A DNA stretch of 37,073 nucleotides, from assembly GCA_035763845.1 (NCBI GenBank), contig DASUAK010000036.1:1-37073 (forward strand), in the 5' to 3' direction. The position numbers and the translations under genes are program-made. The notes beneath the pieces were generated by a model. That model saw only the letters and a list, made by a program, of their open reading frames with translations, was not told the DNA's origin and did no database searches. Source of the stretch: a bacterium. GTDB lineage: Bacteria; Sysuimicrobiota; Sysuimicrobiia; Sysuimicrobiales; Kaftiobacteriaceae. Each line of letters opens with the position of its first letter. Positions within the stretch are counted from its first letter, which is position 1. Positions 1 to 37,073 of the stretch are shown piece after piece.

Positions 1-1176
1 GGTGCGATCGACGGGGTGGCCGAGTCGCTCATCCTCAGCACCTGCAACCGCACCGAGCTGTATCTCGTCAGCCGTATCCGGCCTGATCTCTCCGCCCTGG
101 CGCGCACGCTGGGCCGGCTCCGGTCCGTGTCCCCCGAGGAGTTCCAGCCGTACCTCCGGGTCCTGGAGGGGGACGCCGCGGCGCGTCACGCGCTGCGCGT
201 GGCGGCGGGGCTGGAGTCGCTGATCGTGGGCGAGGCCCAGGTTCTCGGACAGGTGCGCCGCGCCTTCCGGGCGGCTAGGTCGGCGGGGACCACCGGGCCC
301 GTTCTGAACCGGTTGATGCAGGTGGCCATCGCCTGCGGCCGCCGCGTACGCACCGAGACCGATCTCGGCCGGCGGGCGGTCTCGGTCCCGCACGCGGCCG
401 CTGCCGCGGCGCGGCGGGTCGCAGCGCTGCCAGGGCGCCGGCTCGTCGTCGTCGGGGCGGGCGAGATCGCCGGGCTCGCGGCGAAGGTCTTCGCCCACGG
501 CGGCGCCGAGATCGCGGCGGTCGCCAACCGGACCGTGGCGCACGCGGCCGCGCTGGCCGCGCGCTACGGCGCGGACGCCGTCGGTCTGTCCGATCTCCCG
601 CAGGTCTTACGCGACGCGGACATCGCCGTCGTCTCGGTGTCGGCGCCCACGCCCGTAGTGTCGGCGGCGACGCTCGAGGCGTTCTCCCCCGGCCGCGTCC
701 GGCCGCTCCTCATCCTTGACATCAGCGTGCCCCGCGGTGTGGAGCCCGTCGTCGGGACACTGCCCGGGGTGACGCTCTACGATCTCGACGGCCTCGCGCC
801 GGGAGAGAAGGCGGCGGTCCTGCCGGTGCTGCCGGACGCCGCGCCGGAGGTCCGGCAGGCCGCGGACATCGTGGACGAGGCGCTGGAGTCGTTCGTGCGC
901 TGGCTGGCGTCCAGGGCGGCGGTGCCCGTCATCGCGGCGCTGCATCACCGGGCGGAGCGCATCGTGGAGGCGGAGATGGCCCGCGCCGGCTCGCGCCTCA
1001 GCCGCCTCGACGAGCGCGAGCGGCGCGCGGTGCGGGGCGTGGTCGAGGGCGCGCTGCGCAAGCTGCTGCACGCGCCGTTCGTGCGCCTGCGGGCGCGCGC
1101 GGGGGACGACCGCGTGATGGATCTGGCGCGGGAGCTGTTCGATCTCGACGGGGAGGCAGGGCGGCGCGATGAGTGA
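1..1176 (+). CDS. hemA: glutamyl-tRNA reductase (5' partial; N-terminus upstream of the window)
   Basis: Frame 1 is open from base 1 (GAIDGVAESLILSTCNRTELY...), so the ORF-track start at 16 is probably internal. Carries the STCNR active-site Cys motif and a VVVGAGEIAG Rossmann segment. Stop at 1174-1176. First gene of a haem operon. Confidence 0.9.
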   Translation, partial: GAIDGVAESLILSTCNRTELYLVSRIRPDLSALARTLGRLRSVSPEEFQPYLRVLEGDAAARHALRVAAGLESLIVGEAQVLGQVRRAFRAARSAGTTGPVLNRLMQVAIACGRRVRTETDLGRRAVSVPHAAAAAARRVAALPGRRLVVVGAGEIAGLAAKVFAHGGAEIAAVANRTVAHAAALAARYGADAVGLSDLPQVLRDADIAVVSVSAPTPVVSAATLEAFSPGRVRPLLILDISVPRGVEPVVGTLPGVTLYDLDGLAPGEKAAVLPVLPDAAPEVRQAADIVDEALESFVRWLASRAAVPVIAALHHRAERIVEAEMARAGSRLSRLDERERRAVRGVVEGALRKLLHAPFVRLRARAGDDRVMDLARELFDLDGEAGRRDE

Positions 1177-2464
1177 GCGGGTGGCGTCCCGGTCGGAGGC
1201 GACGGTCGCCGGCAGCGCCCGGATCTTCCCGGGCGGGGTGAACAGCCCGGTCCGGGCGTTCCAGGCCGTGGGCGGCCGCCCGGTCGTCGCCGCGGAGGGC
1301 CGGGGCGCGCACGTCACGGACGCCGACGGCCGGACGTACCTCGACTACATCGGCTCGTGGGGCGCCCTCATCCTCGGCCATGCCGCCCCGGAGGTCGTCG
1401 AGGCCGTGGCCGCCGCCGCGGCGCGCGGCACGACATTCGGGATGCCTACGCCGTACGAGCTCGAGCTGGCCGGCTTGATCCAGGAGGCCGTCCCGTCGAT
1501 GGAGCGCATGCGCTTCGTCAGCTCCGGGACGGAGGCGGCGATGAGTGCCGTCCGCACGGCGCGCGGTTTCACGCGCCGTGCGAAGCTCGTCAAGTTCGCG
1601 GGATGCTATCACGGGCACGCGGACTTCCTCCTCGCTCAAGCGGGATCGGGACTGGCGACCTTCGGCCTTCCGGCCAGCGCGGGGGTTACGCCGGGTGCGG
1701 TGGCGGACACGCTCGTGCTCCCATACAACGATCTCGACGCGGTGCGCAGGACGTTCGACGCACACGGTTCTGAGATTGCCGCGGTGATCGTCGAGCCCGT
1801 CGCCGCGAACATGGGCGTCGTCCCGCCGGCGCGGGGATTCCTGCCCGGGCTCCGCGACCTGACGCGTGAGGCCGGGGCGCTGCTGATCTTTGACGAGGTC
1901 ATCACCGGGTTCCGCGTGCACCGCGGCGGCGCGCAGGCGCGCTACGGGGTGACACCGGACCTGACGTGCCTGGGGAAGATCGCCGGCGGCGGGATGCCGC
2001 TCGCCGCGTACGGGGGGCGGCGCGAGGTGATGGAGGTCCTCTCACCCCTGGGCCCCGTCTACCAGGCCGGCACGCTGTCGGGGAACCCCGTCGCCGTCGC
2101 CGCGGGCGCGGCGGCGCTTCGGGCGCTGGCCGCCCCCGGCGTCTACGAGGCGCTCGAGACACGCGCCGCGCAGCTGGAAGCGGGGCTGCGGGATGCCGCC
2201 GCGGCCGCGGAGGCGGTCTGCTCCATGACGCGGGTCGCTTCGCTGCTCACCGTGTTCTTCACCCCGGAGCCGCCCTCCGACTACGCGCAGGCGTCGAGGG
2301 CGGACACCGCGGCGTTCGCACGCTTCTTCCGCGTGATGCTGGAGCGGGGGATCCTGCTCCCACCCTCGCAGTTCGAGGCCTGGTTCGTCTCGCTGGCCCA
2401 CACGGGTGAGGACATCGAGCGGACCGCCGCCGCGGCGCGCGAGGCCTTCCGGGCGGCGGCGTGA
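1169..2464 (+). CDS. hemL: glutamate-1-semialdehyde 2,1-aminomutase
   Basis: 431 aa. GGVNSPVRAF near the N-terminus and the PLP-lysine context LGKIAGGGMPLAAYGG are typical of HemL. Overlaps the hemA stop by 8 nt. Confidence 0.95.
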   Translation: MSERVASRSEATVAGSARIFPGGVNSPVRAFQAVGGRPVVAAEGRGAHVTDADGRTYLDYIGSWGALILGHAAPEVVEAVAAAAARGTTFGMPTPYELELAGLIQEAVPSMERMRFVSSGTEAAMSAVRTARGFTRRAKLVKFAGCYHGHADFLLAQAGSGLATFGLPASAGVTPGAVADTLVLPYNDLDAVRRTFDAHGSEIAAVIVEPVAANMGVVPPARGFLPGLRDLTREAGALLIFDEVITGFRVHRGGAQARYGVTPDLTCLGKIAGGGMPLAAYGGRREVMEVLSPLGPVYQAGTLSGNPVAVAAGAAALRALAAPGVYEALETRAAQLEAGLRDAAAAAEAVCSMTRVASLLTVFFTPEPPSDYAQASRADTAAFARFFRVMLERGILLPPSQFEAWFVSLAHTGEDIERTAAAAREAFRAAA

Positions 2465-3393
2465 CGGCGAGCCGGGTCCGCATCGGGACGCGGGGCAGCA
2501 CCCTCGCGCTCGCGCAGACGGAGACCGTCGCCGCCGCGCTGCGGGCGGCGCACCCGCAGGTGGAGATCGCGATCGAGACGATCCGCACCGGCGCCGACCG
2601 GCGGCCGGACGTGCCGTTCGAGGCGCTGCCGGGGATCGGCTTCTTCGTGAAGGAGCTCGAGGTGGCGCTGCTGGAGGGACGGATCGACGCGGCCGTGCAC
2701 AGCATGAAAGATCTGCCGACCGTGGCCACGGAGGGGCTGATCGTGTGCGCCGTTCCGGCGCGCGAGGATCCCCGCGACGCGCTGGTCGCGCGCGCGGGGC
2801 TTACCCTCGCCTCGCTGCCCCCCGGAGCGCGGGTCGGCACGAGCAGCCCGCGGCGCGCCGCCTTCCTGCGGGCGCACCGGTCCGACCTCCAGGTCGTGCC
2901 GATCCGGGGCAACGTCGAGACACGGCTCCGCAAGGTGGACGCCGGTGAGCTTGACGCGGTGTGTGTGGCGGGAGCAGGACTCCGCCGGCTCGGGCTGGCG
3001 CCGCGCGTCAGTGAATGGCTTCCGGTCGAGGTGATGCTGCCCGCCCCCGGCCAGGGAGCGCTCGGGATCCAGGTGCGCGCTCAGGACGGCGCAGCCCAGG
3101 CCGTCGTGGCCGCCGCAGGCGACGTGCCCACCTTCCAGGCGGTCACCGCCGAGCGGGCGTTTCTCACCTGCCTTCAGGGCGGCTGCCGTCTGCCCGCCGG
3201 TGCGTACGCGCGCCACACGGATGGCGGGCTGCATGTGCTGGGTGCGGTTGTCGCTCCGGACGGGGAACGCGCCGTCCGCGGCGAGCGGTCCGGCCCGGCC
3301 GGTCAGGCCGAGGCGATGGGCCGGATGCTGGCCGAGGAGCTGCTCGAGCGCGGCGCCGCGGACCTCATGCCGGCGGGCGGAGTGGTCCCGTGA
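2461..3393 (+). CDS. hemC: hydroxymethylbilane synthase (porphobilinogen deaminase)
   Basis: 310 aa. RIGTRGSTLALAQTE N-terminus and the cofactor-Cys context LQGGCRLPAGAYA. GTGA overlap with hemL. Confidence 0.95.
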   Translation: MTASRVRIGTRGSTLALAQTETVAAALRAAHPQVEIAIETIRTGADRRPDVPFEALPGIGFFVKELEVALLEGRIDAAVHSMKDLPTVATEGLIVCAVPAREDPRDALVARAGLTLASLPPGARVGTSSPRRAAFLRAHRSDLQVVPIRGNVETRLRKVDAGELDAVCVAGAGLRRLGLAPRVSEWLPVEVMLPAPGQGALGIQVRAQDGAAQAVVAAAGDVPTFQAVTAERAFLTCLQGGCRLPAGAYARHTDGGLHVLGAVVAPDGERAVRGERSGPAGQAEAMGRMLAEELLERGAADLMPAGGVVP

Positions 3394-4169
3394 GCGCCCC
3401 CCGCGTCATCGTCACGCGCCCGGAGGGACAGAACGGCGAGCTGGCCGCCGGCCTGCGTGCGATCGGTTGGGAGGCGGTGGAGGTGCCGGCGATCGGCATC
3501 GAGCCGCCCGAGTCCTACGACGCGCTCGACCGTGCGCTCGCCGGCCTTGACCGATTCGATTGGGTGCTGCTGACGAGCCGGAATGCCGTCGCGGCGATGT
3601 TCGATCGGCTCGCCGTCGTTGCCCCGGGAGTCTCGATGCCGCGACTTCGCTTCGCTGCGATCGGCCCCGGCACGGCGGAGGCGCTGGGCGCCCGCGGCGT
3701 CGCGCCGGTGTGGATCCCCTCGCGCTACCTCAGCGAAGCCGTCGCCGGCGAGCTGCCTGCGACCGCGGGGCAGCGCGTGCTCCGCCTGCGCGCGGAGGTC
3801 GCCTCGGATGCCCCGGCCGTGGAGCTGCCCCGGCGCGGGGTGGAGGTCGTGGAGGCCGTCGCCTACCGTACCGTCGAGGGCCCCGCCGCTTCGCGCGAGC
3901 GACTGCGCCGGGCGGTGGAGCAGGGCGTGGAGGCGGTGATCTTCACGAGCGCCTCGACCGTCCGCGGGCTGGTCCGTCTGGCCGGCGAAAGCGGGTGCGC
4001 GGAGGCGCTGCGTTCGCTGCTGCTCGTGGCCATCGGCCCGGTCACGGCCCGGGCGCTCGAGGAGGCGGGGCTGCGGGCCGGCCTCGTCGCCGCCGTGCAC
4101 ACGATCGAGGGCATCGTCGCTTCGCTGGCCGAGAGGAGGAACGTCCGTGCTGGCTTCCCGAGTCGGTAG
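3390..4169 (+). CDS. hemD: uroporphyrinogen-III synthase
   Basis: Taken from the in-frame GTG at 3390, which forms a GTGA overlap with the hemC stop. [19 protein letters not shown]... is HemD-like (VTRP start, duplicated flavodoxin-like halves, AIGPxTA repeated). The 384-aa ORF-track version (from 3015) is an Arg/Gly-rich extension overlapping hemC. Confidence 0.8.
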
Positions 4170-5142
4170 TCCGCCGCGGTCACGCCCCCGGCGCCTGCGC
4201 CGGACGCAGACGCTGCGCGGCCTGGCGCGCGAGACGCGCCTGCATCCCGAGATGTTCATCTATCCTCTGTTCGTGCGTCCCGGACGCGGCGTGCGGGAGC
4301 CCATCCCGTCGATGCCCGGACAATCGCGCGTGTCCGTGGACGAGCTGTCGCGCGAGGCCGACGACCTGGGCGGGCTGGGCATCCCGGCCGTGCTGCTCTT
4401 CGGACTGCCGGAGGCCAAGGATCCCGAAGGCACCGGGGCGTACGACGACGACGGCATCGTCCAGCGCGCCGCGCGCGCCCTGGCGCGCAGCCACCCCGAG
4501 CTGCTTGTTATCGCCGACGTCTGCCTGTGCGAGTACACCTCGCACGGCCACTGCGGTGTCCTCGACGGGGGGCAGGTGGACAACGACGCGACGCTGGAGC
4601 TGCTGGCGCGGACGGCCGTCTCCCAGGCCGCCTCGGGCGCCGGGATCGTGGCGCCCAGCGCGATGATGGACGGGCAGGTGGCCGCGATCCGCGCGTCGCT
4701 GGACGAGGCCGGCTTCGCGTCGACCGCGGTCATGGGCTATTCGGCGAAGTTCGCCTCCGCCTTCTACGGGCCGTTCCGGGACGCGGCCGGGTCCGCCCCG
4801 CAGTTCGGGGACCGGCGCGGCTACCAGATGGATCCGCCCAACGCGCGCGAGGCGCTGCGCGAGATCGCCCTCGACCTGGCCGAGGGAGCCGACGCCGTGA
4901 TGGTCAAGCCCGCGCTGGCCTATCTGGACATCATCCGCGCGGCGCGGCCGGACGTGCCGGTGCCGCTCGCGGCCTACAACGTCAGCGGCGAGTACGCGAT
5001 GGTCAAGGCCGCCTCGGCGGCGGGCTGGCTGGACGAGCGCGCCGCGGTGCTCGAGATCCTCACCGCGCTGCACCGCGCGGGAGCGGACCTGCTCATCACC
5101 TATCATGCGAAGGAGGCCGCGGGATGGCTGACGGCGCGGTGA
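4147..5142 (+). CDS. hemB: porphobilinogen synthase (delta-aminolevulinate dehydratase), Zn-type
   Basis: 331 aa. Motifs RPRRLR...FIYPLFV, the Cys-rich metal site [14 protein letters not shown], and the Schiff-base lysine context VMVKPA. Confidence 0.95.
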
Positions 5143-5810
5143 GCGAGCAGTCGGTGCTGCAGATCCTGGCGCTGCGCATCGACCCCGTGTGGCGGCGCCT
5201 GGGCGCGGAGGAGCGCGCCGTCGACCGCGACGCCTTCGCCCGGGCGATCCGGCAGACGGGCGCCGTCACGACGCTCGTCTATTCGACGGTCGGGCTGCGC
5301 GCGGACGCCGATCTCGTCCTGGTGCGCACGGCCGCCGCCCTGGACGATCTGGAGGAGAACGCCGCCCGGCTGCTGCGCAGCGGGATGGGGCGGTTCGCCT
5401 CGGCCTCCCACGCCTTCACCGGCCTCATCCGCTCGTCCCGGTACGTGAAGAAGCCGGGGGCGCAGGAGCAGGCGCTGATCAGCGGCGAGCGCGCCCGCTA
5501 CCTGATCGTCTATCCGTTCACCAAGACCACGGAGTGGTATCTGCTGGGGCGCGAAGCCCGGCAGGGGATGATGAACGAGCATATCCGGATCGGCCACGAC
5601 TTTCCCCAGGTGCGCCAGCTCCTGGCCTACTCCACCGGTCTGGACGACCAGGAGTTCATCGTGGCCTATGAGACCGACGATCTCCCCGCGTTTCAGGACC
5701 TGGTCACGGCGCTGCGCGAGACCGACGCGCGGCCGTACACGCTGCGGGACCAGCCCATCCTCACCGCCATCTACCGACCGCTCGATGAAGCGCTGGATCT
5801 GCTGGGGTGA
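5124..5810 (+). CDS. hemQ: coproheme decarboxylase (HemQ/ChdC, chlorite-dismutase-like family)
   Basis: Internal ATG at 5124 in the 4527..5810 frame. [17 protein letters not shown]...[16 protein letters not shown]...[10 protein letters not shown] matches the HemQ/Cld-like fold pattern. About 228 aa. Sits inside the haem operon with hemH and hemY. The exact start is uncertain (a GTG at 5139 is also possible). Confidence 0.85.
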
Positions 5811-6943
5811 CGCGAGGTGACGCGATGCAGACGATGAGACCCACGGTGGCCGCCGGCGGCGGATACCGCTTCGACCGGGCGCCGCGCATGATCTATTGGG
5901 AGATGACGCGGGCCTGCGCCCTGGCCTGCCGGCACTGCCGCGCCGAGGCGATCCCGCTGCGCGATCCGCTCGAGCTGCGCACGGACGAGGCGCTGCGCAT
6001 GCTGGCGCAGCTGCGCGCGTTCGGCGATCCGGTGCCGCACCTGGTGTGCACCGGCGGAGATCCGCTGCAGCGGCCGGACCTCCTCGAGATCGTGCGGGAG
6101 GGCACGCGGATCGGGCTCCCTGTCTCGCTCGCGCCCAGCGCGACCGCGAACCTCACGCGCGAGATCATTGAGGCGCTGCGGGACGCCGGGATGCAGAGCA
6201 TGTCCCTGAGCGTCGACGGCTCCACCGCCGCGCGCCACGATGACTTCCGCGGCGTCGAGGGGACGTACGACACGACGATCCAGGCCGCGCGGTGGGCCCG
6301 CGAGGCGGGGGTCCCCCTGCAGCTCAACACCCTCGTCACCGGCGATTCGATCGAGGACCTCCCGGCCATGTACCATCTGGCCCGGACGCTGGACATCATG
6401 CGTTGGAGCCTGTTCTTTCTCGTGGCGGTTGGAAGGGGAACCACTCTTCCGGAGCTCATGCCGCTCGAGGCAGAGAGTGTCATGCAGTGGCTGGCGGAGC
6501 GCTCGATGGAGGCGCCGTTCGCCATCGCAGCCACGGAGGCCCCACACTTTCGCCGGGTTGCCATTGGGCTGATGCACGACCGCCGGATGGCCGGCGGGGC
6601 CATCCGGCGAACGCCCATCGGCCGCGGCTTCGGCATCCGCGACGGCAACGGCGTGATGTTCATCTCGCACCGCGGGGAGGTCACCCCGGCGGGGTTCCTC
6701 GGCGTCGTCACCGGCAGCGTGCGCGAGCGGTCACCGGTGGAGCTGTACCGGACGCACGAGGTCTTCGTCGCGCTGCGCGATCCGGCGCGCCTGCGGGGCA
6801 AGTGCGGCCGCTGCGAGTTCCGGGAGCTGTGCGGCGGCTCGCGGGCGCGCGCCTTCGCGCGGACCGGAGACTACCTCGAGAGCGATCCGCTCTGCGCCTA
6901 CGAGCCGGGGGGACAGACGCCGGCGGTGGAGCTGCAGGCATGA
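5807..6943 (+). CDS. radical SAM/SPASM-domain protein, AhbD/NirJ-like (function in haem metabolism inferred)
   Basis: CALACRHC (CxxxCxxC) radical SAM cluster motif in YWEMTRACALACRHC. GGDPLQRPD motif and RWSLFFLVAVGRG. C-terminal SPASM-type Cys cluster CGRCEFRELCGGSRARAF...DPLCAY. Alternative start at ATG 5825, preceded by GAGGTGA. Confidence 0.8.
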   Translation: MTRGDAMQTMRPTVAAGGGYRFDRAPRMIYWEMTRACALACRHCRAEAIPLRDPLELRTDEALRMLAQLRAFGDPVPHLVCTGGDPLQRPDLLEIVREGTRIGLPVSLAPSATANLTREIIEALRDAGMQSMSLSVDGSTAARHDDFRGVEGTYDTTIQAARWAREAGVPLQLNTLVTGDSIEDLPAMYHLARTLDIMRWSLFFLVAVGRGTTLPELMPLEAESVMQWLAERSMEAPFAIAATEAPHFRRVAIGLMHDRRMAGGAIRRTPIGRGFGIRDGNGVMFISHRGEVTPAGFLGVVTGSVRERSPVELYRTHEVFVALRDPARLRGKCGRCEFRELCGGSRARAFARTGDYLESDPLCAYEPGGQTPAVELQA

Positions 6944-7974
6944 GTCGCTTCCTGCGGGCCTGCCGCCGCGAGCCGGTCGACCGGACACCGGTATGGTTCA
7001 TGCGCCAGGCCGGACGCTCTCAGCCCGAGTATCGCGCGCTGCGCGAGCGTTACACGCTGCTCGAGATCTGCGCCCGCAGCGATCTCGTGGCGGAGGTTAC
7101 CCTGCGTCCGGTCGAGCAGCTCGGCGTGGACGCGGCCATCCTCTTCGCCGACATCACGGTCCCGCTGCTGGGGATGGGGGTGGCGTTCGAGCTGCACGAC
7201 GGGACCGGCCCGCGCATCCACCGCCCCGTGCGGGCGCAGGCAGACGTCGCCGCCCTGCGGCCGTTCGAGCCCGAGGCCACGATCGACGCACTGCTCGGCG
7301 GGGTCGCTCTGGTCCGCCGCGCGAGCCCCGTGCCCCTGATCGGCTTCGCGGGCGCGCCGTTCACCCTGGGGAGCTATCTCATCGAAGGCGGACCGTCGCG
7401 GGAGTTCCTCCAGACGAAGGCGATGATGCGGGGATCCCCGGCGCTGTGGCAGGCGCTGATGGAGCGCCTCACCGAGGCGACCATCGCGTATCTCAGCAGG
7501 CAGGTCGCCGCGGGCGTGCAGGCCGTCCAGCTGTTCGACAGCTGGGTAGGGTGCCTGAGTCCGGCCGATTACCGCGCGTCGGTCGCGCCGTATATGCGCC
7601 GTATCTTCGCCTCGCTGCGTCCCCTGGGCGTGCCGGCCATCCACTTCGGCACCGGCACCGCGGGGCTGCTGCGGGAGATGGCGGAGGCGGGGGGGGATGT
7701 CATCGGCGTGGACTGGCGCGTCGGCCTGGCCGAGGCCTGGGCGCAGATCGGCGACCGCGCCATCCAGGGCAATCTCGATCCGTCGGCGCTCCTGGGGCCC
7801 TCCGGCGTCGTACGCTCGCAGGCCGCCGCCGTCCTGGCGCAGGCCGCGGGACGCGCGGGCCACATCTTCAACCTCGGCCACGGGGTTCTCCCCGACACGC
7901 CGCAAGACCACCTGCACGGGCTCGTCGAGTTCGTGCACAACTACCGGCACGAGGCCGCGGAGGTGCGGGCGTGA
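6940..7974 (+). CDS. hemE: uroporphyrinogen decarboxylase
   Basis: ATG at 6940 forms an ATGA overlap with the upstream stop. MSRFLRACRREPVDRTPVWFMRQAGRSQPEYR is the canonical HemE N-terminus. The ORF-track start at 6292 is a spurious extension. Confidence 0.95.
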   Translation: MSRFLRACRREPVDRTPVWFMRQAGRSQPEYRALRERYTLLEICARSDLVAEVTLRPVEQLGVDAAILFADITVPLLGMGVAFELHDGTGPRIHRPVRAQADVAALRPFEPEATIDALLGGVALVRRASPVPLIGFAGAPFTLGSYLIEGGPSREFLQTKAMMRGSPALWQALMERLTEATIAYLSRQVAAGVQAVQLFDSWVGCLSPADYRASVAPYMRRIFASLRPLGVPAIHFGTGTAGLLREMAEAGGDVIGVDWRVGLAEAWAQIGDRAIQGNLDPSALLGPSGVVRSQAAAVLAQAAGRAGHIFNLGHGVLPDTPQDHLHGLVEFVHNYRHEAAEVRA

Positions 7975-8921
7975 CCGGACGCGGCGTGCTGCTCACCGCC
8001 TACGGCAGTCCGGCCACGCTGGACGACGTCGGATCCTACTTCACCCACATCCGCGGCGGGCGCGCTCCCTCGGCGGAGCAGGTCGAGGAGCTGCGGGAGC
8101 GGTACCGCCGCATCGGGGGCACCTCGCCGCTGCGGGCGGTCACCGCGGCGCAGGCGGACGGCCTCCGCCGCGAGCTGGCCCGGCGCGGGATGGCCCTTCC
8201 CGTCTACGTCGGGATGAAGCACGCGAGTCCATTCATCGCCGACGCGGTCGCCGCGATGGCCCGGGACGGCGTGCGCGAGGGCGTCGTGCTGGCGCTGGCC
8301 CCCCACTACTCGCGGATGAGCATCGCCTCCTACTTCTCGACCGCCGCGGAGGCGGCGTCCGCGCACGGCATCCGGCTGCGCGCGATCGAGTCCTGGCACG
8401 ATCACCCGGGGTTCATCGCCGCGCTGGCGGCGCGGGTGCGGGACGCCCTGGCTCGCTTCGCCGATCCGTCCGCCGTCGAGGTGATCTTCACCGCCCACAG
8501 CCTGCCGGAGCGCATCCTGACCTGGAACGATCCCTATCCCGCTCAGCTGCGTGTCACCGCGGAGCTCGCCGCGCGCGCGGCGAGTGCCGGAACGTGGCGG
8601 TTCGCCTACCAGAGCGCATCGCACACCGGCGAGAAGTGGCTCGGCCCCGATCTGCTCGAGGCGCTGCGCGAGATCGCGCGCTCCGGGCGCCGCGATCTCG
8701 TCGTCTGTCCCATCGGCTTCGTCGCCGACCATCTGGAGGTGCTCTTCGACATCGAGGTCGAGGCCAAGGAGACGGCCTCGGAGCTGGGCCTCCGCCTCGA
8801 GCGCGCCCCGTCCCTGAACGACGGGCCGGACTTCATCGCCGCGCTCGCCGATATCGTGGCCTCGGCGGCGCAGACGGCCGCCGAGCCGCGCGCCGGCGCC
8901 CGCGCGGAGGGACGGTCGTGA
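7971..8921 (+). CDS. hemH: ferrochelatase (coproporphyrin ferrochelatase type, HemH/CpfC)
   Basis: GTG at 7971 forms a GTGA overlap with hemE. GVLLTAYGSPATLDDVGSYFTHIRGG..., FTAHSLPERI and GFVADHLEVLFDIE are ferrochelatase motifs. About 316 aa. Confidence 0.9.
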   Translation: MTGRGVLLTAYGSPATLDDVGSYFTHIRGGRAPSAEQVEELRERYRRIGGTSPLRAVTAAQADGLRRELARRGMALPVYVGMKHASPFIADAVAAMARDGVREGVVLALAPHYSRMSIASYFSTAAEAASAHGIRLRAIESWHDHPGFIAALAARVRDALARFADPSAVEVIFTAHSLPERILTWNDPYPAQLRVTAELAARAASAGTWRFAYQSASHTGEKWLGPDLLEALREIARSGRRDLVVCPIGFVADHLEVLFDIEVEAKETASELGLRLERAPSLNDGPDFIAALADIVASAAQTAAEPRAGARAEGRS

Positions 8922-10375
8922 CCGCCCCCCGCCGGCCCAGCATCGTCGTGATCGGGGCAGGCATCACCGGCCTGACCGCCTCGCGCGTCCTGCGCGAGGC
9001 GCTGGTGCACGGCGGCGCGGGCGAGGTGACGCTGATCGAAGCCGCTCCGCAGCTGGGGGGCAAGATCCTCACCGAGCGGGTCGGCGGCTTCCTGATCGAG
9101 GGGGGTCCGGACTCCTTCCTGACGCTGAAACCGCAGGCGGTGGAGCTGGCGCGCGAGCTGGGCCTCGGTGACCGCCTGGTCGGCACGCTCGACCCGCGGC
9201 ACGTCTTCATCCTGCACCGGGGGCGCCTGCACCCGCTGCCGGAGGGGCTGGCTTCGCTGATCCCGCAGCGCCTCGGCCCCTTCATCCGCAGCCGCCTGTT
9301 CACGCCGTGGGAGAAGGCCCGCTTCGGGTTGGACCTGCTCATCCCGCCGTCGCCCAACGGCACCGACGAGGCGCTCGGAAGCTTCGTGAGGCGGCGGCTC
9401 GGTCAGGCCGCGGTGGAGCGGCTGGCCGGTCCGCTCCTGGCGGGGATCCACGCCGGCGACATCGAGGAGCTGAGCCTGCGCGCGACCTTTCCTGCCCTTG
9501 CCGAGGCCGAGCGCCGCTACGGGAGCCTGACGCGCGCCGTGCTCGCCCGCCGCCGCGCGCCGGCCCGTTCGGGCGGCCGGATCGGAGCAGAGGGGGCATC
9601 GCCGGGCGGGTCGATGTTCATGACGCTGCGGGGCGGTCTCCGGGAGCTGGTGGACCGCGCCGCCGACCTGCCCGGCGTCGCCGTGCGGACGCAGACTGAC
9701 GTTCGGACGATCGAGCGCCGCGGTGAGCGATATCTGGTGCGCGTCGAGGGCGCGGAGGCCATCGAGGCGGACGTGGTCGTGGTCACGGTGCCGGCCAACG
9801 CCGCCGCGGTGGTGCTGCGCGATCTCAATCCGCCCGCCGCGGATCTGGCGGCCACGGTGCCGCACGTCTCCACAGCCGCTGTCGCCTTCGGATTCCGCCG
9901 CGCCGACGTGCGCCATCCGCTTGCCGGCCACGGTTACGTGGTGGGGTCAGGCGAGGGGATGGCGCACACCGCGGCCACGTGGGTCAGCTCGAAGTGGCCC
10001 GACCGCGCCCCCGAGGGCTACGTGCTGCTGCGCTGCTTCACGGGACGGGCCGGAGAGCAGCAGGCCCTGGCGCTGGACGACGGCGCGCTGGCCGAAGCCC
10101 TGCTGGCCGAGGTGACCCCGCTGCTCGGCATCACGGGCGCTCCCGAGCTCACCCGCGTCTATCGCTGGAACGCCGCGATGCCGCAGTATACGCTCGGCCA
10201 TCTCGAGCGCGTCGCGGCGCTGCGCCGGGCCCTCGAAGCGACGCCCGGGATCATCGTCGCCGGAGGGGGGTACGGCGGCGTGGGCCTCCCCGACTGCATC
10301 CGGCAGGGCAGGGAAGCGGCGGCCGAGGCGCTGCGGCTTGCATCCCCGCCCGCGCTGGAGGCGGTGGAGCGATGA
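8918..10375 (+). CDS. hemY: HemY-type FAD oxidase (coproporphyrinogen/protoporphyrinogen oxidase, CgoX)
   Basis: GTG at 8918 forms a GTGA overlap with hemH. IVVIGAGITGLTA is the FAD dinucleotide motif. About 485 aa, and the C-terminal GGYGGVGLPDCIRQG is typical of HemY. Confidence 0.9.
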   Translation: MTAPRRPSIVVIGAGITGLTASRVLREALVHGGAGEVTLIEAAPQLGGKILTERVGGFLIEGGPDSFLTLKPQAVELARELGLGDRLVGTLDPRHVFILHRGRLHPLPEGLASLIPQRLGPFIRSRLFTPWEKARFGLDLLIPPSPNGTDEALGSFVRRRLGQAAVERLAGPLLAGIHAGDIEELSLRATFPALAEAERRYGSLTRAVLARRRAPARSGGRIGAEGASPGGSMFMTLRGGLRELVDRAADLPGVAVRTQTDVRTIERRGERYLVRVEGAEAIEADVVVVTVPANAAAVVLRDLNPPAADLAATVPHVSTAAVAFGFRRADVRHPLAGHGYVVGSGEGMAHTAATWVSSKWPDRAPEGYVLLRCFTGRAGEQQALALDDGALAEALLAEVTPLLGITGAPELTRVYRWNAAMPQYTLGHLERVAALRRALEATPGIIVAGGGYGGVGLPDCIRQGREAAAEALRLASPPALEAVER

Positions 10376-11262
10376 GCCCCCTCCGCCTGCTGCCGCTGGC
10401 CTCGGCCCTCATCACCGTCGCCTTCGTCTGGCTCGTCTTCCGCCGCTACGCCTCGCGCGGCGGCCGTCACCTGCTGGTGTGGGGCATCGGCCTGCTGCTC
10501 TTCGGAACGGCCAGCCTGGCGGAGGCGGTCGCCGCGTCCGTGTGGCATCCGATGGTCTTCCGCCTGTGGTACCTCGCGGGTGCCGGGCTGAGCGCGGCCT
10601 GGATCGGTCAGGGGACGGTGTACCTGCTGGCCGGCGTGCGTCTGCCGAACGTCCTGCTCTCCCTGGTGCTGGGCTACACGGCCGCCGCGGCGCTCTTCCT
10701 CCTCCTCGCCCGCATCGGGTTGGGCGTGGCCATCGCGGGCGTACTCATCGCCTTCCACGGTCCGATCTTCGCGGGGTTGTTCCACCGCCTGGTCGTCCGC
10801 CGCTGGGATCCGCTGCGCCTCACCGGCGTGCTCACCGGTCTGCTGCTGGCGGGGAGCCTGTTCGCCACCGCGGTCATCCTCGCCACCCCGGTGGACGGGT
10901 CGCGCTTCGATCCCGACCGGCCGCTGAGCGCGCAGTACCGGGAGATCCTGCCGCCGGGCGCGGCGGTGCGGAAGCTGACGCCGGCGTTCAACATCTACGG
11001 CACGATCACGCTGGTCGGGGGCGCCCTGTACTCGGCCTGGCTGCTGGGACGCCGGGAGGTGCCGGCGCCGCGCGTGGCGGGCAACGTCCTCATCGCCGCG
11101 GGGGCCTTCGTGATCGCGTCCGCGAGCGCCATGGTCCGCCTGGGGATCGGCGACTTCCTCTATGCCGCGGAGGCGGTCGCCGCGGCCTTGATGTTCGGCG
11201 GCTTCCTGCTGGCCACGGGCGCCGCGCCCGCCACCTCATCCGCGGAGGCGGCGCGGGCATGA
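10372..11262 (+). CDS. hypothetical polytopic membrane protein (about 8 predicted TM helices)
   Basis: ATG at 10372 forms an ATGA overlap with the hemY stop. 296 aa made of repeated hydrophobic 20-aa stretches separated by short R/K/P loops. I recognise no family motif. Confidence 0.6.
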   Translation: MSPLRLLPLASALITVAFVWLVFRRYASRGGRHLLVWGIGLLLFGTASLAEAVAASVWHPMVFRLWYLAGAGLSAAWIGQGTVYLLAGVRLPNVLLSLVLGYTAAAALFLLLARIGLGVAIAGVLIAFHGPIFAGLFHRLVVRRWDPLRLTGVLTGLLLAGSLFATAVILATPVDGSRFDPDRPLSAQYREILPPGAAVRKLTPAFNIYGTITLVGGALYSAWLLGRREVPAPRVAGNVLIAAGAFVIASASAMVRLGIGDFLYAAEAVAAALMFGGFLLATGAAPATSSAEAARA

Positions 11263-11891
11263 GCGCGCGGGCGGCCTCGGGCCGCGCCCCGCAGTGGATG
11301 ACGCTCGGCGAAGCCTGCGTCTTCCTCGGCGTGGACGCCTCCACGCTGCGGGTCTGGGCGGATGCCGGGCGGGTGCCGGCGTACCGCACGCCCGGGGGGC
11401 ACCGCCGCTTCGACCGCGGCGCGCTGGAGGCCTTCCTGGCCCGCAGCCGCCGCGAGCCGGAGCCCAAGCTGGCTGAGCTCATCGGCCCCCACGCCGCGCG
11501 GCTCGTGCCGGGGGCTCTCGCGCAGATCCAGCGGCAGCGCTGGTACCACGTCCTCGACGCGGCCACGGCGCGGGCGCTGGGCGAGACCTGCCGGGGCTTG
11601 ATGGACGCTCTGGCCGAGTACCTGCGGGGCGGCGCCCGGCGGCAGCGCGCCCTGCGCGCCGGCGAGCAGGCCGGCGAGGACCTGGGAGCCCGCGTCGCCG
11701 CGCTGGGGCTCAACGCCGCGGAGGCTACCGAGGTCTTCCTGTTCTTCAAGGGGATCATCAACGACGCGATCTCGATGCGCCTGCCGCTGTCGCCCGACGG
11801 CAAGGTCCGCTCGCTCCGCCGGATCGACCTCTTCCTCAACCGCGTGCTGCTGCGGATGATGGCCGCCTTCGAGTCCGTCGCGGCGGAATAA
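11259..11891 (+). CDS. HTH DNA-binding protein (MerR/excisionase-type N-terminal HTH plus an all-helical C-terminal domain)
   Basis: ATG at 11259 forms an ATGA overlap with the upstream gene. WMTLGEACVFLGVDASTLRVWADAGRVPAYRTPGGHRRFDRGALEAFL is an excisionase/MerR-family HTH. About 150 aa of helical sequence follow. Stop TAA at 11889-11891. Confidence 0.65.
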   Translation: MSARAASGRAPQWMTLGEACVFLGVDASTLRVWADAGRVPAYRTPGGHRRFDRGALEAFLARSRREPEPKLAELIGPHAARLVPGALAQIQRQRWYHVLDAATARALGETCRGLMDALAEYLRGGARRQRALRAGEQAGEDLGARVAALGLNAAEATEVFLFFKGIINDAISMRLPLSPDGKVRSLRRIDLFLNRVLLRMMAAFESVAAE

Positions 11892-11926
11892 AATCGCGCC
11901 GCATTTCCGTCGCTAGAGGGAGCGGC

Positions 11927-11932
11927 TATACT
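11927..11932 (+). promoter_or_regulatory. candidate -10 hexamer (TATACT) in the only AT-enriched gap after the haem operon
   Basis: TATACT is seen at 11927-11932. The -35 at 17-nt spacing is weak (TTTCCG). It conflicts with the GTG 11933 start of the next gene and would favour the ATG 11951 start. Confidence 0.25.
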
Positions 11933-12682
11933 GTGTGGGTAGCCGCGCCCATGAGCACGCTCGTCATCATCCCCGTCTTCAATGAAGCGCGCACGCTGGC
12001 CCGGGTGCTGGACCAGGTGCGCGCGAGCGCGCCCGCATCCGACGTCCTGGTCGTCGACGACGGCTCCACCGACGCCTCCCCCGCCATCCTGGCCGGCCGG
12101 AGCGACGTGCGCACCATCCGGCATCCGGCCAACCTGGGCTACGGGCGTTCCCTGATCACGGGGTTCGAGCACGCGGCCGCATGCGGCTACGTGACCGTCG
12201 TGACCATCGACTGCGACGAGCAGCACGAGCCCGCGCGCATCCCCGAGTTCATCGCCGCCTCCGCCGGGACGGACATCGTCTCCGGGAGCCGGTATCTCGA
12301 TCCATCGGTGCCGGGAGATCCCGCCCCGCCGGACCGCGCGCAGCTGAACCGCGAGTTCACGGAGCGCCTGCGCGCGATCACCGGCTATCCCATCACGGAC
12401 GCCTGGTGCGGATTCAAGGCGTACCGGGTCGCCTCGCTGCGGCGGCTCCGGCTCACCGAGCCGAGCTACGGGATGCCCCTGCAGGTGTGGGTGCAGGCCG
12501 CCTACCACGGGCTCGGCGTGCGGGAACTGGCCGTGGCGCGGATCTACAAGAACCCGGAGCGGAAGTTCTGGGGCGGGCTGGACGACATGGCCGCGCGGCG
12601 CGCGTACTACCGGCGCATCCTGGAGGCCGAGGTCGCCCGCTGGCTGCCGCACAAGCTGGACCTGGTCCGGGTGACCCGGTGA
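11933..12682 (+). CDS. family 2 glycosyltransferase (Dpm1/polyprenol-phosphate-sugar-synthase-like, soluble)
   Basis: VIIPVFNEARTLARVLDQV...VLVVDDGSTDAS and TIDCDEQHEP (a DxD-type motif) are GT2 hallmarks. 249 aa from GTG 11933, which has GAGGGAG about 10 nt upstream. Alternative start at ATG 11951. Confidence 0.8.
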   Translation: MWVAAPMSTLVIIPVFNEARTLARVLDQVRASAPASDVLVVDDGSTDASPAILAGRSDVRTIRHPANLGYGRSLITGFEHAAACGYVTVVTIDCDEQHEPARIPEFIAASAGTDIVSGSRYLDPSVPGDPAPPDRAQLNREFTERLRAITGYPITDAWCGFKAYRVASLRRLRLTEPSYGMPLQVWVQAAYHGLGVRELAVARIYKNPERKFWGGLDDMAARRAYYRRILEAEVARWLPHKLDLVRVTR

Positions 12683-13359
12683 TGCGGGTGCTGGCCCTGG
12701 GGCCGCATCCGGACGACGTCGAGATCGGGATGGGCGGGGCCGTGCTGGTCCTGCGGGCGGCGGGCCACGAGGTGGTGGTCTGCGACCTGACCAACGGCGA
12801 GCCGACCCCGATCGGCACGCCGGAGCGGCGGGCGCGCGAGGCCGCCGAGGCCGCGCGGCTGCTCGGCGTCCGGCGCATCACGCTGGAGATGCCCAACCGC
12901 TACCTCGCCGATACAGTGGACAACCGGAACGCCGTGGCCGAGGTCATCCGCGAGGTGCGGCCCGAGCTGCTCTTCGTCCCGTACTGGGAGGACGCCCATC
13001 CCGATCACCGCGCCGCCGCGGCGCTGTGCGAGGCGGCGCGATTCTATGCGAAGTTGACGCGGACGTCGATTCCTGGTGAGCCGTTCTACCCGCGGCGCGT
13101 CATCCACTTCCTGTGCACGCACTACAATCTCCACCTCAAGCCGTCGTTCATCCTCGACATCTCGCCGCACATGGACACGAAGGTCCGGGCGATCGCGGCC
13201 TACGGCTCGCAGTTCGGCCCCGAGCGCGGCAACGAGGAGTTCTTCGAAGACCTGCGCGTCTGGAACCGCTACTACGGTGCTCTGATCCGCACCGCGTACG
13301 GCGAGCCCTTCGTCCTGCGCGAAGAGGTCGGCCTGCGCGGTCTGGATCAGTTCCTCTGA
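12682..13359 (+). CDS. PIG-L/LmbE-family N-acetylglucosaminyl deacetylase (BshB/MshB-like)
   Basis: ATG at 12682 overlaps the upstream TGA by 1 nt. MRVLALGPHPDDVEIGMGGA, CDLTNGE and HPDHRAAA are the PIG-L family metal-binding motifs. 225 aa. Confidence 0.85.
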   Translation: MRVLALGPHPDDVEIGMGGAVLVLRAAGHEVVVCDLTNGEPTPIGTPERRAREAAEAARLLGVRRITLEMPNRYLADTVDNRNAVAEVIREVRPELLFVPYWEDAHPDHRAAAALCEAARFYAKLTRTSIPGEPFYPRRVIHFLCTHYNLHLKPSFILDISPHMDTKVRAIAAYGSQFGPERGNEEFFEDLRVWNRYYGALIRTAYGEPFVLREEVGLRGLDQFL

Positions 13360-13364
13360 TCCCC

Positions 13365-14921
13365 ATGCCGCCCGTCCCCGTGGCCGCGGAGTTCGAGATC
13401 CCGGAGCGCTCCGGGGAGGTGCTGTGCCTGCCGCCCGGCGCCGCCGTCCCCGCAGCGGCGGAGGCCAACCGGCGTGCTCTCGACGCTGCGCCCGTGCGGA
13501 TGGGCGGGATGCCGCTCGCGCAGCTGCGCCGCGAAGCCCGCCGCGACGCGCTCCACGCGGCCAACACCTATGCCGCGGAGCTGGGCCTGCCCGCCTGCGA
13601 CCCGCGCGATCCGCGTCCGCTGATCGGCACGGGCCACCAGCCCTTCCTCTTCCATCCCGGCATCTGGGCGAAGCACCTGCTCGCCGCCCGGCTCACCGAC
13701 TCCGCCGTGGCGCTGAACATGCCGGTGGACTGCGACGCCGCCGAGGACATCGGGGCGGACGCGCCGCACCTCGACGGGGGGCTGAGCATCGTTCACGAGA
13801 CGCTCCTGCGCGCCGATCCCGAGGTGCCCTACGAGGTGATCGCGCCGCCGGCGGAGGACGTCTGGCTGGCCTTCCTGCGCCGCCTCGACGAGCACCTCCA
13901 GACGCTGCCGCATCGCGGCACCCACGACGTCTTCGCGGGATTCGTGGAGCGCACGCGGGGGCTGCGCGCCCCGGACATCGGTTCCTTCCTCACGCTGGCC
14001 CGGCGCCGCCATGAGGGCTCCACACCGTACGGGGAACTGCCCGTATCGCGGCTCGCCGCGGGCGGTCCCTTCCGGCTCTTCACGCTCCACCTCATCAGCG
14101 AGGCGGAGCGCTTCGCCGGCGTCTACAACGCGCAGCTGAACGCCTATCGCGAGCGCCAGAACATCCGCACGCCGGCCCAGCCGTTCCCGGACCTCGACCG
14201 CGCGGGCGATCGCGTCGAGCTGCCGTTCTGGGTGATCCACGGCGGCCGGCGGCGTCCGATGTACGCGGCGCACCAGGGGAGCCGGTACCGGCTCTGGGCG
14301 GGTGATGCCGAGCTCGCCGTGATCGCGGGAGGGGAGCCGGAGGAGCTCGCGCCCTTTGCGATCCGGCCCAGGGCCCTCGCCCTCACCGCCTTCACCCGCC
14401 TGTGCGTGGTGGACCTGTTCATCCACGGAGTGGGCGGCGGGCGCTACGACCGGGTCACGGACGGTGTCATCGCGGAGTTCTTCGGGATCGCTCCGCCGGT
14501 CTACGCGGTCGCGTCGGCGACGCTGCACCTGCCCCTGAGCGAGTTCGACCCGAGCGAGGAGCGCGGCACGCTGCAGCGCCGCCTCCTCGCGCTGCTGCAC
14601 AATCCGGAGCGGACGCTGCCCGAGCCTACGAGCGAGCAGCGCGTGTGGATCGAGCAGAAGTGGACCCTGATCCGCCGCCTCGAGGGCAATACCCTGACAC
14701 GCCGGGAGCGGCGCGAAGCGACGCAGCGCATCCGGGAGATCAACGAACGTCTGAGCGGCGCGCTCGCGCAGGAGCGGGGCGCTCTGGAGCACCGTCTGGC
14801 CGCCCTCGGCGAGGTCAGGGCGGCCTCCGCGGCCGCCGCGCACCGCGGCTATCCGTTCTGCTTCTTCCCGCCGCGCTCGGTCGAGGCCCTGGTGGACGCC
14901 ATGATGACGGAGCGCCGATGA
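13365..14921 (+). CDS. hypothetical 518-aa protein, possible distant BshC-like (cysteine-adding enzyme family) protein
   Basis: ATG at 13365, 5 nt after the deacetylase stop. IGTGHQPFLFHPGIWAKHLL resembles the BshC GGQQAGLLTGPLYTIHK segment, and a downstream acidic VDCDAAED compares with BshC GEDHD. The size and a C-terminal coiled-coil-like, Arg/Glu-rich region also fit BshC. The assignment is by eye only. Confidence 0.55.
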   Translation: MPPVPVAAEFEIPERSGEVLCLPPGAAVPAAAEANRRALDAAPVRMGGMPLAQLRREARRDALHAANTYAAELGLPACDPRDPRPLIGTGHQPFLFHPGIWAKHLLAARLTDSAVALNMPVDCDAAEDIGADAPHLDGGLSIVHETLLRADPEVPYEVIAPPAEDVWLAFLRRLDEHLQTLPHRGTHDVFAGFVERTRGLRAPDIGSFLTLARRRHEGSTPYGELPVSRLAAGGPFRLFTLHLISEAERFAGVYNAQLNAYRERQNIRTPAQPFPDLDRAGDRVELPFWVIHGGRRRPMYAAHQGSRYRLWAGDAELAVIAGGEPEELAPFAIRPRALALTAFTRLCVVDLFIHGVGGGRYDRVTDGVIAEFFGIAPPVYAVASATLHLPLSEFDPSEERGTLQRRLLALLHNPERTLPEPTSEQRVWIEQKWTLIRRLEGNTLTRRERREATQRIREINERLSGALAQERGALEHRLAALGEVRAASAAAAHRGYPFCFFPPRSVEALVDAMMTERR

Positions 14922-15616
14922 GCGCGCCGGCCCGCCCGCTGCTCGACGTCCGGGCCGTCTCAAAGTCCTATGCGGGACGCGCGGCGGTGCGCGACGTCTC
15001 GCTGTCGGTGGAGACGGGAGGGGTGCTCGCGCTGCTCGGTCCGAACGGCGCGGGCAAGAGCACCCTGCTCCGGATCGCCGCGGGCATCGCCCGGCCCGAC
15101 GCGGGCGAGGTCCGCATCGGGGACCGGCCGGTGCGAGAGGCCGCGGCCCGTCGCCGGATCGGCGCTGCGGGGCACCTGTCCTTCCTCTATGGATATCTCA
15201 CGGTGGAGGAGAATCTCGCTCTCTACGCGCGGCTCTACGGTGTCGGTCGGGAGCGGGTCGAGGACGCGCTGGCGGCCTTCGCACTGCTCCCGCACCGGAC
15301 GAAGCCGGTGCGGGAACTCTCCCGCGGCCTGGTGCAGCGGGCGAGCCTGGCGCGCGCCCTGCTGCACGATCCGGCCGTCCTGCTCCTGGACGAGCCCTTC
15401 ACGGGGCTGGACGCGGAAGCGTCCGCCGCCTGCCGCAGGCGGATCCGCACGCTGCGCGACCGCGGATGCGCGATCGTGATGGCCACGCATGCCTGGGCAG
15501 ACGCGCAGGAGCTGGCGGATGAGGCCGTCGTGCTAGCGGGGGGACGGCTGGCACTGCGGGAAGCCGCCTCGGCGCTGGACCTTGCGCGCGTGGCCGCACT
15601 CTACCGGACCGCATGA
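14918..15616 (+). CDS. ccmA: haem exporter ABC ATPase CcmA
   Basis: ATG at 14918 forms an ATGA overlap with the upstream stop. Walker A GPNGAGKST, signature LSRGLVQRASLARAL, Walker B LLLDEP. Followed by ccmB and ccmC. Confidence 0.85.
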   Translation: MSAPARPLLDVRAVSKSYAGRAAVRDVSLSVETGGVLALLGPNGAGKSTLLRIAAGIARPDAGEVRIGDRPVREAAARRRIGAAGHLSFLYGYLTVEENLALYARLYGVGRERVEDALAAFALLPHRTKPVRELSRGLVQRASLARALLHDPAVLLLDEPFTGLDAEASAACRRRIRTLRDRGCAIVMATHAWADAQELADEAVVLAGGRLALREAASALDLARVAALYRTA

Positions 15617-16260
15617 GCACCTTCTGGATCCTGCTGCGCAAGGACCTCGCCGTCGAGGGCAGGGGACGGGAGATGCTTCCGGCGATGGCGCTGCTCGCCC
15701 TGCTGCTGCTCGCTCTCACAGGCGCCTCCGGCCTCCGCCTGGACGGCGCGCCCGCCATCCTCTGGATCACAGTGGCGGTGGCCGCGGCGAGCGGGCTGGG
15801 GCGCAGCTTCCTCCGGGAGACCGACCAGGACCAGCTGCAGGGCCTGCACCTGGCCGCGGTCGATCCCGCCGTGCTCTACCTCGCGAAGGCCGCGGCGAAC
15901 TTCCTCATCGTCGCCGTGGTGGAGCTCGTCGCCGTGGCGGCGATCTTCGTCTTCTTCGATGCGCCGCCGCCGGCGGACGCGGGCGCGCTCGCCGCGGTGC
16001 TCCTCCTCGGCACCGCGGCCCTGGTCAGTCTGGGGACGCTGCTGGGCGGGATGCTCGCCGCCGCGCGCATGCGCGAGGCGCTGCTGCCCCTGCTGCTGCT
16101 CCCGCTCGGGGCGCCGGCCGTGATGGCGGCCTCCGGGGCGACGGCGCGGCTCCTCACCTCCGGCGGCTCCGCCGCCGGCGAGATCCGGCTTCTGCTCGCC
16201 TTCACCCTGTTGTTCGTCGCGGCCTCGGTGCTCGTCTTCGAGCACGTCATCGAGGAGTAG
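15613..16260 (+). CDS. ccmB: haem exporter membrane protein CcmB
   Basis: 215 aa and 6-TM-like. N-terminus LLRKDLAVEGRGREML is typical of CcmB. ATGA overlap with ccmA. Confidence 0.85.
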   Translation: MSTFWILLRKDLAVEGRGREMLPAMALLALLLLALTGASGLRLDGAPAILWITVAVAAASGLGRSFLRETDQDQLQGLHLAAVDPAVLYLAKAAANFLIVAVVELVAVAAIFVFFDAPPPADAGALAAVLLLGTAALVSLGTLLGGMLAAARMREALLPLLLLPLGAPAVMAASGATARLLTSGGSAAGEIRLLLAFTLLFVAASVLVFEHVIEE

Positions 16261-16281
16261 CCCCGGCAGGCGCCGAAGCCG

Positions 16282-16944
16282 ATGATTCCGGGGGTTATGC
16301 GGATGCTGCTGGTGCTGGCTGCCGTCGCCGTTCCCGTCGGCCTCGCGCTCGCGCTGTTCGTCGCTCCGGTGGAAGCGTTCCAGGGTGAGCCGTACCGCAT
16401 CCTGTACGTCCACGTGCCGAGCGTCGCCACAGCCTACCTCGCCTTCACGGTGACGTTCGCGGCGAGCGTGGCCTACCTCATCACGCGCCGCGGACGCTTC
16501 GACCGGTTGGCCGGCGCCTCCGCGGAGATCGGGCAGGTGTTCCTCACCGTCGTGCTGCTGACGGGGCCGATCTGGGGGAAGCCGGTGTGGGGCGTGTGGT
16601 GGACCTGGGACGCGCGCCTGACCACGGCGCTGATCCTCTGGTTCATCTTCGCGGGGTACCTCATGCTGCGCGCCTGGTCCGGTGCGCAGGGGGCGAGGGC
16701 GGCCGCGGTCGTCGCCATCGTCGGATTCCTCGACGTGCCGCTGATCCACTGGTCCGCTGTGCTGCTGCGGACCCTCCATCCCCGGCCCACGGTCTTCCGG
16801 CCCGAGGGGCCGGCGCTGCCGGGGTCGATGCTCGTGGTGCTCCTCTTCAACATCGCGGCCTTCGTCCTCACCTATCTCGCCTTCCTCACGGTGCGCGTCC
16901 GCCAGGAGGCGGCCCGGGAGCAGCTGTCGCAGGCCGGGCCATGA
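16282..16944 (+). CDS. ccmC: haem exporter / haem-handling protein CcmC
   Basis: YVHVPSVATAYL and the Trp-rich WWD motif WGKPVWGVWWTWDARLTT. 220 aa. Confidence 0.9.
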   Translation: MIPGVMRMLLVLAAVAVPVGLALALFVAPVEAFQGEPYRILYVHVPSVATAYLAFTVTFAASVAYLITRRGRFDRLAGASAEIGQVFLTVVLLTGPIWGKPVWGVWWTWDARLTTALILWFIFAGYLMLRAWSGAQGARAAAVVAIVGFLDVPLIHWSAVLLRTLHPRPTVFRPEGPALPGSMLVVLLFNIAAFVLTYLAFLTVRVRQEAAREQLSQAGP

Positions 16945-17054
16945 CGTACGTCGCGGCGGCGTATCTCGTCACGGTCGGCATCCTCGGAGCGTACGCGCTC
17001 TCGCTCTGGCTCCGGCAGCGGTCGCTGCGCCGCCCGCGCGGGGACGGCCGGTGA
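16941..17054 (+). CDS. ccmD: small single-TM protein, CcmD-like
   Basis: ATG at 16941 forms an ATGA overlap with ccmC. The 37 aa MTYVAAAYLVTVGILGAYALSLWLRQRSLRR are one TM helix plus a basic tail. Position between ccmC and ccmE matches ccmD. The following gene starts with a GTGA overlap. Confidence 0.55.
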   Translation: MTYVAAAYLVTVGILGAYALSLWLRQRSLRRPRGDGR

Positions 17055-17440
17055 GGACCTCGCGGAAGCTGGTCGTCGGGCTGGCCGTGATCGTCGCGGC
17101 GATCGGCGCCGTCGCGTACAGCGGCATCCGCTCCGCCGCCGTGTACTACCTCACGCCCACCGAGTTCGCGGGCCGCGCCGACCTGCGATCGGCGCAGGTG
17201 CGGCTCGCGGGCACGGTGGAGGCGGGCACCGTCCGCCGCGACGGCGGGCGGGTCACCGGCTTCCGTCTCAGCGACGGCACCACGGCGATCGACGTCCGCT
17301 ACGGCGGTCCGCTGCCCGACCTCTTCGCGGAGGGCCGCGAGGTCCTCGTCGAAGGGCGCCTCCGGGACGGCGCGCTCGATGCGACGAGGGTCATCACCAC
17401 CCACCCCACCGAATACAAGGAAGGATCTCCCCGGCCGTGA
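17051..17440 (+). CDS. ccmE: cytochrome c haem chaperone CcmE
   Basis: 129 aa. N-terminal TM anchor, AVYYLTPTEF, an OB-fold-like body, and the C-terminal HxxxY haem-binding motif (THPTEY). Confidence 0.85.
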   Translation: MRTSRKLVVGLAVIVAAIGAVAYSGIRSAAVYYLTPTEFAGRADLRSAQVRLAGTVEAGTVRRDGGRVTGFRLSDGTTAIDVRYGGPLPDLFAEGREVLVEGRLRDGALDATRVITTHPTEYKEGSPRP

Positions 17441-19437
17441 CGGCCCTTGGAAGCTTCGCCCTGTACGCCGCACTCGTCGTAACGCTCTACGGGCTGGCCG
17501 CCGGGATCCTGGGGCTGCGGCGACGCGATCCGGTGCTGCTCGAGTCGTCACGCCGCGCCGTCGCGGGATGGGCGGGGTGCATCGCCCTGGCTGCGGCCGC
17601 GCTCCTGTACGCGCTGGTCACGCGGGACTTCTCCATCCGGTTCGTCGCGGAGACGACCAGAGCCGACCTTCCGCTGCTCTATGCCGTGACGGCCTTCTGG
17701 GGCGGGCACGCCGGCTCGCTGCTGCTGTGGGCCCTGGTCCTCGCGCTCTACGGCGCGGTCGCCGCCTCATCCGGCCTGCGGCGCCTGCCGGCGGCGCCCA
17801 TCGTCTTCCTGGTGCTGCTCGGCACCGCGGCGTTCTTCACGCTGATCCTCGCCGCCTCCGGCAACCCCTTCGAGGCGCTGCGCATCCCGCCGCCGGACGG
17901 TCGGGGGCTCAACCCGCTCCTCCGCAATCCGTGGATGGCCGCGCATCCACCCGCGCTGTACCTCGGGTTCGTGGGGACGACGGTGCCGTTCGCTCTGGCT
18001 GTCGCGGCGCTCGCCTCCGGCGATCCGGACGGCGCCACCCTCCGCGCGGCGCGTCCCTGGGTCCGTCTCGGCTGGCTCTTCCTCACGGTGGGGCTGCTCT
18101 TCGGCGCGAAGTGGTCGTACGTCGTGCTGGGGTGGGGCGGCTATTGGGCCTGGGATCCTGTCGAGAACGCGGCGCTGATGCCCTGGCTGACCGGCGCGGC
18201 GTACCTGCACTCGGTCCAGGTCTTCGAGCGCGACGGCACGCTCCGCCGCTGGACCGCCGGCCTGCTGATGCTCTCCTTCGCGCTGGCCATCCTCGGCACG
18301 TTCCTGACGCGCAGCGGCGTGCTCAGCTCGGTCCACGCCTTCGCCAACTCGAGCGTCGGGCCGTACTTCGTGGTGTTCCTCGCGTTTTTGGTCGCCGGAT
18401 CGGCCGCCCTGCTCCTCCGACGGCGCCGGGATGCCGGCGCCGCGGATGCCGGCGCCGGCGGGCAGATCGATTCCCTGCTCAGCCGCGAGGCCGCCTTCCT
18501 CGCCAACAACGTGCTGCTCGTCACCGCCGCGGGCGCGGTGCTGCTCGGCACGCTCTTCCCCATCCTGGCCGAGGTCGTGACGGGCGATCGCATCAACGTC
18601 GGTCCCCCGTACTTCAACCAGGTGTTGCTGCCCGTCGTCGTCCTGCTGCTGCTCCTCATGGCGGTCGGCCCGCTGCTGTCCTGGCGCCGCTCCGACCCGC
18701 GCGAGATGGGCGTGCTGCTGGCCGCGCCCGGGGCGCTCGGTGCGCTGGCCGCCCTAGGGGGGGCGGCTCTGGGTATCCGCCATCCGGCTGCACTGCTCAT
18801 CGGGGCCCTCTGCGTCTTCACCGCGGCCGCGACGGTGGTGGAGGCCGGCCGCGGCGCGGAGGTCCGCCGGCGGCGCGGTGATGCCCTGCCGGTGGCGCTG
18901 GTCCGGGTCGCCGCCCGGGCGCGGACGCGCTACGGGGGCTACCTCGTGCACCTCGGGCTCCTCATCATGCTTGCCGGCATCACGGGGTCTTCCGTCTTCA
19001 CGACGCAGACACAGACCGCCCTTCGGCCCGGCGAGCGCGTGCGCCTCGGTCGCTACGAGGTGCGTTACGATGAGGTCAGCGCCGTCGAGGGAGCCGGCCT
19101 CACGGTGACGGCGGCGGCGCTCACCGCCTTCGACGGGCGGGGCGCGGTGTCGCTCGAGGCGCGGCACGTGCACCACCGCGCGCAGGATGCGATCACGGCC
19201 GAGGTGGCGATCCACAGCACGTGGCGCGACGACTTGTACGTGGTGCTGATCGGGTTGTCCGGCGACCGTCGCGCGACGTTCCGCATCCTCCTGAACCCCA
19301 TGGTCGCCTGGCTGTGGGCGGGGGCGGCGCTCATGGTCGCCGGCGGGACGATCGCGGCGCTCCCGGCCCGCCGCCGGGTGTCGCCGGGCGTCCTGGAGGA
19401 CGCCCGGCAGAGCGCGCAGCCGGAGTTGGTCAGATGA
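17437..19437 (+). CDS. ccmF: cytochrome c haem lyase subunit CcmF
   Basis: 666 aa and polytopic. WWD motif WGGYWAWDPVENAALMPWL. GTGA overlap with ccmE. Confidence 0.95.
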   Translation: MTALGSFALYAALVVTLYGLAAGILGLRRRDPVLLESSRRAVAGWAGCIALAAAALLYALVTRDFSIRFVAETTRADLPLLYAVTAFWGGHAGSLLLWALVLALYGAVAASSGLRRLPAAPIVFLVLLGTAAFFTLILAASGNPFEALRIPPPDGRGLNPLLRNPWMAAHPPALYLGFVGTTVPFALAVAALASGDPDGATLRAARPWVRLGWLFLTVGLLFGAKWSYVVLGWGGYWAWDPVENAALMPWLTGAAYLHSVQVFERDGTLRRWTAGLLMLSFALAILGTFLTRSGVLSSVHAFANSSVGPYFVVFLAFLVAGSAALLLRRRRDAGAADAGAGGQIDSLLSREAAFLANNVLLVTAAGAVLLGTLFPILAEVVTGDRINVGPPYFNQVLLPVVVLLLLLMAVGPLLSWRRSDPREMGVLLAAPGALGALAALGGAALGIRHPAALLIGALCVFTAAATVVEAGRGAEVRRRRGDALPVALVRVAARARTRYGGYLVHLGLLIMLAGITGSSVFTTQTQTALRPGERVRLGRYEVRYDEVSAVEGAGLTVTAAALTAFDGRGAVSLEARHVHHRAQDAITAEVAIHSTWRDDLYVVLIGLSGDRRATFRILLNPMVAWLWAGAALMVAGGTIAALPARRRVSPGVLEDARQSAQPELVR

Positions 19438-20093
19438 GGTCGATGCTTGTCGCCATTGTCATTGCGCTCGCGCCGATCGCTGCAGCTGCGGCGCCATCGC
19501 CGCCGGCACCGCCGGGGGTGGACATCGGCCTCCTCCTGCTCGCCGTCGACGCGAAGCGCGATCATCTGCGCGTCTCCGAAGCGCTGCGGCTGAGCAACAC
19601 CGGTCCGGCCCGGACGCTCGAGCTGCGCGTCCCGCTGCCGGAAGGGGCCGCGTATCTCGCCGTGCATCGCGGGATCGAGCGGTGGCTGCGCACCGCCGGC
19701 GGGTTCACCGCGGTCCTGCGCGTGCCCGCGGGCATTTCCGAGGTGGCGTACAGCTACGCGCTGCCGAGCGGACGCACCGCGGTGATGATCCGCTCCTTCC
19801 CGCTGCGCGTGCAGCGGCTGGAGGTCGTAGCGCGCGGGCGCGGGGTGGGGCTCGAGCTCGACGGCGGCGGGCCCGTCGACGCCGTTCTCCTGGGCGCCGA
19901 AACACTGCCGCGGTGGGAGGTCCGGGCGCTGCCGGCGGGCGAGCCGGTCACGATCCTGCTCGATCGTCTCCCCGTTTCGCATCCGTGGCTCCCCGCCGCG
20001 GGCGCGTCCGGGATCGCCGTGGTCCTGGGGACAGGGCTGATCAGGCACCTCCGCCGTGGCCCGCCGCCGGGGGAGGAGACCTCCAGCCGGTGA
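19434..20093 (+). CDS. hypothetical exported protein with C-terminal TM anchor (no Cys)
   Basis: ATG at 19434 forms an ATGA overlap with ccmF. Signal-like N-terminus MRSMLVAIVIALAPIAAAAA, then a beta-rich body, then a C-terminal hydrophobic helix plus RHLRRG. No CxxC and no recognisable family. Confidence 0.55.
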   Translation: MRSMLVAIVIALAPIAAAAAPSPPAPPGVDIGLLLLAVDAKRDHLRVSEALRLSNTGPARTLELRVPLPEGAAYLAVHRGIERWLRTAGGFTAVLRVPAGISEVAYSYALPSGRTAVMIRSFPLRVQRLEVVARGRGVGLELDGGGPVDAVLLGAETLPRWEVRALPAGEPVTILLDRLPVSHPWLPAAGASGIAVVLGTGLIRHLRRGPPPGEETSSR

Positions 20094-21013
20094 AAGAACC
20101 CATAGTGCTTGGTATGTTGGGTCCCACCCGCCCGCTGTTCGCCCTGCTGGTGACCGGGTCACTGTTCGCTGCCGCGTGCCAGCCGACGGTCAACATCTCC
20201 CGCGCCACGGCGCGCGTCGCATCACCCGGACCGGCGCCGGCCGAGGAGCGCCTGGTGCCGGTGCGCCCCTCCGCGATCGAGGGACGGCGCGTCTTCCAGC
20301 GGGCGCAGTGCGTGGTCTGCCACGGGCCGGAGGGCCTGGGCAACGGCCCGGCCGCGGCGAACCTGAAGTCCCCCGGCAAGAATCTGATGACCGACTTCTT
20401 CCGCCTGCTCGGGATCCGCCTCCGGGGTGAGCAGCTGCCCAGCCGTCCCGCGAACTTCCACAACACGGTGGCGATGCGGCTGAACAGCCCGTTCAGCATG
20501 TACGAGACGGTGACGCGCGGCCGGCCGCACACCGCGATGCCCGCCTTCCCGCCGCGGGGCGGCAAGCCCGCGTACGGCGCGAGCTCCTTCGGCGTGAACC
20601 TCACGGACGCGGAGCGGTGGCACGTTATCTTCCACGAGTGGACCTACCAGAGCACGCCGGCGGAGATCCGGACCGGCCGGCGGCTCTACGAGACGAAGCG
20701 GATCGCCGTGGAGGGCACGGCGCTGACCTGCGCCTCCTGCCACGGGACGGCGGGCGATGGGCGCGGGCCGCGCGGGGCGGAGCTCTCCCGCGAGCTGTGG
20801 CACTGGGCGCGCGGGCAGGGCCCCGGTATCTTCACCGACATCAACCTGATGGCGCAGCGCAAGCCCACCGAGCTGTACCAGGCCATCATCGACGGCCGCG
20901 GGCGGATGCCGGCCTACCGCGGCAAGCTCACCGAAGAGGAGCTGTGGGCGCTGGTCAACTACCTCTACACCTTCGTCTACGACTACCCGTGGGAGGAGGG
21001 GGCCGGGCGGTGA
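20090..21013 (+). CDS. dihaem c-type cytochrome, probable lipoprotein
   Basis: Two CxxCH motifs (CVVCHG, CASCHG), each followed by a Met-ligand context (TAMPAF, GRMPAY). Lipobox-like LFAAAC. Start is either GTG 20090 (GTGA overlap) or ATG 20114. Confidence 0.85.
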   Translation: MKEPIVLGMLGPTRPLFALLVTGSLFAAACQPTVNISRATARVASPGPAPAEERLVPVRPSAIEGRRVFQRAQCVVCHGPEGLGNGPAAANLKSPGKNLMTDFFRLLGIRLRGEQLPSRPANFHNTVAMRLNSPFSMYETVTRGRPHTAMPAFPPRGGKPAYGASSFGVNLTDAERWHVIFHEWTYQSTPAEIRTGRRLYETKRIAVEGTALTCASCHGTAGDGRGPRGAELSRELWHWARGQGPGIFTDINLMAQRKPTELYQAIIDGRGRMPAYRGKLTEEELWALVNYLYTFVYDYPWEEGAGR

Positions 21014-21016
21014 GGG

Positions 21017-21040
21017 CGCGAATGGTTGCGCGCATTCGCG
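21017..21040 (+). other. intercistronic inverted repeat (8-bp stem CGCGAATG / CATTCGCG, 8-nt loop)
   Basis: Read directly in the 50-nt gap between the cytochrome c stop and the Rieske start. No U-tract follows, so it is more likely an mRNA processing or stability element than a terminator. Confidence 0.3.
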
Positions 21041-21063
21041 GCGGCGCGGTATCGTGAAGCGGG

Positions 21064-21732
21064 ATGGATGAGACCTCGTCGCCGCAGCTGAAGCGCCGCG
21101 CCTTCCTCAAGGCGGCCACGGCCGTGCCGGTTGTGGCCGCCCTGGGGGCGCTTGCGTCCCCGCTGCTGCGGCTGCTGAAGCCGAACGTGCCGAAGATGGG
21201 CGTGCTCGCCCCCACGGCGCAGGACGTGGCCCGGGGCGAGGTCACCGTGGCCGCCACCCTGGCGGACCTGCGGCAGCCCTGGGACTACAAGTACTTCGTC
21301 TTCACGCAGCGCTACCCGCAGTACACGTCCGATGGGTTCAAGACCGCCAACGTCCCCGGTGTGGCCATCCGGCTGCCGTACAAGATCCGGCTCCCCCTGG
21401 CCTGGGCGCAGACGATCGGCAAGGAGCCCAAGGTGACGGAGAGCGACATCGTCGTCTTCTCGCGCATCTGCCCGCACCTGGGCTGCATCTACAACTACGT
21501 CCCGAACTGGCGCGAGGTCAGCGCGGGCTACGGGGGCTATGTGCCGCCGCAGCAGCGCCAGCACGCCCTGCTGGCCTGCCCGTGCCACCTCAGCATCTAC
21601 GATCCCGCGGACCAGGCCCAGCCCGGCCGCGTTCTCTCCGGACCCGCGCCGCGCCCGCCCCGGACCTTCCTCTTCGAGCTCCAGGGCGAGCGGATCGTCG
21701 TCACCGACGTCGAGCCGGGCGGGATCGCCTGA
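21064..21732 (+). CDS. qcrA: Rieske [2Fe-2S] iron-sulfur protein with Tat signal
   Basis: Twin-arginine motif KRRAFLKAATAV. Cluster boxes CPHLGC and CPCHLS, including both extra disulfide cysteines. 222 aa. Confidence 0.9.
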   Translation: MDETSSPQLKRRAFLKAATAVPVVAALGALASPLLRLLKPNVPKMGVLAPTAQDVARGEVTVAATLADLRQPWDYKYFVFTQRYPQYTSDGFKTANVPGVAIRLPYKIRLPLAWAQTIGKEPKVTESDIVVFSRICPHLGCIYNYVPNWREVSAGYGGYVPPQQRQHALLACPCHLSIYDPADQAQPGRVLSGPAPRPPRTFLFELQGERIVVTDVEPGGIA

Positions 21733-21737
21733 CGCCC

Positions 21738-22877
21738 ATGTGGGACCGCCTGCGCGACTGGACCCGCGAGCGCCGCGAGAAGCTCGACCTCTTCGACGAG
21801 ACGCTGGTGGCCCGCCAGGCCAACCCGATGTTCCTGCTGGGGCCGCTGCTCTACTACTTCTGGATGATCACCGTGGTCAGCGGCGTCGTGCTGATGATCT
21901 GGTACGAGCCGACGACCACCGGGGCGTTCAGCTCCATCGACCGCATCCAGCACGAGGTGCCGCTGGGCTGGCTTATCCGCGGGCTGCACAAGTACGCCGC
22001 GGACGGCGTGATCGTGACGATCATCCTGCGGATCTACCGGATGTACTTCCTCGGGGAGTACAAGAAGCCGGGCGAGCTGTCCTGGATCCTCGGCTTCCTG
22101 GGCCTGATCCTGGCGATGATCTCCGGGATCACCGGCTACCTGCTGATCTGGAACCAGCGCGCCTTCTGGGCGGCGAAGACGGTGCTCACCGTGCCGGTGT
22201 ACTTCGACGAGATCCCCGTGCTCGGGCCGATGGGCTTCGGCTCGATGATCGCCTACATCTTCCTGGGCGGGCCGGCCGTGGGCCAGGCCACGATCACGCG
22301 CTTCTACGCCCTGCACTTCGGGATCTCACTCGTCCTGTTGATCCTGATCGAGGTCTTCTTCCAGCGCACGCGGCGCAAGCGCATCAGCATGTCGCTGCTG
22401 CCGATGATCCTCTTCCTCGTGATGCTGGTCGTGATCAGCTACGTCCTGCCCGCCGAGTCCGGCCGGCGCGCCGACCCGACGCGCACGCCGCTGCCCATCC
22501 TCTCGGACTGGTACTTCCTGGCCCTGTACCAGTACGTCAAGTACACGCCCCCGCTGTGGGCGGGCCTCGGGCCGGGGCTGCTCATCGGTTTCGGCATGCT
22601 CGTGCCGTTCCTCGATCGCAGCAAGGGCCGCCGGCCGCTGGAGCGCCCGTTCTTCTTCGTCGTCGGCGTCATGGCGCTGCTGTACTTCCTGGTCTTCACG
22701 GTGCTGATCTTGTTCAACATCGCGGTGATCGAGCGCGAGCCGTTCATCGTCATGAACCTCACGCTGCTCGTACTGGCCGCGGCCCTGGTCTGGGAGGTCC
22801 GCCACCGCCGCCGCCGGCGCGCCCTGGCCGCCCGGCCGCCCGCTCCGGCGCCGGGACGCGCCGCGGCGCACGGCTGA
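21738..22877 (+). CDS. qcrB: cytochrome b (fused b6 + subunit-IV-like, 379 aa), variant lacking both n-side haem His ligands
   Basis: ATG at 21738. WLIRGLHKYAADG (helix B), ITGYLLIWNQRAFWAAK and ITRFYALHFG (helix D) are cytochrome b/b6 signatures. PILSDWYF occupies the PEWY position. Confidence 0.9.
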   Translation: MWDRLRDWTRERREKLDLFDETLVARQANPMFLLGPLLYYFWMITVVSGVVLMIWYEPTTTGAFSSIDRIQHEVPLGWLIRGLHKYAADGVIVTIILRIYRMYFLGEYKKPGELSWILGFLGLILAMISGITGYLLIWNQRAFWAAKTVLTVPVYFDEIPVLGPMGFGSMIAYIFLGGPAVGQATITRFYALHFGISLVLLILIEVFFQRTRRKRISMSLLPMILFLVMLVVISYVLPAESGRRADPTRTPLPILSDWYFLALYQYVKYTPPLWAGLGPGLLIGFGMLVPFLDRSKGRRPLERPFFFVVGVMALLYFLVFTVLILFNIAVIEREPFIVMNLTLLVLAAALVWEVRHRRRRRALAARPPAPAPGRAAAHG

Positions 22878-22878
22878 C

Positions 22879-23139
22879 GTGCGAGTCCTCTCGATGGTCG
22901 GGGCCTTCATCGTGGCGATGTGGGCGGTCGGCGGGGGATGGGCGGCCCTGCGCGGGGTCTGGTCGTCCCCCACGGCCGCGGGGGGTGCGGCGGTCGCCGC
23001 GTACACTGCCGCCTTCCTGGCTGCGTTCATCTATCTGGCCTTCTGGGTCTACGCCGCCGACCGGGCCGCGGGCAAGGTCCGGCGGCCGATCGGGCTGTAC
23101 GAGCGCATCCTGAACCGGAGGGGTCCGGGGCATGCGTAG
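22879..23139 (+). CDS. hypothetical small membrane protein (2 TM)
   Basis: GTG at 22879, 1 nt after the cytochrome b stop (or ATG 22894). 86 aa with two hydrophobic helices. GC3-rich frame. No homology recognised. Confidence 0.4.
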   Translation: MRVLSMVGAFIVAMWAVGGGWAALRGVWSSPTAAGGAAVAAYTAAFLAAFIYLAFWVYAADRAAGKVRRPIGLYERILNRRGPGHA

Positions 23140-23332
23140 CGCCTACGCGCTGGGCATCGTGCTGCTGTCAGCGCTCGCCCTGCTGTTCGCGGTGGGGATC
23201 GTCTACGGCGAGATCGGCGACCGCTGGTTCTTCGGCGGCGGCATGATCGGAGCGCTGCTGCTGGCCTACTCCTTTATCGTCCTGTTCCTGCGGAAGTTGG
23301 GGATCATCGGGCCACGGAAGGCGGAGCGATGA
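23132..23332 (+). CDS. hypothetical small membrane protein (2 TM)
   Basis: ATG at 23132 overlaps the previous ORF by 8 nt. 66 aa with two clear TM helices (ALGIVLLSALALLFAVGIVY, MIGALLLAYSFIVLFL). Its stop overlaps the next start (ATGA). Confidence 0.45.
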   Translation: MRSAYALGIVLLSALALLFAVGIVYGEIGDRWFFGGGMIGALLLAYSFIVLFLRKLGIIGPRKAER

Positions 23333-24537
23333 GTCTGACGGCGGGCGCCCCCAGGCCGGCGGAGGCACCGCGCGGGCGGTACGGCCGCGCCATGACGGCG
23401 CTGCTGCGCGGCACCCTGCGGCTGGACGTTCTCATCAACAAGCTGTATCCGACCGACTACAACCCGCTCTACTACACGGGCGGGCTGGCCAACCTCTTCC
23501 TGTTCGTGCTGGTGCTCTCCGGCATCTTCCTCTTCTTCTACTATGAAGCGAGCCTCGGCGGGGCGTTTGCCTCGGTCCGCTACATCACGGAGGGCGTGCC
23601 CTACGGGGGCATCATCCGCGGCATCCACCGCTACGCGGCGGACGGCTTCATCGTGGCGGTCCTGCTGCACCTGTTCCGCAACTGGTTCACCGACCGCTAC
23701 CTCTTCAGCCGCGACAACCCCTGGATCTCGGGGATGTTCCTGCTCGCCTTCGGCGGGTTCGTGGGCTTCACCGGCTACCAGCTCGTCTGGGACGAGCGGG
23801 CGCAGGTTCTGACCAGCCTGTTCCTCGGCATGCTGCGCAGCATCCCCTGGGCGGGCGAGGCGCTGGCCCGCGCGTTCCTCGGCGGCGGGGGGGTGGGGGA
23901 CAGCACGCTGGTGCGCGTCCTCTTCCTGCACGTCGCGCCGGCCTCGGTGCTGTACGTGCTGCTCTGGTGGCACTACACGCGCGTCCGCCATCCGAAGATC
24001 TGGCCGCCCGCGGTGTGGGTCCTGCTCTGCCTGGGCCTGGTCTTCCTGCTGGCCGGCGCGCTGCCGGCCACCAGCGGCCCGCCGGCCACCCCCGCCGGGC
24101 AGCCCGCGAGCTTCCCCATGGACGTCTTCTTCCTGCTGCCGTTCTGGCTGGTGAACTGGCTGCCCGCGGGCGCGGTCGTCTTCCTGCTCGCCGTCCTCCT
24201 CGTGCTCGGCTTCATCATCCCATACGCCGGAGCGCGCGAGCGGCCGGAGGGGATGGAGGTGCGCCACGCCGGCGTGGCCCAGGTCATCGACGGGAACTGC
24301 ACCGGCTGCGAGCTGTGCTACTTCGACTGCCCGTACAACGCCATCGTGATGGCGTCCTCGCCGGCGCCGGGGCTGTCGCGGGCCGCGGCCAACCGCACCC
24401 TGCTGGCTGTCGTCCTCGAGTCGCGCTGCGTGGAGTGCGGGATCTGCATCGGGGCCTGCCCCTTCGAGGCGCTCGAACTGCCGCGCTTCCTGGAGCGCGA
24501 CGTGAAGCAGCTCGTCGCGGAGGCGGTGGGGGCATGA
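23329..24537 (+). CDS. cytochrome b (four-His, dihaem type) fused to a C-terminal 2x[4Fe-4S] ferredoxin domain
   Basis: IIRGIHRYAADGFIVAVLLHLFRNWF has H100/H114 and VLFLHVAPASVLYVLLWWH has H201/H215, both at canonical 14-residue spacing. FTGYQLVWDERA is also cytochrome b-like. Two more TM helices follow. The C-terminal domain carries CTGCELCYFDCP and CVECGICIGACP (CxxCxxCxxxCP twice). Confidence 0.85.
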   Translation: MSLTAGAPRPAEAPRGRYGRAMTALLRGTLRLDVLINKLYPTDYNPLYYTGGLANLFLFVLVLSGIFLFFYYEASLGGAFASVRYITEGVPYGGIIRGIHRYAADGFIVAVLLHLFRNWFTDRYLFSRDNPWISGMFLLAFGGFVGFTGYQLVWDERAQVLTSLFLGMLRSIPWAGEALARAFLGGGGVGDSTLVRVLFLHVAPASVLYVLLWWHYTRVRHPKIWPPAVWVLLCLGLVFLLAGALPATSGPPATPAGQPASFPMDVFFLLPFWLVNWLPAGAVVFLLAVLLVLGFIIPYAGARERPEGMEVRHAGVAQVIDGNCTGCELCYFDCPYNAIVMASSPAPGLSRAAANRTLLAVVLESRCVECGICIGACPFEALELPRFLERDVKQLVAEAVGA

Positions 24538-24992
24538 GCGCCTTCCCGAAGGTCGTCGGATTCGTGTGCGACTGGAGCGTCGATCTGACGCCTCTGCTGG
24601 ACGGCGGAGCGCTGCGCGACGTGCCCGGCGTGCGGATCATCCGCGTGCCGTGCTCGGGGTTCATACGCCCGAGCTGGCTCGAGGACGCGCTGTCCGGCGG
24701 GGCCGACGGCGTCTTCGTCACGGGCTGCCCCTACGGAGACTGCCTGAACCGCGAAGGCAACTACCTCATGCGCGACCGGATCGACCAGCTGCAGCGCCGC
24801 CTGGTTCGCCGGCGGACGGATCCGGCCCGGCTGGGCATGCTCGCGCACGGGCTGCACGACGGGGACGCCTTCCTGGCCGAAGTGCGCGAGTTCGTCCGGC
24901 GGCTGGAGGCGCTGGCGGCCGCGCCGCCCGCCTCCGCCGGGCGCCCCGCGCGTGCGGCCAAGCCGGCTCCGGCGGAGGGAGACCCGGCGTGA
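24534..24992 (+). CDS. MvhD/FlpD-like iron-sulfur protein (methyl-viologen-reducing hydrogenase delta-subunit family)
   Basis: ATG at 24534 forms an ATGA overlap with the upstream stop. VVGFVCDWS...VRIIRVPCSGFIRPSWLEDALSGGADGVFVTGCPYGDCLNREGNYLMRDR matches the FlpD/MvhD domain pattern with its four conserved Cys. No signal peptide. Ala/Pro-rich tail. Confidence 0.75.
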   Translation: MSAFPKVVGFVCDWSVDLTPLLDGGALRDVPGVRIIRVPCSGFIRPSWLEDALSGGADGVFVTGCPYGDCLNREGNYLMRDRIDQLQRRLVRRRTDPARLGMLAHGLHDGDAFLAEVREFVRRLEALAAAPPASAGRPARAAKPAPAEGDPA

Positions 24993-25096
24993 AGCGGCTG
25001 CCCCCCAAGGTCATCGCGGCCTACGTCCTTTACTACATCCTCTGGTTCCTGCTGCTGACGTTCGTGGCCTCATTCGGTTTGATCGCCGAGACCTGA
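24989..25096 (+). CDS. possible 35-aa single-TM peptide
   Basis: GTG at 24989 forms a GTGA overlap with the upstream stop. VKRLPPKVIAAYVLYYILWFLLLTFVASFGLIAET is a basic N-terminus plus one TM helix. Supported only by coupling and hydrophobicity. Confidence 0.3.
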   Translation: MKRLPPKVIAAYVLYYILWFLLLTFVASFGLIAET

Positions 25097-25133
25097 GGAA
25101 AAGTCTATCGCGACATCACGGAGGAGGGCGTCA

Positions 25134-25532
25134 ATGCGTCATCGTGTGGTCCTGGCAGGACTGCTCCTGTTCGCTGCGGGCCTGGCGGTCGCCTGCGGGC
25201 CCGGGGGCGGCGGGGGGCAGGGCGGCGGCGAAGGACAGCCGGGCGGCGGCGGGACCGGCGGAGCCGGCGGGACGGTGAACGTCACGGAGAGCGAGTGGGC
25301 GATCCGCATTCCGGCCGACGTGCCCTCCGGTAAGGTCACCTTCACCGTCAAGAACGACGGGGCCGTGGAGCACAACTTCGTCATCCAGGAGACCAGCCAG
25401 CGCCTGGACGGGATCCAGCCCGGACAGACGAAGACCATCCAGGCCACGCTGCAGCCGGGTACGTATACCGTCGTGTGCGACATCCCCGGGCACAGCGAGG
25501 CCGGGATGACGACCACGATGACCGTCAAGTAA
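25134..25532 (+). CDS. type-1 copper cupredoxin (plastocyanin/auracyanin-like), probable lipoprotein with Gly-rich tether
   Basis: GGAGGAGGG SD upstream. Signal plus LAVAC lipobox-like site, then GPGGGGGQGGGEGQPGGGGTGGAGG as a linker. T1-Cu ligand pattern H (VEHNF) ... C-x2-PGH-x3-GM (VVCDIPGHSEAGM). Confidence 0.85.
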   Translation: MRHRVVLAGLLLFAAGLAVACGPGGGGGQGGGEGQPGGGGTGGAGGTVNVTESEWAIRIPADVPSGKVTFTVKNDGAVEHNFVIQETSQRLDGIQPGQTKTIQATLQPGTYTVVCDIPGHSEAGMTTTMTVK

Positions 25533-25550
25533 GCCGGAAGCTGCCGGCGC

Positions 25551-25578
25551 GGGCGGCGTCCGCAGCAGGCCGCCGCCC
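25551..25578 (+). terminator. weak candidate terminator hairpin after the cupredoxin gene
   Basis: GGGCGGCG (25551-25558) pairs with CGCCGCCC (25571-25578) across a 12-nt loop. No U-tract follows, so function is uncertain. Confidence 0.2.
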
Positions 25579-25602
25579 CCCGCTCGCGAAGTACAGTCCG
25601 CC

Positions 25603-26574
25603 ATGGACCTGAGCCGGATCTACGCTCCCATCACGGACGATCTCGACCGGCTGCAGGTGCTGCTCGAGCGTGAGCTCATCACGCCCGACCCCTTCATCGG
25701 GGAGCTCGTCCACCACGTCCTGCAGACGCCCGGAAAGCTGATCCGCCCGGCGTTGGTCTGCCTCTCCGCCCAGGCCGCAGGCGGTGCCGGGGAAACGCGC
25801 CTGTGGATCGCCGCGGCCGTCGAGTTGATCCATGTCGCCTCGCTGATCCACGACGACATCATCGACGACGCGGACACGCGCCGCAGCGCCCCCACCGTGA
25901 ACGTGCGCTGGGGGAATCAGATCGCGGTCCTCCTGGGCGACTACCTCTTCGCCAAGGCCTTCGATCTCCTCAGCCGTGTGCGCAGCACCGAGGTGGCCCT
26001 CGCCCTGGCCCGGGCGTCGGTGGAGATGAGCCAGGCCGAGATCCTCCAGATCAAGTACGGCGCGGAGCCGCACGATGACGAGACCGTCTACCTGCGCATC
26101 ATCGGCGGGAAGACGGCCCATCTCTTCTCCGCCGCCTGCCGCGCCGGCGCCCTGGCCGCCGGCAGCGCCGCCGCCGCTGAGGCGCTCGGCGACTTCGGGA
26201 TGCAGTGGGGGATGGCGTTCCAGATCACGGACGACGCCCTCGACCTGACCAGCCGGGCGGAAGCTCTGGGCAAGCCGATCCACAGCGACATCCGCGGCGG
26301 GAAGGTCACGCTGCCCCTCATCCACACCCTGCGCGCGGCCGCGCCCGACGACCGCGCCCGCCTGTTCTCCCTGCTCGGCTCTGGCGCCCCGCTCGACGGG
26401 CAGCTCGCCGAGGTGGAGGCCCTCCTCACCCGCTATCACGGCGTCGAGTACGCGCTCCGCGAGGCGGGGGCCTACTCCCGCCGGGCGGAGGCCGCCCTCG
26501 ACGTGCTGCCTGCCACGCCCGCCCGGGACAGCCTGCGCGCCCTCACCGAGTTCGTCGTCGTCCGCTCGCGGTAG
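25603..26574 (+). CDS. trans-polyprenyl diphosphate synthase (hepta/octaprenyl type, IspB/HepT family)
   Basis: First Asp-rich motif LIHDDIIDDADTRR and second FQITDDALD. 323 aa. Confidence 0.9.
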   Translation: MDLSRIYAPITDDLDRLQVLLERELITPDPFIGELVHHVLQTPGKLIRPALVCLSAQAAGGAGETRLWIAAAVELIHVASLIHDDIIDDADTRRSAPTVNVRWGNQIAVLLGDYLFAKAFDLLSRVRSTEVALALARASVEMSQAEILQIKYGAEPHDDETVYLRIIGGKTAHLFSAACRAGALAAGSAAAAEALGDFGMQWGMAFQITDDALDLTSRAEALGKPIHSDIRGGKVTLPLIHTLRAAAPDDRARLFSLLGSGAPLDGQLAEVEALLTRYHGVEYALREAGAYSRRAEAALDVLPATPARDSLRALTEFVVVRSR

Positions 26575-26579
26575 CGTCC

Positions 26580-27554
26580 GTGCCCGCTCCGGTCGCCGTC
26601 ACGGGGGCAGGAGGCTTCGTCGGGAGCCGCCTCGTCCGACGTCTGCGCGGCGCGGGCACGGCGGTGCGGGCCGTCATCCGCGCCGCCCGGGATGCGGAGC
26701 CGCTGCGGGCCCTCGGCTGCGAGGTGGCCGTGGCGGACGTGACGGACCGGGCCGCTCTCGCCGCGGCCTTCTCCGGATGCCGGGCGGCCGTGCACCTCGC
26801 GGCCATCATCAGGGAGCGGGACGGGCTCACTTTCGACGCCGTCAACCATCAAGGAGCGGCGAACGCCGCGGCGGCCGCGGCCGCCTCCGGCATCGGGCGG
26901 TTCGTCCATCTGAGCGCGCTCAGGGCCTCGCCCGAGGCGGCGCGCTACCTCCGCTCCAAGTGGCAGGGTGAGGAGGCGGTGCGGCGCAGCGGCCTGCCGG
27001 CCGTGATCTTCCGGCCGTCCGTCCTCCTCGGTCCCGGGGGCGGGGCCGCGGCGCAGTTCGCGGACGTCGTGCGGTACGGGCTCTGGTATCCGGTGGTGGG
27101 CGGGCGTGTGCCGGGGCGCCGCCTGGCCGGAACGCTGGCCGCGCTCACGCCGTTCGTGCCGGTGCTCGGAGACGGGCGGTACACCTCGATGCCGGTTGCC
27201 CTCGACGACGTCCTGCCCGCCGTCGCGGCCGCCCTCGAGCGTGACGACGTGCTGGGCGGTACCTTCGAGATCGGGGGGCCGGAGGTCCTGACCTACGACG
27301 AGCTGGTCAGGCGGGTGGCGGCGGTGCTGGGGCTGCGGCGCGTCCTGTGGCACCTGCCCATGCCCGCGGCCCGGGGGCTGCTGCGCCTCTTCGCGCTGCT
27401 GCCCGACCCGCCGATCACCCGGGACGAGTTCGACGCGCTGCTCGTCGACAACGTGTGCGATCCAGCTCCGGCCGTCCGCGCTTTCGGGCTCCGGCTACGG
27501 CCGGTCGAGCAGGCGCTGCGCGAGGCGCTCACCCCGTCCGGGGAGAAAACGTAG
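26580..27554 (+). CDS. SDR-family NAD(P)-binding protein (atypical epimerase/NmrA/NDUFA9-like)
   Basis: GTG at 26580. VAVTGAGGFVGSRLVRRL is a Rossmann GxxGxxG motif. About 324 aa. The ORF-track start at 26205 overlaps the previous gene and is rejected. Confidence 0.75.
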   Translation: MPAPVAVTGAGGFVGSRLVRRLRGAGTAVRAVIRAARDAEPLRALGCEVAVADVTDRAALAAAFSGCRAAVHLAAIIRERDGLTFDAVNHQGAANAAAAAAASGIGRFVHLSALRASPEAARYLRSKWQGEEAVRRSGLPAVIFRPSVLLGPGGGAAAQFADVVRYGLWYPVVGGRVPGRRLAGTLAALTPFVPVLGDGRYTSMPVALDDVLPAVAAALERDDVLGGTFEIGGPEVLTYDELVRRVAAVLGLRRVLWHLPMPAARGLLRLFALLPDPPITRDEFDALLVDNVCDPAPAVRAFGLRLRPVEQALREALTPSGEKT

Positions 27555-27584
27555 ATCAGACCACGTCACGTGTGGGAGGACGGC

Positions 27585-27983
27585 ATGAGCACGCAGACCG
27601 ACGGAGCCCCGGTCAGCGCCGGCACGCGGGCGGCCCGCATCGCGCAGAACGTCGCGGCGCTGTTCCGCCTGCGCCTGCAGGACGCGAGCGCCGACGTGAA
27701 GAGGTCCGTCCGGACGCTCGTCACCGGCGTGGTGCTCGGGCTGGTTGCGCTCGTTCTGGTCTTGATGGCCCTGCCCGTGCTGATCACGATGGTGATCCTG
27801 ATCCTGTCGATGTACATGCCGTCGTGGGCCGCCACCGGTGTCGTCCTGCTGAGCGTGCTGCTGGTCGCGGCCGGACTGCTGCTGGTCGCCCGGCGCCGCC
27901 TGCGGTGGGAGGGACCCAGCGTGATCGCGGATCTCAAAGCGGACTGGGCGGCGATCCGCGAAGGGCTGGAGGAGCGACGATGA
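27585..27983 (+). CDS. small membrane protein, holin-X (Phage_holin_3_6)-like family
   Basis: ATG at 27585 is preceded by GGGAGGA 4 nt upstream. Amphipathic N-terminus, two long TM helices, then RRRLRW. The pattern resembles the actinobacterial 'phage holin family protein'. By eye only. Confidence 0.5.
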   Translation: MSTQTDGAPVSAGTRAARIAQNVAALFRLRLQDASADVKRSVRTLVTGVVLGLVALVLVLMALPVLITMVILILSMYMPSWAATGVVLLSVLLVAAGLLLVARRRLRWEGPSVIADLKADWAAIREGLEERR

Positions 27984-28225
27984 GCCGCGTCCACGAGCAT
28001 CCTGAAGCGGCGCGTCTCCGCAGCGAGATCGCCGGGGACCTGGCCGCACTGAGACGGACGTTCCGCCGCCCCGCGGCGGCGATGATGCCGGTCGGCGACA
28101 TCCCGGATCAGGTCGGGCGCATGCTGCGCACCAACCCAGGTTGGGCCGCGGCGGCCGCCGCCGGCGCGCTGGCCGGACTGGCCTTCTCGGTGCGGAACCG
28201 TCTCAAGAAGACGCCCGTGGACTGA
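27980..28225 (+). CDS. hypothetical 81-aa protein with C-terminal TM helix (DUF3618-like?)
   Basis: ATG at 27980 forms an ATGA overlap with the upstream stop. Helical N-terminus, then GWAAAAAAGALAGLAF, then a basic tail. Confidence 0.4.
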   Translation: MSRVHEHPEAARLRSEIAGDLAALRRTFRRPAAAMMPVGDIPDQVGRMLRTNPGWAAAAAAGALAGLAFSVRNRLKKTPVD

Positions 28226-28259
28226 GCCGGAGGCCGCGTTCGCCCCGCCATCGCCCCGA

Positions 28260-28268
28260 TGCTATAAT
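28260..28268 (+). promoter_or_regulatory. extended -10 promoter element TGCTATAAT upstream of tatA
   Basis: A perfect TATAAT at 28263-28268 is preceded by TGn. GGAGGTG SD at 28275-28281 and ATG at 28286. The -35 is weak (TTCGCC). Confidence 0.45.
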
Positions 28269-28285
28269 CAGAGCGGAGGTGGGGC

Positions 28286-28468
28286 ATGCCCAACATCGGC
28301 TGGCCGGAGTTGATGGTGATCCTCATCATCGCGCTGTTGATCTTCGGACCGGCGCGCCTGGCGGGGATCGGCGGAGCGATGGGGCGGGCCATCCGGGAGT
28401 TCCGGGGGGCCGTCCGCGACGCCGAGAGCGAGATCGACAAGCCCGCGAACACCGAGAAGCGCACATAG
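28286..28468 (+). CDS. tatA: twin-arginine translocase subunit TatA/E
   Basis: 60 aa. ELMVILIIALLIFGPARLAGIGGAMGRAIREFR carries the TatA TM helix, hinge FGP and amphipathic helix signature. Confidence 0.9.
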   Translation: MPNIGWPELMVILIIALLIFGPARLAGIGGAMGRAIREFRGAVRDAESEIDKPANTEKRT

Positions 28469-28480
28469 ATCGCTGACCAG

Positions 28481-28530
28481 ACACGTTGGACTGCCGGGCG
28501 GAGGCTGCGGCCGTCCAACGTGTTTCGTTT
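28481..28530 (+). terminator. intrinsic terminator/attenuator-like hairpin between tatA and tatC
   Basis: An 11-bp perfect inverted repeat, ACACGTTGGAC (28481-28491) / GTCCAACGTGT (28513-28523), is followed by TTCGTTT. Confidence 0.5.
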
Positions 28531-28559
28531 GCCGGCCTCTGGATGAGACGGGTGGATGA

Positions 28560-29300
28560 ATGGAAGACCGGCCGATGACGATCATCGAGCACCTCGAGGA
28601 GCTGCGCCGGCGGCTCCTCATCGCCATCGTCGCCTTCGCTGCGGGCACCCTCGCCTCGTTCCTCTTCGTCGAGACGATCCTGGGCATCCTCATCCGGCCT
28701 GTCACCGCGGTAGGCGAACAGGTCGTGTTCCTGGCGCCCACGGAGGCGTTCTTCGTCCGCGTCAAGGTGGCCGCCCTCGCCGGCGTCCTGCTCAGCCTCC
28801 CCGTTGTCCTGTACCAAGTGTGGCGGTTCGTCTCGGTGGGGCTGACCCAGCGTGAGCGCCGCTCCACCGTGACGCTGCTCCCGGTCTCGCTGCTGCTCTT
28901 CGTGGCCGGCGGGGCGTTTGCGTTCTTCGCCATCCTGCCGGTGGGCGTCCGGTTCCTGCTGGGCTACCGGACCGAGGCCCTCGTGCCGATGATCTCGATC
29001 GGGGCCTACACCTCCTTCGCCACGGCCTTCGTCCTGTCGTTCGGTCTGGTCTTTCAGCTGCCGGTGGTCGTGCTCTTCCTGGCGCGGCTCGGCATCGTCA
29101 CGCCTGCCAGCCTCGCCCGCGGCCGCCGCTACGCGCTGCTGGGCATTGCCGCCATCTCGGCGGTCCTCACGCCCGGCGGGGATGTGGTCTCGATGGGGAT
29201 GATGGCCGTGCCCACCTACCTCCTCTACGAGATCAGCATCTGGGTGGCCCGCATCTTCGCCCCCGCGCCCGCGCGGCAGGAATCGCTTCCTGCGGACTGA
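28560..29300 (+). CDS. tatC: twin-arginine translocase subunit TatC
   Basis: 246 aa. IIEHLEELRRRLLIAIVAF N-terminus, six TM segments, and PGGDVVSM near the C-terminus are typical of TatC. Alternative start at ATG 28575. Confidence 0.9.
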   Translation: MEDRPMTIIEHLEELRRRLLIAIVAFAAGTLASFLFVETILGILIRPVTAVGEQVVFLAPTEAFFVRVKVAALAGVLLSLPVVLYQVWRFVSVGLTQRERRSTVTLLPVSLLLFVAGGAFAFFAILPVGVRFLLGYRTEALVPMISIGAYTSFATAFVLSFGLVFQLPVVVLFLARLGIVTPASLARGRRYALLGIAAISAVLTPGGDVVSMGMMAVPTYLLYEISIWVARIFAPAPARQESLPAD

Positions 29301-29360
29301 AACCCCCCACCTGGCGGTCCGCGCTCGCCGGCGGGCCGATCTCGACGCCTGGGGGGCGGG

Positions 29361-29630
29361 ATGCGGGCAGGCCGGCGTGCGCGCAGCCCATGGTGGATGC
29401 TGGCGATCGTGGTCAGCCTGGGGGCGATCCTCGGCATTGTGATCGGGGAAGCCGTGGCGGGCTACCGGGCGCTGGCCTTCCTCTCCCGCGATCTCCACGT
29501 CGGCGTGGATCCCCCCTTCACCGTCGACCTGAAGTTCCTCACCTTCACCTTGGGCTTCACCTTCCGTCTGAACCTCGCCGTGCCCATCGGCATCGTCGTC
29601 GCGGTCTGGATCTTTCGCCTCCTGCAGTAG
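29361..29630 (+). CDS. small membrane protein, DUF4321-like
   Basis: 89 aa. N-terminal TM helix, LKFLTFTLGFTFRLNLAVPIGIVVAVWIFRLL at the C-terminus, and a position upstream of radC-mreB. By eye only. Confidence 0.45.
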   Translation: MRAGRRARSPWWMLAIVVSLGAILGIVIGEAVAGYRALAFLSRDLHVGVDPPFTVDLKFLTFTLGFTFRLNLAVPIGIVVAVWIFRLLQ

Positions 29631-29736
29631 CCGCGCCCACCGGATGACCCAGGCGGGGGAGGTCCGGCGCATTGCCGCTCCCGCGCCCCGGCCGTATACT
29701 TGACGCGGCCGGCCCCAGGCCGGCGCGCGTCCCCCT

Positions 29737-30411
29737 GTGAGCATCAAGCAGCTGCCCGTCGAGCTCCGTCCGCGCGAGCGCCTCCGCGCCAACGGCGCCG
29801 ATGCGCTCTCGCCCGCCGAGCTGCTCGCCGTGGTCATCGGGACCGGCAGCCGGGGGGCGGGAGCCCTCGAGATCGGGACCCGCCTGCTTCGCCGCTTCGG
29901 CTCGCTGAGCGCCCTTGCCGGGGCGCCCCTGGAAGAGGTCACGGCCGTTCCCGGGGTGGGGGAGGCCCGGGGGATGCAGGTGCTGGCGGCGCTGGAGCTG
30001 GGCCGCCGGGCGCTGGAGCCCCCTCCGGCCAGGCGGGTGGTGCGCTCGGCCGCCGACGCCGCTGCGGTGTGCGCGCCGATGCGCCGGCTGGACCGGGAGC
30101 ACTTCCGGGTCATCCTCCTCAACACGAGGCACGAGATCCTGGACGTCGTGGACGTGTCGGTCGGCGGGCTGGCGTCCGCCCCGGTCCACCCCCGGGAGGT
30201 CTTCAAGGACGCGATCCGCCGGAGCGCCGCCGCGGTGATCCTGGTGCACAACCATCCCTCCGGCCATCCCGAGCCCAGCCGGGACGACGTCCTCATCACC
30301 GAGCAGCTGCGCGCGGCGGGGCGGCTGGTCGGGATCGAGGTCCTGGACCACCTCATCATCGGCGAGAGGACGTTCGTGAGCCTTAGAGAACAACGGCAGG
30401 GGTTCGGTTAG
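29737..30411 (+). CDS. radC: RadC-family JAMM/MPN-domain protein (UPF0758)
   Basis: GTG start. IKQLPVELRPRERL N-terminus, an HhH region (VPGVGEARG), and the JAMM motif HNHPSGHPEPSRDD. Confidence 0.9.
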   Translation: MSIKQLPVELRPRERLRANGADALSPAELLAVVIGTGSRGAGALEIGTRLLRRFGSLSALAGAPLEEVTAVPGVGEARGMQVLAALELGRRALEPPPARRVVRSAADAAAVCAPMRRLDREHFRVILLNTRHEILDVVDVSVGGLASAPVHPREVFKDAIRRSAAAVILVHNHPSGHPEPSRDDVLITEQLRAAGRLVGIEVLDHLIIGERTFVSLREQRQGFG

Positions 30412-30412
30412 C

Positions 30413-30429
30413 GGGCCGCTTCGGCGGCC
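30413..30429 (+). other. GC hairpin with TTCG tetraloop immediately after the radC stop
   Basis: GGCCGC-TTCG-GCGGCC read directly. A second GC-rich stem lies at about 30444-30468. No U-tract follows, so it could be a weak terminator or mreB leader structure. Confidence 0.25.
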
Positions 30430-30559
30430 TGTCTGGACGCGTCAGCGCGGCGGCTGTGCCGCCGCGGCTGGACGGCGAACCGTTCCGCAGCGCACGTGAG
30501 GCTCGCGGTCCGCGGGCTGTATGTCTTGGCCCGATTGACTCGGGTATGATGAAGTGTGA

Positions 30560-31612
<1,053 letters not shown>

Positions 31613-31617
31613 CCGGT

Positions 31618-32442
31618 GTGAGCGAGCTCCTCCTCGGGCGGCGGCGCATCGCGGTCTTCCTCGTGCTCGTGCTGTTCACGCTGGTCCTCCTGAGCAGCCA
31701 GTCCCGGTCCGCCGATCGGCGCAACGTCGGCATCATCGGACAGGCGATCCTGACCATCCTGCTGCCGGTGCAGGCGGGGATGGTGCGGATCGCGGACGGC
31801 ATCTCCGGCATGTGGGAGCGCTTCACCGAGATCGGCCGGCTGCGCGTGGAGAACGCGCGCCTCCGGGCGCAGGTGGAGGCGCTGAACCGCGAGGTGGCGC
31901 GCCTGCGCGAGCAGGCCACCGCGGCGCAGCGGCTGGAGCGGCTGCTCGATCTGCGCGCCCAGGTCAGCTACAACGGCCTGGCCGGGCGGGTGATCGGCCG
32001 CGACCCGAGCCGCTGGTTCAGCACGGTCGTCATCGACCGGGGCAGCCGCGACGGCGTGACCCGCAACGCGCCGGTCGTCACGCCCGAGGGCGTGGTGGGC
32101 CGGGTGATCGAAGTGACGCCGTTCGCCTCGCGCGTGCTGCTGATCGTGGACGCCCGCAGCGCGGTCGGCGTGCTGGTGCAGCGGTCGCGGGACGCGGCGG
32201 TCGTGGAAGGGCAGGGCACGGACCGCCTCCATCTCCTGTATCTCTCGCGCGCGGCGCAGGTGGAGGCCGAGGATCTGCTGGTCACCTCCGGGCTGGGCGG
32301 CGTCTTCCCGCGCGGCCTGGTGGTCGGCCGGATCATGTCGGTCAAGCGGGAGGAGGGAGCGCTGCTGCAGGAAGCCGAGGTGGAACCGGCGGCGCAGCTG
32401 GGCCGGCTGGAGGAAGTGCTGATCCTCCTGCCGCGGCAGTGA
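31618..32442 (+). CDS. mreC: rod-shape-determining protein MreC
   Basis: 274 aa. N-terminal TM helix, coiled coil (ENARLRAQVEALNREVARLRE), and a beta-rich C-terminus with VVTPEGVVGRV and TSGLGGVFPRGLVVG. Confidence 0.85.
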   Translation: MSELLLGRRRIAVFLVLVLFTLVLLSSQSRSADRRNVGIIGQAILTILLPVQAGMVRIADGISGMWERFTEIGRLRVENARLRAQVEALNREVARLREQATAAQRLERLLDLRAQVSYNGLAGRVIGRDPSRWFSTVVIDRGSRDGVTRNAPVVTPEGVVGRVIEVTPFASRVLLIVDARSAVGVLVQRSRDAAVVEGQGTDRLHLLYLSRAAQVEAEDLLVTSGLGGVFPRGLVVGRIMSVKREEGALLQEAEVEPAAQLGRLEEVLILLPRQ

Positions 32443-32930
32443 GCAGGGCGCTCATCTACGGCGGTCTGCTCGCCGGAGCCGGGCTCGTGCAGACGGCCTG
32501 GCTGGCGCGAATCGAGATTTCGGGGGCGATCCTGGATCCGTTGCTGCCGATCGCGGTGGCGGTCGGCATCCTGCGCGGCGCCACCTCCGGGGCGGTCGTG
32601 GGACTGGCCGGAGGGCTGCTGCAGGACCTGCTGAGCGGGGGGCCGCTCGGCGTCAACGGCCTGACCAAGCTGGTGGTGGGATTTGCCTCGGGGTTGTTCG
32701 AGCGCAGCATCTACATCGAGAACCCGCTGCTGCCGGCGGTGGCCACCTTCGCGGGAACCCTGCTCAGCGAGATCCTTCTCGTCGTCGTCGGACAGGTCAC
32801 GGGCCTCGGCCGCGAGACCGCGGGAGCGCTGCCCCGTGCGCTCATGCAGGCCGTCCTGAACAGCCTCGCCGCCCCGTTCCTGTTCCGCGGCGTCCGGCGG
32901 ATCGAAGTCCGCCTCGAGCGGTCCCGCTAG
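32439..32930 (+). CDS. mreD: rod-shape-determining protein MreD
   Basis: GTG at 32439 forms a GTGA overlap with mreC. 163-aa polytopic membrane protein in the canonical mreBCD position. Confidence 0.7.
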   Translation: MSRALIYGGLLAGAGLVQTAWLARIEISGAILDPLLPIAVAVGILRGATSGAVVGLAGGLLQDLLSGGPLGVNGLTKLVVGFASGLFERSIYIENPLLPAVATFAGTLLSEILLVVVGQVTGLGRETAGALPRALMQAVLNSLAAPFLFRGVRRIEVRLERSR

Positions 32931-32975
32931 CGCGGATCGCCCGAGGCCGTTCGAGCGTTGCACCAGGTGGCATCG

Positions 32976-34748
32976 ATGCGTACCGACTATATCCCGCCCT
33001 CGCGGCGGCTGCGGGTCCTCAACGCGATCATCATCGCGCTCATGGCGGTGCTGGTCGGCCGCCTCTGGCAGCTGCAGGTGCTCCAGGGCACGCAGTTCCT
33101 GCGCCTGTCCGAGGAGAACCGCATCCGTGACTTCACCATCACCGCGCCGCGCGGGGTGATCTACGATCGCAAGGGCCGTCCCATGGTCAGCAACCGCCCG
33201 TCCTTCACCGTGGCCATCCTGCCCCTCGAGCTCACCGAGCCGGCGCAGGTGCTGCCGCGCCTGGCCGCGCTGATCGCCGTGCCGATCGAGGAGATCCGCG
33301 GCCGGATCGACGCCGCGCGGAAGCGGCCCTTCGAGCCGGTGCGCATCCGGCGCGACGTGGGCGCGGCGGTCGTGGCCAAGATCGAGGAGAACCGCCTCGA
33401 TCTGCCCGGGGTGATCATCCTCGCCGAGCCGGTGCGCCACTACCTGTACGGGCCGATCGGCGCGCATCTCTTCGGCTACGTCGGCGAAGTCGACGAGCGC
33501 GAGCTCGCGGAGCGGCGCGATCAGGGCTACAAGCTTGGGGATCTCATCGGCAAGGCGGGCGTCGAGCGCGTCTACGAGGCCGTGCTGCGCGGCGTGGACG
33601 GCCGCCTCCGGATGGAGGTCGACGCTCTGGGCCGCCCGCTGCGGGTGCTGCAGCAGGTCCCCGCTGTCCCCGGCCGCCCCATCGTGCTGGCCGTGGACCT
33701 CAATCTGCAGAAGGCGGCCTACGAAGGGCTGCGCAGCAGCGGCCAGCGCTCCGGTGCCGTGGTAGCGATGGATCCGCGCAACGGCGAGATCCTGGCGATC
33801 GAGAGCATGCCTTCGTACGACCCCAATCTCTTCGCGATCGGGATCAGCGCGCCGAAGTGGCAGGTCCTGACCAGCGACCCGCTGCGGCCGATGCTCAGCC
33901 GGGCGATCGCGGCGGCGTTCGAGCCGGGCTCCGTATTCAAGATCGTCACCGCCACGGCCGCTCTGGAGGAGGGCATCGTCGGCCGGACCACCACCTTCTA
34001 CGCCCCGGGCTACTTCCAGCTGGGACGGTGGAAATTCGGGGACCTGCGCGCCTGGGGGACGGTGACGTTCCTCCAGGGGATCCAGAACTCGATCAACGTC
34101 GTCTTCTACACCCTGGGCTACCGGCTGGGCGGCGAGAGGCTGGCGTCGTATGCGAAGAAGATGGGGCTGGGCGACCGGACCGGCATCGACCTGACCGGCG
34201 AGGTGCCCGGCACGATCCCCAGCCCGTCCACGAAGCTGCAGCTGATCGGCGAGCCCTGGTATCCAGGGGACGCCGTGAACATGTCCATCGGGCAGGGCGC
34301 GGTGACCGTGACGCCGCTGCAGGTGGCGCGGATGGTCTCCTCGGTGGCCAACGGCGGGACGCTGTTCCAGCCGCACGTCCTGCTGCAGGCGCAGGGTCCC
34401 GACCGCAAACCGCGGCCCGCGCCGGTCGTGGCCCAGGCCCGTGGGCTGTACAGCGCGAAGACGGTGGCGGTGCTGCACGAAGGGCTGCGCATGGCGGTCG
34501 AGCGCGGCACGGGCCGCGCCTCGAACCTCAAGCACGTGGCCATCGCCGGGAAGACGGGCAGCGCGGAGAACCCGCGCGGGAAGCCCCACGCCTGGTTCGC
34601 CGGCTTCGGGCCGGTCAGCGCGCCCCGGGTCGTCGTGGTGGCGTTCGTGGAGCACGGGTACCGCGGCGGTCTCGCCGCCGCCCCGGTTGTGCGGCGCGTG
34701 CTCGAGGCCGCGTTCCCGGTGGAGCCGGAAGCGAGGACGCAGCCGTGA
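32976..34748 (+). CDS. mrdA: penicillin-binding protein 2 (elongasome transpeptidase)
   Basis: N-terminal TM helix, RGVIYDRKGRPM, the active-site SxxK context EPGSVFK, and KTGSAE (KTG box). ATG at 32976. The ORF track begins at an upstream TTG (32958). Confidence 0.9.
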   Translation: MRTDYIPPSRRLRVLNAIIIALMAVLVGRLWQLQVLQGTQFLRLSEENRIRDFTITAPRGVIYDRKGRPMVSNRPSFTVAILPLELTEPAQVLPRLAALIAVPIEEIRGRIDAARKRPFEPVRIRRDVGAAVVAKIEENRLDLPGVIILAEPVRHYLYGPIGAHLFGYVGEVDERELAERRDQGYKLGDLIGKAGVERVYEAVLRGVDGRLRMEVDALGRPLRVLQQVPAVPGRPIVLAVDLNLQKAAYEGLRSSGQRSGAVVAMDPRNGEILAIESMPSYDPNLFAIGISAPKWQVLTSDPLRPMLSRAIAAAFEPGSVFKIVTATAALEEGIVGRTTTFYAPGYFQLGRWKFGDLRAWGTVTFLQGIQNSINVVFYTLGYRLGGERLASYAKKMGLGDRTGIDLTGEVPGTIPSPSTKLQLIGEPWYPGDAVNMSIGQGAVTVTPLQVARMVSSVANGGTLFQPHVLLQAQGPDRKPRPAPVVAQARGLYSAKTVAVLHEGLRMAVERGTGRASNLKHVAIAGKTGSAENPRGKPHAWFAGFGPVSAPRVVVVAFVEHGYRGGLAAAPVVRRVLEAAFPVEPEARTQP

Positions 34749-35836
34749 GCCGGCGGATGCTGCGCTACATCGACTGGGGCCTCGTGGCGGCGACGCTGGC
34801 CCTGGTCATCGGGGGCGGCGTGGTCCTCTACTCCGCGACGCGCACCTTTCCCGATCCCTGGGCCTTCGTCAAGGCCCGGGCGGTGCATGCCGCGCTGGGA
34901 CTGGGCCTGCTCATCGCTTTCACCGCGATCGACTACCAGGCCCTGGGCCGGCTGTGGCGGCCGTTGTGGCTGATCACGGTCGTCCTCCTCGCCGGGGTGG
35001 ACGTCATCGGCCGCACCGCGCAGGGCGCGCAGCGCTGGATCCCGCTCGGCCCGCTGAGCTTCCAGCCCTCCGAGCTGGCCAAGCTGCTGCTCATCGTGAC
35101 GCTGGCCAAGCACCTGGACGGCCACCGGGAGATCACGTCCCTGCGGCAGTTGGTGCCGGTGCTGGCGCACGCGGGCATCCCCATCCTGCTCATCATCCAG
35201 CAGCCCGACATGGGCACCTCGATGGTGATGGCGGCCATCCTCATCGCGATGCTCTTCGCCGCGGAGACGCCGCTGCGCTGGATGGGCGGGCTGGCCGCGG
35301 CCGGGGCCCTGGCCGCGCCGCTGCTGTGGCAGGTGCTGCACGACTACCAGCGCCGGAGGCTGCTGGTCTTCATCGACCCCGGGCTCGATCCGCTGGGGGC
35401 GGGCTACGCCCTGATCCAGTCCAAGATCGCCGTCGGCTCGGGCCAGCTGTTCGGGAAAGGCTTCCTGCACGGGACGCAGAACCTGCTGCACTTCATCCCC
35501 GAGCAGCACACCGATTTCATCTTCACCGTGATCGGCGAGGAGCTCGGGTTCGCCGGCGCGCTGATCATGCTCGCCCTCTTCGCGCTGTGGCTGTGGCGCG
35601 CCTCGGCGGCGGCGATGCAGGCCAAGGACCGGCTGGGCACCCTGATGGCCGTGGGCGTCCTGGCGCTGATCGCGTTCCACCTCTTCATCAACGTCGGGAT
35701 GACCGTCGGTCTGGCTCCCGTCACCGGCATTCCCCTGCCGTTCATCAGCCATGGGGGCAGCGCGCTGCTGGCGATGCTCGCCGGCACGGGGCTGCTGCTG
35801 AACATCGGCATGCGCCGGAAGAAGATCCTCTTCTAA
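34745..35836 (+). CDS. rodA: SEDS-family peptidoglycan glycosyltransferase RodA
   Basis: GTG at 34745 forms a GTGA overlap with mrdA. IDWGLVAATLALVIGG, QPSELAKLLLIV, PEQHTDFIFTVIGEELGF and PLPFISHGGSA are FtsW/RodA/SpoVE motifs. 363 aa. Confidence 0.9.
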   Translation: MSRRMLRYIDWGLVAATLALVIGGGVVLYSATRTFPDPWAFVKARAVHAALGLGLLIAFTAIDYQALGRLWRPLWLITVVLLAGVDVIGRTAQGAQRWIPLGPLSFQPSELAKLLLIVTLAKHLDGHREITSLRQLVPVLAHAGIPILLIIQQPDMGTSMVMAAILIAMLFAAETPLRWMGGLAAAGALAAPLLWQVLHDYQRRRLLVFIDPGLDPLGAGYALIQSKIAVGSGQLFGKGFLHGTQNLLHFIPEQHTDFIFTVIGEELGFAGALIMLALFALWLWRASAAAMQAKDRLGTLMAVGVLALIAFHLFINVGMTVGLAPVTGIPLPFISHGGSALLAMLAGTGLLLNIGMRRKKILF

Positions 35837-35846
35837 TGACATCCCT

Positions 35847-35877
35847 TTGGACGGACCCGACACATCGTTGGACGGAC
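35847..35877 (+). repeat. direct repeat TTGGACGGAC x2, starts 21 nt apart, in the leader of the RNase E/G gene
   Basis: Copies read directly at 35847-35856 and 35868-35877, between the rodA stop (TAA 35834-35836) and the ATG at 35903. Confidence 0.5.
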
Positions 35878-35902
35878 GCACAGGAGCGTCACTGGAGTCA
35901 TC

Positions 35903-37073
35903 ATGGCCAAGGAGATCATCGCCAACATCGACCCGCGGGAGACGCGGGTCGCCGTTCTGGACCAGGGCGTCCTGGTCAACCTCTACCTCGAGCGCGGGGA
36001 GCCGCTGGCCGGCAACATCTATAAGGCGCGCGTCGCGAACGTCCTCCCCGGGATGGAGGCGGCCTTCGTCGACATCGGGCTCGACCGCAACGCCTTCCTG
36101 CACGTCGGGGACATCCGCTCGCAGCGGCTGGCCGGGGAGGAGGTGGAAGAGTCCTTCGGCAAGGGCGCGATCCAGCAGCGCCTGCGGGTGGGCCAGGAGA
36201 TCCTGGTCCAGGTGACCAAGGAGCCGATGGGCACCAAGGGCGCCCGGGTCACGACCTACGTCGCCCTGCCCGCCTACTACCTCGTCCTCATGCCGACGGT
36301 GAACTACGTCGGGGTGAGCCGCCGCATCGAGCACGATCCGGAGCGCAAGCGGCTGCGCCAGATGGCCGACGGCCTCCGCCCGAAGGGGATGGGTGTGATC
36401 GTGCGCACCGCCGCCGAGGGCGCGGAGGAAGCGGACCTCGCCCAGGACATTCAGTTCCTCCTCCAGGTCTGGAACCGGGTGGAGGAGCGGTCGAAGAGCA
36501 GCCGCGCCCCCTCGCTCGTCTACCAGGACCTGCACCTCATCAGGCGGGTCGTCCGGGACCTGTTCACGGAGGACGTGGAGCGGTTCCTGATCGACTCCAA
36601 GGAGGAGTTCCAGCACGTCCAGGATCTGCTCGGCTCCTTCGCCCCGGAGCTGAAGCCCCGCGTGCAGCTGTACCGGGGGGAAACGCCCGTCTTCGAGCAC
36701 ACCGGGGTGGAGCGGGAGCTGGAGAAAGCTCTGCGCCGCAAGGTATGGCTGAAGTCGGGCGGCTACATCGCCATCGACTCGACGGAGGCGCTCACGGCGA
36801 TCGACGTCAACACCGGCAAGTTCATCGGCAGCACGAGTCTTTCGGACACGATCCTGAAGCTGAACCTGGAGGCAGTGAACGAGATCACGCGCCAGTTCCG
36901 CCTGCGTGATCTCGGCGGCATGATCGTCATCGACTTCATCGACATGGACACGGAGGAGCACCGCAACGCCGTGCTGAACGAGTTCCGCAAGGCGCTGGCG
37001 CGCGACCGCACGCACATGACCGTGAACGGCTTCACGCAGCTCGGGCTGGTTGAAATGACCCGCAAGCGCACCC
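35903..37073 (+). CDS. rng: ribonuclease E/G family protein (3' partial; runs off the window)
   Basis: Not in the supplied ORF track because it has no stop in the window. My translation from ATG 35903 (GGAG 5 nt upstream) gives MAKEIIANIDPRETRVAVLDQGVLVNLYLERGEPLAGNIYKARVANVLPGMEAAFVDIGLDRNAFLHVGDI..., an S1 domain. Later segments are AIDSTEALTAIDVNTGKF and, at the end, GFTQLGLVEMTRKRT, both typical of the RNase E/G catalytic domain. Confidence 0.85.
   Translation, partial: MAKEIIANIDPRETRVAVLDQGVLVNLYLERGEPLAGNIYKARVANVLPGMEAAFVDIGLDRNAFLHVGDIRSQRLAGEEVEESFGKGAIQQRLRVGQEILVQVTKEPMGTKGARVTTYVALPAYYLVLMPTVNYVGVSRRIEHDPERKRLRQMADGLRPKGMGVIVRTAAEGAEEADLAQDIQFLLQVWNRVEERSKSSRAPSLVYQDLHLIRRVVRDLFTEDVERFLIDSKEEFQHVQDLLGSFAPELKPRVQLYRGETPVFEHTGVERELEKALRRKVWLKSGGYIAIDSTEALTAIDVNTGKFIGSTSLSDTILKLNLEAVNEITRQFRLRDLGGMIVIDFIDMDTEEHRNAVLNEFRKALARDRTHMTVNGFTQLGLVEMTRKRT

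Follow-up and report, generated by a model that had tools for sequence, protein, structure and literature searches.

The radical SAM gene that lies between hemQ and hemE in the haem operon of this window (the whole stretch of DNA analysed, 37,073 nt) probably encodes an oxygen-independent coproheme decarboxylase, an AhbD-type haem synthase of the AuxII-only kind, beside an apparently intact HemQ. Its family, its cysteine pattern, the structure of the operon, its distribution among genomes and the lack of sirohaem-route matches in the source genome all point to coproheme as the likely substrate, radical decarboxylation as the likely activity and haem completion without oxygen as the likely role. 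Comparisons of genomes have already led haem researchers to propose an AhbD-like enzyme as the anaerobic counterpart of ChdC (Dailey 2015; Layer 2022; Chem Rev 2026; PMC10114771, PMC13564367, PMC10548856). Because HemQ needs peroxide, the completion of haem without oxygen is a standing question in organisms that use the coproporphyrin pathway, for which the literature puts forward an AhbD-like radical SAM enzyme.

Operon layout

The operon has the order hemA-L-C-D-B-Q-rSAM-E-H-Y, with all ten genes translationally coupled and a short overlap at every junction (Table 1). The preliminary description had recognized the coproporphyrin-dependent genes, which are indeed present, but it drew the operon too short, as hemA, hemL, hemC, hemD and hemB also stand before hemQ. 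The hemH product is presumably a coproporphyrin-type ferrochelatase, and that of hemY presumably CgoX. The host is a member of an uncultured, high-GC candidate phylum, and a MAG of the same genus has been deposited in NCBI as Armatimonadota.

Table 1. Features of the haem operon, in window coordinates.
Feature	Position	Strand	Evidence and remarks
hemA (glutamyl-tRNA reductase)	1..1176	+	Pfam GlutR_N, Shikimate_DH, GlutR_dimer; 5' end lost at window edge
hemL (glutamate-1-semialdehyde aminomutase)	1169..2464	+	Pfam Aminotran_3, E 1e-72; overlaps hemA end
hemC (porphobilinogen deaminase)	2461..3393	+	Pfam Porphobil_deam, E 1e-75; GTGA overlap with hemL
hemD (uroporphyrinogen-III synthase)	3390..4169	+	Pfam HEM4, E 6e-57; GTG 3390 start overlaps hemC stop
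hemB (porphobilinogen synthase)	4147..5142	+	Pfam ALAD, E 5e-144
hemQ/chdC-like coproheme decarboxylase, 223 aa	5139..5810	+	Pfam Chlor_dismutase, E 1.5e-50, 172-174 bits
GAGG Shine-Dalgarno, 7 nt before ATG 5825	5814..5817	+	Sequence inspection
AhbD-like radical SAM enzyme (putative), TIGR04053 family, AuxII-only, 372 aa	5825..6943	+	TIGR04053, cysteine pattern, AlphaFold model
hemE (uroporphyrinogen decarboxylase)	6940..7974	+	TIGR01464, 396 bits, above cut-off; ATGA overlap with radical SAM gene stop
hemH (ferrochelatase)	7971..8921	+	Pfam Ferrochelatase, E 9e-84; TIGR00109, 229 bits; GTGA overlap with hemE
hemY (HemY-type FAD oxidase)	8918..10375	+	Pfam Amino_oxidase, E 1e-56; TIGR00562, 277 bits; GTGA overlap with hemH

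The radical SAM ORF had been described as directly following hemQ and coupled to it through a GTG start. It is present (5807..6943, plus strand), and the hemQ TGA does overlap GTG 5807, but ATG 5825 is the likelier start of the gene because a Shine-Dalgarno sequence precedes it (Table 1) and the resulting length of 372 aa is shared by the closest homologue, P0001 (98% identity); from GTG 5807 the protein would have 378 aa.

Family, motifs and fold of the radical SAM protein

The protein contains a Pfam radical SAM domain (PF04055, E 2.7e-23) and passes the NCBIfam model TIGR04053 with 444.6 bits (cut-off 395; 440.4 bits in the genome search). The next-best NCBIfam model is that of canonical AhbD, TIGR04545, which is matched across its whole length but at 290.9 bits fails the cut-off of 500. 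NirJ2 (181 bits), NirJ (157) and AhbC (135) score lower, peptide-maturase models give 118 bits or less, and no HemN model is found among the profile matches, likeness to HemN being limited to the radical SAM core. The comparison with AhbD, NirJ and AhbC proposed in the preliminary description thus places AhbD nearest, and the likeness to AhbD claimed there holds, with the difference that the protein falls into the AuxII-only family TIGR04053 and not into canonical AhbD.

The motifs reported earlier are all present. Counting residues from ATG 5825, these are the cluster motif C31-x3-C35-x2-C38, RWSLFFLVAVGRG at residues 193-205, and CGRCEF...CGGSRARAF at residues 327-345. Across 21 homologues C31, C35, C38, C327, C330, C336 and C357 are invariant, giving the pattern CX3CX2C + CX2CX5CX20C. 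A SPASM domain, also claimed at the outset, is borne out for the four C-terminal cysteines (C327, C330, C336 and C357) only; the full motif, as in canonical AhbD, has eight such cysteines (AuxI and AuxII), and the Pfam SPASM model does not reach E 0.001 on this protein. At the AuxI columns, which hold Cys in the full-SPASM clade, the protein has E238, I271, A289 and S339, as mapped via the full-SPASM representatives that score best on TIGR04545 rather than via M. barkeri AhbD itself. By the same mapping E238 and S339 fit the Glu/Ser/Ser set at M. barkeri C223, C274 and C324, while at position 289 the window protein and the sequences nearest to it have Ala, against Ser in most others. Because the CX3CX2C and CX2CX5CX20C motifs are kept and the four AuxI cysteines are absent, the protein belongs to the AuxII-only AhbD subgroup defined for non-methanogenic archaea by Fix et al. 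2023 (PMC10452713), not to canonical AhbD.

A tree of 120 cluster representatives groups the full-SPASM ('CCCC') sequences in a single clade; it is midpoint-rooted with no outgroup, and ancestral versus derived loss of AuxI is not readable from it. Among the representatives scanned, 4/4 full-SPASM sequences score best on TIGR04545, and 5/5 others on TIGR04053, like the window protein. None of 41 genomes from the class of a Syntrophobacteraceae genome exceeds the TIGR04545 cut-off, all matches lying at about 290-360 bits, and AhbC was not found in that class. The AlphaFold model (pLDDT 82.6) has the fold of a SPASM radical SAM enzyme. The nearest solved structures by sequence and fold are PqqE, BlsE, SuiB and anSME, with none available for AhbD or NirJ, and they confirm the SPASM radical SAM fold only.

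HemQ and the haem pathway of the genome

HemQ is the sole copy of the Chlor_dismutase family in the genome. Alignments to PDB 4m09 and 9mhq identify Y125-P-F-T-K129, H148 and Q160, the last occupying the position of the chlorite-dismutase Arg. From the residue roles in the ChdC literature, we take a HemQ to be marked by a catalytic Tyr in Y-P-(F/M)-x-K/R, a proximal His and no distal Arg. The NCBIfam HemQ cut-offs are not reached (114 vs 235), a low score that raised the possibility of a degenerate enzyme; this was rejected, the Tyr, His and Gln residues all being in place. From these residues HemQ looks functional, which fits redundancy of the two enzymes and not replacement.

The source genome is 94% complete, so that the absence of a gene is probable and not certain. 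Within it there are no matches to AhbA/B (PF17805), a second AhbC-like radical SAM protein, HemF, or HemN_C anywhere, nor to SUMT, the only TP_methylase gene being RsmI. The AhbA/B, AhbC and SUMT set of the sirohaem-dependent (Ahb) pathway is accordingly not found, and, with HemN and HemF also lacking, any coproheme here must, as judged from gene content, come from the coproporphyrin route. The co-transcribed HemQ likewise implies that HemH makes coproheme in this genome. CgoN (DUF1444) is absent from this and four other genomes. The genome carries a haem-copper oxidase.

Distribution among genomes

The radical SAM gene sits in the haem clusters of same-order relatives, and also in those of Chloroflexota, Bipolaricaulia, Chthonomonadia, Dehalococcoidia, Micropruina and Acidobacteriota. 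The co-localization by which the preliminary description had wanted its proposal judged is therefore tight and spans several phyla. Over 80 loci the commonest neighbour is hemY (31/80), while hemQ is adjacent at 11/80, and at some loci the gene lies between hemH and hemY. In many Acidobacteriota, as in two families within the window's own order, it stands alone with no haem neighbours. Same-family genomes without it have hemQ joined directly to hemE.

The window's phylum has 60 genomes of at least 90% completeness: both genes occur together in 32, HemQ without the radical SAM gene in 21, the radical SAM gene without HemQ in 6, and neither in one. These comparisons rest on MAGs, in which absence is never certain. 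The six genomes with the radical SAM gene only account for every genome of one genus (six of six), and so represent a single lineage. At least eight genomes (G025, G030, G041, G042, G044, G045, G046, G048) have hemE, hemH, hemY and the radical SAM gene with no gene of the Cld/HemQ family. HemF and AhbA/B are found in none of the eight, and HemN_C is absent in G025, G030, G041 and G042, the last being a single chromosome record. In such genomes, lacking HemQ, HemN and HemF, the distribution shows the radical SAM gene as the sole candidate for the propionate-to-vinyl step. Haem-copper oxidase is absent in G025, G030 and G041, which have the radical SAM gene only, yet present in G042, and the link between the gene and anaerobiosis is therefore not strict. 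The partner that is variably absent is hemQ, while hemY is kept in every complete haem cluster examined, a pattern in which, across genomes, the gene replaces hemQ and not hemY.

Comparison with known systems

The nearest characterized enzyme is canonical AhbD, the haem b synthase (TIGR04545; EC 1.3.98.6) of M. barkeri and D. vulgaris, which converts coproheme to haem b with SAM. It has the same radical SAM core and AuxII motif, and presumably the same reaction; the window protein differs in lying below the 500-bit cut-off, in having none of the four AuxI cysteines and in having no AhbA/B/C alongside. The archaeal AuxII-only AhbD proteins are of the same TIGR04053 family, with the pattern CX3CX2C + CX2CX5CX20-38C and Glu/Ser at AuxI positions (apparently E238 and S339 here, by the mapping above). 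The H. volcanii genome has a match over the TIGR04053 cut-off, which we take to be HVO_2144 (ahbD), and the M. acetivorans control passes TIGR04545. Deletion of ahbD in H. volcanii causes poor growth only anaerobically, which haem rescues, and the ChdC-type PitA is required aerobically (PMC5746218). As in that organism, the radical SAM enzyme of the window coexists with a ChdC-type enzyme of the kind used aerobically. It differs in being bacterial, in that coproheme would arise via the coproporphyrin route and not via sirohaem, and in gene context: the window gene is co-transcribed with hemQ, whereas that of H. volcanii is found close to genes for denitrification and has the same conserved palindrome in its promoter as they do (PMC5746218).

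As relayed in later accounts (PMC10548856, PMC10114771, PMC13564367), Dailey et al. 2015 noted 'AhbD' genes co-localized with hemY, hemH and hemQ in bacteria using the coproporphyrin pathway. The arrangement they convey, an AhbD-like gene in such a cluster with no other Ahb enzymes and proposed as the anaerobic counterpart of ChdC, is the same as that of the window. In contrast to the cases so relayed, the host here is neither Firmicutes nor Actinobacteria, and all ten genes form one coupled operon.

Proposed reaction and alternative readings

In the proposed scheme HemE, HemY and HemH would lead to coproheme via the coproporphyrin route, and the last step, conversion of both propionates (those of rings A and B) to vinyls, would be open to two alternative enzymes. 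With oxygen present, HemQ/ChdC would carry it out with H2O2; with oxygen absent, the radical SAM enzyme would do so. The net reaction (coproheme to haem b) would be the same for both, but fold and chemistry are unrelated, ChdC being peroxide-driven through a tyrosyl radical and needing neither SAM nor Fe-S clusters. If the enzyme works as AhbD of M. barkeri does, the [4Fe-4S] cluster at CX3CX2C would cleave SAM to a 5'-deoxyadenosyl radical, which would take a beta-hydrogen from the propionate; CO2 would be lost and the electron would exit via the single C-terminal [4Fe-4S] cluster (C327, C330, C336, C357), twice per haem. As hemQ and the radical SAM gene share a transcript and are coupled in translation, which of the enzymes acts would be set by oxygen/peroxide chemistry and not by separate regulation. 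The preliminary description had likewise suggested an anaerobic bypass of HemQ giving a dual terminal step, and the AhbD profile, the haem-cluster context and the apparent replacement of hemQ in genomes without it favour that suggestion.

Several points count against this reading. In-vitro assays have covered none of the AuxII-only AhbD proteins, and the M. barkeri enzyme almost ceases to carry out the second decarboxylation once AuxI is lost (PMC10452713). The curated AhbD cut-off is failed, and hemY, not hemQ, is the commonest neighbour. AhbD homologues with other jobs exist, such as the lipid cross-linking enzyme Gms (PMC11214058); a Gms-like representative passes TIGR04545. HemY is usually O2-dependent, and CgoN was not found. 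An anaerobic last step alone would leave the route dependent on O2 unless HemY uses another acceptor, as is reported for S. aureus (PMC6620371).

The same propionate-to-vinyl chemistry might instead be directed at metal-free coproporphyrinogen III or coproporphyrin III, making the enzyme an analogue of HemN/CgdH that feeds HemY and HemH with proto-type substrates. We consider this unlikely, since iron-coproporphyrin is the substrate of the closest characterized relatives (the AhbD enzymes from M. barkeri and D. vulgaris), and the family member of H. volcanii works in a coproheme-delivering route (PMC5746218, PMC13564367); the implied supply of coproheme to HemQ, and a likeness to HemN that ends at the radical SAM core, also speak against it. 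The HemN_C domain of HemN/CgdH is absent from the window protein as from the genome. In its favour, genomes without HemQ also lack HemN_C and HemF, so that the missing step could precede or follow iron insertion, and at many loci hemY is the direct neighbour or the gene is flanked by hemH and hemY. The AuxI cluster, which in M. barkeri AhbD matters for the monovinyl intermediate (PMC10452713), is missing, and substrate handling could therefore differ. It is equally improbable that the AuxII-only enzymes of TIGR04053 form a distinct class of radical SAM decarboxylases for metal-free, or both metal-free and iron-bound, substrates; if a metal-free or dual substrate were true, uncultured anaerobes would have a haem route unlike the three textbook pathways.

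Bypass of another O2-dependent step, namely oxidation of coproporphyrinogen III to coproporphyrin III without O2 in place of HemY, had also been entertained in the preliminary description. The frequent adjacency to hemY and the absence of CgoN noted above would suit it, but it was rejected on distribution grounds, because hemY is retained wherever the gene occurs in a complete cluster while hemQ is not; six-electron ring oxidation is the chemistry of no characterized member of the clade and family scores favour AhbD, which makes it scarcely credible. A function outside the main line of haem b (a peptide-modifying SPASM maturase, a NirJ-like haem d1 enzyme, a Gms-like lipid enzyme or a haem-handling accessory) is very unlikely as well, even though the gene stands alone in two same-order families and many Acidobacteriota, and AhbD homologues with other functions are known (PMC11214058). 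Sactipeptide, ranthipeptide, PqqE and MftC maturases have an adjacent precursor and an N-terminal or partner RRE domain; the locus has room for no precursor peptide (14 nt to hemQ upstream, a 4-nt overlap with hemE downstream), and, because only 30 residues precede the cluster motif, the protein has neither an RRE domain nor the N-terminal COG4001 extension of about 100 aa found in Gms (GMGT synthase; PMC11214058). Placement among peptide modifiers, earlier named as grounds for abandoning the proposal, is thus not indicated. Extensions of 135-145 aa do occur in two representatives, P0186 and P0254. NirJ models score far lower, and in several phyla the gene is firmly lodged within haem operons.

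Significance

The current picture of haem biosynthesis is unchanged by this locus. With oxygen-independent coproheme decarboxylation as the probable function, the locus is a clean case outside the Gram-positives, in which one coupled operon holds the whole pathway and both candidate terminal enzymes. The phylum also supplies natural controls, in genomes with HemQ only (hemQ joined to hemE), genomes with both genes, and one genus with the radical SAM gene but neither HemQ nor haem-copper oxidase; this makes the phylum a convenient source of enzymes for a biochemical test.

The haem operon and its surroundings

The window corresponds to contig C36 in a metagenome-assembled genome of 2.54 Mb (339 contigs, 94% completeness, 72–75% G+C), and its initial 10.4 kb form one co-directional haem operon, with GTGA or ATGA overlaps at nearly all gene junctions. 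The radical SAM ORF of the preliminary description, and its motifs, are all present in the sequence. ATG 5825 is likelier than GTG 5807 as its start; a GAGG lies upstream of the ATG at 5814–5817, and 372 aa is also the length of the nearest homologue (98% identity).

Coordinates of the haem operon and adjoining features in the window
Feature	Position	Strand	Remark
hemA	1-1176	+	truncated by window edge
hemL	1169-2464	+	
hemC	2461-3393	+	
hemD	3390-4169	+	
hemB	4147-5142	+	
hemQ/chdC	5139-5810	+	
radical SAM gene	5807 or 5825 to 6943	+	
hemE	6940-7974	+	
hemH	7971-8921	+	
hemY	8918-10375	+	
membrane protein ORF	10372-11262	+	296 aa, multi-pass; ATGA-coupled to hemY end
further genes past the operon	11933-19437	+	GT2 glycosyltransferase, PIG-L deacetylase, one unassigned ORF; System I cytochrome c maturation genes (CcmA-like ABC ATPase, CcmB, CcmC, CcmF); cytochrome b-ferredoxin domain fusion, polyprenyl synthase, TatC

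The membrane protein following hemY has no match in Pfam or NCBIfam; its GC3 of 0.95 indicates a real gene. Homologues (47–70% identity) lie directly 3' of hemY in G001, G006, G010 and G016, all of the window's family, and none was seen among 80 radical SAM loci of other phyla. The protein may be a membrane component related to haem.

The hemQ gene is the sole Cld-family gene of the genome. Although its product falls far below both NCBIfam HemQ cut-offs, as HemQ of this phylum does (114 vs 235; 61 vs 253), it looks active from its residues: Y-P-F-x-K (Y125, K129) and His148 are retained, with Gln160 at the chlorite-dismutase Arg position. The top PDB match is the R173Q variant of Nitrospira chlorite dismutase. 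HemQ of this phylum appears to be a ChdC lineage outside the current equivalog models.

Family placement of the radical SAM protein

The protein passes the radical SAM/SPASM model TIGR04053 (444.6 bits, cut-off 395). The second-best model is TIGR04545 (canonical AhbD), with 290.9 bits over the full length, below its cut-off of 500. The likeness to AhbD proposed in the preliminary description is borne out by this profile comparison, NirJ2 (181), NirJ (157), AhbC (135), PqqE (118) and the peptide maturases all scoring much lower. The fold predicted by AlphaFold (pLDDT 82.6) is that of a SPASM radical SAM protein, nearest to PqqE, SuiB and anSME; no solved AhbD structure was available for comparison.

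Only seven cysteines (C31, C35, C38, C327, C330, C336 and C357) are invariant in an alignment of 21 homologues with 55–83% identity. A search of 1.84 billion cluster representatives gave 120 near-full-length matches for alignment. Nineteen of them, which group together as one clade in the tree, have cysteine at three or all four of the columns occupied by E238, I271, A289 and S339 in the window protein. TIGR04545 is the best model for four scanned members of this clade, plus one Gms-like member, and TIGR04053 for five from the remainder of the tree. This split reproduces the division of AhbDs by Fix et al. 2023 (PMC10452713), in which those of methanogens and sulfate reducers have the full eight-cysteine SPASM motif, while others keep CX2CX5CX20-38C (AuxII) alone, with Glu and Ser at former AuxI positions. 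According to the same authors, none of the AuxII-only enzymes has been studied biochemically.

AhbD homologues may have unrelated functions, e.g. Gms (PMC11214058). One cluster representative, P0254, is a 495-aa homologue with an N-terminal extension of ~135–145 aa, as in the lipid enzyme Gms, and exceeds the curated TIGR04545 cut-off (502 bits); some Gms-type proteins therefore probably carry a haem b synthase annotation.

Of the control genomes, the one over TIGR04545 is M. acetivorans and the one over TIGR04053 is Haloferax volcanii, whose match is presumably HVO_2144. Mutants lacking this ahbD gene are impaired only in anaerobic growth and are rescued by haem, while those without pitA, a gene of the ChdC type, are impaired in aerobic growth (PMC5746218). 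This sets a direct precedent for a terminal step with both an aerobic and an anaerobic enzyme.

Gene context and the step replaced

The association with haem genes recurs in other genomes. At least 12 checked genomes of the order have the radical SAM gene in this operon, in varying arrangements: Q-rSAM-E-H-Y, Q-rSAM-L-E-H-Y, L-rSAM-E-H-Y without hemQ, and A-C-D-B-rSAM-L with no hemE, hemH or hemY nearby (G027). In five genomes of the same family that lack it (92–95% complete), hemE directly follows hemQ, so that genomes are polymorphic for its presence at precisely this junction. A wider survey of one genome per species gave 80 loci, with hemY (31), hemA (27), hemH (19), hemE (17) and hemQ (11) as neighbours. 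The gene is inside haem clusters in many Chloroflexota, as well as in Bipolaricaulia, Chthonomonadia, Dehalococcoidia and Micropruina, and is paired with hemY in Acidobacteriota. One Limnocylindrales contig (L049, DASTOB010000004.1) carries two haem gene sets, hemA-hemB-hemH-rSAM-hemY and, on the opposite strand, hemC-D-B-Q-L-E-E-H, with hemE and hemH duplicated. In the deltaproteobacterial class of a Syntrophobacteraceae genome (G052, loci L123–L132), 18 of 41 genomes have an AhbD-like gene (~290–360 bits on TIGR04545). None of the 41 passes that cut-off or has AhbC, and the class therefore seems not to use the canonical Ahb route.

The preliminary description proposed a bypass of HemQ or of another O2-dependent step. 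The comparisons, which rest on metagenome-assembled genomes, favour the former. Eight genomes with the radical SAM gene but no hemQ in the haem cluster lack a Cld/HemQ-family gene genome-wide, among them G042 (Chloroflexia, deposited as one 3.62 Mb chromosome record), G025 (97% complete) and G030 (96% complete). All eight retain hemY and hemH in the cluster, and the gene thus occupies the HemQ slot rather than the HemY slot. HemF and AhbA/B are absent from all eight, and HemN_C from four. Several lineages have no other candidate for the propionate-to-vinyl step. No haem-copper oxidase was found in G025, G030 or the Bipolaricaulia genome G041, while the window genome and G042 have one.

Within the phylum (one order in this collection), 60 genomes at least 90% complete divide into 32 with both genes, 21 with HemQ only (including the unpublished G033 and G106, used for no other claim), six with the radical SAM gene only and one with neither. 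The six are all the members of one genus, and so count as one evolutionary event. The genome with neither (G014, of the window's family, 93% complete) either has an unassembled haem operon or belongs to a lineage that has lost haem synthesis.

Substrate and significance

The sirohaem route appears to be missing from the window genome, subject to its 94% completeness, because no AhbA/B-type domain and no second AhbC-like radical SAM protein were found in it, and its lone TP_methylase gene is RsmI, not a uroporphyrinogen methyltransferase. No HemN_C, HemF or CgoN was found either. HemE, HemY and HemH would supply coproheme, the probable substrate judging from homology; it is quite unlikely that the enzyme acts instead on coproporphyrinogen III or coproporphyrin III. 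Flux without O2 would also require an O2-independent HemY, and HemY reportedly works without O2 in S. aureus (PMC6620371).

AhbD has been found in coproporphyrin-pathway bacteria without other Ahb enzymes (PMC13564367), and a passage in PMC10548856, citing Dailey 2015, describes ahbD co-localised with hemY/hemH/hemQ. The annotation is sound and the arrangement already known from reviews; what is added is modest, namely an unusual host phylum and a natural presence/absence series.

What the first reader, a model, noticed from the sequence alone, without database searches (positions are those of the whole stretch)
11933..14921. GT2 glycosyltransferase + PIG-L deacetylase + BshC-like protein: possible non-canonical low-molecular-weight thiol (or amino-sugar conjugate) pathway fused to the ccm operon
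Bacillithiol and mycothiol are both built by a glycosyltransferase, then a PIG-L family N-deacetylase, then a cysteine-adding enzyme.

This cassette has that three-step logic. The deacetylase is clear (HPDD, HPDH motifs). The 518-aa third protein shares BshC's size. Its GHQPFLFHPGIWAK motif resembles the BshC GQQxGLxxGPxYxxxK motif. It has a following acidic motif and a coiled-coil-like C-terminus.

The glycosyltransferase, however, is a GT2 (Dpm1-like) enzyme, not the GT4 BshA/MshA type. The scaffold could therefore differ from known thiols.

The cassette is translationally coupled to ccmA (ATGA at 14918-14921), and the ccm cluster lacks the usual thiol-redox components. A speculative link is that the product supplies or buffers reducing power for apocytochrome CxxCH thiols or haem handling.
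Basis: partly seen in the sequence, partly recalled or inferred. Interest (0 to 1): 0.7.

Follow-up and report, generated by a model that had tools for sequence, protein, structure and literature searches.

The report
Bacillithiol-like gene trio beside ccm
Three tightly coupled genes (a sugar transferase, a bacillithiol-type deacetylase, and an unnamed protein whose predicted fold matches only the bacillithiol cysteine-adding enzyme BshC) form a widespread, uncharacterised pathway that probably builds a new cysteine-aminosugar compound and that, in this lineage, sits between haem-synthesis and cytochrome c maturation genes.

Summary
Window 11933-14921 encodes a GT2 glycosyltransferase, a PIG-L deacetylase and a 518-aa protein "X". 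Their stops and starts overlap or lie 5 nt apart, and X overlaps ccmA (ATGA).

- **Deacetylase:** it scores above NCBI's trusted cut-off for BshB1.
- **X:** it has no Pfam or NCBIfam family. Its AlphaFold model (pLDDT 92) has one significant PDB match, B. subtilis BshC (Foldseek E 3e-11, full length). Sequence profiles do not detect this link.
- **GT2:** it is nearest to polyprenyl-phosphate transferases (PpgS, ArnC, DPMS), not to BshA.
- **Substrate site:** BshB's substrate-binding Arg109 is Ala in 80 of 82 trio-linked deacetylases, so the substrate is probably not GlcNAc-malate.

**Distribution:**
- X has about 3,700 clusters at 50% identity and occurs in at least 297 species genomes.
- The trio is adjacent in 81 of 85 loci.
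- In CSP1-3, ANGP1 and Bacillota-like MAGs, 60 of 64 loci carry hem, ccm or cytochrome bc genes next to it, in several different arrangements.
- In the 21 Coriobacteriia-type loci none were found next to it.

**Best reading:** this is a bacillithiol-like pathway variant making an N-cysteinyl-hexosamine on a different aglycone. The thiol product and any role in cytochrome c maturation remain inferred.

The parts
16..10375 (+). Upstream context: haem biosynthesis block, coproporphyrin-dependent type. Order: hemA, hemL, hemC, hemD, hemB, chdC, a radical-SAM gene, hemE, hemH, hemY.
   Evidence: Pfam hits for every gene. The same block precedes the trio in many related loci.
10372..11262 (+). 296-aa multi-pass membrane protein of unknown function. 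Its start overlaps the hemY stop.
   Evidence: No Pfam or NCBIfam hit. Homologues occupy the same position in L002, L010, L012, L019, L033 and L039. Coordinates.
11259..11891 (+). 210-aa MerR/excisionase-type HTH regulator with a weak RsbRD_N-like C-terminal part. It lies directly upstream of the trio.
   Evidence: PF12728 4e-13 and PF00376 7e-8. It lies just upstream of GT2 in many CSP1-3/ANGP1 loci and at the head of the hem genes in Bacillota-like loci.
11933..12682 (+). Step 1: GT2 (GT-A fold, inverting family) glycosyltransferase, 249 aa, no membrane-spanning segment. Motifs: DDGSTD (nt 12053-12073), DCDEQH (12209-12226), SGSRY (12281-12295), TDAWCGFKAY (12395-12424).
   Evidence: PF00535 7e-27. 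Best NCBIfam hits are PpgS, dolichyl-P hexose transferase, AglJ and ArnC, all far below their cut-offs. PDB sequence hits: ArnC 1e-10, DPMS 3e-10. AF2 pLDDT 91. Foldseek top hits are ArnC 1.6e-14, DPMS and GtrB, then soluble GpgS at 2e-10. Length is 231-268 aa in 81 loci.
12682..13359 (+). Step 2: BshB1-like zinc N-deacetylase (PIG-L/LmbE), 225 aa. It keeps H9, D12 and H109 (metal ligands), D11, and R73 (BshB Arg53). The BshB Arg109 position is Ala105 (DAHPDH, nt 12991-13008).
   Evidence: PF02585 1.5e-25. TIGR04001 205 bits, above the 182.5 cut-off. PDB: TT1542, BC1534 BshB and S. aureus BshB, 120-132 bits. Ala in 80 and Ser in 2 of 82 trio-linked homologues. Residue roles from PMC4101496.
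13365..14921 (+). Step 3: protein X, 518 aa, an unnamed family with a BshC-like fold (Rossmann-like N-terminal part plus helical, coiled-coil-like C-terminal part). Conserved motifs: TGHQPFLFHPGIWAK (nt 13629-13673), VDCD (13725-13736), RTPAQPFPDL (14166-14195), ELPFW (14217-14231), HGVGGGRYDRVTD (14424-14462), HNPER (14598-14612), RGYPFCFF (14844-14867).
   Evidence: No Pfam or NCBIfam family. 441 close homologues, all named 'hypothetical'. 3,703 representative clusters. AF2 pLDDT 91.9. Foldseek vs PDB: only 4WBD BshC is significant (E 3.4e-11, prob 1.0, TM 0.53/0.51, 537 columns); the next hit has E 0.04. Motif coordinates.
14918..16260 (+). ccmA (14918-15616) and ccmB (15613-16260), an ABC transporter. 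The ccmA start overlaps the X stop (ATGA).
   Evidence: TIGR01189 136 bits, above the 131.6 cut-off. CcmB matches TIGR01190 weakly at 31 bits. PF03379 in relatives. Overlap seen.
16282..19437 (+). ccmC (16282-16944), ccmD (16941-17054), ccmE (17051-17440, motif HPTEY) and ccmF (17437-19437).
   Evidence: ORFs. Pfam families of the orthologues in L002. phmmer synteny. ccmD reading frame.

Best explanation
The three genes encode a self-contained three-step pathway with the same chemical logic as bacillithiol synthesis, but with different first and last enzymes.

1. The GT2 enzyme transfers an N-acetylhexosamine, most likely GlcNAc from UDP-GlcNAc, onto an acceptor with inversion of configuration. 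The acceptor is not malate. Its nearest characterised relatives all glycosylate a polyprenyl phosphate, so the acceptor is either such a lipid phosphate or a small phosphorylated or hydroxy compound.
2. The BshB1-like zinc deacetylase removes the N-acetyl group and frees the 2-amino group.
3. Protein X, a very distant BshC-fold enzyme, ligates an activated amino acid, most likely cysteine, to that amine. X keeps a His-Pro-Gly element where class I aminoacyl-tRNA-synthetase-type enzymes carry their HIGH nucleotide-binding motif.

The product would be a cysteinyl-hexosamine thiol related to bacillithiol and mycothiol, but with another aglycone and probably a beta linkage.

In this genome the trio is translationally coupled to ccmA. 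It sits in one co-directional, tightly packed string with haem biosynthesis, Ccm and cytochrome bc genes, which looks like co-expression with the respiratory haem machinery.

**Shown:** gene order and coupling, family and fold assignments, the residue substitution in the deacetylase, and conservation of the module and its neighbourhood.
**Inferred:** the sugar, the acceptor, the amino acid added, and any role in cytochrome c maturation.
For: **Coupling**
- The genes are tightly coupled and have no internal terminator.

**Deacetylase**
- It scores above the BshB1 trusted cut-off with intact catalytic residues.
- NCBI names its relatives BshB1.

**Protein X**
- The model is high confidence, and BshC is its sole significant PDB neighbour over the full length.
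- The colinear hhalign alignment pairs these motifs:
  - TGHQP..HPGxWxK with GGQQAGLLTGPLYTIHK
  - VDxD with EDHD
  - FIHGxGGxxYD with FIAGPGEixYW
  - R494 with QER504IW
- In the model, the HPG element sits between strand 86-91 and helix 98-112.

**GT2**
- It is nearest to HexNAc- and hexose-transferring polyprenyl-phosphate GT2 enzymes.
- An acetamido sugar is what the downstream deacetylase needs.

**Different substrate from BshB**
- BshB's substrate-binding Arg109 is replaced in all 82 trio-linked deacetylases: Ala in 80 and Ser in 2.
- The role of Arg109 comes from PMC4101496.

**Conservation of the module**
- 81 of 85 loci carry GT2, PIG-L and X together.
- The lineages include CSP1-3/Sysuimicrobiota, ANGP1, Bacillota-like MAGs, Coriobacteriia and another diderm lineage.
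- Planctomycetota keep an adjacent GT2-X pair.
- In Coriobacteriia the neighbours are housekeeping genes, as expected for a general metabolite.

**Redox hint**
- A Bcp-type thiol peroxidase directly follows X in 8 loci.
Against: - No sequence-based method links X to BshC. Pfam, NCBIfam and HMMER find nothing, and hhalign scores 25.5 against controls of 18-24.4. The link rests on one predicted structure.
- BshC's own reaction and activated substrate are unknown (PMC5790435), so 'cysteine ligase' transfers weakly.
- GT2 enzymes are inverting and its nearest relatives use lipid phosphate acceptors. The intermediate may therefore be quite unlike GlcNAc-malate, which fits oddly with such a BshB1-like deacetylase.
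- Planctomycetota loci have no adjacent deacetylase.
- I could not check whether these genomes also carry canonical bshA, bshC, bacilliredoxins or a disulfide reductase.
Confidence: 0.5

Rival explanations
1. Lipid-linked aminosugar pathway with no thiol. The GT2 makes polyprenyl-phospho-HexNAc, as PpgS, ArnC or DPM1 do. The deacetylase makes polyprenyl-P-HexN. X then re-acylates the amine with a non-cysteine carboxylate (another amino acid or an organic acid). The product serves as a donor or component for an envelope glycoconjugate, and the haem/ccm neighbourhood reflects only co-expression of membrane functions.
For: - All five best NCBIfam hits of the GT2 are polyprenyl-phosphate transferases.
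- So are both its significant PDB sequence hits and its 23 best Foldseek hits.
- It has the short, membrane-anchor-free architecture of PpgS (226-position model) in all 81 loci.
- The name-giving PIG-L enzyme works on a lipid-linked GlcNAc (PMC4101496).
- Nothing shows which acid X adds.
Against: - No flippase or GT-C transferase is seen beside the trio in any annotated context.
- The deacetylase is closest to the soluble-substrate BshB1 group, not to lipid-substrate PIG-L.
- The only characterised protein with X's fold adds cysteine.
- Soluble GpgS is nearly as good a structural match for the GT2.
Confidence: 0.25
2. Ordinary bacillithiol. The product is Cys-GlcN-malate itself, with the GT2 and X as non-orthologous or highly diverged replacements for BshA and BshC.
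For: - The deacetylase passes the BshB1 equivalog cut-off and is annotated as BshB1.
- X has the BshC fold and size.
- Bacillithiol genes are reported well beyond Firmicutes (PMC6282198, abstract listed).
Against: - GT2 enzymes invert configuration, whereas bacillithiol has the alpha linkage made by the retaining GT4 enzyme BshA (PMC5790435).
- No GT4 gene is present in the window.
- Arg109, needed for GlcNAc-malate turnover in BshB (PMC4101496), is replaced in 82 of 82 trio-linked deacetylases.
- X and BshC share about 12% identity.
Confidence: 0.08
3. No common pathway. The three genes are neighbours through inherited synteny. X is a structural or regulatory protein, for example a coiled-coil scaffold for haem or cytochrome assembly, and its resemblance to BshC is a shared fold only.
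For: - X has no detectable sequence similarity to any enzyme.
- Its C-terminal third is coiled-coil-like.
- Most loci examined come from a few related candidate phyla.
Against: - The trio stays adjacent and in the same order while its surroundings change completely.
- The GT2-X pair persists in Planctomycetota.
- X's invariant residues cluster in loop motifs at Rossmann-fold strand ends, as in enzymes, not in the coiled coil.
- The order transferase, deacetylase, ligase is chemically coherent.
Confidence: 0.08

Closest known systems
Bacillithiol biosynthesis (BshA, BshB1/B2, BshC) of Bacillus and Staphylococcus
   Same: - Three-step logic: glycosyl transfer of GlcNAc, Zn-dependent N-deacetylation, then amide ligation by a BshC-fold protein.
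- The deacetylase passes the BshB1 model.
- X matches the BshC crystal structure over its full length, including the helical C-terminal domain.
   Different: - The first enzyme is an inverting GT2 of the polyprenyl-phosphate-transferase type, not the retaining GT4 enzyme BshA.
- The deacetylase lacks BshB Arg109.
- X is outside PF10079, PF24850 and the NCBIfam BshC models.
- X keeps an HPG element where BshC has TGP.
- Here the genes form one operon next to hem and ccm genes. In B. subtilis, bshA and bshB1 sit apart from bshC (PMC5790435).
Mycothiol biosynthesis (MshA, MshA2, MshB, MshC, MshD)
   Same: A GlcNAc glycoside is deacetylated by a PIG-L/LmbE enzyme, and cysteine is then ligated to the amine by a Rossmann-fold enzyme of the class I synthetase type.
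   Different: - MshB and Mca models score only 26-27 bits against cut-offs of 224-277.
- MshA is a GT4 enzyme.
- MshC is a recognisable CysRS paralogue, whereas CysRS is an insignificant fold hit for X (E 1.2).
- No MshD-like acetyltransferase lies nearby.
Polyprenyl-phosphate aminosugar pathways: PpgS (polyprenyl-P-GalNAc, mycobacteria) and ArnC/ArnD (undecaprenyl-P-Ara4FN, then deformylation)
   Same: - A short GT2 loads an N-acylated aminosugar, and a hydrolase then frees the amine.
- The GT2 here is most similar in sequence and fold to PpgS, ArnC, DPMS and GtrB.
   Different: - All scores are far below those families' cut-offs.
- The hydrolase is a PIG-L enzyme, not a NodB-type enzyme as ArnD is (my own knowledge).
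- A third, BshC-like ligase is present.
- No flippase or GT-C transferase is seen nearby.
CydDC-type export of low-molecular-weight thiols needed for respiratory cytochrome assembly in E. coli
   Same: It is a precedent for a link between small thiols, an ABC transporter and assembly of haem proteins (PMC4785604, PMC4132815). Here a putative thiol pathway is translationally coupled to the CcmAB ABC transporter.
   Different: - CydDC is unrelated in architecture to CcmAB, and its substrate is disputed: PMC10374445 argues for haem.
- No transport of any trio product has been shown.

Membership tests
Bacillithiol biosynthesis pathway | First enzyme BshA: a retaining GT4 UDP-GlcNAc:L-malate glycosyltransferase. 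| tested here: not met
   The first gene is GT2 (PF00535, 7e-27), with no GT4 or BshA hit. No GT4 gene was found among the annotated genes of the 37-kb window.
Bacillithiol biosynthesis pathway | BshB1: a PIG-L/LmbE zinc deacetylase matching the TIGR04001 equivalog model, with the H-x-D-D plus H metal site. | tested here: met
   TIGR04001 205 bits against a cut-off of 182.5; BshB2 36.7, MshB 27. H9, D11, D12 and H109 are present. A distant diderm relative scores 190 bits.
Bacillithiol biosynthesis pathway | BshB substrate-contact residues Arg53, Arg109 and His110 (BC1534 numbering), needed for GlcNAc-malate turnover. | tested here: not met
   The Arg53 and His110 equivalents are kept (R73, H106). 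Arg109 is Ala105 here, and Ala (80) or Ser (2) in 82 trio-linked homologues. All three solved BshB1-type proteins have DRHPDH. Residue roles from PMC4101496.
Bacillithiol biosynthesis pathway | BshC by sequence: PF10079 (Rossmann-like_BshC) plus PF24850 (CC_BshC), or the NCBIfam BshC model. | tested here: not met
   No hit at E <= 0.1 for the window protein and none at E <= 10 in 61 family members. The positive control, B. subtilis BshC, scores 465 and 156 bits. HMMER in both directions is at noise level. hhalign gives E 0.04 and score 25.5 against controls of 18-24.4.
Bacillithiol biosynthesis pathway | BshC by fold: full-length similarity to the 4WBD structure (Rossmann-like domain plus coiled-coil domain). 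| tested here: met
   The AF2 model has pLDDT 91.9. Foldseek vs PDB gives 4WBD at E 3.4e-11, probability 1.0, TM 0.53/0.51 over 537 columns. It is the only hit with E <= 0.001.
Bacillithiol biosynthesis pathway | The product is Cys-GlcN-malate, and the organism carries the partner genes (bacilliredoxins, Bdr/YpdA, BSH transferases). | not testable with these tools
   This needs metabolite analysis and whole-genome scans of the MAGs. Only about 20 kb around each locus was accessible.
Mycothiol biosynthesis pathway | MshB-type deacetylase, CysRS-paralogue MshC, GT4 MshA and an MshD acetyltransferase. | tested here: not met
   MshB scores 27 bits against 224, and Mca 25.7 against 277. CysRS is an insignificant fold hit for X (E 1.2). 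No GT4 gene or acetyltransferase is in the window.
Polyprenyl-phosphate glycosyltransferases (DPM1, GtrB, ArnC, PpgS) | GT-A GT2 catalytic domain with a DxD motif and closest similarity to known members. Use of a polyprenyl-phosphate acceptor is the defining activity. | tested here: inconclusive
   The nearest sequence and fold relatives are PpgS, DPMS, ArnC and GtrB. Scores of 40-99 bits are far below the cut-offs of 325-529. There is no membrane segment, as in PpgS. Soluble GpgS is nearly as close structurally. The acceptor cannot be determined in silico.
Arn-like lipid-linked aminosugar modification systems | An accompanying flippase and a GT-C transferase that use the lipid-linked sugar. 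| tested here: not met
   None was found within 8-10 kb of the trio in the annotated loci L001, L002, L004, L006, L078, L084, L086, L088 and L089. They could be encoded elsewhere.
System I cytochrome c maturation (the neighbouring genes) | ccmABCDEF plus the thiol-redox components CcmG and CcmH. | tested here: inconclusive
   ccmA-F are present and co-directional. There is no CcmG or CcmH homologue in the window. Relatives with an inverted ccm operon do have both.

The most novel reading that the evidence does not exclude
The GT2 loads GlcNAc onto polyprenyl phosphate, and the pathway makes a membrane-anchored cysteinyl-glucosamine. The CcmAB-type ABC transporter flips or exports this compound. 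That transporter's ccmA start overlaps X's stop codon, and it stays next to X even where ccmC, ccmE and ccmF are not adjacent. The compound would then supply thiol reducing power for haem and apocytochrome handling outside the cytoplasm. This would give the Ccm system a dedicated small-molecule reductant and would assign CcmAB a transported substrate in these lineages.
Probability: 0.1. Interest if true: 0.9.

Novelty: new variant of a known kind. Interest (0 to 1): 0.7.

Why it matters
- **A possible new thiol.** If the product is a thiol, this is a third glucosamine-based low-molecular-weight thiol pathway, after mycothiol and bacillithiol. It occurs in lineages whose main thiol, to my knowledge, has not been determined: CSP1-3/Sysuimicrobiota, ANGP1, uncultured Coriobacteriia, and Planctomycetota (only the GT2-X pair was seen there).
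- **Annotation.** Current annotation calls one gene "BshB1" and leaves its partners unnamed. That wrongly suggests a fragmentary bacillithiol pathway.
- **BshC chemistry.** X is a very distant BshC relative that still carries a HIGH-like element. It offers a second handle on BshC's chemistry, which has resisted reconstitution since its discovery.
- **A testable link to cytochromes.** The repeated, rearranged linkage to haem synthesis, CcmAB(CDEF) and cytochrome bc genes gives a concrete hypothesis connecting small thiols to cytochrome c biogenesis in bacteria where CcmG/CcmH are missing or encoded elsewhere.

Tried and rejected
1. **Sequence-level proof that X is a BshC homologue.**
   - phmmer and a profile search against PDB sequences found nothing.
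   - Pfam and NCBIfam found nothing.
   - hmmsearch of a BshC profile against X sequences, and the reverse, scored no better than GT2 decoys.
   - hhalign of a 61-sequence X alignment against a 23-sequence BshC alignment gave score 25.5. Reversed, unrelated and block-shuffled controls gave 18.1-24.4.
   - The relation is therefore structural only.
   - My BshC alignment was limited to Bacillaceae, which weakens this test.
2. **A disulfide reductase next to the trio in L089.** It looked like a thiol-disulfide partner, but it is an ordinary dihydrolipoyl dehydrogenase (TIGR01350, 474 bits, above the 408.8 cut-off). I discarded it as evidence.
3. **Deciding the GT2 acceptor from structure.** Polyprenyl-phosphate transferases rank first, but soluble GpgS is close behind. 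This remains unresolved.
4. **Structure prediction with locus-derived GT2 sequences.** I repeated it with database homologues.
5. **Checking for canonical bshA/bshC elsewhere in the same genomes.** This was not possible, because only the flanks of each locus can be read.
6. **Literature searches.** I found no paper on this family or on a bacillithiol-Ccm link. The BshC structure paper (PMC4303302) is not held.

Full report
**1. What is in the sequence**

The window has about 73% G+C, and almost all genes lie on the + strand. The region 11933-14921 holds three ORFs:
- a 249-aa GT2 glycosyltransferase (11933-12682)
- a 225-aa PIG-L/LmbE deacetylase (12682-13359)
- a 518-aa protein, here called X (13365-14921)

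The GT2 stop and the PIG-L start share a base (TGATG). PIG-L and X are 5 nt apart. The X stop overlaps the ccmA start as ATGA at 14918-14921. No terminator-like site lies inside the trio.

Upstream lies a complete coproporphyrin-type haem pathway: hemA, L, C, D, B, chdC, a radical-SAM gene, hemE, hemH and hemY. It is followed by an unassigned 296-aa membrane protein and a MerR-type regulator, both with overlapping start and stop codons.

Downstream come these genes:
- ccmABCDEF
- a conserved 219-aa protein with no family
- a dihaem cytochrome c, a Rieske protein and cytochrome b
- a cytochrome b-ferredoxin fusion and a 176-aa ORF whose homologue in L001 is FlpD-like (PF02662)
- a cupredoxin and a polyprenyl synthase

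**2. The deacetylase**

It is a clear PIG-L enzyme (PF02585, 1.5e-25). It scores 205 bits on the BshB1 equivalog model TIGR04001, whose cut-off is 182.5. BshB2 scores 37 bits and MshB 27 bits.

Its best solved relatives are T. thermophilus TT1542, B. cereus BC1534 (BshB) and S. aureus BshB, at 120-132 bits. NCBI already names the orthologues in related MAGs "bacillithiol biosynthesis deacetylase BshB1".

The metal ligands and general base (H9, D11, D12, H109) and the equivalents of BshB Arg53 and His110 are present.

One residue differs systematically. BshB Arg109 affects substrate binding and, by docking, contacts GlcNAc-malate (PMC4101496). It is Ala105 in the window (DAHPDH, where the three solved proteins have DRHPDH). 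In 82 trio-linked deacetylases from other loci it is Ala (80) or Ser (2). This is a distinct BshB1-like subfamily that most likely sees a different aglycone.

**3. Protein X**

X has no Pfam or NCBIfam family. It has 441 close homologues, all named "hypothetical".

An exhaustive profile search found 3,703 representative clusters (50% identity level) at E <= 1e-3, and 1,938 at E <= 1e-30. The family is highly conserved, with loop motifs TGHQPxLFHPGxWxK, VDxD, RTxAQPFPDL, ELPFW, HGxGGxRYDxxTD, HNPxR and RxYP.

An AlphaFold2 model built without templates has mean pLDDT 91.9. Foldseek against 350,542 PDB chains gives exactly one match with E <= 0.001: 4WBD, B. subtilis BshC. The figures are E 3.4e-11, probability 1.0, TM 0.53/0.51, 537 aligned columns and 12% identity. 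The next hit has E 0.04. The C-terminal ~120 residues are helical, like BshC's coiled-coil domain.

It scores 465 and 156 bits on PF10079 and PF24850.

Sequence methods do not see the relation:
- None of 61 X-family members hits PF10079.
- HMMER in both directions is at noise level.
- hhalign gives score 25.5 (E 0.04) against 18-24.4 for reversed, unrelated and block-shuffled controls.

The hhalign alignment is nevertheless colinear over the whole length.
- TGHQP..HPGxWxK with GGQQAGLLTGPLYTIHK
- VDxD with EDHD
- FIHGxGGxxYD with FIAGPGEixYW
- R494 with the QERIW arginine

In the model, His97-Pro98-Gly99 sits between the first Rossmann strand (86-91) and helix 98-112. This is where class I synthetase-type enzymes carry HIGH. 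That last point is my inference from general knowledge of the fold.

My conclusion is that X has a BshC-like fold and probably a related ligase chemistry, but it is not a member of the BshC sequence family.

**4. The glycosyltransferase**

It is PF00535. Its best NCBIfam matches are PpgS (polyprenyl-phospho-GalNAc synthase), dolichyl-phosphate hexose transferase, AglJ, ArnC and PgfS, all far below their cut-offs. PpgS is also the best match for the distant diderm and Planctomycete versions, at 71 and 99 bits over almost the full PpgS model.

PDB sequence hits are ArnC and DPMS. The AF2 model (pLDDT 91) matches ArnC, DPMS and GtrB best (1.6e-14 to 1e-10). Soluble glucosyl-3-phosphoglycerate synthase follows closely at 2e-10.

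All 81 orthologues are 231-268 aa with no membrane segment.

So the enzyme is not BshA or MshA. GT2 is an inverting family (my own knowledge), so a beta linkage is expected. The acceptor could be a polyprenyl phosphate or a small molecule.

**5. Distribution and neighbourhood**

A scan of species-representative genomes found 297 with an X relative; the 79 best loci were read. They come from:
- CSP1-3/Sysuimicrobiota, which NCBI labels "Armatimonadota" (Ca. Fervidifonticultor, Tepidifontimicrobium, Calidihabitans)
- "Bacillati bacterium ANGP1"
- Bacillota-labelled MAGs
- Coriobacteriia and Anaerosomatales

phmmer mapping showed GT2, PIG-L and X adjacent in 81 of 85 loci. The exceptions are truncated contigs or a missed ORF.

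In the first group (L001-L064, X identity 38-72% for the scanned loci L007-L064), 60 of 64 loci have hem, ccm or cytochrome bc genes in the flanks. The four exceptions are contigs of 3-7 kb.

The arrangement varies:
- hem - trio - ccmA-F (the window, L002)
- trio - ccmA-F with no hem genes (L004, L005)
- trio convergent with an inverted ccmA-F-G-H (L006 and others)
- trio - Bcp peroxiredoxin - cytochrome c - Rieske - cytochrome b (L001 and seven others)
- hem - trio - ccmAB only, followed by unrelated genes (L041, L045, L060)

In 21 Coriobacteriia-type loci the trio has no haem or ccm neighbours by phmmer. In the two loci I annotated in detail, L078 and L084, the neighbours are housekeeping genes: EF-G, a cyclophilin, PlsY and a lipid kinase.

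A further diderm lineage has the full trio beside glycolysis genes (L089). Planctomycetota keep an adjacent GT2-X pair without a neighbouring deacetylase.

The trio, or at least the GT2-X pair, is therefore an autonomous module. Its attachment to haem and cytochrome genes is lineage-specific, but it is maintained through rearrangements.

**6. Interpretation**

The coherent reading has three steps:
1. HexNAc is transferred to an acceptor.
2. The N-acetyl group is removed.
3. A BshC-like enzyme ligates an amino acid to the free amine.

This is bacillithiol/mycothiol logic with a different entry enzyme and aglycone. Cysteine is the most likely amino acid, because it is what the only characterised protein of this fold adds. 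However, BshC's reaction has never been reconstituted (PMC5790435).

I put about 0.5 on a cysteinyl-hexosamine product and about 0.25 on a non-thiol lipid-linked aminosugar. I give low weight to ordinary bacillithiol and to chance co-location.

The proposed supply of reductant to Ccm is unproven. In its favour are the persistent linkage, the translational coupling to ccmA and the lack of ccmG/H in this window. There is also a precedent in CydDC, which has been linked to thiol export and cytochrome assembly (PMC4785604, PMC4132815), although PMC10374445 disputes this. Against it, trio-carrying lineages exist without any such linkage, and some relatives have ccmG/H beside the trio.

**7. Novelty**

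No paper in the held library describes this family or this linkage. Public annotation names only the deacetylase.

I rate it a new variant of a known kind of system. It would move towards a new kind if the product proves to be lipid-anchored or exported for cytochrome c maturation.

Noticed in passing
window 10372-11262 (+): A 296-aa multi-pass membrane protein with no Pfam or NCBIfam family. Its start overlaps the hemY stop and its end overlaps the regulator's start. Homologues sit in the same place in L002, L010, L012, L019, L033 and L039. It could be a haem- or porphyrin-related transporter, or a partner of the trio.
   Followed up: partly
window 11259-11891 (+); L041, L045, L056, L060, L063: A MerR/excisionase-type HTH protein with a weak RsbRD_N-like tail lies directly upstream of the trio here. 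In Bacillota-like relatives it sits at the head of hemA-C-D-B-L - trio - ccmAB. It may be a common regulator of the whole haem/trio/ccm string.
   Followed up: partly
window 19434-20093 (+): A 219-aa protein with no Pfam family, an N-terminal signal-like segment and a C-terminal hydrophobic segment. It is conserved immediately after ccmF in many related loci, in the position where ccmG/ccmH might be expected.
   Followed up: partly
L041, L045, L060 (X followed by ccmA and ccmB only): In these Bacillota-labelled MAGs the trio is followed by a CcmA (TIGR01189, 133 bits against a 131.6 cut-off) and a CcmB-like permease. No ccmC, ccmE or ccmF lies in the next ~8 kb; pseudopilin-like genes follow instead. 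X-CcmAB may be the tightest linkage.
   Followed up: partly
L001 9549-10007; also L024-L027, L029, L031: A Bcp/PrxQ-type thiol peroxidase (motif FYPKDNTPGCTTEAC) lies directly downstream of X, a few bases after its stop in L001. This occurs in the loci where cytochrome c, Rieske and cytochrome b genes follow instead of ccm.
   Followed up: partly
window 5124-5810 and 5807-6943 (+): The coproheme decarboxylase gene chdC (PF06778) is followed, with overlap, by a radical-SAM gene inside the haem operon. This may be an oxygen-independent alternative for the same or a neighbouring step.
   Followed up: no
window 23329-24537 and 24566-25096 (+): A cytochrome b domain is fused to a two-[4Fe-4S] ferredoxin domain. 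The next ORF has no Pfam hit itself, but its homologue in L001 is FlpD-like (PF02662). The pair is conserved after the cytochrome bc genes in many related loci. This is an unusual respiratory module.
   Followed up: no
L086, L087, L088 (Planctomycetota and a 5-Mb contig): The GT2 and X genes are adjacent (0-116 nt apart) but no PIG-L gene is nearby. X is about 50 residues longer here. The minimal conserved unit may be GT2 plus X.
   Followed up: partly

Follow-up and report, generated by a model that had tools for sequence, protein, structure and literature searches.

A Rieske/cytochrome b gene string with two non-equivalent cytochromes b and an iron-sulfur extension in Sysuimicrobiota

Why would a single respiratory gene string code for two cytochromes b that depart from the canonical protein in different ways, and which route would the low-potential electron of quinol oxidation take through them? 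The question is raised by a nine-gene, translationally coupled string at positions 20090-25532 (+ strand) of the window, the whole stretch of 37,073 nucleotides of Sysuimicrobiota DNA that we analysed. It encodes, in this order, a dihaem cytochrome c, a Rieske protein, a first cytochrome b (b-1), two small proteins (p86 and p66), a second cytochrome b fused to a ferredoxin domain (b-2-Fer4), an MvhD-like protein, a very small membrane protein (tm1) and a cupredoxin (Table 1). GC3 periodicity in the right frame backs all nine genes, the small ORFs included, and together with Pfam profile matches it upholds the subunit list given in the initial annotation. The tight coupling proposed there is equally borne out by the gene junctions: 5 nt separate the Rieske and b-1 genes, and from b-1 through tm1 a 1-nt gap (b-1/p86) is followed by four start/stop overlaps, one of 8 nt (p86/p66) and three of 4 nt (p66/b-2, b-2/mvhD and mvhD/tm1; ATGA or GTGA). 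Among the nine genes, Pfam gave no match to a flavoprotein. The locus adjoins cytochrome c maturation genes as well as the cupredoxin gene.

Table 1. Genes of the Rieske/cytochrome b string, with coordinates in the window
Product	Position	Strand	Evidence
Dihaem c-type cytochrome, N-terminal signal/lipoprotein-like anchor	20090..21013	+	Pfam, two CxxCH
Rieske [2Fe-2S] protein, twin-arginine signal/anchor	21064..21732	+	Pfam Rieske and TAT_signal
Cytochrome b-1, full-length, 8 TM	21738..22877	+	Pfam Cytochrome_B (1e-33) and Cytochrom_B_C (1e-6)
p86, 2-TM, N-in/C-in, basic C-terminal tail	22879..23139	+	GC3 frame signal
p66, 2-TM	23132..23332	+	GC3 frame signal
Cytochrome b-2, helices A-F and C-terminal 2x[4Fe-4S]	23329..24537	+	Pfam Cytochrome_B (8e-27) and two Fer4 motifs
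MvhD/FlpD-like protein, no signal peptide	24534..24992	+	Pfam FlpD (8e-27, 94 bits)
tm1, 35 aa, single TM, C-terminal FGLIAE	24989..25096	+	Homologous ORFs after FlpD gene
Lipoprotein cupredoxin (type-1 copper), Gly-rich tether	25134..25532	+	Pfam Cupredoxin_1, SoxE, Copper-bind

The two cytochromes b turn out to be degenerate in complementary ways, as first suggested from the letters alone and now supported by alignment to cytochrome b6 and by orthologue counts. In b-1, H84 and H193 match the b6 ligands of haem bp/bL (H86/H187), and R98 and F207 occupy the columns of the haem bn/bH ligands (H100/H202). The only other histidines are H72 in a p-side loop and H362 and H378 in the C-terminal tail, and the alignment reveals no shifted ligand: the bH histidines are truly missing. 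The helix-B bH column holds Arg in all 56 orthologues. The Qo motif SDWYFLALY, a PDWY-like variant that begins with Ser, is invariant across phyla (LSDWYF in 56/56 orthologues), and the same ligand and Qo pattern is repeated in five other lineages. An AF2 model of b-1, although of low confidence, has eight long helices in its secondary structure. Conversely, b-2 has the four histidines (H100, H114, H201 and H215 by alignment to b6) in 66 of 66 orthologues, and the eight cysteines of its two CxxCxxCxxxCP motifs in 65-66 of 66. Its Qo position reads PMDVFF in the window and xDW[FL][FY] in orthologues and relatives; only the Asp is fixed (65/66), whereas b-1 keeps every Qo residue. The view of PMDVFF as a degenerate Qo motif thus stands, but not as an unrelated sequence, since it belongs to a conserved x-D-[W/V]-[F/L]-[F/Y] series. 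Because the Asp is retained, b-2 itself may still form a quinone pocket at the Qo position, and from its sequence a Qi site is conceivable too.

The ferredoxin domain of b-2 spans residues from about 318 to 402 (nt about 24280-24537). In the AF2 model of this protein (pLDDT 81.9, pTM 0.81), it follows helix F, the last of six transmembrane helices, and Foldseek aligns about 285 columns of it with bc1 cytochrome b. The helix number and the positive-inside counts agree with the initial placement of the domain on the cytoplasmic n-side. The adjacent MvhD-like protein, presumed to be a [2Fe-2S] carrier, matches MvhD of known structure (5odc_D, 7e-20) and retains C12, C40, C65 and C70, conserved across lineages, which we take to be the [2Fe-2S] cluster ligands. 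The Fer4 domain and the MvhD-like protein align collinearly with the C-terminal end of HdrA2. Many relatives carry natural cyt b-Fer4-FlpD fusions, which identifies the MvhD-like protein as a true partner of b-2.

The small genes are part of the same conserved arrangement. p86 is present in 54 loci, with a C-terminal motif (Y.YA..R..G+V+R.IG.YE+) recognisable in other phyla; p66 is present in 58 loci, and most of the other lineages covered have a 2-TM ORF in the same place. Homologues of tm1 located 3' of the FlpD gene in loci L079-L084 all end in FGL[IV](A/G)E; this motif is absent from Rieske-less loci and occurs only together with Rieske and b-1.

On the high-potential side, the Rieske protein reaches exactly the Pfam gathering score (20.3 bits), with a TAT signal also matched, and its best solved relative is SoxF (1jm1). 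Box I (CPHLGC) is identical in 53/53 orthologues, box II (CPCHLSIY in the window) follows CPCH[LF]S[IVT]Y[DN], and a 30-residue insert separates the two. The protein retains the Ser and Tyr to which a raised Rieske potential is ascribed (PMC12954380). The cytochrome c, whose gene is kept upstream of the Rieske gene in related loci, is dihaem as previously described (CVVCH and CASCH, with two matching stretches apiece for Cytochrome_CBB3 and Cytochrom_C). Its description as a lipoprotein fits less well, the lipobox (FAAAC) being imperfect, and translation may start at GTG 20090, overlapping the stop of the upstream ORF, or at ATG 20114. The cupredoxin (ligand set H80/C115/H120/M125, lipobox LAVAC) is an accessory electron carrier. 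It is variable, being found in only part of the phylum, with cbb3 genes or a cytochrome c in its place elsewhere.

This gene string is far from a peculiarity of one genome. The string and its complementary ligand pattern occur in about 120 loci of the Sysuimicrobiota (CSP1-3) and, outside the phylum, in Vampirovibrionia/Melainabacteria and further lineages (36-46% identity), where a cbb3 oxidase usually adjoins. The subunit list, the complementary losses in b-1 and b-2 and the cytoplasmic Fe-S domain are all shared from Sysuimicrobiota to Vampirovibrionia. Wherever metagenome loci leave room downstream, b-2 is present (61/61); where they leave room upstream, so is the Rieske gene (71/71). All loci extending upstream of b-2 carry b-1, and b-1 was never found without b-2 among the loci examined. 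A second set of b-2 relatives lacks both Rieske and b-1. As the b-2 family also occurs alone, it can work without b-1 and presumably then homodimerises.

Lacking bH ligands, b-1 alone would offer the low-potential electron no way onward, so that the locus is read most economically as coding for one complex built around b-1 and b-2. The two proteins are 33% identical over 257 residues, and this shared fold is compatible with the canonical dimer; going by these sequence features, we consider a b-1/b-2 heterodimer probable. That the Fe-S arm is a real electron exit or entry appears at least an even proposition. The whole assembly, one membrane complex acting as a variant Rieske/cytochrome b quinol:cytochrome c (cupredoxin) oxidoreductase with a heterodimeric core and an Fe-S arm, is a serious possibility, if somewhat short of probable. 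Such a complex would serve the aerobic chain of Sysuimicrobiota. Its b-1 subunit would provide a working Qo site and a single haem bL, and b-2 would provide bL, bH and two [4Fe-4S] clusters, so that the pair would have three haems; the [2Fe-2S] cluster of the MvhD-like subunit would prolong the cluster chain. Quinol, probably menaquinol, would be oxidised at b-1; the first electron would pass through the Rieske protein and the dihaem cytochrome c to the cupredoxin or an oxidase, and the second from bL of b-1 to bL and then bH of b-2, and along the Fe-S wire to a cytoplasmic partner encoded outside the locus. The reverse direction would also be possible. Transfer from bL to bL is catalytically competent in an engineered bc1 complex (PMC4330944). 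More speculatively, the heterodimer might be obligate, every low-potential electron crossing between subunits from bL to bL and leaving via bH into the [4Fe-4S]2-[2Fe-2S] wire in a quinone-based bifurcation; this strict version is rather doubtful. Electrons moving from the p-side to the n-side travel against the membrane potential and thus arrive in the cytoplasm with less reducing power, which makes the reduction of NAD(P)+ or ferredoxin thermodynamically tight, and a net bifurcation that feeds a low-potential acceptor is likewise more doubtful than probable. Neither the window nor the conserved flanks of related loci contain a gene for a cytoplasmic electron acceptor or donor, including any Mvh hydrogenase or HdrA-like flavoprotein. 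One relative adjoins a gene for a NuoF-like flavoprotein.

Several known systems share parts of this design. The N-terminal four-helix domains of b-1 (1e-37) and b-2 (3e-27) are closest to cytochrome b6, and b6f and Firmicute-type bc complexes likewise combine a Rieske protein with a c-type cytochrome. In contrast with those complexes, b-1 is unsplit with 8 TM and no longer has bH, in b-2 helix F is followed by a terminal ferredoxin domain, haem ci Cys is absent from both proteins in the alignment to b6, and the core is presumably a heterodimer instead of a homodimer. The same order, a ferredoxin domain and then MvhD, is seen at the C-terminal end of HdrA2, which is known to wire electrons between proteins. 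In Qmo, QmoC fuses dihaem b and Fe-S domains and the MvhD domain resides in QmoB. The Hdr/Mvh and Qmo systems follow the same logic of dihaem b, 2x[4Fe-4S] and MvhD connecting the quinone pool with cytoplasmic redox enzymes, but our locus has no HdrA-like flavoprotein, HdrBC or hydrogenase and its haem b domain is of the bc1/b6 type (PF00033), not the NarI/HdrE type. The NAD(P)-linked R/b complexes of anammox bacteria (Kuste4569-4574 and Kustd1480-1485; PMC12954380) resemble it in their Rieske/cyt b core, their cytoplasmic Fe-S chain, the proposed diversion of the low-potential electron inward and a Rieske protein of high-potential type, probably working with menaquinone. However, they have a single b6-type cytochrome b, paired with a SUIV-like subunit in a modelled homodimer, their FAD/NAD(P) subunit is GltD-like, and their cytochromes c bind six or eight haems (PMC12954380). 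Our locus instead has two non-equivalent cytochromes b, an MvhD-type arm, a dihaem c and a cupredoxin, and no flavoprotein.

By architecture, b-2 and the MvhD-like protein can be likened to the combination of cyt b, 4Fe-4S and MvhD that was named the PDWF-FeS clade, the clusters of which lack a Rieske protein and have no assigned function, with one relative fused to a flavin oxidoreductase (Kao & Hunte 2014, PMC4122944). Here the combination is split in two genes, although we found full-length triple-fusion (cyt b-Fer4-MvhD) homologues of b-2, and b-2 orthologues and relatives have a Qo position of the x-D-W-F type, the window itself having PMDVFF. Unlike in that clade, b-2 lies inside a Rieske operon, the Rieske gene being two genes upstream of p86, together with a bH-less b-1 and specific small subunits. 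In Melainabacteria, an operon listed as 'petB, petB, petC' beside cbb3 (PMC6349859 supplement), the 'Complex III-IV operon' of Melainabacteria/Vampirovibrionia, has the same gene set (CcoN-CcoO-cyt c-Rieske-b-1-small-small-b-2Fer4-FlpD-small). It was annotated as a partial b6f, and the missing bH ligands, the Fer4 fusion and the FlpD gene went unremarked (PMC6349859 and works cited there). Given these two precedents, the initial statement that no bc-type complex with this subunit set had been described was too strong. Nevertheless, neither work recognised the non-equivalence of b-1 and b-2 or the Fe-S arm in a Rieske operon, and the presence of a bH-less b-1 and a b-2-FeS protein in one Rieske operon appears undescribed in the literature searched.

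Other explanations agree with part of these data. The heterodimer might run an ordinary Q cycle, with Qo in b-1 and Qi in b-2, the Fer4/MvhD arm being a side entrance to bH and the quinone pool. Electrons would then come from ferredoxin, or from a group 3c hydrogenase of the Mvh type that binds to MvhD, by analogy with the ferredoxin input proposed for b6f in cyclic electron flow. On the n-side b-2 is indeed b6-like (65/66 orthologues have Arg in the column of b6 R207), and Mvh hydrogenases naturally dock through MvhD. Group 3c [NiFe] hydrogenases are found in several Sysuimicrobiota families (PMC11604079), and the complex I of Melainabacteria, reported without NuoEFG, would rely on ferredoxin (PMC6349859). 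However, the module is phylum-wide and those hydrogenases are present in only some families, neither cytochrome b has the haem ci Cys, and the locus has neither a hydrogenase nor a ferredoxin gene linked to it; we regard this reading as unlikely. It is also quite improbable that the string merely co-transcribes two enzymes, a quinol oxidiser made of Rieske, b-1 and cytochrome c, and a PDWF-FeS-type b-2/MvhD. This would accord with the Rieske-less relatives, which adjoin genes for A-, B- and C-type oxidases, with the lack of a Rieske protein in the clusters of Kao & Hunte and with the report of a bH-deficient cytochrome b in Pyrobaculum, which has only one cyt b gene. Nevertheless, it would leave the bL electron of b-1 without an outlet, and it fits poorly with the constant company of b-1 and b-2, the start/stop codon overlaps and the complex-specific small subunits flanking b-2, among them tm1 with its Rieske- and b-1-restricted ending.

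The remaining alternative takes b-2/MvhD out of complex III catalysis and makes it a transmembrane reductase passing electrons from cytoplasm to periplasm for oxidase biogenesis, for example to keep SCO1/copper reduced. The 2x[4Fe-4S] cupric reductase CcoG is comparable. SCO1 lies directly upstream of Rieske-less b-2 relatives and shares their operon in locus L166, and one relative is a SCO1-cyt b-Fer4 fusion; the cytochrome c maturation and cupredoxin genes next to our locus would also suit this role. But SCO1 is commonplace in oxidase operons, the lone fusion may be spurious, owing to a frameshift or to gene calling, and several relatives bear a C-terminal cytochrome c domain, suggesting electron donation to an oxidase. 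As the window has no SCO1 gene and a bH-less b-1 would be left unexplained, we consider this role very unlikely.

If the strict, obligately heterodimeric version, doubtful as it is, were real, its bifurcation would couple aerobic quinol oxidation to the reduction of a low-potential cytoplasmic acceptor, for instance ferredoxin, a flavoprotein or NAD(P)+, and it would be the standard complex III of the Sysuimicrobiota and of respiring Vampirovibrionia/Melainabacteria.

Nine consecutive genes of the window encode a probable single Rieske/cytochrome b complex with two cytochromes b: b-1, which carries ligands for haem bL only, and b-2, which extends into a 2x[4Fe-4S] ferredoxin domain. Each of the domains that the initial annotation had named in this gene string is matched by Pfam. 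A curated family for these proteins was rejected, since the best NCBIfam matches (ExtP, cytochrome b6 and HdrA2) lie far under the cut-offs, and none of the curated models reaches its cut-off for b-1 or b-2. From b-1 to tm1, a peptide with one transmembrane helix, the junctions are 1-base gaps or 4–8-base overlaps (ATGA/GTGA), a signature of translational coupling. Because of the GC content of 72%, spurious ORFs dominate both strands: the mechanical ORF list of the window consists mostly of long spurious ORFs, antisense or in a wrong frame, the longest reaching 677 aa, and real and spurious ORFs can be separated only by the GC3 frame signal. All the credible genes are on the + strand. The same signal, together with conservation in >50 loci and motifs shared across phyla, rules out that the small ORFs of the complex are high-GC artefacts; synonymous and non-synonymous counts against the closest loci lend only mild support. 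In one related locus, L082, an uncalled ORF between b-1 and an 82-aa gene encodes a peptide (…FFSYAEEWAKGNVKRRVRVYEKMIQQF…) of the family of p86, a small subunit with two transmembrane helices; gene callers therefore miss this subunit in some assemblies.

Coordinates of the complex, of its surroundings in the window and of regions in related loci (L handles) from other genomes that hold the named features
Sequence	Feature	Position	Strand
Window	Haem biosynthesis operon	1-10375	+
Window	Coding region, 297 aa	10369-11262	+
Window	Coding region, 521 aa	13356-14921	+
Window	ccmA, ccmB, ccmC, ccmE, ccmF	14912-19437	+
Window	ORF, 194 aa	19509-20093	+
Window	Dihaem cytochrome c	20090 or 20114 to 21013	+
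Window	Rieske protein, Tat signal	21064-21732	+
Window	Cytochrome b-1, 379 aa	21738-22877	+
Window	p86	22879-23139	+
Window	p66	23132-23332	+
Window	Cytochrome b-2, 402 aa	23329-24537	+
Window	MvhD/FlpD-like protein	24534-24992	+
Window	tm1, 35 aa	24989-25096	+
Window	Lipoprotein cupredoxin	25134-25532	+
Window	Polyprenyl synthetase, NmrA-like NAD(P)-binding protein	25603-27554	+
Window	tatA, tatC	28286-29300	+
L060 (Ca. Sysuimicrobium calidum)	cbb3-like COX1, FixO-type monohaem subunit, further cytochrome c	7759-10208	
L082	Uncalled p86-family ORF	~6450-6740	+
L077 (Rieske-less)	Cyt b-Fer4-FlpD fusion	8001-12593	
L078 (Rieske-less)	Cyt b-Fer4-FlpD fusion	8001-10172	
L166 (Rieske-less)	Cyt b-Fer4-FlpD fusion	4890-7139	
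L165 (Rieske-less)	Cyt b-Fer4-FlpD fusion	294-2324	

The haem ligands of both cytochromes were read from their alignment to cytochrome b6, in which H86 and H187 ligate haem bp (bL) and H100 and H202 ligate haem bn (bH), as seen in b6f structures. In b-1, H84 and H193 occupy the bL columns, and R98 and F207 those of bH; b-2 has all four His. The columns are unambiguous and b-1 contains no further membrane-embedded His, which rules out a shifted bH ligand. The Cys that would bind a b6f-like haem ci was sought in the corresponding columns and, with the equivalent of Cys35 missing in b-1 and in b-2, such a haem can be ruled out for both. Cytochrome b-1 possesses eight helices (A–H) and a Cytochrom_B_C match; its predicted structure, of low confidence (pLDDT 61), serves for the helix count only. 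Its ef loop, SDWYFLALY, retains the acidic residue, the Trp, the Tyr and the downstream Tyr of the canonical Qo segment, PEWYFLFAY. The Qo position of b-2 reads PMDVFFLLPF. Behind the six helices (A–F) of b-2 come a linker and a ferredoxin domain containing two CxxCxxCxxxCP motifs, both complete. The b-2 model from AF2 (pLDDT 81.9, pTM 0.81), with helix F at residues 280–300 and the ferredoxin domain at 318–401, superposes in Foldseek on bc1 cytochrome b over ~285 columns at 3.5–4.8 Å. Since cytochromes b in general have their N-terminus on the n-side, and since the b-2 ef loop is free of Lys and Arg, the ferredoxin domain behind the sixth helix is placed in the cytoplasm. The initial annotation had likewise read b-1 as devoid of the bH His pair, b-2 as a genuine cytochrome b and its ferredoxin domain as cytoplasmic, and all three readings hold. 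Over 257 residues, b-1 and b-2 share 33% identity, with SDWY aligned to MDVF, and are paralogues.

The Rieske protein, which resembles SoxF, has the boxes CPHLGC and CPCHLSIY separated by a 30-residue insert. Behind the second box it retains the Ser and Tyr that, as hydrogen-bond donors, shift the Rieske potential upwards (PMC12954380). The cupredoxin has a lipobox, a Gly-rich tether and the type-1 ligands H80, C115, H120 and M125. The MvhD-like protein aligns to MvhD of the Mvh-Hdr complex (5odc_D, 7e-20) with its four Cys kept. In the HdrA2 model, positions 569–640 match the ferredoxin domain of b-2 and positions 646–773 the MvhD-like protein; given this collinearity, the cytoplasmic arm of the complex looks like a recruited Hdr/Mvh-type electron wire.

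The gene string and ligand pattern noticed in the window are borne out in many loci and prove far more general than a single contig could reveal. The nearest relatives, at 86–90% identity, are MAGs labelled Armatimonadetes bacterium RBG_19FT_COMBO_69_19 and others, and the remoter ones bear names such as Candidatus Sysuimicrobium, Fervidifonticultor and Calidihabitans, that is, the phylum Sysuimicrobiota/CSP1-3. The order cytochrome c-Rieske-b-1-p86-p66-b-2-mvhD-(tm1)-(cupredoxin)-polyprenyl synthase is held in 65 species-level genome loci. All genuine b-1 orthologues (56/56) keep the bL His, have Arg at the helix-B bH column and never His at that of helix D, and share an invariant LSDWYF. The 66 b-2 orthologues all keep the four His. 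Their eight Cys are conserved too, apart from one that is Ser in a single sequence, and the motif at the Qo position varies except for its Asp (65/66). An independent scan of metagenome contigs, queried with b-1-specific motifs, retrieved b-2 downstream of b-1 in 61/61 loci with room for it and a Rieske gene upstream in 71/71. In the Ca. Sysuimicrobium lineage, cbb3-type oxidase genes directly follow tm1, at the position of the cupredoxin in the window; an insert of ~2.4 kb separates tm1 from the polyprenyl synthase in L060, L040-L045, L048, L059 and L062.

The same design extends beyond the phylum. An exhaustive profile-free search yielded 255 clusters at E<1e-30, including members at 36–46% identity arranged as (CcoN-CcoO-small ORFs)-cytochrome c-Rieske-b-1-two small ORFs-b-2Fer4-FlpD-small ORF, as in the window; NCBI names one of these lineages Vampirovibrio, Vampirovibrionales, Melainabacteria or Cyanobacteria bacterium. 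The b-1 proteins of these other lineages likewise show His/Arg(Lys)/His in ligand columns one to three and SDWYFL without variation, and their b-2 proteins, too, have four His. Homology across phyla extends to the small subunits, marked in the p86 family by a basic C-terminal motif and in the tm1 family by an FGLIAE end, found only in loci that also contain Rieske and b-1. The shared gene order and the oxidase neighbours therefore indicate a design that is old, has been inherited widely and goes with terminal oxidases. Many further homologues, of 500–790 residues, are single-chain fusions of cytochrome b, Fer4, FlpD, a transmembrane segment and a periplasmic domain, sometimes a cytochrome c (C-terminal in three representatives), collinear with b-2, mvhD, tm1 and cupredoxin of the window. 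These Rieske-less relatives of b-2 all have four His and an xDW[FLW]Y motif, and they adjoin A-, B- or C-type oxidase genes (aa3-, ba3- or other) and SCO1, to which one of them is fused at its N-terminus; another flanks, with a second cyt b-Fer4 paralogue, a NuoF-like FMN/NADH module.

The complex belongs to a respiratory 'supercluster' with haem biosynthesis, ccm, polyprenyl synthase and tatAC genes. For haem synthesis, the coproporphyrin-dependent route is indicated by the complete operon, which encodes GluTR, GSA aminotransferase, PBG deaminase, UroS, ALAD, a chlorite-dismutase-like HemQ-type protein, a radical SAM protein, UroD, ferrochelatase and an amine-oxidase-type oxidase. Two further coding regions, of 297 and 521 aa, have a good GC3 signal and no Pfam match. 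Immediately upstream of the complex are the ccm genes. The space from ccmF to the cytochrome c gene is occupied by a 194-aa ORF whose product has a signal peptide, a transmembrane helix at its C-terminus, no Cys and no Pfam match; this ORF recurs at the same position in ~30 related loci (23–61% identity). Downstream of the complex, almost every related locus has a polyprenyl synthetase, with an NmrA-like protein behind it in ~20. The tatA and tatC genes, 3 kb downstream of the complex, fit a Tat-dependent Rieske protein and precede radC, mreBCD and a PBP2-type transpeptidase. A cytoplasmic partner of the complex was sought in the window and its flanks, and the haem biosynthesis, ccm, polyprenyl synthase, NmrA-like, tatAC and mre genes offered no convincing candidate; evidence for the polyprenyl synthetase or the NmrA-like protein as partner of the MvhD-like subunit was not found.

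Having a complete Qo site and no bH, b-1 is unable to dispose of the second electron alone, and b-2 combines a degenerate Qo motif with a full pair of haems across the membrane and an Fe-S chain in the cytoplasm. The two are always together, translationally coupled and paralogous, with the canonical dimer-forming fold. A b-1/b-2 heterodimer is the most economical model, and we consider it probable; work on engineered bc1 shows that transfer from bL to bL within a dimer is competent for catalysis (PMC4330944). In such a heterodimer, the low-potential electron would pass from bL of b-1 to bL and then bH of b-2. From there it could reach an acceptor in the cytoplasm by way of both [4Fe-4S] clusters and that of MvhD, a quinone-based bifurcation as likewise proposed for anammox complexes (PMC12954380). 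This cytoplasmic exit is favoured by the NuoF-like or flavin oxidoreductase modules to which the family is repeatedly linked and by the high-potential Rieske Ser/Tyr pair beside a PDWY-type (menaquinol-type) Qo motif, a combination not observed by Kao & Hunte (PMC4122944). With the membrane potential opposing the passage of the electron, the exit would be energetically tight. Alternatively, b-2 may keep a Qi site and the Fe-S arm may be an input for a cytoplasmic reductant, or the complex may run in reverse. We lean slightly towards the Fe-S arm being a functional electron exit or entry, and find net bifurcation to a low-potential acceptor rather unlikely. The initial interpretation, a heterodimer delivering the low-potential electron into cytoplasmic Fe-S clusters, is partly supported, in that the architecture argues for it.

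Several building blocks of the complex have been described one by one. A 'PDWF-FeS clade' was named by Kao & Hunte (2014). In Magnetospirillum magneticum and Turneriella parva its cytochromes b have 4Fe-4S and MvhD domains, and another member has a ferredoxin/flavin oxidoreductase as fusion partner. The authors saw no Rieske protein in these gene clusters, assigned them no function, and also reported a Pyrobaculum cytochrome b without a bH ligand (PMC4122944). In Melainabacteria, Matheus Carnevali et al. (2019) noted 'petB, petB, petC' adjoining a type C oxidase and termed it a partial b6f or a complex III/IV fusion (PMC6349859). Our literature search on FlpD/MvhD with cytochrome b found only an entry in the appendix table of a Chloroflexi study (b6 + DMSOR-beta-like + FlpD protein), and the complex goes unmentioned in two genome papers on Sysuimicrobiota. 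In open-access text, we found no paper on the pairing of a bH-less b-1 with b-2-FeS and small subunits in a Rieske operon. The initial claim that no bc-type complex with this subunit set had been described thus survives, in that literature, for the combination, which is new in a Rieske/cytochrome b complex, but not for the building blocks, already published. An annotation of the genes of cyanobacterial sister lineages as 'partial b6f' misses their nature. The combination would interest those who study bc complexes, electron bifurcation and how respiration evolved in these lineages.

The importance of bL-to-bL transfer across bc dimers has long been disputed by means of engineered asymmetric enzymes. 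If our model is true, a natural complex with the inter-monomer hop as its sole route would provide a ready-made test system. Delivery of the low-potential electron into cytoplasmic Fe-S clusters, so far proposed mainly for anammox bacteria, would follow the same logic here in aerobic bacteria and in non-photosynthetic sisters of Cyanobacteria. Aerobic bacteria with the complex abound in soils and hot springs, and the respiratory genes of cyanobacterial sister lineages are used in arguments on the origin of b6f and aerobic respiration. Even if the Fe-S arm were an input only, or inert, the architecture of a phylum-wide complex III, heterodimeric and with three haems, would remain new.

Follow-up and report, generated by a model that had tools for sequence, protein, structure and literature searches.

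The operon and its genes

The window, as we call the whole 37,073-nt stretch of DNA that was analysed, contains a run of closely spaced genes around an open reading frame that translates to 379 aa, a single unsplit polypeptide hereafter called cytochrome b no. 1 (Table 1). Pfam detects in it both the N-terminal four-helix haem domain (PF00033, E = 1.3e-33, 116.9 bits with a cut-off of 27.2) and the C-terminal domain with the PEWY-type motif (PF00032, 29.2 bits with a cut-off of 20.7). The AF2 model of the protein has the eight-helix fold, helices A-H (pLDDT 80.6, pTM 0.81), and according to Foldseek it matches bc1 cytochrome b chains with TM values of 0.67-0.71.

Between the end of the Rieske gene and the start of cytochrome b no. 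1 there are 5 nt, and the association of the two genes is conserved in related loci. The Rieske protein carries the cluster boxes CPHLGC and CPCHLSIY, box II following the pattern CPCH[LF]S[IV][YF] in 80 related loci; the Ser and Tyr of CPCHLSIY are a hint that its redox potential is high. The gene before it, which is kept upstream of the Rieske gene in related loci, encodes a dihaem cytochrome c that is likely the electron acceptor of the Rieske protein. Downstream are two small membrane subunits, s1, whose C-terminal motif recurs in Melainabacteria, Symbiobacterium and Fimbriimonadaceae loci, and s2, whose position is taken in related loci by a second small 2-TM ORF. These are followed by another cytochrome b (no. 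2) with a fused ferredoxin domain, by a FlpD/MvhD-type protein and by the short peptide s3. The cupredoxin encoded last is possibly a periplasmic electron carrier, and whether it belongs to the module is uncertain.

Of the six junctions between the Rieske gene and s3, each is either a gap of no more than 5 nt or an overlap, three of the overlaps being of the ATGA/GTGA type; these genes are tightly coupled in translation. In addition, the s3 peptide, whose gene follows that of FlpD, is joined in some relatives (P0124, P0125 and P0130) to the C-terminal end of cytochrome b no. 1. On the basis of the junctions and this fusion, the products of the genes from Rieske to s3 likely form a single assembly. 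A flavoprotein or NAD(P) oxidoreductase subunit is absent from the window's operon.

Table 1. Positions in the window of the operon genes and of the residues and motifs discussed in the text
Feature	Position	Strand	Remarks
Dihaem c-type cytochrome	20114..21013	+	Lipoprotein-like signal (…LFAAAC); Pfam Cytochrome_CBB3/Cytochrom_C, two stretches
Rieske [2Fe-2S] protein	21064..21732	+	Twin-arginine signal; Pfam Rieske and TAT_signal; NCBIfam Rieske_proteo 1.7e-12
Cytochrome b no. 1	21738..22877	+	8 TM helices; bL ligands His84 (CAC, 21987-21989) and His193 (CAC, 22314-22316), codons read base by base; Qo motif S256-D-W-Y259; bH ligands replaced by Arg98 and Phe207
Arg98 codon CGG	22029..22031	+	Helix-B haem-bH ligand position of cytochrome b no. 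1
Glu205-Val-Phe207-Phe208	22350..22361	+	Helix D of cytochrome b no. 1; 207 is the bH ligand column; codon check: Glu205 GAG (22350-22352), Phe207/Phe208 TTC TTC (22356-22361)
Qo motif SDWY	22503..22514	+	PDWY-type variant in cytochrome b no. 1; codon check
Small subunit s1	22879..23139	+	86 aa, 2 TM helices; conserved cytoplasmic C-terminal motif (…YAADRAAGKVRRPIGLYERIL)
Small subunit s2	23132..23332	+	66 aa, 2 TM helices
Cytochrome b no. 2	23329..24537	+	Helices A-F; haem ligands His100, 114, 201, 215; Pfam, b6 alignment
Cys motifs of the 2x[4Fe-4S] ferredoxin domain at the C-terminus of cytochrome b no. 2	24298-24333; 24427-24462	+	CTGCELCYFDCP; CVECGICIGACP
FlpD/MvhD-type iron-sulfur protein	24534..24992	+	Pfam FlpD (PF02662) 8.7e-27; C14, C42, C67, C72 conserved
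Small subunit s3	24989..25096	+	35-aa single-TM peptide ending …SFGLIAET
Cupredoxin-type copper protein	25176..25532	+	Pfam Cupredoxin_1 3e-09; same position in L002/L003

Haem-ligand positions of cytochrome b no. 1

The sequence-only reading had claimed that both ligands of the n-side haem bH are gone from this protein, with Arg98 and Phe207/Phe208 in their place, and this was confirmed by the codons as well as by the HMMER alignment with cytochrome b6 of 6rqf (E = 2.9e-37). Arg98 aligns with the haem-bn ligand His ('ilHvfrvy' in b6, 'ilRiyrmy' here), and Phe207 with the second bn ligand. His occurs five times in the protein (72, 84, 193, 356 and 378) but, as also claimed, not in residues 194-355, and four axial His for bL plus bH are not available, only His84 and His193. 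The column of b6 Cys35 (haem ci; 'nifyClgg') is Leu ('npmfLlgp'), and one chain spans both domains, so the protein is not of the type with a split b6 plus subunit IV and a haem-ci Cys either.

Position 98 was compared in three samples. The 120 closest homologues in the database, which are 75-100% identical and come from many independent assemblies, all lack His at both bH sites, and the 116 with a readable helix-B motif have Arg at position 98. The 85 orthologues from fetched loci have Arg in 84 cases and Lys in one, and among 50%-identity representatives all 24 family members have Arg or Lys, against His in all 111 canonical relatives. Position 207 is Phe in 37, Tyr in 30, Leu in 10, His in 7 and Met in 1 of the 85 orthologues, so that no ligand is conserved there, while Glu205 is present in all 85.

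Two further n-side residues follow the same pattern. The helix-C Gly119, present in 100% of the 111 canonical representatives, is Ala in 67% and Gly in only 12% of the bH-less family, and the n-side Arg112, present in 95% of the canonical representatives, is lost. Judged from the alignments, the loss of the bH ligands is real and concerted with the loss of these two residues. In contrast, the bL ligands, Gly49, Gly133 and the Qo residues D-W-Y are invariant in the family (D257, W258 and Y259 in 85 of 85 orthologues, with Ser before them in 83), as is Arg101, the counterpart of the Arg three residues beyond the canonical bH ligand.

His84 and His193 are the sole conserved His of the 85 orthologues, whose n-side half has no conserved Cys and no conserved Met or Lys placed to pair as a haem ligand. 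The evidence therefore fits the earlier prediction of a mono-haem, bL-only cytochrome b; haem content is unmeasured, and the absence of haem bH is itself inferred. With haem bH lost, cytochrome b no. 1 would have no Qi-type exit of its own, and the sequence argues against a Qi branch in it. The Qo site, with its invariant D-W-Y and the Rieske gene immediately upstream, appears to be kept without that exit, as had been proposed, and the further proposal that a normal Q cycle cannot run inside one monomer is consistent with the same evidence.

Substitute ligands were also considered. His72, which had been named as a residue that might ligate a second haem, is located in the AF2 model in the p-side ab surface helix (residues 62-72) and is kept in only 41 of the 85 orthologues, and was rejected. 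Ligands from the small subunits were ruled out as well, s1, s2 and s3 having no conserved His.

The partner cytochrome b and the distribution of the pair

That cytochrome b no. 2 ('paralogue 2') is the obligate companion of no. 1 had not been recognised in the sequence-only reading. Both bn His of cytochrome b6 are matched in no. 2, and its four His, R128, G135 and both CxxCxxCxxxCP motifs are conserved in at least 97% of 73 orthologues. G135 and R128 are the equivalents of the helix-C Gly and the n-side Arg lost in no. 1. The two proteins are thus complementary, and because no. 2 retains every haem-bH feature, the apparent defect of no. 1 becomes a division of labour. The haem-ci Cys35 column is Thr in the alignment of no. 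2. Its ef-loop has a degenerate x-D-[WV]-F motif in which the Asp is conserved, and for this reason no. 2 may possess its own quinone site on the p-side and could be a separate module. A database homology search with no. 2 returned close relatives only (68-100% identity), without functional names, and the AF2 single-chain model (pLDDT 47) was unusable, so no interpretation was drawn from it. The FlpD protein is similar to MvhD of 5odc (5odc_D, E = 6.7e-20), the alignment matching the second Cys of CCxWC, the VxCSG Cys and both Cys of GC…DC, and the aligned cluster Cys are conserved across 70 orthologues.

Cytochrome b no. 1 is accompanied by a Rieske protein, small membrane proteins, the no. 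2-ferredoxin fusion and MvhD/FlpD, and no. 1, the fusion and FlpD occur together in every fetched locus with enough flanking DNA. The pairing was seen in Sysuimicrobiota, Armatimonadota, Melainabacteria, Symbiobacterium (locus L068 was assigned to Symbiobacterium thermophilum) and Anaerolineae; it extends over at least five phyla and two gene orders. Even the most divergent members are paired (P0137 in L089/L090, P0144 in L091). P0138 in L007 seemed to lack no. 2 and FlpD and was rejected as an exception, since the contig breaks off within the HydG-like gene of what is a type II operon. In L035 the 8 kb upstream of a no. 1-type gene contain neither a Rieske gene nor one for cytochrome c.

The operons are of two types. 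In the divergent type II operons two subunits are added, one a ShyB/HydB-like Fe-S protein (1.4e-48) and the other a HydG-like FAD/NAD(P) protein (9nez_C, 2.5e-49), the latter restricted to the type II relatives L089, L090 and L007. Type I operons, the window's included, encode neither an acceptor nor a donor for FlpD. CcoN-CcoO is directly upstream in all non-Sysuimicrobiota type I loci with enough upstream DNA, a linkage that we count toward a respiratory role of the type I module. The Melainabacteria/Vampirovibrio loci (L077-L088 except L078, L079 and L085) have cytochrome c, Rieske, no. 1, the no. 2-ferredoxin fusion and FlpD, with CcoNO wherever the upstream DNA suffices. A natural fusion of no. 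1 with no. 2 was not found among the 150 best representatives.

Proposed electron path, alternatives and known systems

From the above we take cytochrome b no. 1 to be functional and conserved, with a single haem, and most likely to be one half of a complex of two different cytochromes b; the heterodimer, the bL-to-bL hop, the direction of flow and the acceptor are inferences, and we give this reading, the favoured one, about an even chance. Quinol would be oxidised at the Qo site of no. 1, the first electron passing through the Rieske cluster and the dihaem cytochrome c to a terminal oxidase. The second electron would go onto haem bL of no. 1, pass between the two halves of the dimer to the bL haem of no. 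2 and move on to haem bH of no. 2 at the cytoplasmic side, from where it may leave through the fused 2x[4Fe-4S] domain to the FlpD [2Fe-2S] protein. The final acceptor is inferred to be cytoplasmic, putatively the NAD(P)-linked flavoprotein in type II operons, and none was identified for the window's operon; an n-side quinone on no. 2 is possible as well.

The feasibility of the bL-to-bL path rests on an analogy with engineered, cross-inactivated bc1 dimers, in which electron transfer between the two bL haems reportedly sustains turnover (PMC4330944, PMC4152375); such transfer is also described in PMC7908018. Structural or biochemical evidence for a no. 1:no. 2 heterodimer is nonexistent, which counts against it, as do the conserved Asp in the ef-loop of no. 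2, the occurrence of similar cytochrome b, 4Fe-4S and MvhD proteins without Rieske (PMC4122944), the lack of a no. 1-no. 2 fusion among the 150 best representatives, the missing acceptor in type I operons and the locus L035. Moreover, electron movement from the p- to the n-side opposes the membrane potential, and this limits how low in potential the cytoplasmic acceptor can be. A broader version of the proposal, which we advance only tentatively as falling somewhat short of an even chance, is that a naturally evolved, obligate heterodimeric complex III, with only Qo and bL in one cytochrome b and bL, bH and the Fe-S wire in the other, depends for every turnover on bL-bL transfer and exports the low-potential electron of quinol bifurcation to cytoplasmic acceptors (NAD(P)+ in type II) without Q-cycle recycling, that it serves as the principal complex III in Melainabacteria, Sysuimicrobiota and some Armatimonadota, and that the 'b6f' inferred for the cyanobacterial ancestor rests on a misannotation. 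Our full-text literature searches turned up no account of a cytochrome b that lacks bH and has another cytochrome b as its partner, and complex III goes unmentioned in the Sysuimicrobiota genome paper.

Two alternatives concern cytochrome b no. 1 itself. That the substitutions are an assembly or sequencing artefact, or that the gene is a decaying pseudogene, can practically be dismissed: the ORF is intact with a GC3 of 0.98, the same residues recur across hundreds of assemblies of independent origin, the rest of the protein shows strong purifying conservation, and CGG to CAY and TTC to CAY need two base changes each, so that single-base errors explain neither. The comparison of orthologues suggested earlier as a check for sequencing error, in which the R/F-type substitutions are conserved family-wide, excludes such an error too. 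We also consider it very improbable that a second haem still occupies the old bH pocket by unconventional ligation, either five-coordinate on residue 207 or with a ligand from another subunit. The Tyr (30 of 85) and His (7 of 85) found at position 207 and the invariant Arg101 would be compatible with such a haem, but position 207 is Phe in the window and 36 other orthologues and Leu in 10, Arg98 is incapable of ligating haem iron, the helix-C Gly of all canonical relatives, at the same membrane depth, is replaced by bulkier residues, Arg112 is gone, and the small subunits have no conserved His.

The other two alternatives accept a bH-less protein. In one, the operon encodes two modules. A no. 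1 homodimer, together with the Rieske protein and cytochrome c, would be a linear quinol:cytochrome c oxidoreductase that runs no Q cycle and in which bL is a dead end or buffer, and the no. 2-ferredoxin fusion with FlpD would be an independent quinone-linked, Qmo-like membrane module that is merely co-regulated or loosely attached. We think this unlikely but still deserving of weight, since no. 2 keeps the Asp of x-D-[WV]-F, no fusion of the two cytochromes was seen among the 150 best representatives, the 'PDWF-FeS clade' cytochrome b with 4Fe-4S and MvhD occurs without Rieske, and the Pyrobaculum cytochrome b likewise lacks a bH ligand (PMC4122944). However, the pairing persists over at least five phyla and two gene orders, losses in one protein that are matched by retention in the other would not be expected of unrelated modules, and translational coupling, together with the fusion to no. 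1 of s3 from beyond FlpD in some lineages, ties the two parts together. In addition, without an outlet for its bL haem a Qo site would come to a halt or lose electrons to oxygen. In the other alternative, which we hold to be rather improbable, the two cytochromes b are built together as proposed and electrons come in by the Fe-S wire. The cytoplasmic donor to bH of no. 2 would be either NAD(P)H, by way of the HydG-like module of type II, or ferredoxin or some other protein, by way of FlpD, and quinone would be reduced or the Qo reaction reversed. Sulfhydrogenase beta/gamma-type modules such as that of type II are reversible with NAD(P)(H), and the membrane potential favours n-to-p flow. The idea is an analogy with the proposed n-side ferredoxin input to b6f, and n-side input to that complex has long been discussed (PMC7908018). 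The tight linkage of type I operons to a cbb3-type oxidase and a dihaem cytochrome c nevertheless points to forward quinol oxidation, no donor is encoded in the type I operon, and the Qo motif is PDWY-like and not of the APWY type associated with reverse operation (PMC4122944).

The four haem-ligating His of cytochrome b are treated as invariant, and at least one large evolutionary survey dropped all sequences lacking one (PMC4122944). Such filtering may explain why the bH-less family, which breaks this assumed invariant, escaped notice. According to a 2021 review, the physiological meaning of the bL-bL bridge 'remains unclear' (PMC7908018). If the heterodimer proposal is true, a natural complex reliant on the bridge would be a direct test of its purpose, and these operons would be a second case besides anammox, with different proteins, of a Rieske/cytochrome b system connected to Fe-S and NAD(P) modules in the cytoplasm. 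Such an alternative path for the Qo electron would also bear on quinone-based electron bifurcation. Symbiobacterium thermophilum, the organism of L068, has reportedly been studied in culture by Ueda and Beppu, and experiments on its locus may be practical.

Canonical bc1, b6f and Firmicute bc complexes share with cytochrome b no. 1 both Pfam Cytochrome_B domains (N- and C-terminal), the eight-helix fold, the bL ligands, a PDWY-like Qo motif, the adjacent TAT-exported Rieske protein and c-type cytochrome, and the linkage to a terminal oxidase. They differ in that no. 1 lacks the bH ligands, the helix-C Gly, the n-side Arg and a haem-ci Cys, and in that the window's operon has a second, non-identical cytochrome b and a cytoplasmic Fe-S extension. 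Unlike b6f, which consists of b6 plus subunit IV, no. 1 is unsplit.

The anammox (Kuenenia) Rieske/cytochrome b complexes are joined to an n-side NAD(P) oxidoreductase (PMC12954380), and they have an n-side Fe-S chain ending at a FAD/NAD(P) site. The use proposed for them, in which the low-potential Qo electron goes to a cytoplasmic acceptor and not through a plain Q cycle, follows the same logic as the type II operons of L089/L090. They are, however, modelled as homodimers of a two-haem cytochrome b, whereas here the haem complement would be split between paralogues; the wire here is a cytochrome b-fused ferredoxin domain plus MvhD/FlpD, and the NAD(P) module, where present, is sulfhydrogenase beta/gamma-like, the window's operon having no flavoprotein. 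The 'PDWF-FeS' clade of Kao & Hunte 2014 (PMC4122944) resembles no. 2 plus FlpD in combining cytochrome b, 4Fe-4S and MvhD, and its ef-loop motif is related to the x-D-[WV]-F of no. 2, a likeness without a phylogenetic test. The clusters of these proteins (Magnetospirillum, Turneriella) are reported to have no Rieske gene, whereas here the module is accompanied by a Rieske protein and by a cytochrome b without bH ligands. In Pyrobaculum a bH His of cytochrome b is lost and loss of the haem was suggested, only the second ligand being reported as lost (PMC4122944). That case is archaeal, is confined to one genus and has no partner cytochrome b described, unlike the no. 1 family, and the two losses appear to be independent events.

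The engineered bc1 dimers of the Osyczka laboratory resemble the heterodimer proposal in having a working Qo site in one monomer and the bH/Qi branch in the other; they are laboratory constructs of a homodimeric enzyme, whereas here a natural and widespread version, as yet undemonstrated, would apply. Finally, the Melainabacteria 'complex III/IV' cluster was annotated as petB/petC and read as cytochrome b6f subunits beside a C-type oxidase, the missing haem ligands, the second cytochrome b and the Fe-S proteins going unmentioned (PMC6349859). These homologues, read as b6f, were used in the debate on the origin of cyanobacterial electron transport (PMC6349859). The cluster seems to belong to one gene family with the type I module and to be the same operon, and the Melainabacteria complexes would then be of a different kind from cytochrome b6f, with consequences for that evolutionary inference.

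Haem ligands of cytochrome b no. 1

The window has a G+C content of 72%, and throughout it all ORFs with the codon-position G+C pattern of real genes lie on the + strand. One of them encodes cytochrome b no. 1 (379 aa), which matches Pfam Cytochrome_B (E = 1.3e-33) and Cytochrom_B_C (29.2 bits, above the cut-off of 20.7), and its AF2 model (pLDDT 80.6, pTM 0.81) gave TM values of 0.67-0.71 against bc1 cytochrome b chains. The sequence-only reading had proposed that this protein keeps the ligands of the p-side haem (bL) and has lost both ligands of the n-side haem (bH), and its key codons and residues were identical in a codon check (see table). Arg98 and Phe207 align to both haem-bn ligands of a solved cytochrome b6 (6rqf, E = 2.9e-37), either codon is two base changes away from a His codon, and the protein contains only five His (72, 84, 193, 356 and 378).

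None of the 120 homologues nearest to no. 1, which are 75-100% identical and come from many independent assemblies, has His at position 98 or 207, and position 98 was Arg in all 116 with a readable helix-B motif. When 1.84 billion 50%-identity representatives were searched, about 24 clusters at 29-53% identity carried Arg (one Lys) in helix B; matches outside this group were canonical, and 111 were taken for comparison. Among the 85 no. 1 orthologues recovered from the fetched loci, the bL ligands His84 and His193 were present in every case, as was Glu205, whereas the bH ligands were replaced: position 98 was Arg in 84 and Lys in one, and position 207 was Phe (37), Tyr (30), Leu (10), His (7) or Met (1). 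Sequencing error as the cause of Arg98 and Phe207 is ruled out, since the substitutions are conserved family-wide. His72, which the sequence-only reading had named as a possible ligand of a second haem, was rejected as well; in the AF2 model it lies in the p-side ab helix (62-72), and it occurs in only 41 of the 85 orthologues. The single-haem (bL) reading was thus supported, with the haem content unmeasured.

Conserved glycines of helices A and C give the haems space. Helix-C position 119 is Gly in 100% of the 111 canonical representatives, and in the bH-less family it is Ala in 67% and Gly in 12%; the n-side Arg at position 112 (95% of the canonical set) is lost in the family and is Gly in the window. 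In the AF2 model, Arg98 and Gly119 each lie six residues in from the n-side boundary of their helix, which is the end of helix B for Arg98 and the start of helix C for Gly119. The p-side lining residues Gly49, Gly133, Q140, W144 and D257-W258-Y259 are retained. We conclude that cytochrome b no. 1 is a real cytochrome b with one bis-His haem, bL, and without a bH site, although no haem measurement is available; judged from sequence, loss of this site is very probable. The old haem pocket may now be occupied by an ion pair of the invariant residues Arg98 and Glu205, a suggestion from sequence alone.

A cytoplasmic N-terminal motif, D-x-F-D-E (residues 17-21, window 21786-21800), is specific to this family and absent from canonical cytochromes b. 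Its Asp20 and Glu21 are found in 84 of 85 orthologues, and the Fe-S domain or FlpD might dock at this motif.

The gene module and its neighbours

Coordinates of genes and residues in the window and in related loci (L numbers)
Feature	Position	Strand	Remarks
Haem-biosynthesis operon	4-10375	+	upstream of module; GluTR, GSA aminotransferase, PBG deaminase, UroS, ALAD
Chlorite-dismutase-like gene	5130-5810	+	HemQ/ChdC-type
Radical-SAM gene	5807-6943	+	
Ferrochelatase	7980-8921	+	
HemY	8885-10375	+	amine-oxidase-type
Ccm system I	14912-19437	+	CcmA, B, C, E, F; immediately 5' of cytochrome module
194-aa ORF	19509-20093	+	between CcmF and dihaem cytochrome c; signal-like N-terminal, hydrophobic C-terminal segment
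Dihaem cytochrome c	20114-21013	+	
Rieske protein	21064-21732	+	TAT-exported
Cytochrome b no. 1	21738-22877	+	translation, Pfam
His84	21987-21989	+	CAC; codon check
Arg98	22029-22031	+	CGG; codon check
His193	22314-22316	+	CAC; codon check
Phe207/Phe208	22356-22361	+	TTC TTC; codon check
SDWY	22503-22514	+	Qo motif; codon check
s1	22879-23139	+	2 TM helices
s2	23132-23332	+	2 TM helices
Cytochrome b no. 2	23329-24537	+	fused to 2x[4Fe-4S] domain
FlpD/MvhD-type protein	24534-24992	+	
s3	24989-25096	+	35-aa TM peptide
Cupredoxin	25176-25532	+	
Downstream housekeeping genes	25603-37072	+	polyprenyl synthetase, NAD-dependent epimerase-like, holin-X-like, TatA, TatC, DUF4321, RadC, MreB, PBP2-type transpeptidase, RNase E/G
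Oxidase-like genes after FlpD/s3	about 11350-13250 in 17-kb loci		L040, L042-L047, L060, L062, L079
Type II operon	L089 946-8471; L090; L007 1-2117		L007 partial

From the Rieske gene to s3, neighbouring genes overlap or lie at most 5 nt apart at each of the six junctions, and three of the overlaps are of the ATGA/GTGA type. Box II of the Rieske protein reads CPCH[LF]S[IV][YF] in 80 loci; in bc1 enzymes, its Ser and Tyr raise the Rieske potential. FlpD matched MvhD from the Hdr-Mvh complex (5odc_D, 6.7e-20) and keeps four cysteines. The small subunit s3 (…SFGLIAET), encoded after FlpD, is found as the C-terminus of the no. 1 protein in the distant homologues P0124, P0125 and P0130, and this gene fusion is evidence for a predicted contact between the two.

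Cytochrome b no. 2 keeps all four haem-ligand His (100, 114, 201 and 215), G135 and R128, the equivalents of the Gly and Arg lost from no. 1, and both CxxCxxCxxxCP motifs, each of them present in 97% or more of 73 orthologues. The AF2 model of no. 2 was of too low quality to be used; a position of the ferredoxin domain on the cytoplasmic side, beside haem bH, is inferred from homology and hydropathy by counting helices A-F. The ef-loop has FPMDVFF (residues 262-268), a degenerate x-D-[WV]-F Qo motif whose Asp occurs in 70 of 73 orthologues and is kept although the operon has a single Rieske gene. This motif may be vestigial or may mark a second p-side quinone site.

The haem-biosynthesis operon shares the window with the cytochrome genes, and its genes are consistent with the coproporphyrin-dependent branch. 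In L002/L003, the closest relatives, the Ccm genes likewise adjoin the module, the downstream gene order is syntenic up to MreB, and an unannotated ORF takes the position of the 194-aa ORF, which had no Pfam or NCBIfam match. The cupredoxin directly 3' of the module, also present there, may be an alternative periplasmic electron carrier.

Distribution and gene orders

A scan of one genome per species gave 80 loci, from Candidatus Sysuimicrobiota (CSP1-3, often labelled 'Armatimonadetes'), the window's own clade, with up to 92% identity, and also from a Symbiobacterium thermophilum assembly, Anaerolineae, Fimbriimonadaceae, other Armatimonadota, Melainabacteria and Vampirovibrio. In these loci and L001-L006, the window-like (type I) order of cytochrome c, Rieske, no. 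1, small ORFs, no. 2 fused to the ferredoxin domain (no. 2::Fer4) and FlpD was found in every long-enough locus but L035. In this sole exception, no cytochrome c or Rieske gene was found within 8 kb upstream of the no. 1-type gene. Its bH-less cytochrome b (8001-9119) is 73% identical to the window's and could represent a second copy or a rearrangement; the locus stops 1 kb downstream.

Outside Sysuimicrobiota, CcoN-CcoO (cbb3-type oxidase) lies directly 5' of the type I module. One Sysuimicrobiota family carries two such genes immediately after FlpD/s3, one haem-copper-oxidase-like (24-26% identity to CcoN) and the other CcoO-like, and the enzyme could be a divergent C-family oxidase or a NO reductase.

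The most divergent members confirm the pairing of no. 1 and no. 2 through different gene orders. The distant homologue P0144 (L091) is followed directly by a no. 2-type gene. P0137 (L089/L090) belongs to a type II operon with Rieske, no. 2::Fer4, FlpD, an Fe-S protein, a ShyB/HydB/AsrA-like (sulfhydrogenase-beta-like) Fe-S subunit (1.4e-48), a HydG/AsrB-like (sulfhydrogenase-gamma-like) FAD/NAD(P)-binding subunit (9nez_C, 2.5e-49), no. 1, s1 and s2. P0138 (L007) was considered as an exception to the pairing and rejected; its contig breaks off within a HydG-like gene of the same kind (38% identity, E = 3e-46), and therefore this locus is also type II. These operons are from low-GC organisms, and no cytochrome c gene was found within them (L089, L090, L007). 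In P0137 (L089 5894-7954) and P0141, the p-side loop joining helices A and B is extended by a Lys/Glu-rich insertion about 100-300 residues long.

Proposed electron path and known systems

The two cytochromes b are complementary. No. 1 has all eight helices, a conserved Qo motif and haem bL but no bH, and in type I operons its gene comes straight after that of the Rieske protein; no. 2 has bL, bH and a cytoplasmic Fe-S wire. A Qo site without an outlet for its bL haem cannot turn over cleanly. To our knowledge, the only inter-monomer cofactor within electron-transfer range in all solved bc complexes is the bL of the other monomer. This bL-bL bridge supports turnover in engineered cross-inactivated dimers (PMC7908018, PMC4330944, PMC4152375). 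Because bL of no. 1 has no outlet of its own and the bridge offers an inter-monomer route, a no. 1:no. 2 heterodimer is the most economical model. At Qo of no. 1, one electron would pass to the Rieske cluster, cytochrome c and the oxidase, and the second would pass from bL(1) through bL(2), bH(2) and the 2x[4Fe-4S] domain to FlpD and on to a cytoplasmic acceptor; in type II operons the putative chain visibly extends to an FAD/NAD(P) site. We give this full mechanism about an even chance, and the electron direction in the wire and a quinone site on no. 2 are undecidable from sequence. The PDWY-type Qo motif, as in no. 1, was linked to menaquinol by Kao & Hunte (PMC4122944). If a high-potential Rieske protein works with a low-potential quinol, bL would become strongly reducing; this argument has been made for anammox complexes (PMC12954380) and by analogy is only a hint here.

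Its domains, fold, Qo motif and link to a Rieske gene make cytochrome b no. 1 a member of the Rieske/cytochrome b superfamily, and it works like a Rieske/cytochrome b complex, but it fails the four-histidine criterion, taken as defining in the literature (PMC4122944). It differs from the b6 type in being unsplit and lacking the haem-ci Cys. Full-text searches found no literature description of a bH-less cytochrome b paired with a second cytochrome b. For Melainabacteria, a published account presents the operon as b6f subunits plus a C-type oxidase, a 'complex III/IV combination', and leaves the missing ligands, second cytochrome b and Fe-S proteins unmentioned (PMC6349859). Pyrobaculum is an independent precedent for a lost bH ligand, and no. 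2 and FlpD resemble the 'PDWF-FeS' cytochrome b, 4Fe-4S and MvhD proteins noted in passing by Kao & Hunte (both PMC4122944). In function, the nearest known counterparts are the anammox Rieske/cytochrome b complexes, in which a chain of Fe-S clusters on the n side leads to an NAD(P) reductase; unlike the proposed no. 1:no. 2 heterodimer, these are modelled as two-haem cytochrome b homodimers (PMC12954380).

Follow-up and report, generated by a model that had tools for sequence, protein, structure and literature searches.

Gene content of the operon

The window, that is, the whole 37,073-nt (37-kb) stretch of Sysuimicrobiota DNA analysed here, carries a Rieske/cytochrome b operon whose genes all lie on the forward strand. 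The conserved gene order begins with a di-haem c-type cytochrome (20114..21013) that has a lipoprotein signal (LFAAAC), two CxxCH motifs, and Pfam matches to Cytochrome_CBB3 and Cytochrom_C in two stretches; in many orthologous loci the gene likewise precedes that for the Rieske protein, and its product is the probable p-side electron acceptor of the complex. The Rieske [2Fe-2S] protein (21064..21732) has a twin-arginine signal and the cluster boxes CPHLGC...CPCHLSIY. Its Pfam Rieske match falls exactly at the gathering cut-off (20.3 bits) and its TAT_signal match below the respective one (16.5 vs 22.7 bits), while at least 90% of 52 sequences retain the RR motif as well as the two cluster boxes. 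The protein carries both the Ser and the Tyr, a pair associated with high potential in Rieske proteins (PMC12954380). A long cytochrome b with N- and C-terminal domains follows (21738..22877; Pfam PF00033, E=1.7e-33, plus PF00032), and then two small hydrophobic proteins. The first, sm1 (22879..23139, 86 aa), has no Pfam match, is found at the corresponding place in the majority of orthologous loci and has similar small ORFs as counterparts in the distant lineages L085-L087; it is probably a small subunit. The second, sm2 (23132..23332, 66 aa), is supported by synteny, and its stop overlaps the start of the next gene.

That gene (23329..24537, 402 aa, ATG start) encodes a fusion of cytochrome b with a ferredoxin-like domain. 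Its stop in turn overlaps the start of a gene for an MvhD/FlpD-type [2Fe-2S] protein of 152 aa lacking a signal peptide (24534..24992), which matches Pfam FlpD (PF02662, E=8.3e-27, 94.1 bits vs a cut-off of 22.3) and the MvhD chain 5odc_D (E=6.6e-20). At least 90% of 64 orthologues of this protein retain Cys12, Cys40, Cys65 and Cys70, and the gene lies directly 3' of the fusion in every locus with enough flank. It is overlapped by sm3 (24989..25096), a 35-aa single-TM peptide ending in FGLIAET that is present in 22 of 65 genome loci; L085-L087 have matching ORFs of 43-46 aa that share this C-terminal motif, and relatives of about 690 aa have a TM helix after their MvhD domain, in the place equivalent to sm3. 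The four genes from sm2 to sm3 are thus linked by successive 4-nt overlaps (ATGA, ATGA and GTGA), and the fusion is translationally coupled to the MvhD-type gene. A lipoprotein cupredoxin of plastocyanin/sulfocyanin-like type (25134..25532; Pfam Cupredoxin_1, SoxE and Copper-bind; LAVAC lipobox), found in about a third of orthologous loci, completes the series and is a probable p-side electron carrier.

The order cytochrome c, Rieske, long cytochrome b, sm1, sm2, fusion, MvhD and, optionally, sm3 and cupredoxin is conserved in the genome loci and in 80 metagenome loci, and the system extends across a soil- and hot-spring-dwelling phylum and Armatimonadota-like lineages. The two papers on the phylum (PMC11604079, PMC11962464) make no mention of the complex. 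By Pfam, the operon has no flavin or NAD domain, only MvhD and the di-haem cytochrome c, and neither the usual context of MvhD (Mvh hydrogenase or the HdrA flavoprotein) nor another cytoplasmic acceptor, such as an NAD(P)- or flavin-binding protein, is encoded in the window, a point against the electron path proposed below. At a distance of 1.6 kb downstream there is a gene for an SDR/NmrA-like protein that binds NAD(P), whose link to the complex is conjectural.

The cytochrome b-ferredoxin fusion

A first-pass annotation had described the 402-aa frame as a four-histidine cytochrome b joined to two [4Fe-4S] motifs, and the ORF, the Pfam matches and the residue positions agree with this, although the overlapping MvhD gene and the neighbouring cytochrome b without bH ligands had been overlooked. 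Residues 37-220 (nt 23437-23988) form a di-haem b6-like core matching Cytochrome_B (PF00033, E=8.4e-27, 94.7 bits vs a cut-off of 27.2). Among solved structures, cytochrome b6 (6rqf_I, E=3.3e-27) is the nearest relative, and all four haem ligands align, His100, His114, His201 and His215 corresponding to b6 His86, His100, His187 and His202. The residue numbers first given for these pairs, each at 14-residue spacing, and the segment FTGYQLVWDE are exact, and the four histidines are invariant in alignments of 53 and of 65 sequences. In an AlphaFold2 model (pLDDT 85.9, pTM 0.83) the two anticipated extra helices, E at 228-244 and F at 280-300, separate the core from the Fe-S domain (residues 228-300, nt 24010-24228). 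The best Foldseek matches of the model, at probability 1.00 over 280-350 aligned columns, are to cytochrome b chains of bc1. No NCBIfam model reached its cut-off for the fusion (the best partial matches are to ExtP, b6 and the HdrA2 C-terminus, the last of which the Fer4 plus MvhD unit resembles), and neither Pfam nor NCBIfam gave a match to a NarI-like cytochrome b fold, the cytochrome b models matched being of bc1/b6 type only. The fusion is a b6-type cytochrome b with six predicted TM helices and four histidine ligands for two b haems.

The C-terminal region (residues 311-385, nt 24259-24483) is covered by Fer4 dicluster families, with a lowest E of 1.7e-10, and Fer4, Fer4_21, Fer4_7 and Fer4_9 all exceed their own cut-offs there. 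Its motifs, C324-x2-C327-x2-C330-x3-C334-P and C367-x2-C370-x2-C373-x3-C377-P, stand as originally noted, and all eight cysteines are invariant; it is a predicted ferredoxin-like domain providing ligands for two [4Fe-4S] clusters. The segments assigned to the inner side of the membrane contain 15 Lys or Arg in 83 aa and those on the outer side 4 in 97 aa. This charge distribution, together with the lack of a signal peptide in MvhD, supports the n-side location that had been proposed for the Fe-S domain.

The quinone sites call for a revised interpretation. It had been suggested that replacement of PEWY by PMDVFF might leave the fusion unable to oxidise quinol; however, that register is off by one residue, and the segment in PEWY register is M264-D265-V266-F267, which retains the Asp and Phe of a PDWF motif. 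Asp265 is present in 64 of 65 orthologues and invariant in the 53-sequence alignment, the following position is Trp in 23 and Val in 39 of the 65, and triple-fusion relatives, in which MvhD is also part of the chain, have x-D-W-F. Since the family motif is of the PDWF type (PMC4122944) with an invariant Asp, the p-side pocket of the fusion is conserved. On the n-side, the His/Asp Qi ligands of bc1 type have no family-wide equivalent in the alignments of cytochrome b-Fer4 proteins, and the haem cn cysteine (CxGG) is absent from the fusion, b6 Cys35 aligning with Tyr49 (YTGG), which is Tyr in 64 of 65 orthologues.

Within Candidatus Sysuimicrobiota (CSP1-3), 65 species-level genomes contain uninterrupted homologues at 58-87% identity, the same unbroken frame is found in 58 metagenome loci and in distant lineages at 37-46% identity, and the two domains stand together in more than 120 protein clusters. 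The concern that an assembly or frameshift error had merged two genes, one for a cytochrome b and one for a ferredoxin, found no support and is effectively refuted, because the fusion is intact across 65 independent assemblies. More widely, 255 representatives were recovered at E<=1e-30, and the ones inspected are mostly fusions of this kind. In Thermodesulfobacteriota, Nitrospirota, Nitrospinota, Gammaproteobacteria and Magnetococcales the MvhD domain is fused onto the same chain, Rosetta-stone evidence that points to a partnership between the fusion and the separate MvhD protein of the window. The genes of these triple fusions lie by haem-copper oxidase or eNOR-type genes.

From its sequence, the fusion probably belongs to the widespread, uncharacterised 'PDWF-FeS' cytochrome b clade of Kao & Hunte (2014, PMC4122944), and 'subfamily H' of Dibrova et al. 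would appear to be the same cytochrome b-FeS family. Likeness to the clade extends over the whole length at 30-40% identity, and includes the cytochrome b with its Qo-motif region, the x-D-W/V-F motif with invariant Asp, and the succession of a 4Fe-4S and an MvhD domain. The wiring of a dihaem b to ferredoxin-type clusters, first regarded as unusual, is therefore real as a fusion, but the architecture, with or without MvhD, was catalogued in 2014. What is new is that MvhD is a separate, overlapping gene, and that a conserved Rieske gene (21064-21732) and a partner cytochrome b without bH ligands share the operon.

The partner cytochrome b and a proposed heterodimer

The long cytochrome b has a strictly conserved Qo motif (LSDWYF) and keeps the bL ligands His85 and His194. 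The bH ligands are gone: alignment to 6rqf_I places Arg99 at b6 His100 and Phe208 at b6 His202. Both histidines are missing in all 55 genome and all 80 metagenome orthologues, the latter from a scan with the long cytochrome b alignment that recovered only relatives of at least 59% identity and so enlarges the sample with the same phylogenetic reach. The second position is Phe, or Tyr or Leu, among orthologues, and the Arg recurs in L085-L087, which have the same operon at about 43% identity. Six long cytochromes b that apparently bore the histidines proved to be the fusion paralogue, from loci without the upstream gene. By comparison, these histidines were 100% conserved among 166 cytochrome b representatives, with one exception (Kao & Hunte, PMC4122944). 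The long cytochrome b is clearly under purifying selection, and the fusion lies downstream in all 58 of the metagenome genes for a bH-less cytochrome b that have at least 2.3 kb of downstream sequence.

A cytochrome b with bL only and a conserved Qo motif needs an outlet for the second electron, for which the co-encoded di-haem paralogue is the only candidate. Gene content thus suggests, at what we would call an even chance, a heterodimer with an electron path from quinol to the bH of the fusion, through the Fe-S clusters and MvhD, to a cytoplasmic partner. The long cytochrome b and the fusion would be obligate partners, assembled with the Rieske protein, the three small TM peptides and MvhD. 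The long cytochrome b would oxidise quinol at its Qo site, the first electron passing by way of the Rieske protein to the lipoprotein cytochrome c or the cupredoxin and on to an oxidase. The second would enter the bL of the long cytochrome b and, because that subunit has no bH of its own, would cross the dimer interface to the bL of the fusion. From its bH the electron would run through the two [4Fe-4S] clusters to the [2Fe-2S] cluster of MvhD and so to a soluble cytoplasmic partner; candidates are ferredoxin and NAD(P)- or HdrA-like enzymes with genes elsewhere. With the second electron routed along the Fe-S wire, the Qi quinone-reduction site would be replaced or supplemented. Engineered bc1 dimers with cross-inactivated monomers are known to keep turning over by means of bL-bL transfer between the monomers (PMC4330944, PMC4152375). 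In them, too, an electron from the Qo site of one monomer arrives at the n-side of its partner, but they are laboratory constructs with otherwise identical subunits and a Qi site, whereas the asymmetry encoded by the operon would have arisen naturally and become fixed through gene duplication. A literature search for a natural heterodimeric Rieske/cytochrome b complex gave engineered ones only.

The preferred direction, speculatively, is outward from quinol, with bifurcation supplying reductant to sulfide- or H2-driven autotrophs; sqr (109 genomes), coxABC, and CO2 fixation by RGP, WLP or CBB have been reported in Sysuimicrobiota (PMC11604079, PMC11962464). The boldest form of the proposal, in which the Qo electron passes by bL-bL transfer and the Fe-S/MvhD relay into the cytoplasm without quinone reduction at Qi, as a natural quinol-driven bifurcation to cytochrome c or cupredoxin in one branch and to ferredoxin or NAD(P)+ in the other, is tentative and rather doubtful. 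Ferredoxin-type clusters usually lie much lower in potential than haem bH. With clusters of such low potential, and with transfer from the p- to the n-side running against the membrane potential, outward flow to NAD+ or ferredoxin would be energetically tight. The retention of the Qo-like Asp also speaks against the heterodimer, as the fusion may act alone, as its Rieske-less relatives must. If the proposal is true, catalysis dependent on inter-monomer bL-bL transfer, so far shown only in engineered bc1, would exist in nature, and sulfide- or hydrogen-oxidising autotrophs would gain low-potential reductant without reverse complex I. The operon would also offer a first functional handle on the widespread, uncharacterised cytochrome b-FeS-MvhD family, whose members are encoded beside haem-copper oxidases and NO reductases in bacteria that oxidise nitrite, iron or sulfur.

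Alternative readings

The same heterodimer could be traversed in the opposite direction, which we consider unlikely: ferredoxin or NAD(P)H would reduce MvhD, the two [4Fe-4S] clusters and bH, and quinone would be reduced at a Qi-like site, the incoming electrons joining those derived from Qo in what would be a hard-wired ferredoxin:quinone reductase within complex III. Comparable arrangements are the ferredoxin input proposed for b6f in cyclic electron flow and a dehydrogenase on a cytochrome b anchor. Reverse flow is thermodynamically downhill, and MvhD, to whose solved representative the window protein is homologous, is the electron-input relay in Mvh-Hdr. A NuoF-like NADH-binding gene lies between two copies of the gene at one triple-fusion locus, and ancestral cytochromes b have been argued to be anchors for Fe-S dehydrogenases (Dibrova et al., PMC5600118). 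His221, close to the bc1 Qi-ligand position, is kept in 63 of 65 Sysuimicrobiota fusions but is Arg or Lys in the triple fusions; with no Asp equivalent and no haem cn cysteine, a Qi site in the fusion is not evident. Nor does reverse flow give a reason for the loss of bH in the partner cytochrome b, or for the tie of the module to Rieske or oxidase operons.

It is improbable that the fusion and MvhD, perhaps with sm3, form a complex of their own, a quinol:cytoplasmic-acceptor or donor:quinone oxidoreductase resembling the NarI/NarH, HdrE/HdrD or QmoC redox loops and merely co-transcribed with the Rieske/cytochrome b genes. The occurrence of triple-fusion relatives with no Rieske or second cytochrome b gene nearby and the invariance of the p-side Asp of the Qo-like motif are in keeping with such independence, as is the absence of a Rieske protein from PDWF-FeS clusters (Kao & Hunte, PMC4122944). 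However, it would leave the Qo-bearing long cytochrome b without an electron outlet, even though that protein is under purifying selection and always co-occurs with the fusion, the gene order and Arg substitution recur in distant lineages, and the genes are tightly coupled in translation.

Transmembrane electron export that feeds or matures a terminal oxidase, without quinone chemistry, is very improbable. Relatives of the fusion do occur in COX2-COX1-CtaB-SCO1 clusters, one carries a SCO1 domain at its N-terminus while others end in a periplasmic cytochrome c domain, and in the window the lipoprotein cupredoxin lies downstream of the fusion. Yet the conserved Qo-pocket residues (TGYxLVWD and the invariant Asp) favour quinone chemistry, no SCO1 is present in the operon, and export would give no role to the Rieske protein or the long cytochrome b.

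Relation to known systems

As in canonical bc1 and b6f complexes, a Rieske protein with CPHLGC...CPCH boxes and a Tat signal is encoded beside a cytochrome b (52 orthologues), but those are homodimers in which each cytochrome b binds both bL and bH, and here two different cytochromes b stand in one operon, the long one without bH ligands. A parallel to the proposed heterodimer is found in anammox bacteria, whose Rieske/cytochrome b complexes Kuste4569-4574 and Kustd1480-1485 have an Fe-S/FAD NAD(P) oxidoreductase on the n-side (PMC12954380). In a proposal of Kartal et al., as relayed in PMC12954380, the low-potential electron leaving Qo goes to an acceptor in the cytoplasm and not to quinone at Qi, and the question whether Qo bifurcation in Rieske/cytochrome b complexes can make cytoplasmic low-potential reductant dates from that proposal. 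The shared features are a Rieske protein with the Ser (and Tyr), a b6-like cytochrome b and an n-side Fe-S module. The anammox complexes differ in having a separate NAD(P)/FAD subunit, a modelled cytochrome b homodimer and hexa- or octa-haem cytochromes; in the window, one of two different cytochromes b carries the Fe-S domain as a fusion and the other has no bH, MvhD is the last member of the relay, the operon encodes no flavin or NAD domain, and the cytochrome c is di-haem. The operon would be a simpler, genetically fixed version of the anammox idea, with the Fe-S wire fused to the haem-bearing cytochrome b and the competing route lost from the partner.

Coupling of a di-haem membrane cytochrome b to cytoplasmic Fe-S clusters is also found in QmoC, HdrE/HdrD and NarI/NarH. 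These likewise combine a quinone site, two haems and a cytoplasmic Fe-S chain, with MvhD-like domains in Qmo and Hdr, but their cytochrome b has the NarI/HdrE-type fold, and that of the fusion is of bc1/b6 type.

Cytochrome b-[Fe-S] proteins have further been described in an eNOR operon of Ferrigenium straubiae (bioRxiv 10.64898/2026.01.22.701106, section 6.5.2), whose authors speculate on a quinol:NAD+ oxidoreductase in a supercomplex with an enzyme of the haem-copper family, a proposal resting on genomic and proteomic inference only. That system differs in its NO reductase context, in having no Rieske protein, and in one protein with FAD and NADH domains. Judged from the described domain content and gene order (COX2-COX1-haem O synthase-SCO1), the cytochrome b plus Fe-S proteins are of the same kind.

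The cytochrome b-Fer4 fusion

The ORF at 23329-24537 (+) is genuine and encodes a 402-aa product, in which Pfam recognises Cytochrome_B (residues 37-220, E=8.4e-27) and, at residues 311-385, several Fer4 dicluster families. The features read in the first-pass annotation, namely His100/His114 and His201/His215 (with 14-residue spacing in both pairs), FTGYQLVWDE, C324TGCELCYFDCP and C367VECGICIGACP, are exact. Its proposal that cytochrome b and the Fe-S domain are a single polypeptide also holds, since 65 species-representative genomes carry unbroken homologues (58-87% identity), which rules out a frameshift or assembly artefact. The genomes go under the labels Armatimonadetes/Armatimonadota or 'Bacillati bacterium ANGP1', or under named Candidatus Sysuimicrobiota (CSP1-3) genera.

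The closest solved structure is cytochrome b6 (6rqf_I, E=3.3e-27), to which all four haem ligands align; Tyr49 lies at the position of b6 Cys35, the haem cn ligand, and thus a third haem is not expected. In an alignment of 53 sequences, composed of split-type fusions and triple fusions (relatives with cytochrome b, Fer4 and MvhD in one polypeptide), the four His, Arg97, Arg101, Trp154-Asp155, Arg218, the eight Cys and Asp265 are invariant. AlphaFold2, supplied with this alignment, gave a confident model (pLDDT 85.9, pTM 0.83) with helices A-D, E (228-244) and F (280-300) followed by the Fe-S domain, and bc1 cytochrome b chains were its top Foldseek matches. Lys and Arg number 15 per 83 aa of predicted inner segments versus 4 per 97 aa of outer segments, so that the Fe-S domain faces the cytoplasm, as had been proposed. 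The further suggestion that this subunit may not oxidise quinol is unsupported: M264-D265-V266-F267 is in register with P-E/D-W-Y/F, placing Asp265 as the acidic residue of the Qo (quinol-oxidising) motif, and relatives have x-D-W-F.

The Rieske operon and its bH-less cytochrome b

The fusion gene belongs to an operon spanning 20114-25532, all on the + strand. Encoded in order are a lipoprotein di-haem cytochrome c (20114-21013, lipoprotein-type signal LFAAAC), a Tat-exported Rieske protein, a long cytochrome b (21738-22877), the small hydrophobic proteins sm1 and sm2, the fusion, an MvhD/FlpD-type [2Fe-2S] protein (24534-24992), sm3, which is a 35-aa TM peptide (24989-25096), and a lipoprotein cupredoxin (25134-25532, signal LAVAC) with a long Gly-rich tether. 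Lipoprotein signals on the two putative p-side carriers, cupredoxin and cytochrome c, would fit membrane anchoring in a monoderm-type cell. Overlaps of 4 nt (ATGA, ATGA, GTGA) join sm2, fusion, MvhD and sm3. The MvhD gene, absent from the first-pass annotation, is securely identified (Pfam E=8.3e-27; solved MvhD 5odc_D, E=6.6e-20; four conserved Cys). Operon order is kept not only in the genome loci but also in another 80 from metagenomes, and MvhD lies directly 3' of the fusion in every locus with enough flank.

Pfam recognises both of its cytochrome b domains in the long cytochrome b, whose Qo motif (LSDWYF) is strictly conserved and which retains both outer-haem (bL) ligands. At the positions of the b6 inner-haem (bH) ligands His100 and His202 it has Arg99 and Phe208, with no other His in the bH-ligand helices. 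Both bH His are missing in 55 of 55 true orthologues from genome loci (six other sequences that seemed to carry the His proved to be the fusion paralogue) and in 80 of 80 metagenome loci; the fusion gene is present in all 58 metagenome loci with enough downstream sequence. Kao & Hunte found that the 166 cytochromes b chosen as representatives all keep the four haem ligands (100% conservation), save one archaeal sequence (PMC4122944), which makes a Rieske-operon cytochrome b that has lost bH unusual.

Three distant lineages, one an Armatimonadota UBA10988 MAG, share this operon; their fusions show only 37-46% identity, and genes for a cbb3 oxidase lie 5' of the Rieske gene. Their long cytochromes b have Arg at the helix-B site and His, Tyr or Tyr at the helix-D site, so that the Arg extends beyond the phylum, throughout which the loss of both His is conserved. 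In all four lineages a tiny single-TM ORF (35-46 aa) ending in FG(L/V)I(A/S)E(T/V) is 3' of MvhD (sm3 in the window; 9564-9695, 8661-8801 and 8687-8824 in the distant loci L085, L086 and L087).

Relatives in other phyla

At E<=1e-30 an exhaustive profile search returned 255 representatives. Those ranked from about 12th down are 480-790 aa long and match the full-length query, and the ones inspected carry an FlpD/MvhD domain after Fer4 in the same polypeptide, an arrangement seen in many other phyla; a few have an extra N-terminal SCO1 or C-terminal cytochrome c domain. Triple fusions derive from Thermodesulfobacteriota/Deltaproteobacteria, Nitrospirota, Nitrospinota, Gammaproteobacteria, Sideroxydans and Magnetococcales. 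Database names for them are limited to 'hydrogenase iron-sulfur subunit' or 'cytochrome b N-terminal domain-containing protein', and an NCBIfam search gave no model above its cut-off. The Fer4+MvhD unit is similar to the HdrA2 C-terminus.

Neighbours of the triple fusions are haem-copper-superfamily genes, ordered COX2-COX1-haem O synthase-SCO1 at several loci and COX2-COX1-COX3-COX4 at one, with no Rieske gene nearby in the loci examined. At one relative's locus (L080, 8001-13467) a NuoF-like gene (Complex1_51K, NADH_4Fe-4S) lies between two copies, inside a COX2-COX1-CtaB-SCO1 cluster, a hint that the family may have a partner linked to NAD(H). Forms of about 690 aa (P0132, P0133, P0353 and others) add, from about residue 500 to the end, a seventh TM helix and a periplasmic domain of about 150 aa, the helix following MvhD in a place equivalent to the sm3-type ORF. 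Shorter forms have these as a separate downstream ORF (L077 9596-10255; L082 9451-9990; L088 8560-9063). The domain has the motif Y-x-P-x-G-L-x-x-D-G-x-x-F-x-Y-E, continues into a cytochrome c domain in some relatives, and has no match in Pfam; it could correspond to the 'eNOR scaffold protein' named in a Ferrigenium preprint.

That preprint places cyt b-[Fe-S] proteins in an eNOR operon and speculates on a quinol:NAD+ oxidoreductase (bioRxiv 10.64898/2026.01.22.701106, 2026), and one such protein is in a domain table of PMC8756737. The architecture is already catalogued, though not characterised, which qualifies the earlier view of it as unusual; what appears undescribed is the split form that lies in a Rieske operon together with a cytochrome b lacking bH. 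Two papers on Sysuimicrobiota do not mention the complex, and the nearest functional proposal concerns the Rieske/cytochrome b complexes of anammox bacteria, which have an NAD(P) oxidoreductase on the n-side.

Proposed electron flow and genomic setting

With a conserved Qo site and only the outer haem, the long cytochrome b would need an outlet for the second electron, for which the co-encoded di-haem paralogue is the only candidate; the two cytochromes b therefore probably form a heterodimer. Electrons would pass from bL to bL' and bH' of the fusion, then through two [4Fe-4S] clusters to the MvhD [2Fe-2S] cluster. No conserved Qi-type ligands were found in the fusion family, and the Fe-S wire may thus take the place of n-side quinone reduction. 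A literature search found engineered heterodimeric Rieske/cytochrome b complexes only, no natural ones; engineered bc1 heterodimers prove that bL-bL transfer is able to sustain turnover (PMC4330944, PMC4152375). The operon is of direct relevance to the question whether electrons can pass from complex III-type enzymes to the cytoplasm.

Outflow, in which quinol is bifurcated to cytochrome c/cupredoxin and a cytoplasmic acceptor, is tentatively favoured because it accounts for the partner's loss of bH and the module's tie to high-potential partners, because the Rieske protein has a Ser/Tyr pair linked to high potential, and because Sysuimicrobiota are CO2-fixing and pass electrons from sulfide to the quinone pool (PMC11604079). 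Against it, the p-to-n step opposes the membrane potential, the energetics are tight, and no acceptor gene was found near the operon in the 37-kb window. Alternatively, cytoplasmic reductant could flow in to a Qi-like (quinone-reducing) site. The fusion could also be an independent NarI/Qmo-like module, a reading to be weighed beside the strict co-occurrence of the long cytochrome b with it. Export of electrons to the periplasm is a last rival to the favoured outflow.

The remainder of the window is ordinary chromosome, including polyprenyl synthase, mreBCD, PBP2 and rodA. Respiratory cofactor genes cluster upstream of the operon (1-10375 and 15523-19437 (+)) in the order hemA, hemL, hemC, hemB, a radical-SAM gene, hemE, hemH, a hemY-like amine-oxidase-family gene, ccmB, ccmC and ccmF; the hem genes serve haem biosynthesis and the ccm genes cytochrome c maturation, and with the operon and downstream tatA and tatC they make up a respiratory 'super-cluster'. 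Neither an ORF of 518 aa with coding-like GC3 (13365-14921 (+)) nor one of 290 aa with an N-terminal hydrophobic segment (19221-20093 (+)) has a match in Pfam; the latter separates ccmF from the cytochrome c gene, a position kept in many Sysuimicrobiota loci. An NmrA/SDR-type NAD(P)-binding protein (26586-27554 (+)), 3' of polyprenyl synthase in about half of orthologous loci, bears a presumed resemblance to sdrA of Acidithiobacillus pet operons and to complex I subunit NDUFA9.

Follow-up and report, generated by a model that had tools for sequence, protein, structure and literature searches.

The 152-residue FlpD/MvhD-type protein reported here probably forms the tip of a cytoplasmic Fe–S arm on a cytochrome b paralogue in a heterodimeric complex III. 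It is not a subunit of a hydrogenase or of Hdr. The gene lies in a 37,073-nucleotide stretch of DNA (the window) from the CSP1-3/Sysuimicrobiota, a phylum widespread in soil, the subsurface and hot springs, and the operon to which it belongs encodes the only complex III of that phylum. Complex III is among the best understood of bioenergetic machines, and its four histidine haem ligands and homodimeric Q cycle are treated as invariant. At the level of sequence the Sysuimicrobiota complex appears to break both rules, with an arm that seems to have been taken over from the HdrA2/MvhD system of bifurcating enzymes. The evidence comprises the identities of the domains, their conserved ligands, the gene order, gene fusions in other organisms, the predicted topology and the loss of the haem bH ligands from the full-length cytochrome b of the operon. 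An Fe–S arm on a second cytochrome b in complex III is a layout that has not previously been characterized.

Organization of the operon

The features of the operon are listed in Table 1. The parts of a bc1/b6f-type complex are present, namely a Rieske protein with CPHLGC and CPCH boxes, a cytochrome b with an SDWY motif, a di-haem cytochrome c and a cupredoxin. The Rieske protein scores 20.3 bits against the Pfam Rieske model, exactly at its cut-off, and is matched by the NCBIfam model Rieske_proteo with E = 1.7e-12. Orthologues of it (49–86% identical) sit in the corresponding place wherever a genome locus extends to that point, and its gene lies three genes upstream in the operon that it shares with the cytochrome b–ferredoxin fusion. 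The cytochrome c, which is the high-potential acceptor of the complex, shows two stretches of Pfam similarity, two CxxCH motifs and an AAAC lipobox and is syntenic in related loci. The cupredoxin is a probable periplasmic electron carrier; it is present in many, though not all, related operons (L002 and L005–L020 among others) and was not detected in, for example, L021 and L033–L036.

Stop/start overlaps chain the genes from cytochrome b through that of the 35-residue protein. The GTG start of the 86-residue protein is one base past the cytochrome b stop, the 66-residue gene overlaps its upstream neighbour by 8 nt and the fusion gene by ATGA, and the stop codon of FlpD overlaps the GTG start of the 35-residue gene (GTGA). 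As the preliminary description had stated, the FlpD start overlaps the stop of the fusion gene in the sequence ATGA. The 86-residue protein has no Pfam or NCBIfam match; tblastn locates it in the corresponding place in most related loci and also in a more distant lineage, L150, and likewise picks up the 66-residue gene in most related loci. The 35-residue gene was called in L001, L002 and L005 and gave tblastn matches in many loci, and its L150 counterpart has 49 residues ending in FGLIAEA.

Upstream in the window are genes for haem biosynthesis and cytochrome c maturation. Pfam scans of the window ORFs longer than 150 residues, which left out several short or overlapping ORFs (for example 3015–4169, 4527–5810 and 31618–32442), gave no HdrA, hydrogenase or flavoprotein, as had been claimed earlier for the window. 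Nor were genes for an HdrA-type flavoprotein, a hydrogenase or a formate dehydrogenase seen in these scanned ORFs or around the operon in 53 related genome loci, whose flanks were probed with the window proteins. The sole nearby nucleotide-binding protein is encoded by an NmrA/epimerase-type NAD(P)-binding gene at approximately 26.6–27.55 kb. Between 19 and 28 kb a scan turned up no promoter-like sites; the two terminator-like sites that it did find are inside coding sequence and at chance level, and in DNA of 72% GC the scan is uninformative.

Table 1. Features of the operon, with positions in the window
Feature	Position	Strand	Basis
Di-haem c-type cytochrome, 299 aa (ATG 20114), probable lipoprotein	20114..21013	+	Pfam Cytochrome_CBB3/Cytochrom_C
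Divergent Rieske [2Fe-2S] protein, Tat signal, 222 aa	21064..21732	+	Pfam Rieske, TAT_signal, NCBIfam
Full-length cytochrome b, 379 aa, Qo motif SDWY	21738..22877	+	Pfam Cytochrome_B + Cytochrom_B_C
86-aa protein, two predicted TM helices, no known family	22879..23139	+	Hydropathy
66-aa protein, two predicted TM helices, no known family	23132..23332	+	Hydropathy
Cytochrome b paralogue fused to 2x[4Fe-4S] ferredoxin, 402 aa	23329..24537	+	Pfam Cytochrome_B + Fer4
FlpD/MvhD-type protein, 152 aa, cytoplasmic	24534..24992	+	Family, fold, invariant Cys, ATGA coupling
35-aa single-helix membrane protein	24989..25096	+	Hydropathy
Cupredoxin lipoprotein, 132 aa	25134..25532	+	Pfam Cupredoxin_1, SoxE, Copper-bind; lipobox-like AVACG

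Identity of the FlpD protein

The FlpD reading frame opens with ATG at 24534 and ends with TGA at 24990–24992 on the + strand. The motifs and cysteines listed in the preliminary description are all present: FVCDW, IRVPCSG and GADGVFVTGCPYGDCLNREGNY, with Cys at positions 12, 40, 65 and 70. The family assignment made there, and the profile search proposed with it, were borne out by a significant and near full-length match, residues 7–127 aligning with positions 1–122 of the 123 in Pfam PF02662 (E = 8.3e-27, 94.1 bits; cut-off 22.3 bits), which is far beyond chance. The closest solved structure is MvhD (5odc_D, E = 6.6e-20). An AF2 model of the protein (pLDDT 77, pTM 0.71) was matched by Foldseek to the MvhD chains 5odh_D, 5odc_D, 8rvu_F and 7bkb_F with E values of 1e-10 to 6e-8 and TM-scores of 0.66–0.78. 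The protein is thus a true member of the FlpD/MvhD fold with a predicted [2Fe–2S] cluster. Its four cysteines are invariant in 16/16 close homologues and likely bind this cluster.

All 66 FlpD domains linked to cytochrome b fall into one clade of a neighbour-joining tree, which was built from sequences pre-selected by profile and carries no bootstrap support. The four cysteines are kept in every one of the 66 and occupy the same four columns in other MvhD-type domains. The fifth canonical cysteine, the second of the CxxC motif, is Ala, Ser or Gly in 64 of the 66, whereas it is Cys in 84 of 94 other MvhD-type domains. The window protein aligns with residues 646–773 of HdrA2 and the ferredoxin domain of the neighbouring fusion with residues 569–640; in relatives where the two are joined, the ferredoxin–FlpD cassette matches HdrA2 residues 572–770 as a single stretch (114.7 bits). 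Neither the fusion nor the cytochrome b-linked FlpD clade has a curated NCBIfam model that covers it, the best matches (HdrA2, cytochrome b6 and ExtP) being partial and below their cut-offs.

Clear family membership and the MvhD fold would also suit an ordinary MvhD that serves an Mvh/HdrABC system encoded elsewhere and whose place in this operon is incidental, and a group 3c hydrogenase does occur in some Sysuimicrobiota. We regard this as extremely improbable. The position of the gene is fixed in 53 genome loci, the domain is fused to the cytochrome b–ferredoxin protein in hundreds of other proteins, and the clade is a separate one that lacks the fifth canonical cysteine. Furthermore, mvhA was found in just six of approximately 45 Sysuimicrobiota metagenome-assembled genomes (MAGs). 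On these four grounds, namely synteny, fusions, the separate clade and how seldom mvhA occurs, we rejected the canonical MvhD of Mvh/Hdr.

The two cytochromes b

Pfam matches to the fusion protein cover residues 37–220 (Cytochrome_B) and 311–385 (Fer4 families), the latter with two CxxCxxCxxxCP motifs, and its top match in the PDB is cytochrome b6 (E = 3e-27). Among 28 split and fused homologues there is no substitution of His100, His114, His201 or His215 or of the eight cysteines at 324–377. The AF2 model has transmembrane helices at residues 46–70, 93–121, 129–153, 191–218, 228–244 and 280–300; with these six helices (A–F), the ferredoxin domain, which is itself modelled at low confidence (pLDDT of approximately 55), is predicted to face the cytoplasm, on the same side as the N terminus and close to haem bH. 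We rejected a periplasmic location of the ferredoxin/FlpD arm on account of the six predicted helices and of the FlpD protein, in which neither a signal peptide nor a Tat motif was found. We also considered a haem ci as in b6f, and rejected it for the fusion, which carries Tyr at the Cys35 position. The window fusion has MDVF as its Qo-type motif (xDVF in its Sysuimicrobiota orthologues), while that of the L150 lineage and of the fused forms in other phyla is xDWF; the Asp is invariant. The Trp of this motif, which is Val in the window fusion, is 96% conserved in cytochrome b generally (PMC4122944).

The full-length cytochrome b is different. When aligned with cytochrome b6, the positions of the haem bL ligands H86 and H187 are His in 46/46 orthologues, but for haem bH the H100 position is Arg in 46/46 and the H202 position is Phe, Leu, Tyr, Met or Arg in 46/46. 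The window protein has just two His in its transmembrane helices. As both ligands of haem bH are lacking, it is predicted to be a mono-haem protein, and of the two cytochromes b only the ferredoxin-fused paralogue has all four haem histidines. There are two cytochrome b genes per genome, and no more, in approximately 45 Sysuimicrobiota MAGs, which also encode several cytochrome c oxidases and a complete complex I including NuoEFG. The loss of the bH ligands in the full-length cytochrome b of this operon is new here; the 2014 survey of cytochrome b dropped every sequence without one of the four histidines (PMC4122944). We note that the lack of bH ligands in this cytochrome b, the most telling neighbour of FlpD, had gone unremarked in the preliminary description.

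Gene order and fused relatives

The order Rieske, cytochrome b, two small membrane proteins, cytochrome b–ferredoxin, FlpD and 35-residue protein is kept in every one of 53 CSP1-3/Sysuimicrobiota genome loci whose contig is long enough, and the FlpD operon is in every genome locus examined. The order from Rieske to FlpD also occurs in four contigs from other sources, and the same arrangement is found in the second, 61%-GC lineage (L150), the proteins of which are just 35–45% identical. The pairing of a bH-less cytochrome b with the fusion recurs in both lineages. Beside the operon in L150 is a 2-oxoacid:ferredoxin oxidoreductase.

In other phyla the cytochrome b, 2×[4Fe–4S] and FlpD parts are one polypeptide, of which there are more than 600 clusters among proteins and, in metagenomes, at least 595 stretches. 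Its carriers include Nitrospirota, Nitrospinota, 'Deltaproteobacteria' and others, and its genes are next to those of NO or O2 reductases. A clade of cytochromes b with 4Fe–4S and MvhD domains was named 'PDWF-FeS' by Kao & Hunte (2014), but was not studied, and its gene clusters contain no Rieske gene (PMC4122944). The three domains and their order are the same in that clade as here, where they are split between two overlapping genes, and the FlpD domains belong to the same clade as that of the window. The cytochrome b parts are 31–37% identical, with the four His, the eight Fe–S Cys and the motif Asp invariant; the fusion of the window shares 35% identity over 388 residues with the fused protein P0268 and 31% over 375 residues with P0342. 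The four FlpD cysteines are also kept in the fused form, although the fourth is only nearly invariant, being missing in P0495. Differences lie in the Qo-type motif (xDVF in the window, xDWF in PDWF-FeS), in a C-terminal extension of the fused form, consisting of a TM helix and a β-rich part, that is absent here, and in the genetic setting, which is a Rieske/cytochrome b/cytochrome c operon here and a haem-copper oxidase operon without a Rieske gene for the published clade. The earlier suggestion of a new partner context for FlpD is borne out, synteny and gene fusions identifying the cytochrome b–ferredoxin fusion as the partner, but the context is not entirely new (PMC4122944). A search of the literature on MvhD/FlpD together with Rieske proteins or cytochrome b found no functional study, and the sole mentions with cytochrome b were a domain table (PMC8756737) and the PDWF-FeS note (PMC4122944).

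The 88 fused-form loci surveyed are haem-copper oxidase/SenC/haem O synthase operons in which no Rieske gene was found. The module can thus work alone, and may do so here: the fusion, FlpD and the small membrane proteins could constitute a separate homodimeric enzyme, linked to complex III by nothing more than a common transcript and acting as a quinol dehydrogenase or quinone reductase whose Fe–S head lies in the cytoplasm, in the manner of the NarI/HdrE/QmoC-type anchors. The autonomy of the fused form, which is also apparent from the published clade (PMC4122944), speaks for this reading, as does the retention of the Qo-type Asp and both haems in the fusion. It would, however, leave the full-length cytochrome b with bL alone and no exit for the second electron, even though this protein is the sole other cytochrome b in genomes with several cytochrome c oxidases. 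Overlapping stop and start codons, and the recurrence of the pairing at 35–45% identity, also count against a separate enzyme, which we consider unlikely.

In 74 of the 88 loci the fused gene comes immediately after haem O synthase (UbiA family) and/or SCO1/SenC, and the haem A synthase CtaA is nearby in only 13. Together with the genes for making haem and maturing cytochrome c that lie upstream in the window, this could point to a role in the maturation or cofactor processing of haem or copper enzymes, for example in an O2-independent modification of haem O. Such a role is very unlikely in our view. The window gene sits between structural genes of complex III and is translationally coupled, while the Qo-type Asp, two haems and three-cluster Fe–S chain resemble an electron-transfer enzyme; the proposal draws on gene neighbourhood, and the sequence gives no hint of a site for a haem substrate.

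Electron path and direction

We infer the cluster types, the heterodimer, the electron path, its direction and the partner as follows. The heterodimer would consist of the bH-less cytochrome b and the cytochrome b–ferredoxin fusion, complementary haem ligands and gene linkage being the two grounds for this pairing. Its sole complete haem path would run from bL of the cytochrome b to bL' and bH' of the fusion, and onward through the two [4Fe–4S] clusters to the [2Fe–2S] cluster of FlpD. The arm, 2×[4Fe–4S] followed by FlpD on the n-side of the six-helix di-haem paralogue, would connect the complex, at its b-haem/quinone level, with some redox partner in the cytoplasm. The docking adaptor for a soluble bifurcating enzyme, the other reading offered in the preliminary description, may hold for some such partner, and a NuoF-like flavoprotein encoded between two fusions in five fused-form loci speaks for one. 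Mvh is an unlikely candidate for that enzyme, with mvhA in so few MAGs and the FlpD operon in every genome locus examined. A sister cytochrome b is fused to ferredoxin and a flavin reductase (PMC4122944).

By analogy with its homologues, we tentatively favour an inward direction, at somewhat less than even probability, in which a low-potential donor such as ferredoxin or a docked dehydrogenase would pass electrons through FlpD to haem bH' and an n-side quinone site. This direction is preferred because of the polarity of the homologous chain, which leads from MvhD through the ferredoxin domain of HdrA to FAD.

The same architecture could also work outward, with the Qo site's low-potential electron passing through bH', 2×[4Fe–4S] and FlpD to a cytoplasmic acceptor, which might be ferredoxin, a disulfide or, by way of a flavoprotein, NAD(P)+. 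The first Qo electron would be taken up by the Rieske protein, cytochrome c or cupredoxin on its way to an oxidase, and the second, unable to get to a Qi site in the bH-less cytochrome b, would cross to the fusion. We consider this direction rather unlikely. Loss of bH from the Qo-bearing subunit does take away the usual sink of the second electron, and a NuoF-like or flavin-reductase partner could equally act as an NAD(P)+ reductase. Systems with menaquinol and a low-potential Rieske protein, however, have little driving force to lift an electron through the membrane field and up to the potential of ferredoxin or NAD, and passage through haem bH is normally an energy trap. In addition, the complete complex I of these genomes, including NuoEFG, can already run in reverse, and electrons would move against the polarity seen in the homologous MvhD–HdrA chain. 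The Qo motif of the main cytochrome b (SDWY) is of the DWY type, and PDWY is linked to menaquinol and low-potential Rieske proteins (PMC4122944). In favour of outward flow, the carriers are mostly groups rich in chemolithoautotrophs, including Nitrospirota and Nitrospinota for the fused form, and Sysuimicrobiota show sulfide or H2 autotrophy (PMC11604079). The n-side Fe–S NAD(P) reductase arms of Kuenenia are a close precedent in concept, and outward flow would amount to the quinone-based bifurcation for reverse electron transport that was proposed for the anammox Rieske/cytochrome b complexes (PMC12954380).

A more specific proposal, to which we likewise assign a low probability, is that in Sysuimicrobiota and at least one other lineage the heterodimeric complex III couples the oxidation of quinol by O2 to the reduction of ferredoxin or NAD(P)+, or in reverse feeds ferredoxin electrons into the Q cycle. 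The mono-haem Qo cytochrome b would hand the low-potential electron across the dimer to the di-haem paralogue, the bH' of which would be wired through 2×[4Fe–4S] and the MvhD-type [2Fe–2S] cluster for quinone-based bifurcation in support of autotrophy. Operating in reverse, it would be a built-in version of cyclic electron flow from ferredoxin to b6f, a route that has long been debated. If the heterodimer and its wire are real, the complex would be a natural test case for bL–bL electron transfer across the dimer, which to our knowledge has so far been shown in engineered enzymes only. It would also be a candidate link by which chemolithoautotrophs connect their ferredoxin/NAD(P)H and quinone pools.

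Comparison with related redox systems

MvhD and the C-terminal ferredoxin–MvhD portion of HdrA2 are known from the Mvh–Hdr, Fdh–Hdr and Elp–Hdr complexes (5ODC, 7BKB and 8RVU). The fold of MvhD is homologous to that of the window FlpD, with TM-scores of 0.67–0.78, 30–36% identity and four shared Cys positions. In HdrA2, 2×[4Fe–4S] is followed by an MvhD domain, collinear with the fused form, and by this analogy FlpD likely does the same job as in MvhD/HdrA2, relaying single electrons between 2×[4Fe–4S] and an outside partner. The complex here differs in being membrane-bound and has no HdrA flavin domain, HdrBC or hydrogenase, a di-haem cytochrome b taking the place of the flavoprotein. The Ala, Ser or Gly in the canonical CxxC motif is a further difference.

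QmoC is a NarI/HdrE-like di-haem cytochrome b fused to an HdrC-like 2×[4Fe–4S] domain, and QmoB ends in an MvhD-like domain. QmoABC and HdrED therefore follow the same logic, from di-haem cytochrome b through 2×[4Fe–4S] to an MvhD-type cluster between the quinone pool and the cytoplasm, but this is analogy and not membership. In the operon described here, the cytochrome b is of the bc1/b6f family (PF00033) and has a Qo-type motif, whereas those of QmoABC and HdrED belong to the NarI/HdrE family. Unlike in those systems, no HdrA-like flavoproteins are encoded alongside.

Two Rieske-associated cases are closer in setting. In the anammox bacterium Kuenenia, NAD(P) oxidoreductase arms sit on the n-side of Rieske/cytochrome b complexes (kuste4569–74 and kustd1480–85), and the low-potential haem chain is likewise extended by cytoplasmic Fe–S clusters (PMC12954380). 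Those arms end in an FAD/NAD(P) site, are separate subunits and belong to a homodimer with a four-His cytochrome b (PMC12954380), in contrast to the arm here, which has an MvhD-type end and no flavin and is fused to a second cytochrome b, the main one lacking haem bH. If our proposal is correct, this would be the second independent Rieske/cytochrome b complex to trade electrons with soluble carriers of the cytoplasm, the first being that of the anammox proposal, which is itself unproven. The Rieske-associated cytochrome b of Pyrobaculum has naturally lost a haem bH ligand, but only the second one, and no compensating di-haem paralogue with an Fe–S arm was described (PMC4122944).

The fused form is also found in cultured Magnetospirillum and Turneriella, so that the module is open to experiment. 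As a lead only, we note that 'orf1' of the norSY–senC–orf1 (sNOR) cluster of ammonia oxidizers is a candidate fused form.

FlpD and its operon

The preliminary description had assigned the 152-residue product of nucleotides 24534-24992 to the FlpD/MvhD family from a sequence pattern and four cysteines (Cys12, Cys40, Cys65 and Cys70), all of which are present in the translation. The PF02662 (FlpD) profile is matched over its whole length with 94.1 bits (cut-off 22.3, E = 8.3e-27), and, among proteins of known structure, the best matches are MvhD from the Mvh-Hdr, Elp-Hdr and Fdh-Hdr complexes (E = 6.6e-20 to 1e-13). The AlphaFold2 model, computed from 16 homologues with a pLDDT of 77, shows a beta-alpha-beta fold; in a Foldseek search it superposed on the same MvhD chains with TM scores of 0.66-0.78, and no other structure was near. 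The protein is without a signal peptide. The four cysteines and a GCPYGDCxNREGN motif are invariant across 16 aligned orthologues (60-79% identity to the window protein). Its start codon overlaps the stop codon of the upstream ORF (ATGA), as the preliminary description had stated. Because ORF, motifs, profile match, fold and overlap are all confirmed, the assignment is correct, far beyond chance.

All genes identified in the window, which has a G+C content of 72%, lie on the same strand in the order listed in the table. From the full-length cytochrome b to the 35-residue gene, each gene overlaps the next or is separated from it by one base (junctions TGAcGTG, 8 nt of overlap, ATGA, ATGA and GTGA), and GGAGG-type ribosome-binding sites precede FlpD, the 35-residue gene and the cupredoxin. 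Pfam scans of the larger ORFs of the window found no HdrA, hydrogenase or flavoprotein among them, in agreement with the preliminary description.

Genes of the window in order
Feature	Coordinates	Strand	Remarks
Haem biosynthesis genes	incl. 5807-6943 and 6993-8921	+	First in gene order
ccmB, ccmC, ccmF		+	Cytochrome c maturation
Di-haem cytochrome c		+	Before Rieske gene
Divergent Rieske protein	21064-21732	+	
Full-length cytochrome b	21738-22877	+	379 aa
Membrane protein, 86 aa	22879-23139	+	Two helices; no known family
Membrane protein, 66 aa	23132-23332	+	Two helices; no known family
Cytochrome b-ferredoxin fusion	23329-24537	+	402 aa; cytochrome b N-terminal domain, then two CxxCxxCxxxCP motifs
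FlpD	24534-24992	+	152 aa; ATG start, TGA stop
35-aa protein		+	One helix
Cupredoxin lipoprotein		+	
Polyprenyl synthase		+	
NmrA/epimerase-type NAD(P)-binding protein	~26600-27554	+	Two genes past cupredoxin

The Rieske sequence has diverged to the point that its Pfam score, 20.3 bits, just equals the gathering cut-off. A published KEGG-based gene table for Sysuimicrobiota lists no Rieske subunit, so complex III of these genomes may have been scored as incomplete. We also note that the haem cluster includes a radical SAM/SPASM protein of family TIGR04053 (444.6 bits, cut-off 395), a relative of the haem b synthase AhbD, and a 642-residue ORF whose ferrochelatase domain occupies residues 330-624 only; the 330 residues at its N-terminus either lack an explanation or stem from a wrongly placed start. 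The NmrA/epimerase-type protein, which occupies the same position in a related locus (L002), lacks flavin and Fe-S motifs.

Conservation of the operon

Scanning one genome per species for the pattern yielded 53 loci. Those that are named belong to the candidate phylum CSP1-3/Sysuimicrobiota (Ca. Sysuimicrobium, Fervidifonticultor, Calidihabitans and Thermofontivivens), and others appear under the titles 'Armatimonadetes bacterium RBG_19FT_COMBO_69_19' or 'Bacillati bacterium ANGP1'. As judged by tblastn with the window proteins, the order from the Rieske gene to FlpD is identical in these 53 loci wherever the locus is long enough; downstream, the 35-residue gene and the cupredoxin are found in many and the polyprenyl synthase wherever the contig reaches. 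The same order was seen in the gene calls of long contigs of other origin. A locus from a distinct lineage (L150, 61% G+C) retains it at much lower identity (Rieske 35%, cytochrome b 45%, fusion 37% and FlpD 40%), and the arrangement is therefore old and under selection.

The 86- and 66-residue proteins were detected in most Sysuimicrobiota loci; their L150 counterparts are genes of 91 and 62 residues, of which the former alone was found by similarity.

The two cytochromes b

Hydropathy and an AlphaFold2 model (pLDDT 80-95 in the membrane part, low confidence in the ferredoxin domain) give the cytochrome b-ferredoxin fusion six transmembrane helices, A-F. In all cytochrome b proteins the N-terminus faces the cytoplasm (n-side), and haem bH is located at that face. 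With six helices, the ferredoxin domain would then lie on the same face. The fusion is without helices G and H, and one of the small two-helix proteins might for this reason provide them in trans.

The full-length cytochrome b and 45 orthologues (from 44 Sysuimicrobiota loci and L150) were aligned to cytochrome b6. The positions of the bL ligands (b6 His86 and His187) are histidine in all 46 sequences, whereas, of those of the bH ligands, b6 His100 is replaced by Arg and b6 His202 by Phe, Leu, Tyr, Met or Arg in every one; the window protein has just two histidines within its transmembrane helices. Since neither bH position is a histidine, the protein is predicted to bind haem bL only and hence to have no path to its own Qi site. 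The fusion paralogue retains all four haem histidines.

The supplementary gene table of the Sysuimicrobiota description (PMC11604079) covers ~45 metagenome-assembled genomes (MAGs). With one exception, each is listed with exactly two cytochrome b genes (K00412); the table has no further complex III genes and records complex I, complex II, and one to three aa3-type plus cbb3 oxidases. On the basis of this table, the two paralogues are the whole cytochrome b complement of the organism and the operon is its sole complex III.

Fused homologues and the partner of FlpD

When the FlpD alignment was used as a profile against 1.84 billion cluster representatives, its nearest relatives included single polypeptides of ~690 residues that combine cytochrome b, two [4Fe-4S] motifs and FlpD. 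A search with one fused protein gave 630 clusters at E <= 1e-20. Of the 120 clusters listed, nearly all combine PF00033, Fer4 and PF02662; their source MAGs bear the labels Deltaproteobacteria, Nitrospirota and Nitrospinota. Proteins of this kind are encoded in at least 595 stretches of metagenome. In 19 diverse fusions the four haem histidines, the eight Fe-S cysteines and an Asp-Trp pair in the ef loop are invariant or nearly so, and the four FlpD cysteines are kept, the fourth being absent in one (P0495). This fusion of the same domains speaks strongly for a single physical unit made of the separate gene products of the window.

In a neighbour-joining tree of 160 profile-selected FlpD domains, which carries no bootstrap support, all 66 cytochrome b-linked domains (split and fused) fall in one clade with no intruders. 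All 66 have the four cysteines, and the second cysteine of the canonical CxxC is Ala, Ser or Gly in 64 of them, compared with cysteine in 84 of the 94 other MvhD-type domains. By NCBIfam matches, the ferredoxin-FlpD cassette of the fused form corresponds as one stretch to HdrA2 residues 572-770 (the C-terminal ferredoxin and MvhD domains), and the two window proteins match the same segments separately. Given this collinearity, the module looks like the C-terminal ferredoxin-MvhD cassette of an HdrA2-like protein acquired by a bc-type cytochrome b, which stands where the flavin domain would be. FlpD is very probably the terminal Fe-S subunit of the cytochrome b-ferredoxin membrane protein: it belongs to the FlpD family but not to Mvh/Hdr.

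Mvh was considered as an obligate partner and rejected, as the published gene table records mvhA in six of ~45 MAGs, whereas the FlpD operon is present in every genome locus examined.

The neighbours of 88 fused-form loci were clustered. Typically, COX2-like, COX1, and haem O synthase and/or SCO1/SenC genes (74 loci) precede the fusion; hemerythrin (25), cytochrome cd1 nitrite reductase (20), CtaA (13) and Crp/Fnr regulators (10) are also frequent. No Rieske cluster was found among the neighbours in these 88 loci, in agreement with the absence of a Rieske gene from the clusters of 'PDWF-FeS' cytochromes b (Kao & Hunte, 2014; PMC4122944). The fused module can therefore work independently, and for this reason we retain two alternatives for the window: that the fusion and FlpD are a separate enzyme sharing only a transcript with complex III and, with less weight, that the module serves in cofactor maturation.

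The fused-form loci resemble the norSY-senC-orf1 (sNOR) clusters of ammonia oxidisers. In the fused forms (e.g. P0268, residues ~520-695), FlpD is followed by an extra membrane-spanning helix and by a conserved domain, ~150 residues long and unmatched in Pfam, which is a separate downstream gene in shorter versions (e.g. L060, 11596-12255). With one more helix preceding it, this apparently beta-rich domain should be periplasmic. The window has just the 35-residue helix and the cupredoxin at this position. The cytochrome b-linked clade also contains proteins of 250-300 residues (P0263, P0275, P0291, P0274 and about nine similar representatives) in which a long, acidic N-terminal stretch of low complexity precedes a C-terminal FlpD domain, and which have neither cytochrome b nor ferredoxin domains.

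Relation to known systems

The PDWF-FeS clade was named by Kao & Hunte (2014), who commented that a whole cytochrome b, including the Qo motif, can belong to other complexes; the window module is related to this clade but differs from it in two of its three descriptors. One such fused protein appears in a domain table of a paper on denitrification in Chloroflexi (PMC8756737). We found no functional or structural study of PDWF-FeS-type proteins in the literature reached, which excluded most subscription journals. The complex is absent from the Sysuimicrobiota description (PMC11604079), and among curated NCBIfam models none represents its fusion or FlpD. As far as our searches reach, the split form embedded in a Rieske/cytochrome b/cytochrome c operon, its phylum-wide conservation as sole complex III and the pairing with a cytochrome b apparently deprived of haem bH are new. 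The complex is of the Rieske/cytochrome b type but departs from the four-histidine rule; by design, the 2014 survey would have missed such a pairing, as it dropped every cytochrome b missing any of the four histidines (PMC4122944).

Direction of electron flow

All interpretations given here are based on sequences, gene neighbourhoods and models of single chains. The fusion and FlpD would form a chain bL - bH - 2x[4Fe-4S] - [2Fe-2S], and in a heterodimer the bL of the full-length cytochrome b could hand the Qo-site electron to the bL' haem of the fusion. Cross-dimer transfer between bL haems has been shown in engineered bc1. Such a heterodimer would be the simplest outlet for the electron.

For the FlpD arm, we tentatively favour inflow, in which a cytoplasmic donor would reduce FlpD and electrons would pass through the ferredoxin domain and bH' to quinone. 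This polarity matches that of MvhD to the HdrA ferredoxin domain to FAD. Ferredoxin-type clusters have potentials well below those of the b haems, so that inflow would, by typical potentials, be downhill. The opposite direction, export of a low-potential Qo electron to a cytoplasmic acceptor, seems rather unlikely to us; the loss of bH from the Qo-bearing subunit, the autotrophic lifestyles of the carriers and the parallel with anammox Rieske/cytochrome b complexes proposed to make NAD(P)H (PMC12954380) speak for it. Inflow is further favoured by two sets of neighbours. A NuoF-like flavoprotein (Complex1_51K, SLBB and NADH_4Fe-4S; ~435 residues) is flanked by two paralogous fusions in five loci (L063, at 12102-13403, L064, L072, L073 and L075), with a rhodanese gene adjoining, which makes it a candidate for an NAD(H)-linked partner at the arm's FlpD end. 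In L150 alone, a two-subunit 2-oxoacid:ferredoxin oxidoreductase (7131-9833) directly follows the operon, which hints at ferredoxin as a soluble partner.
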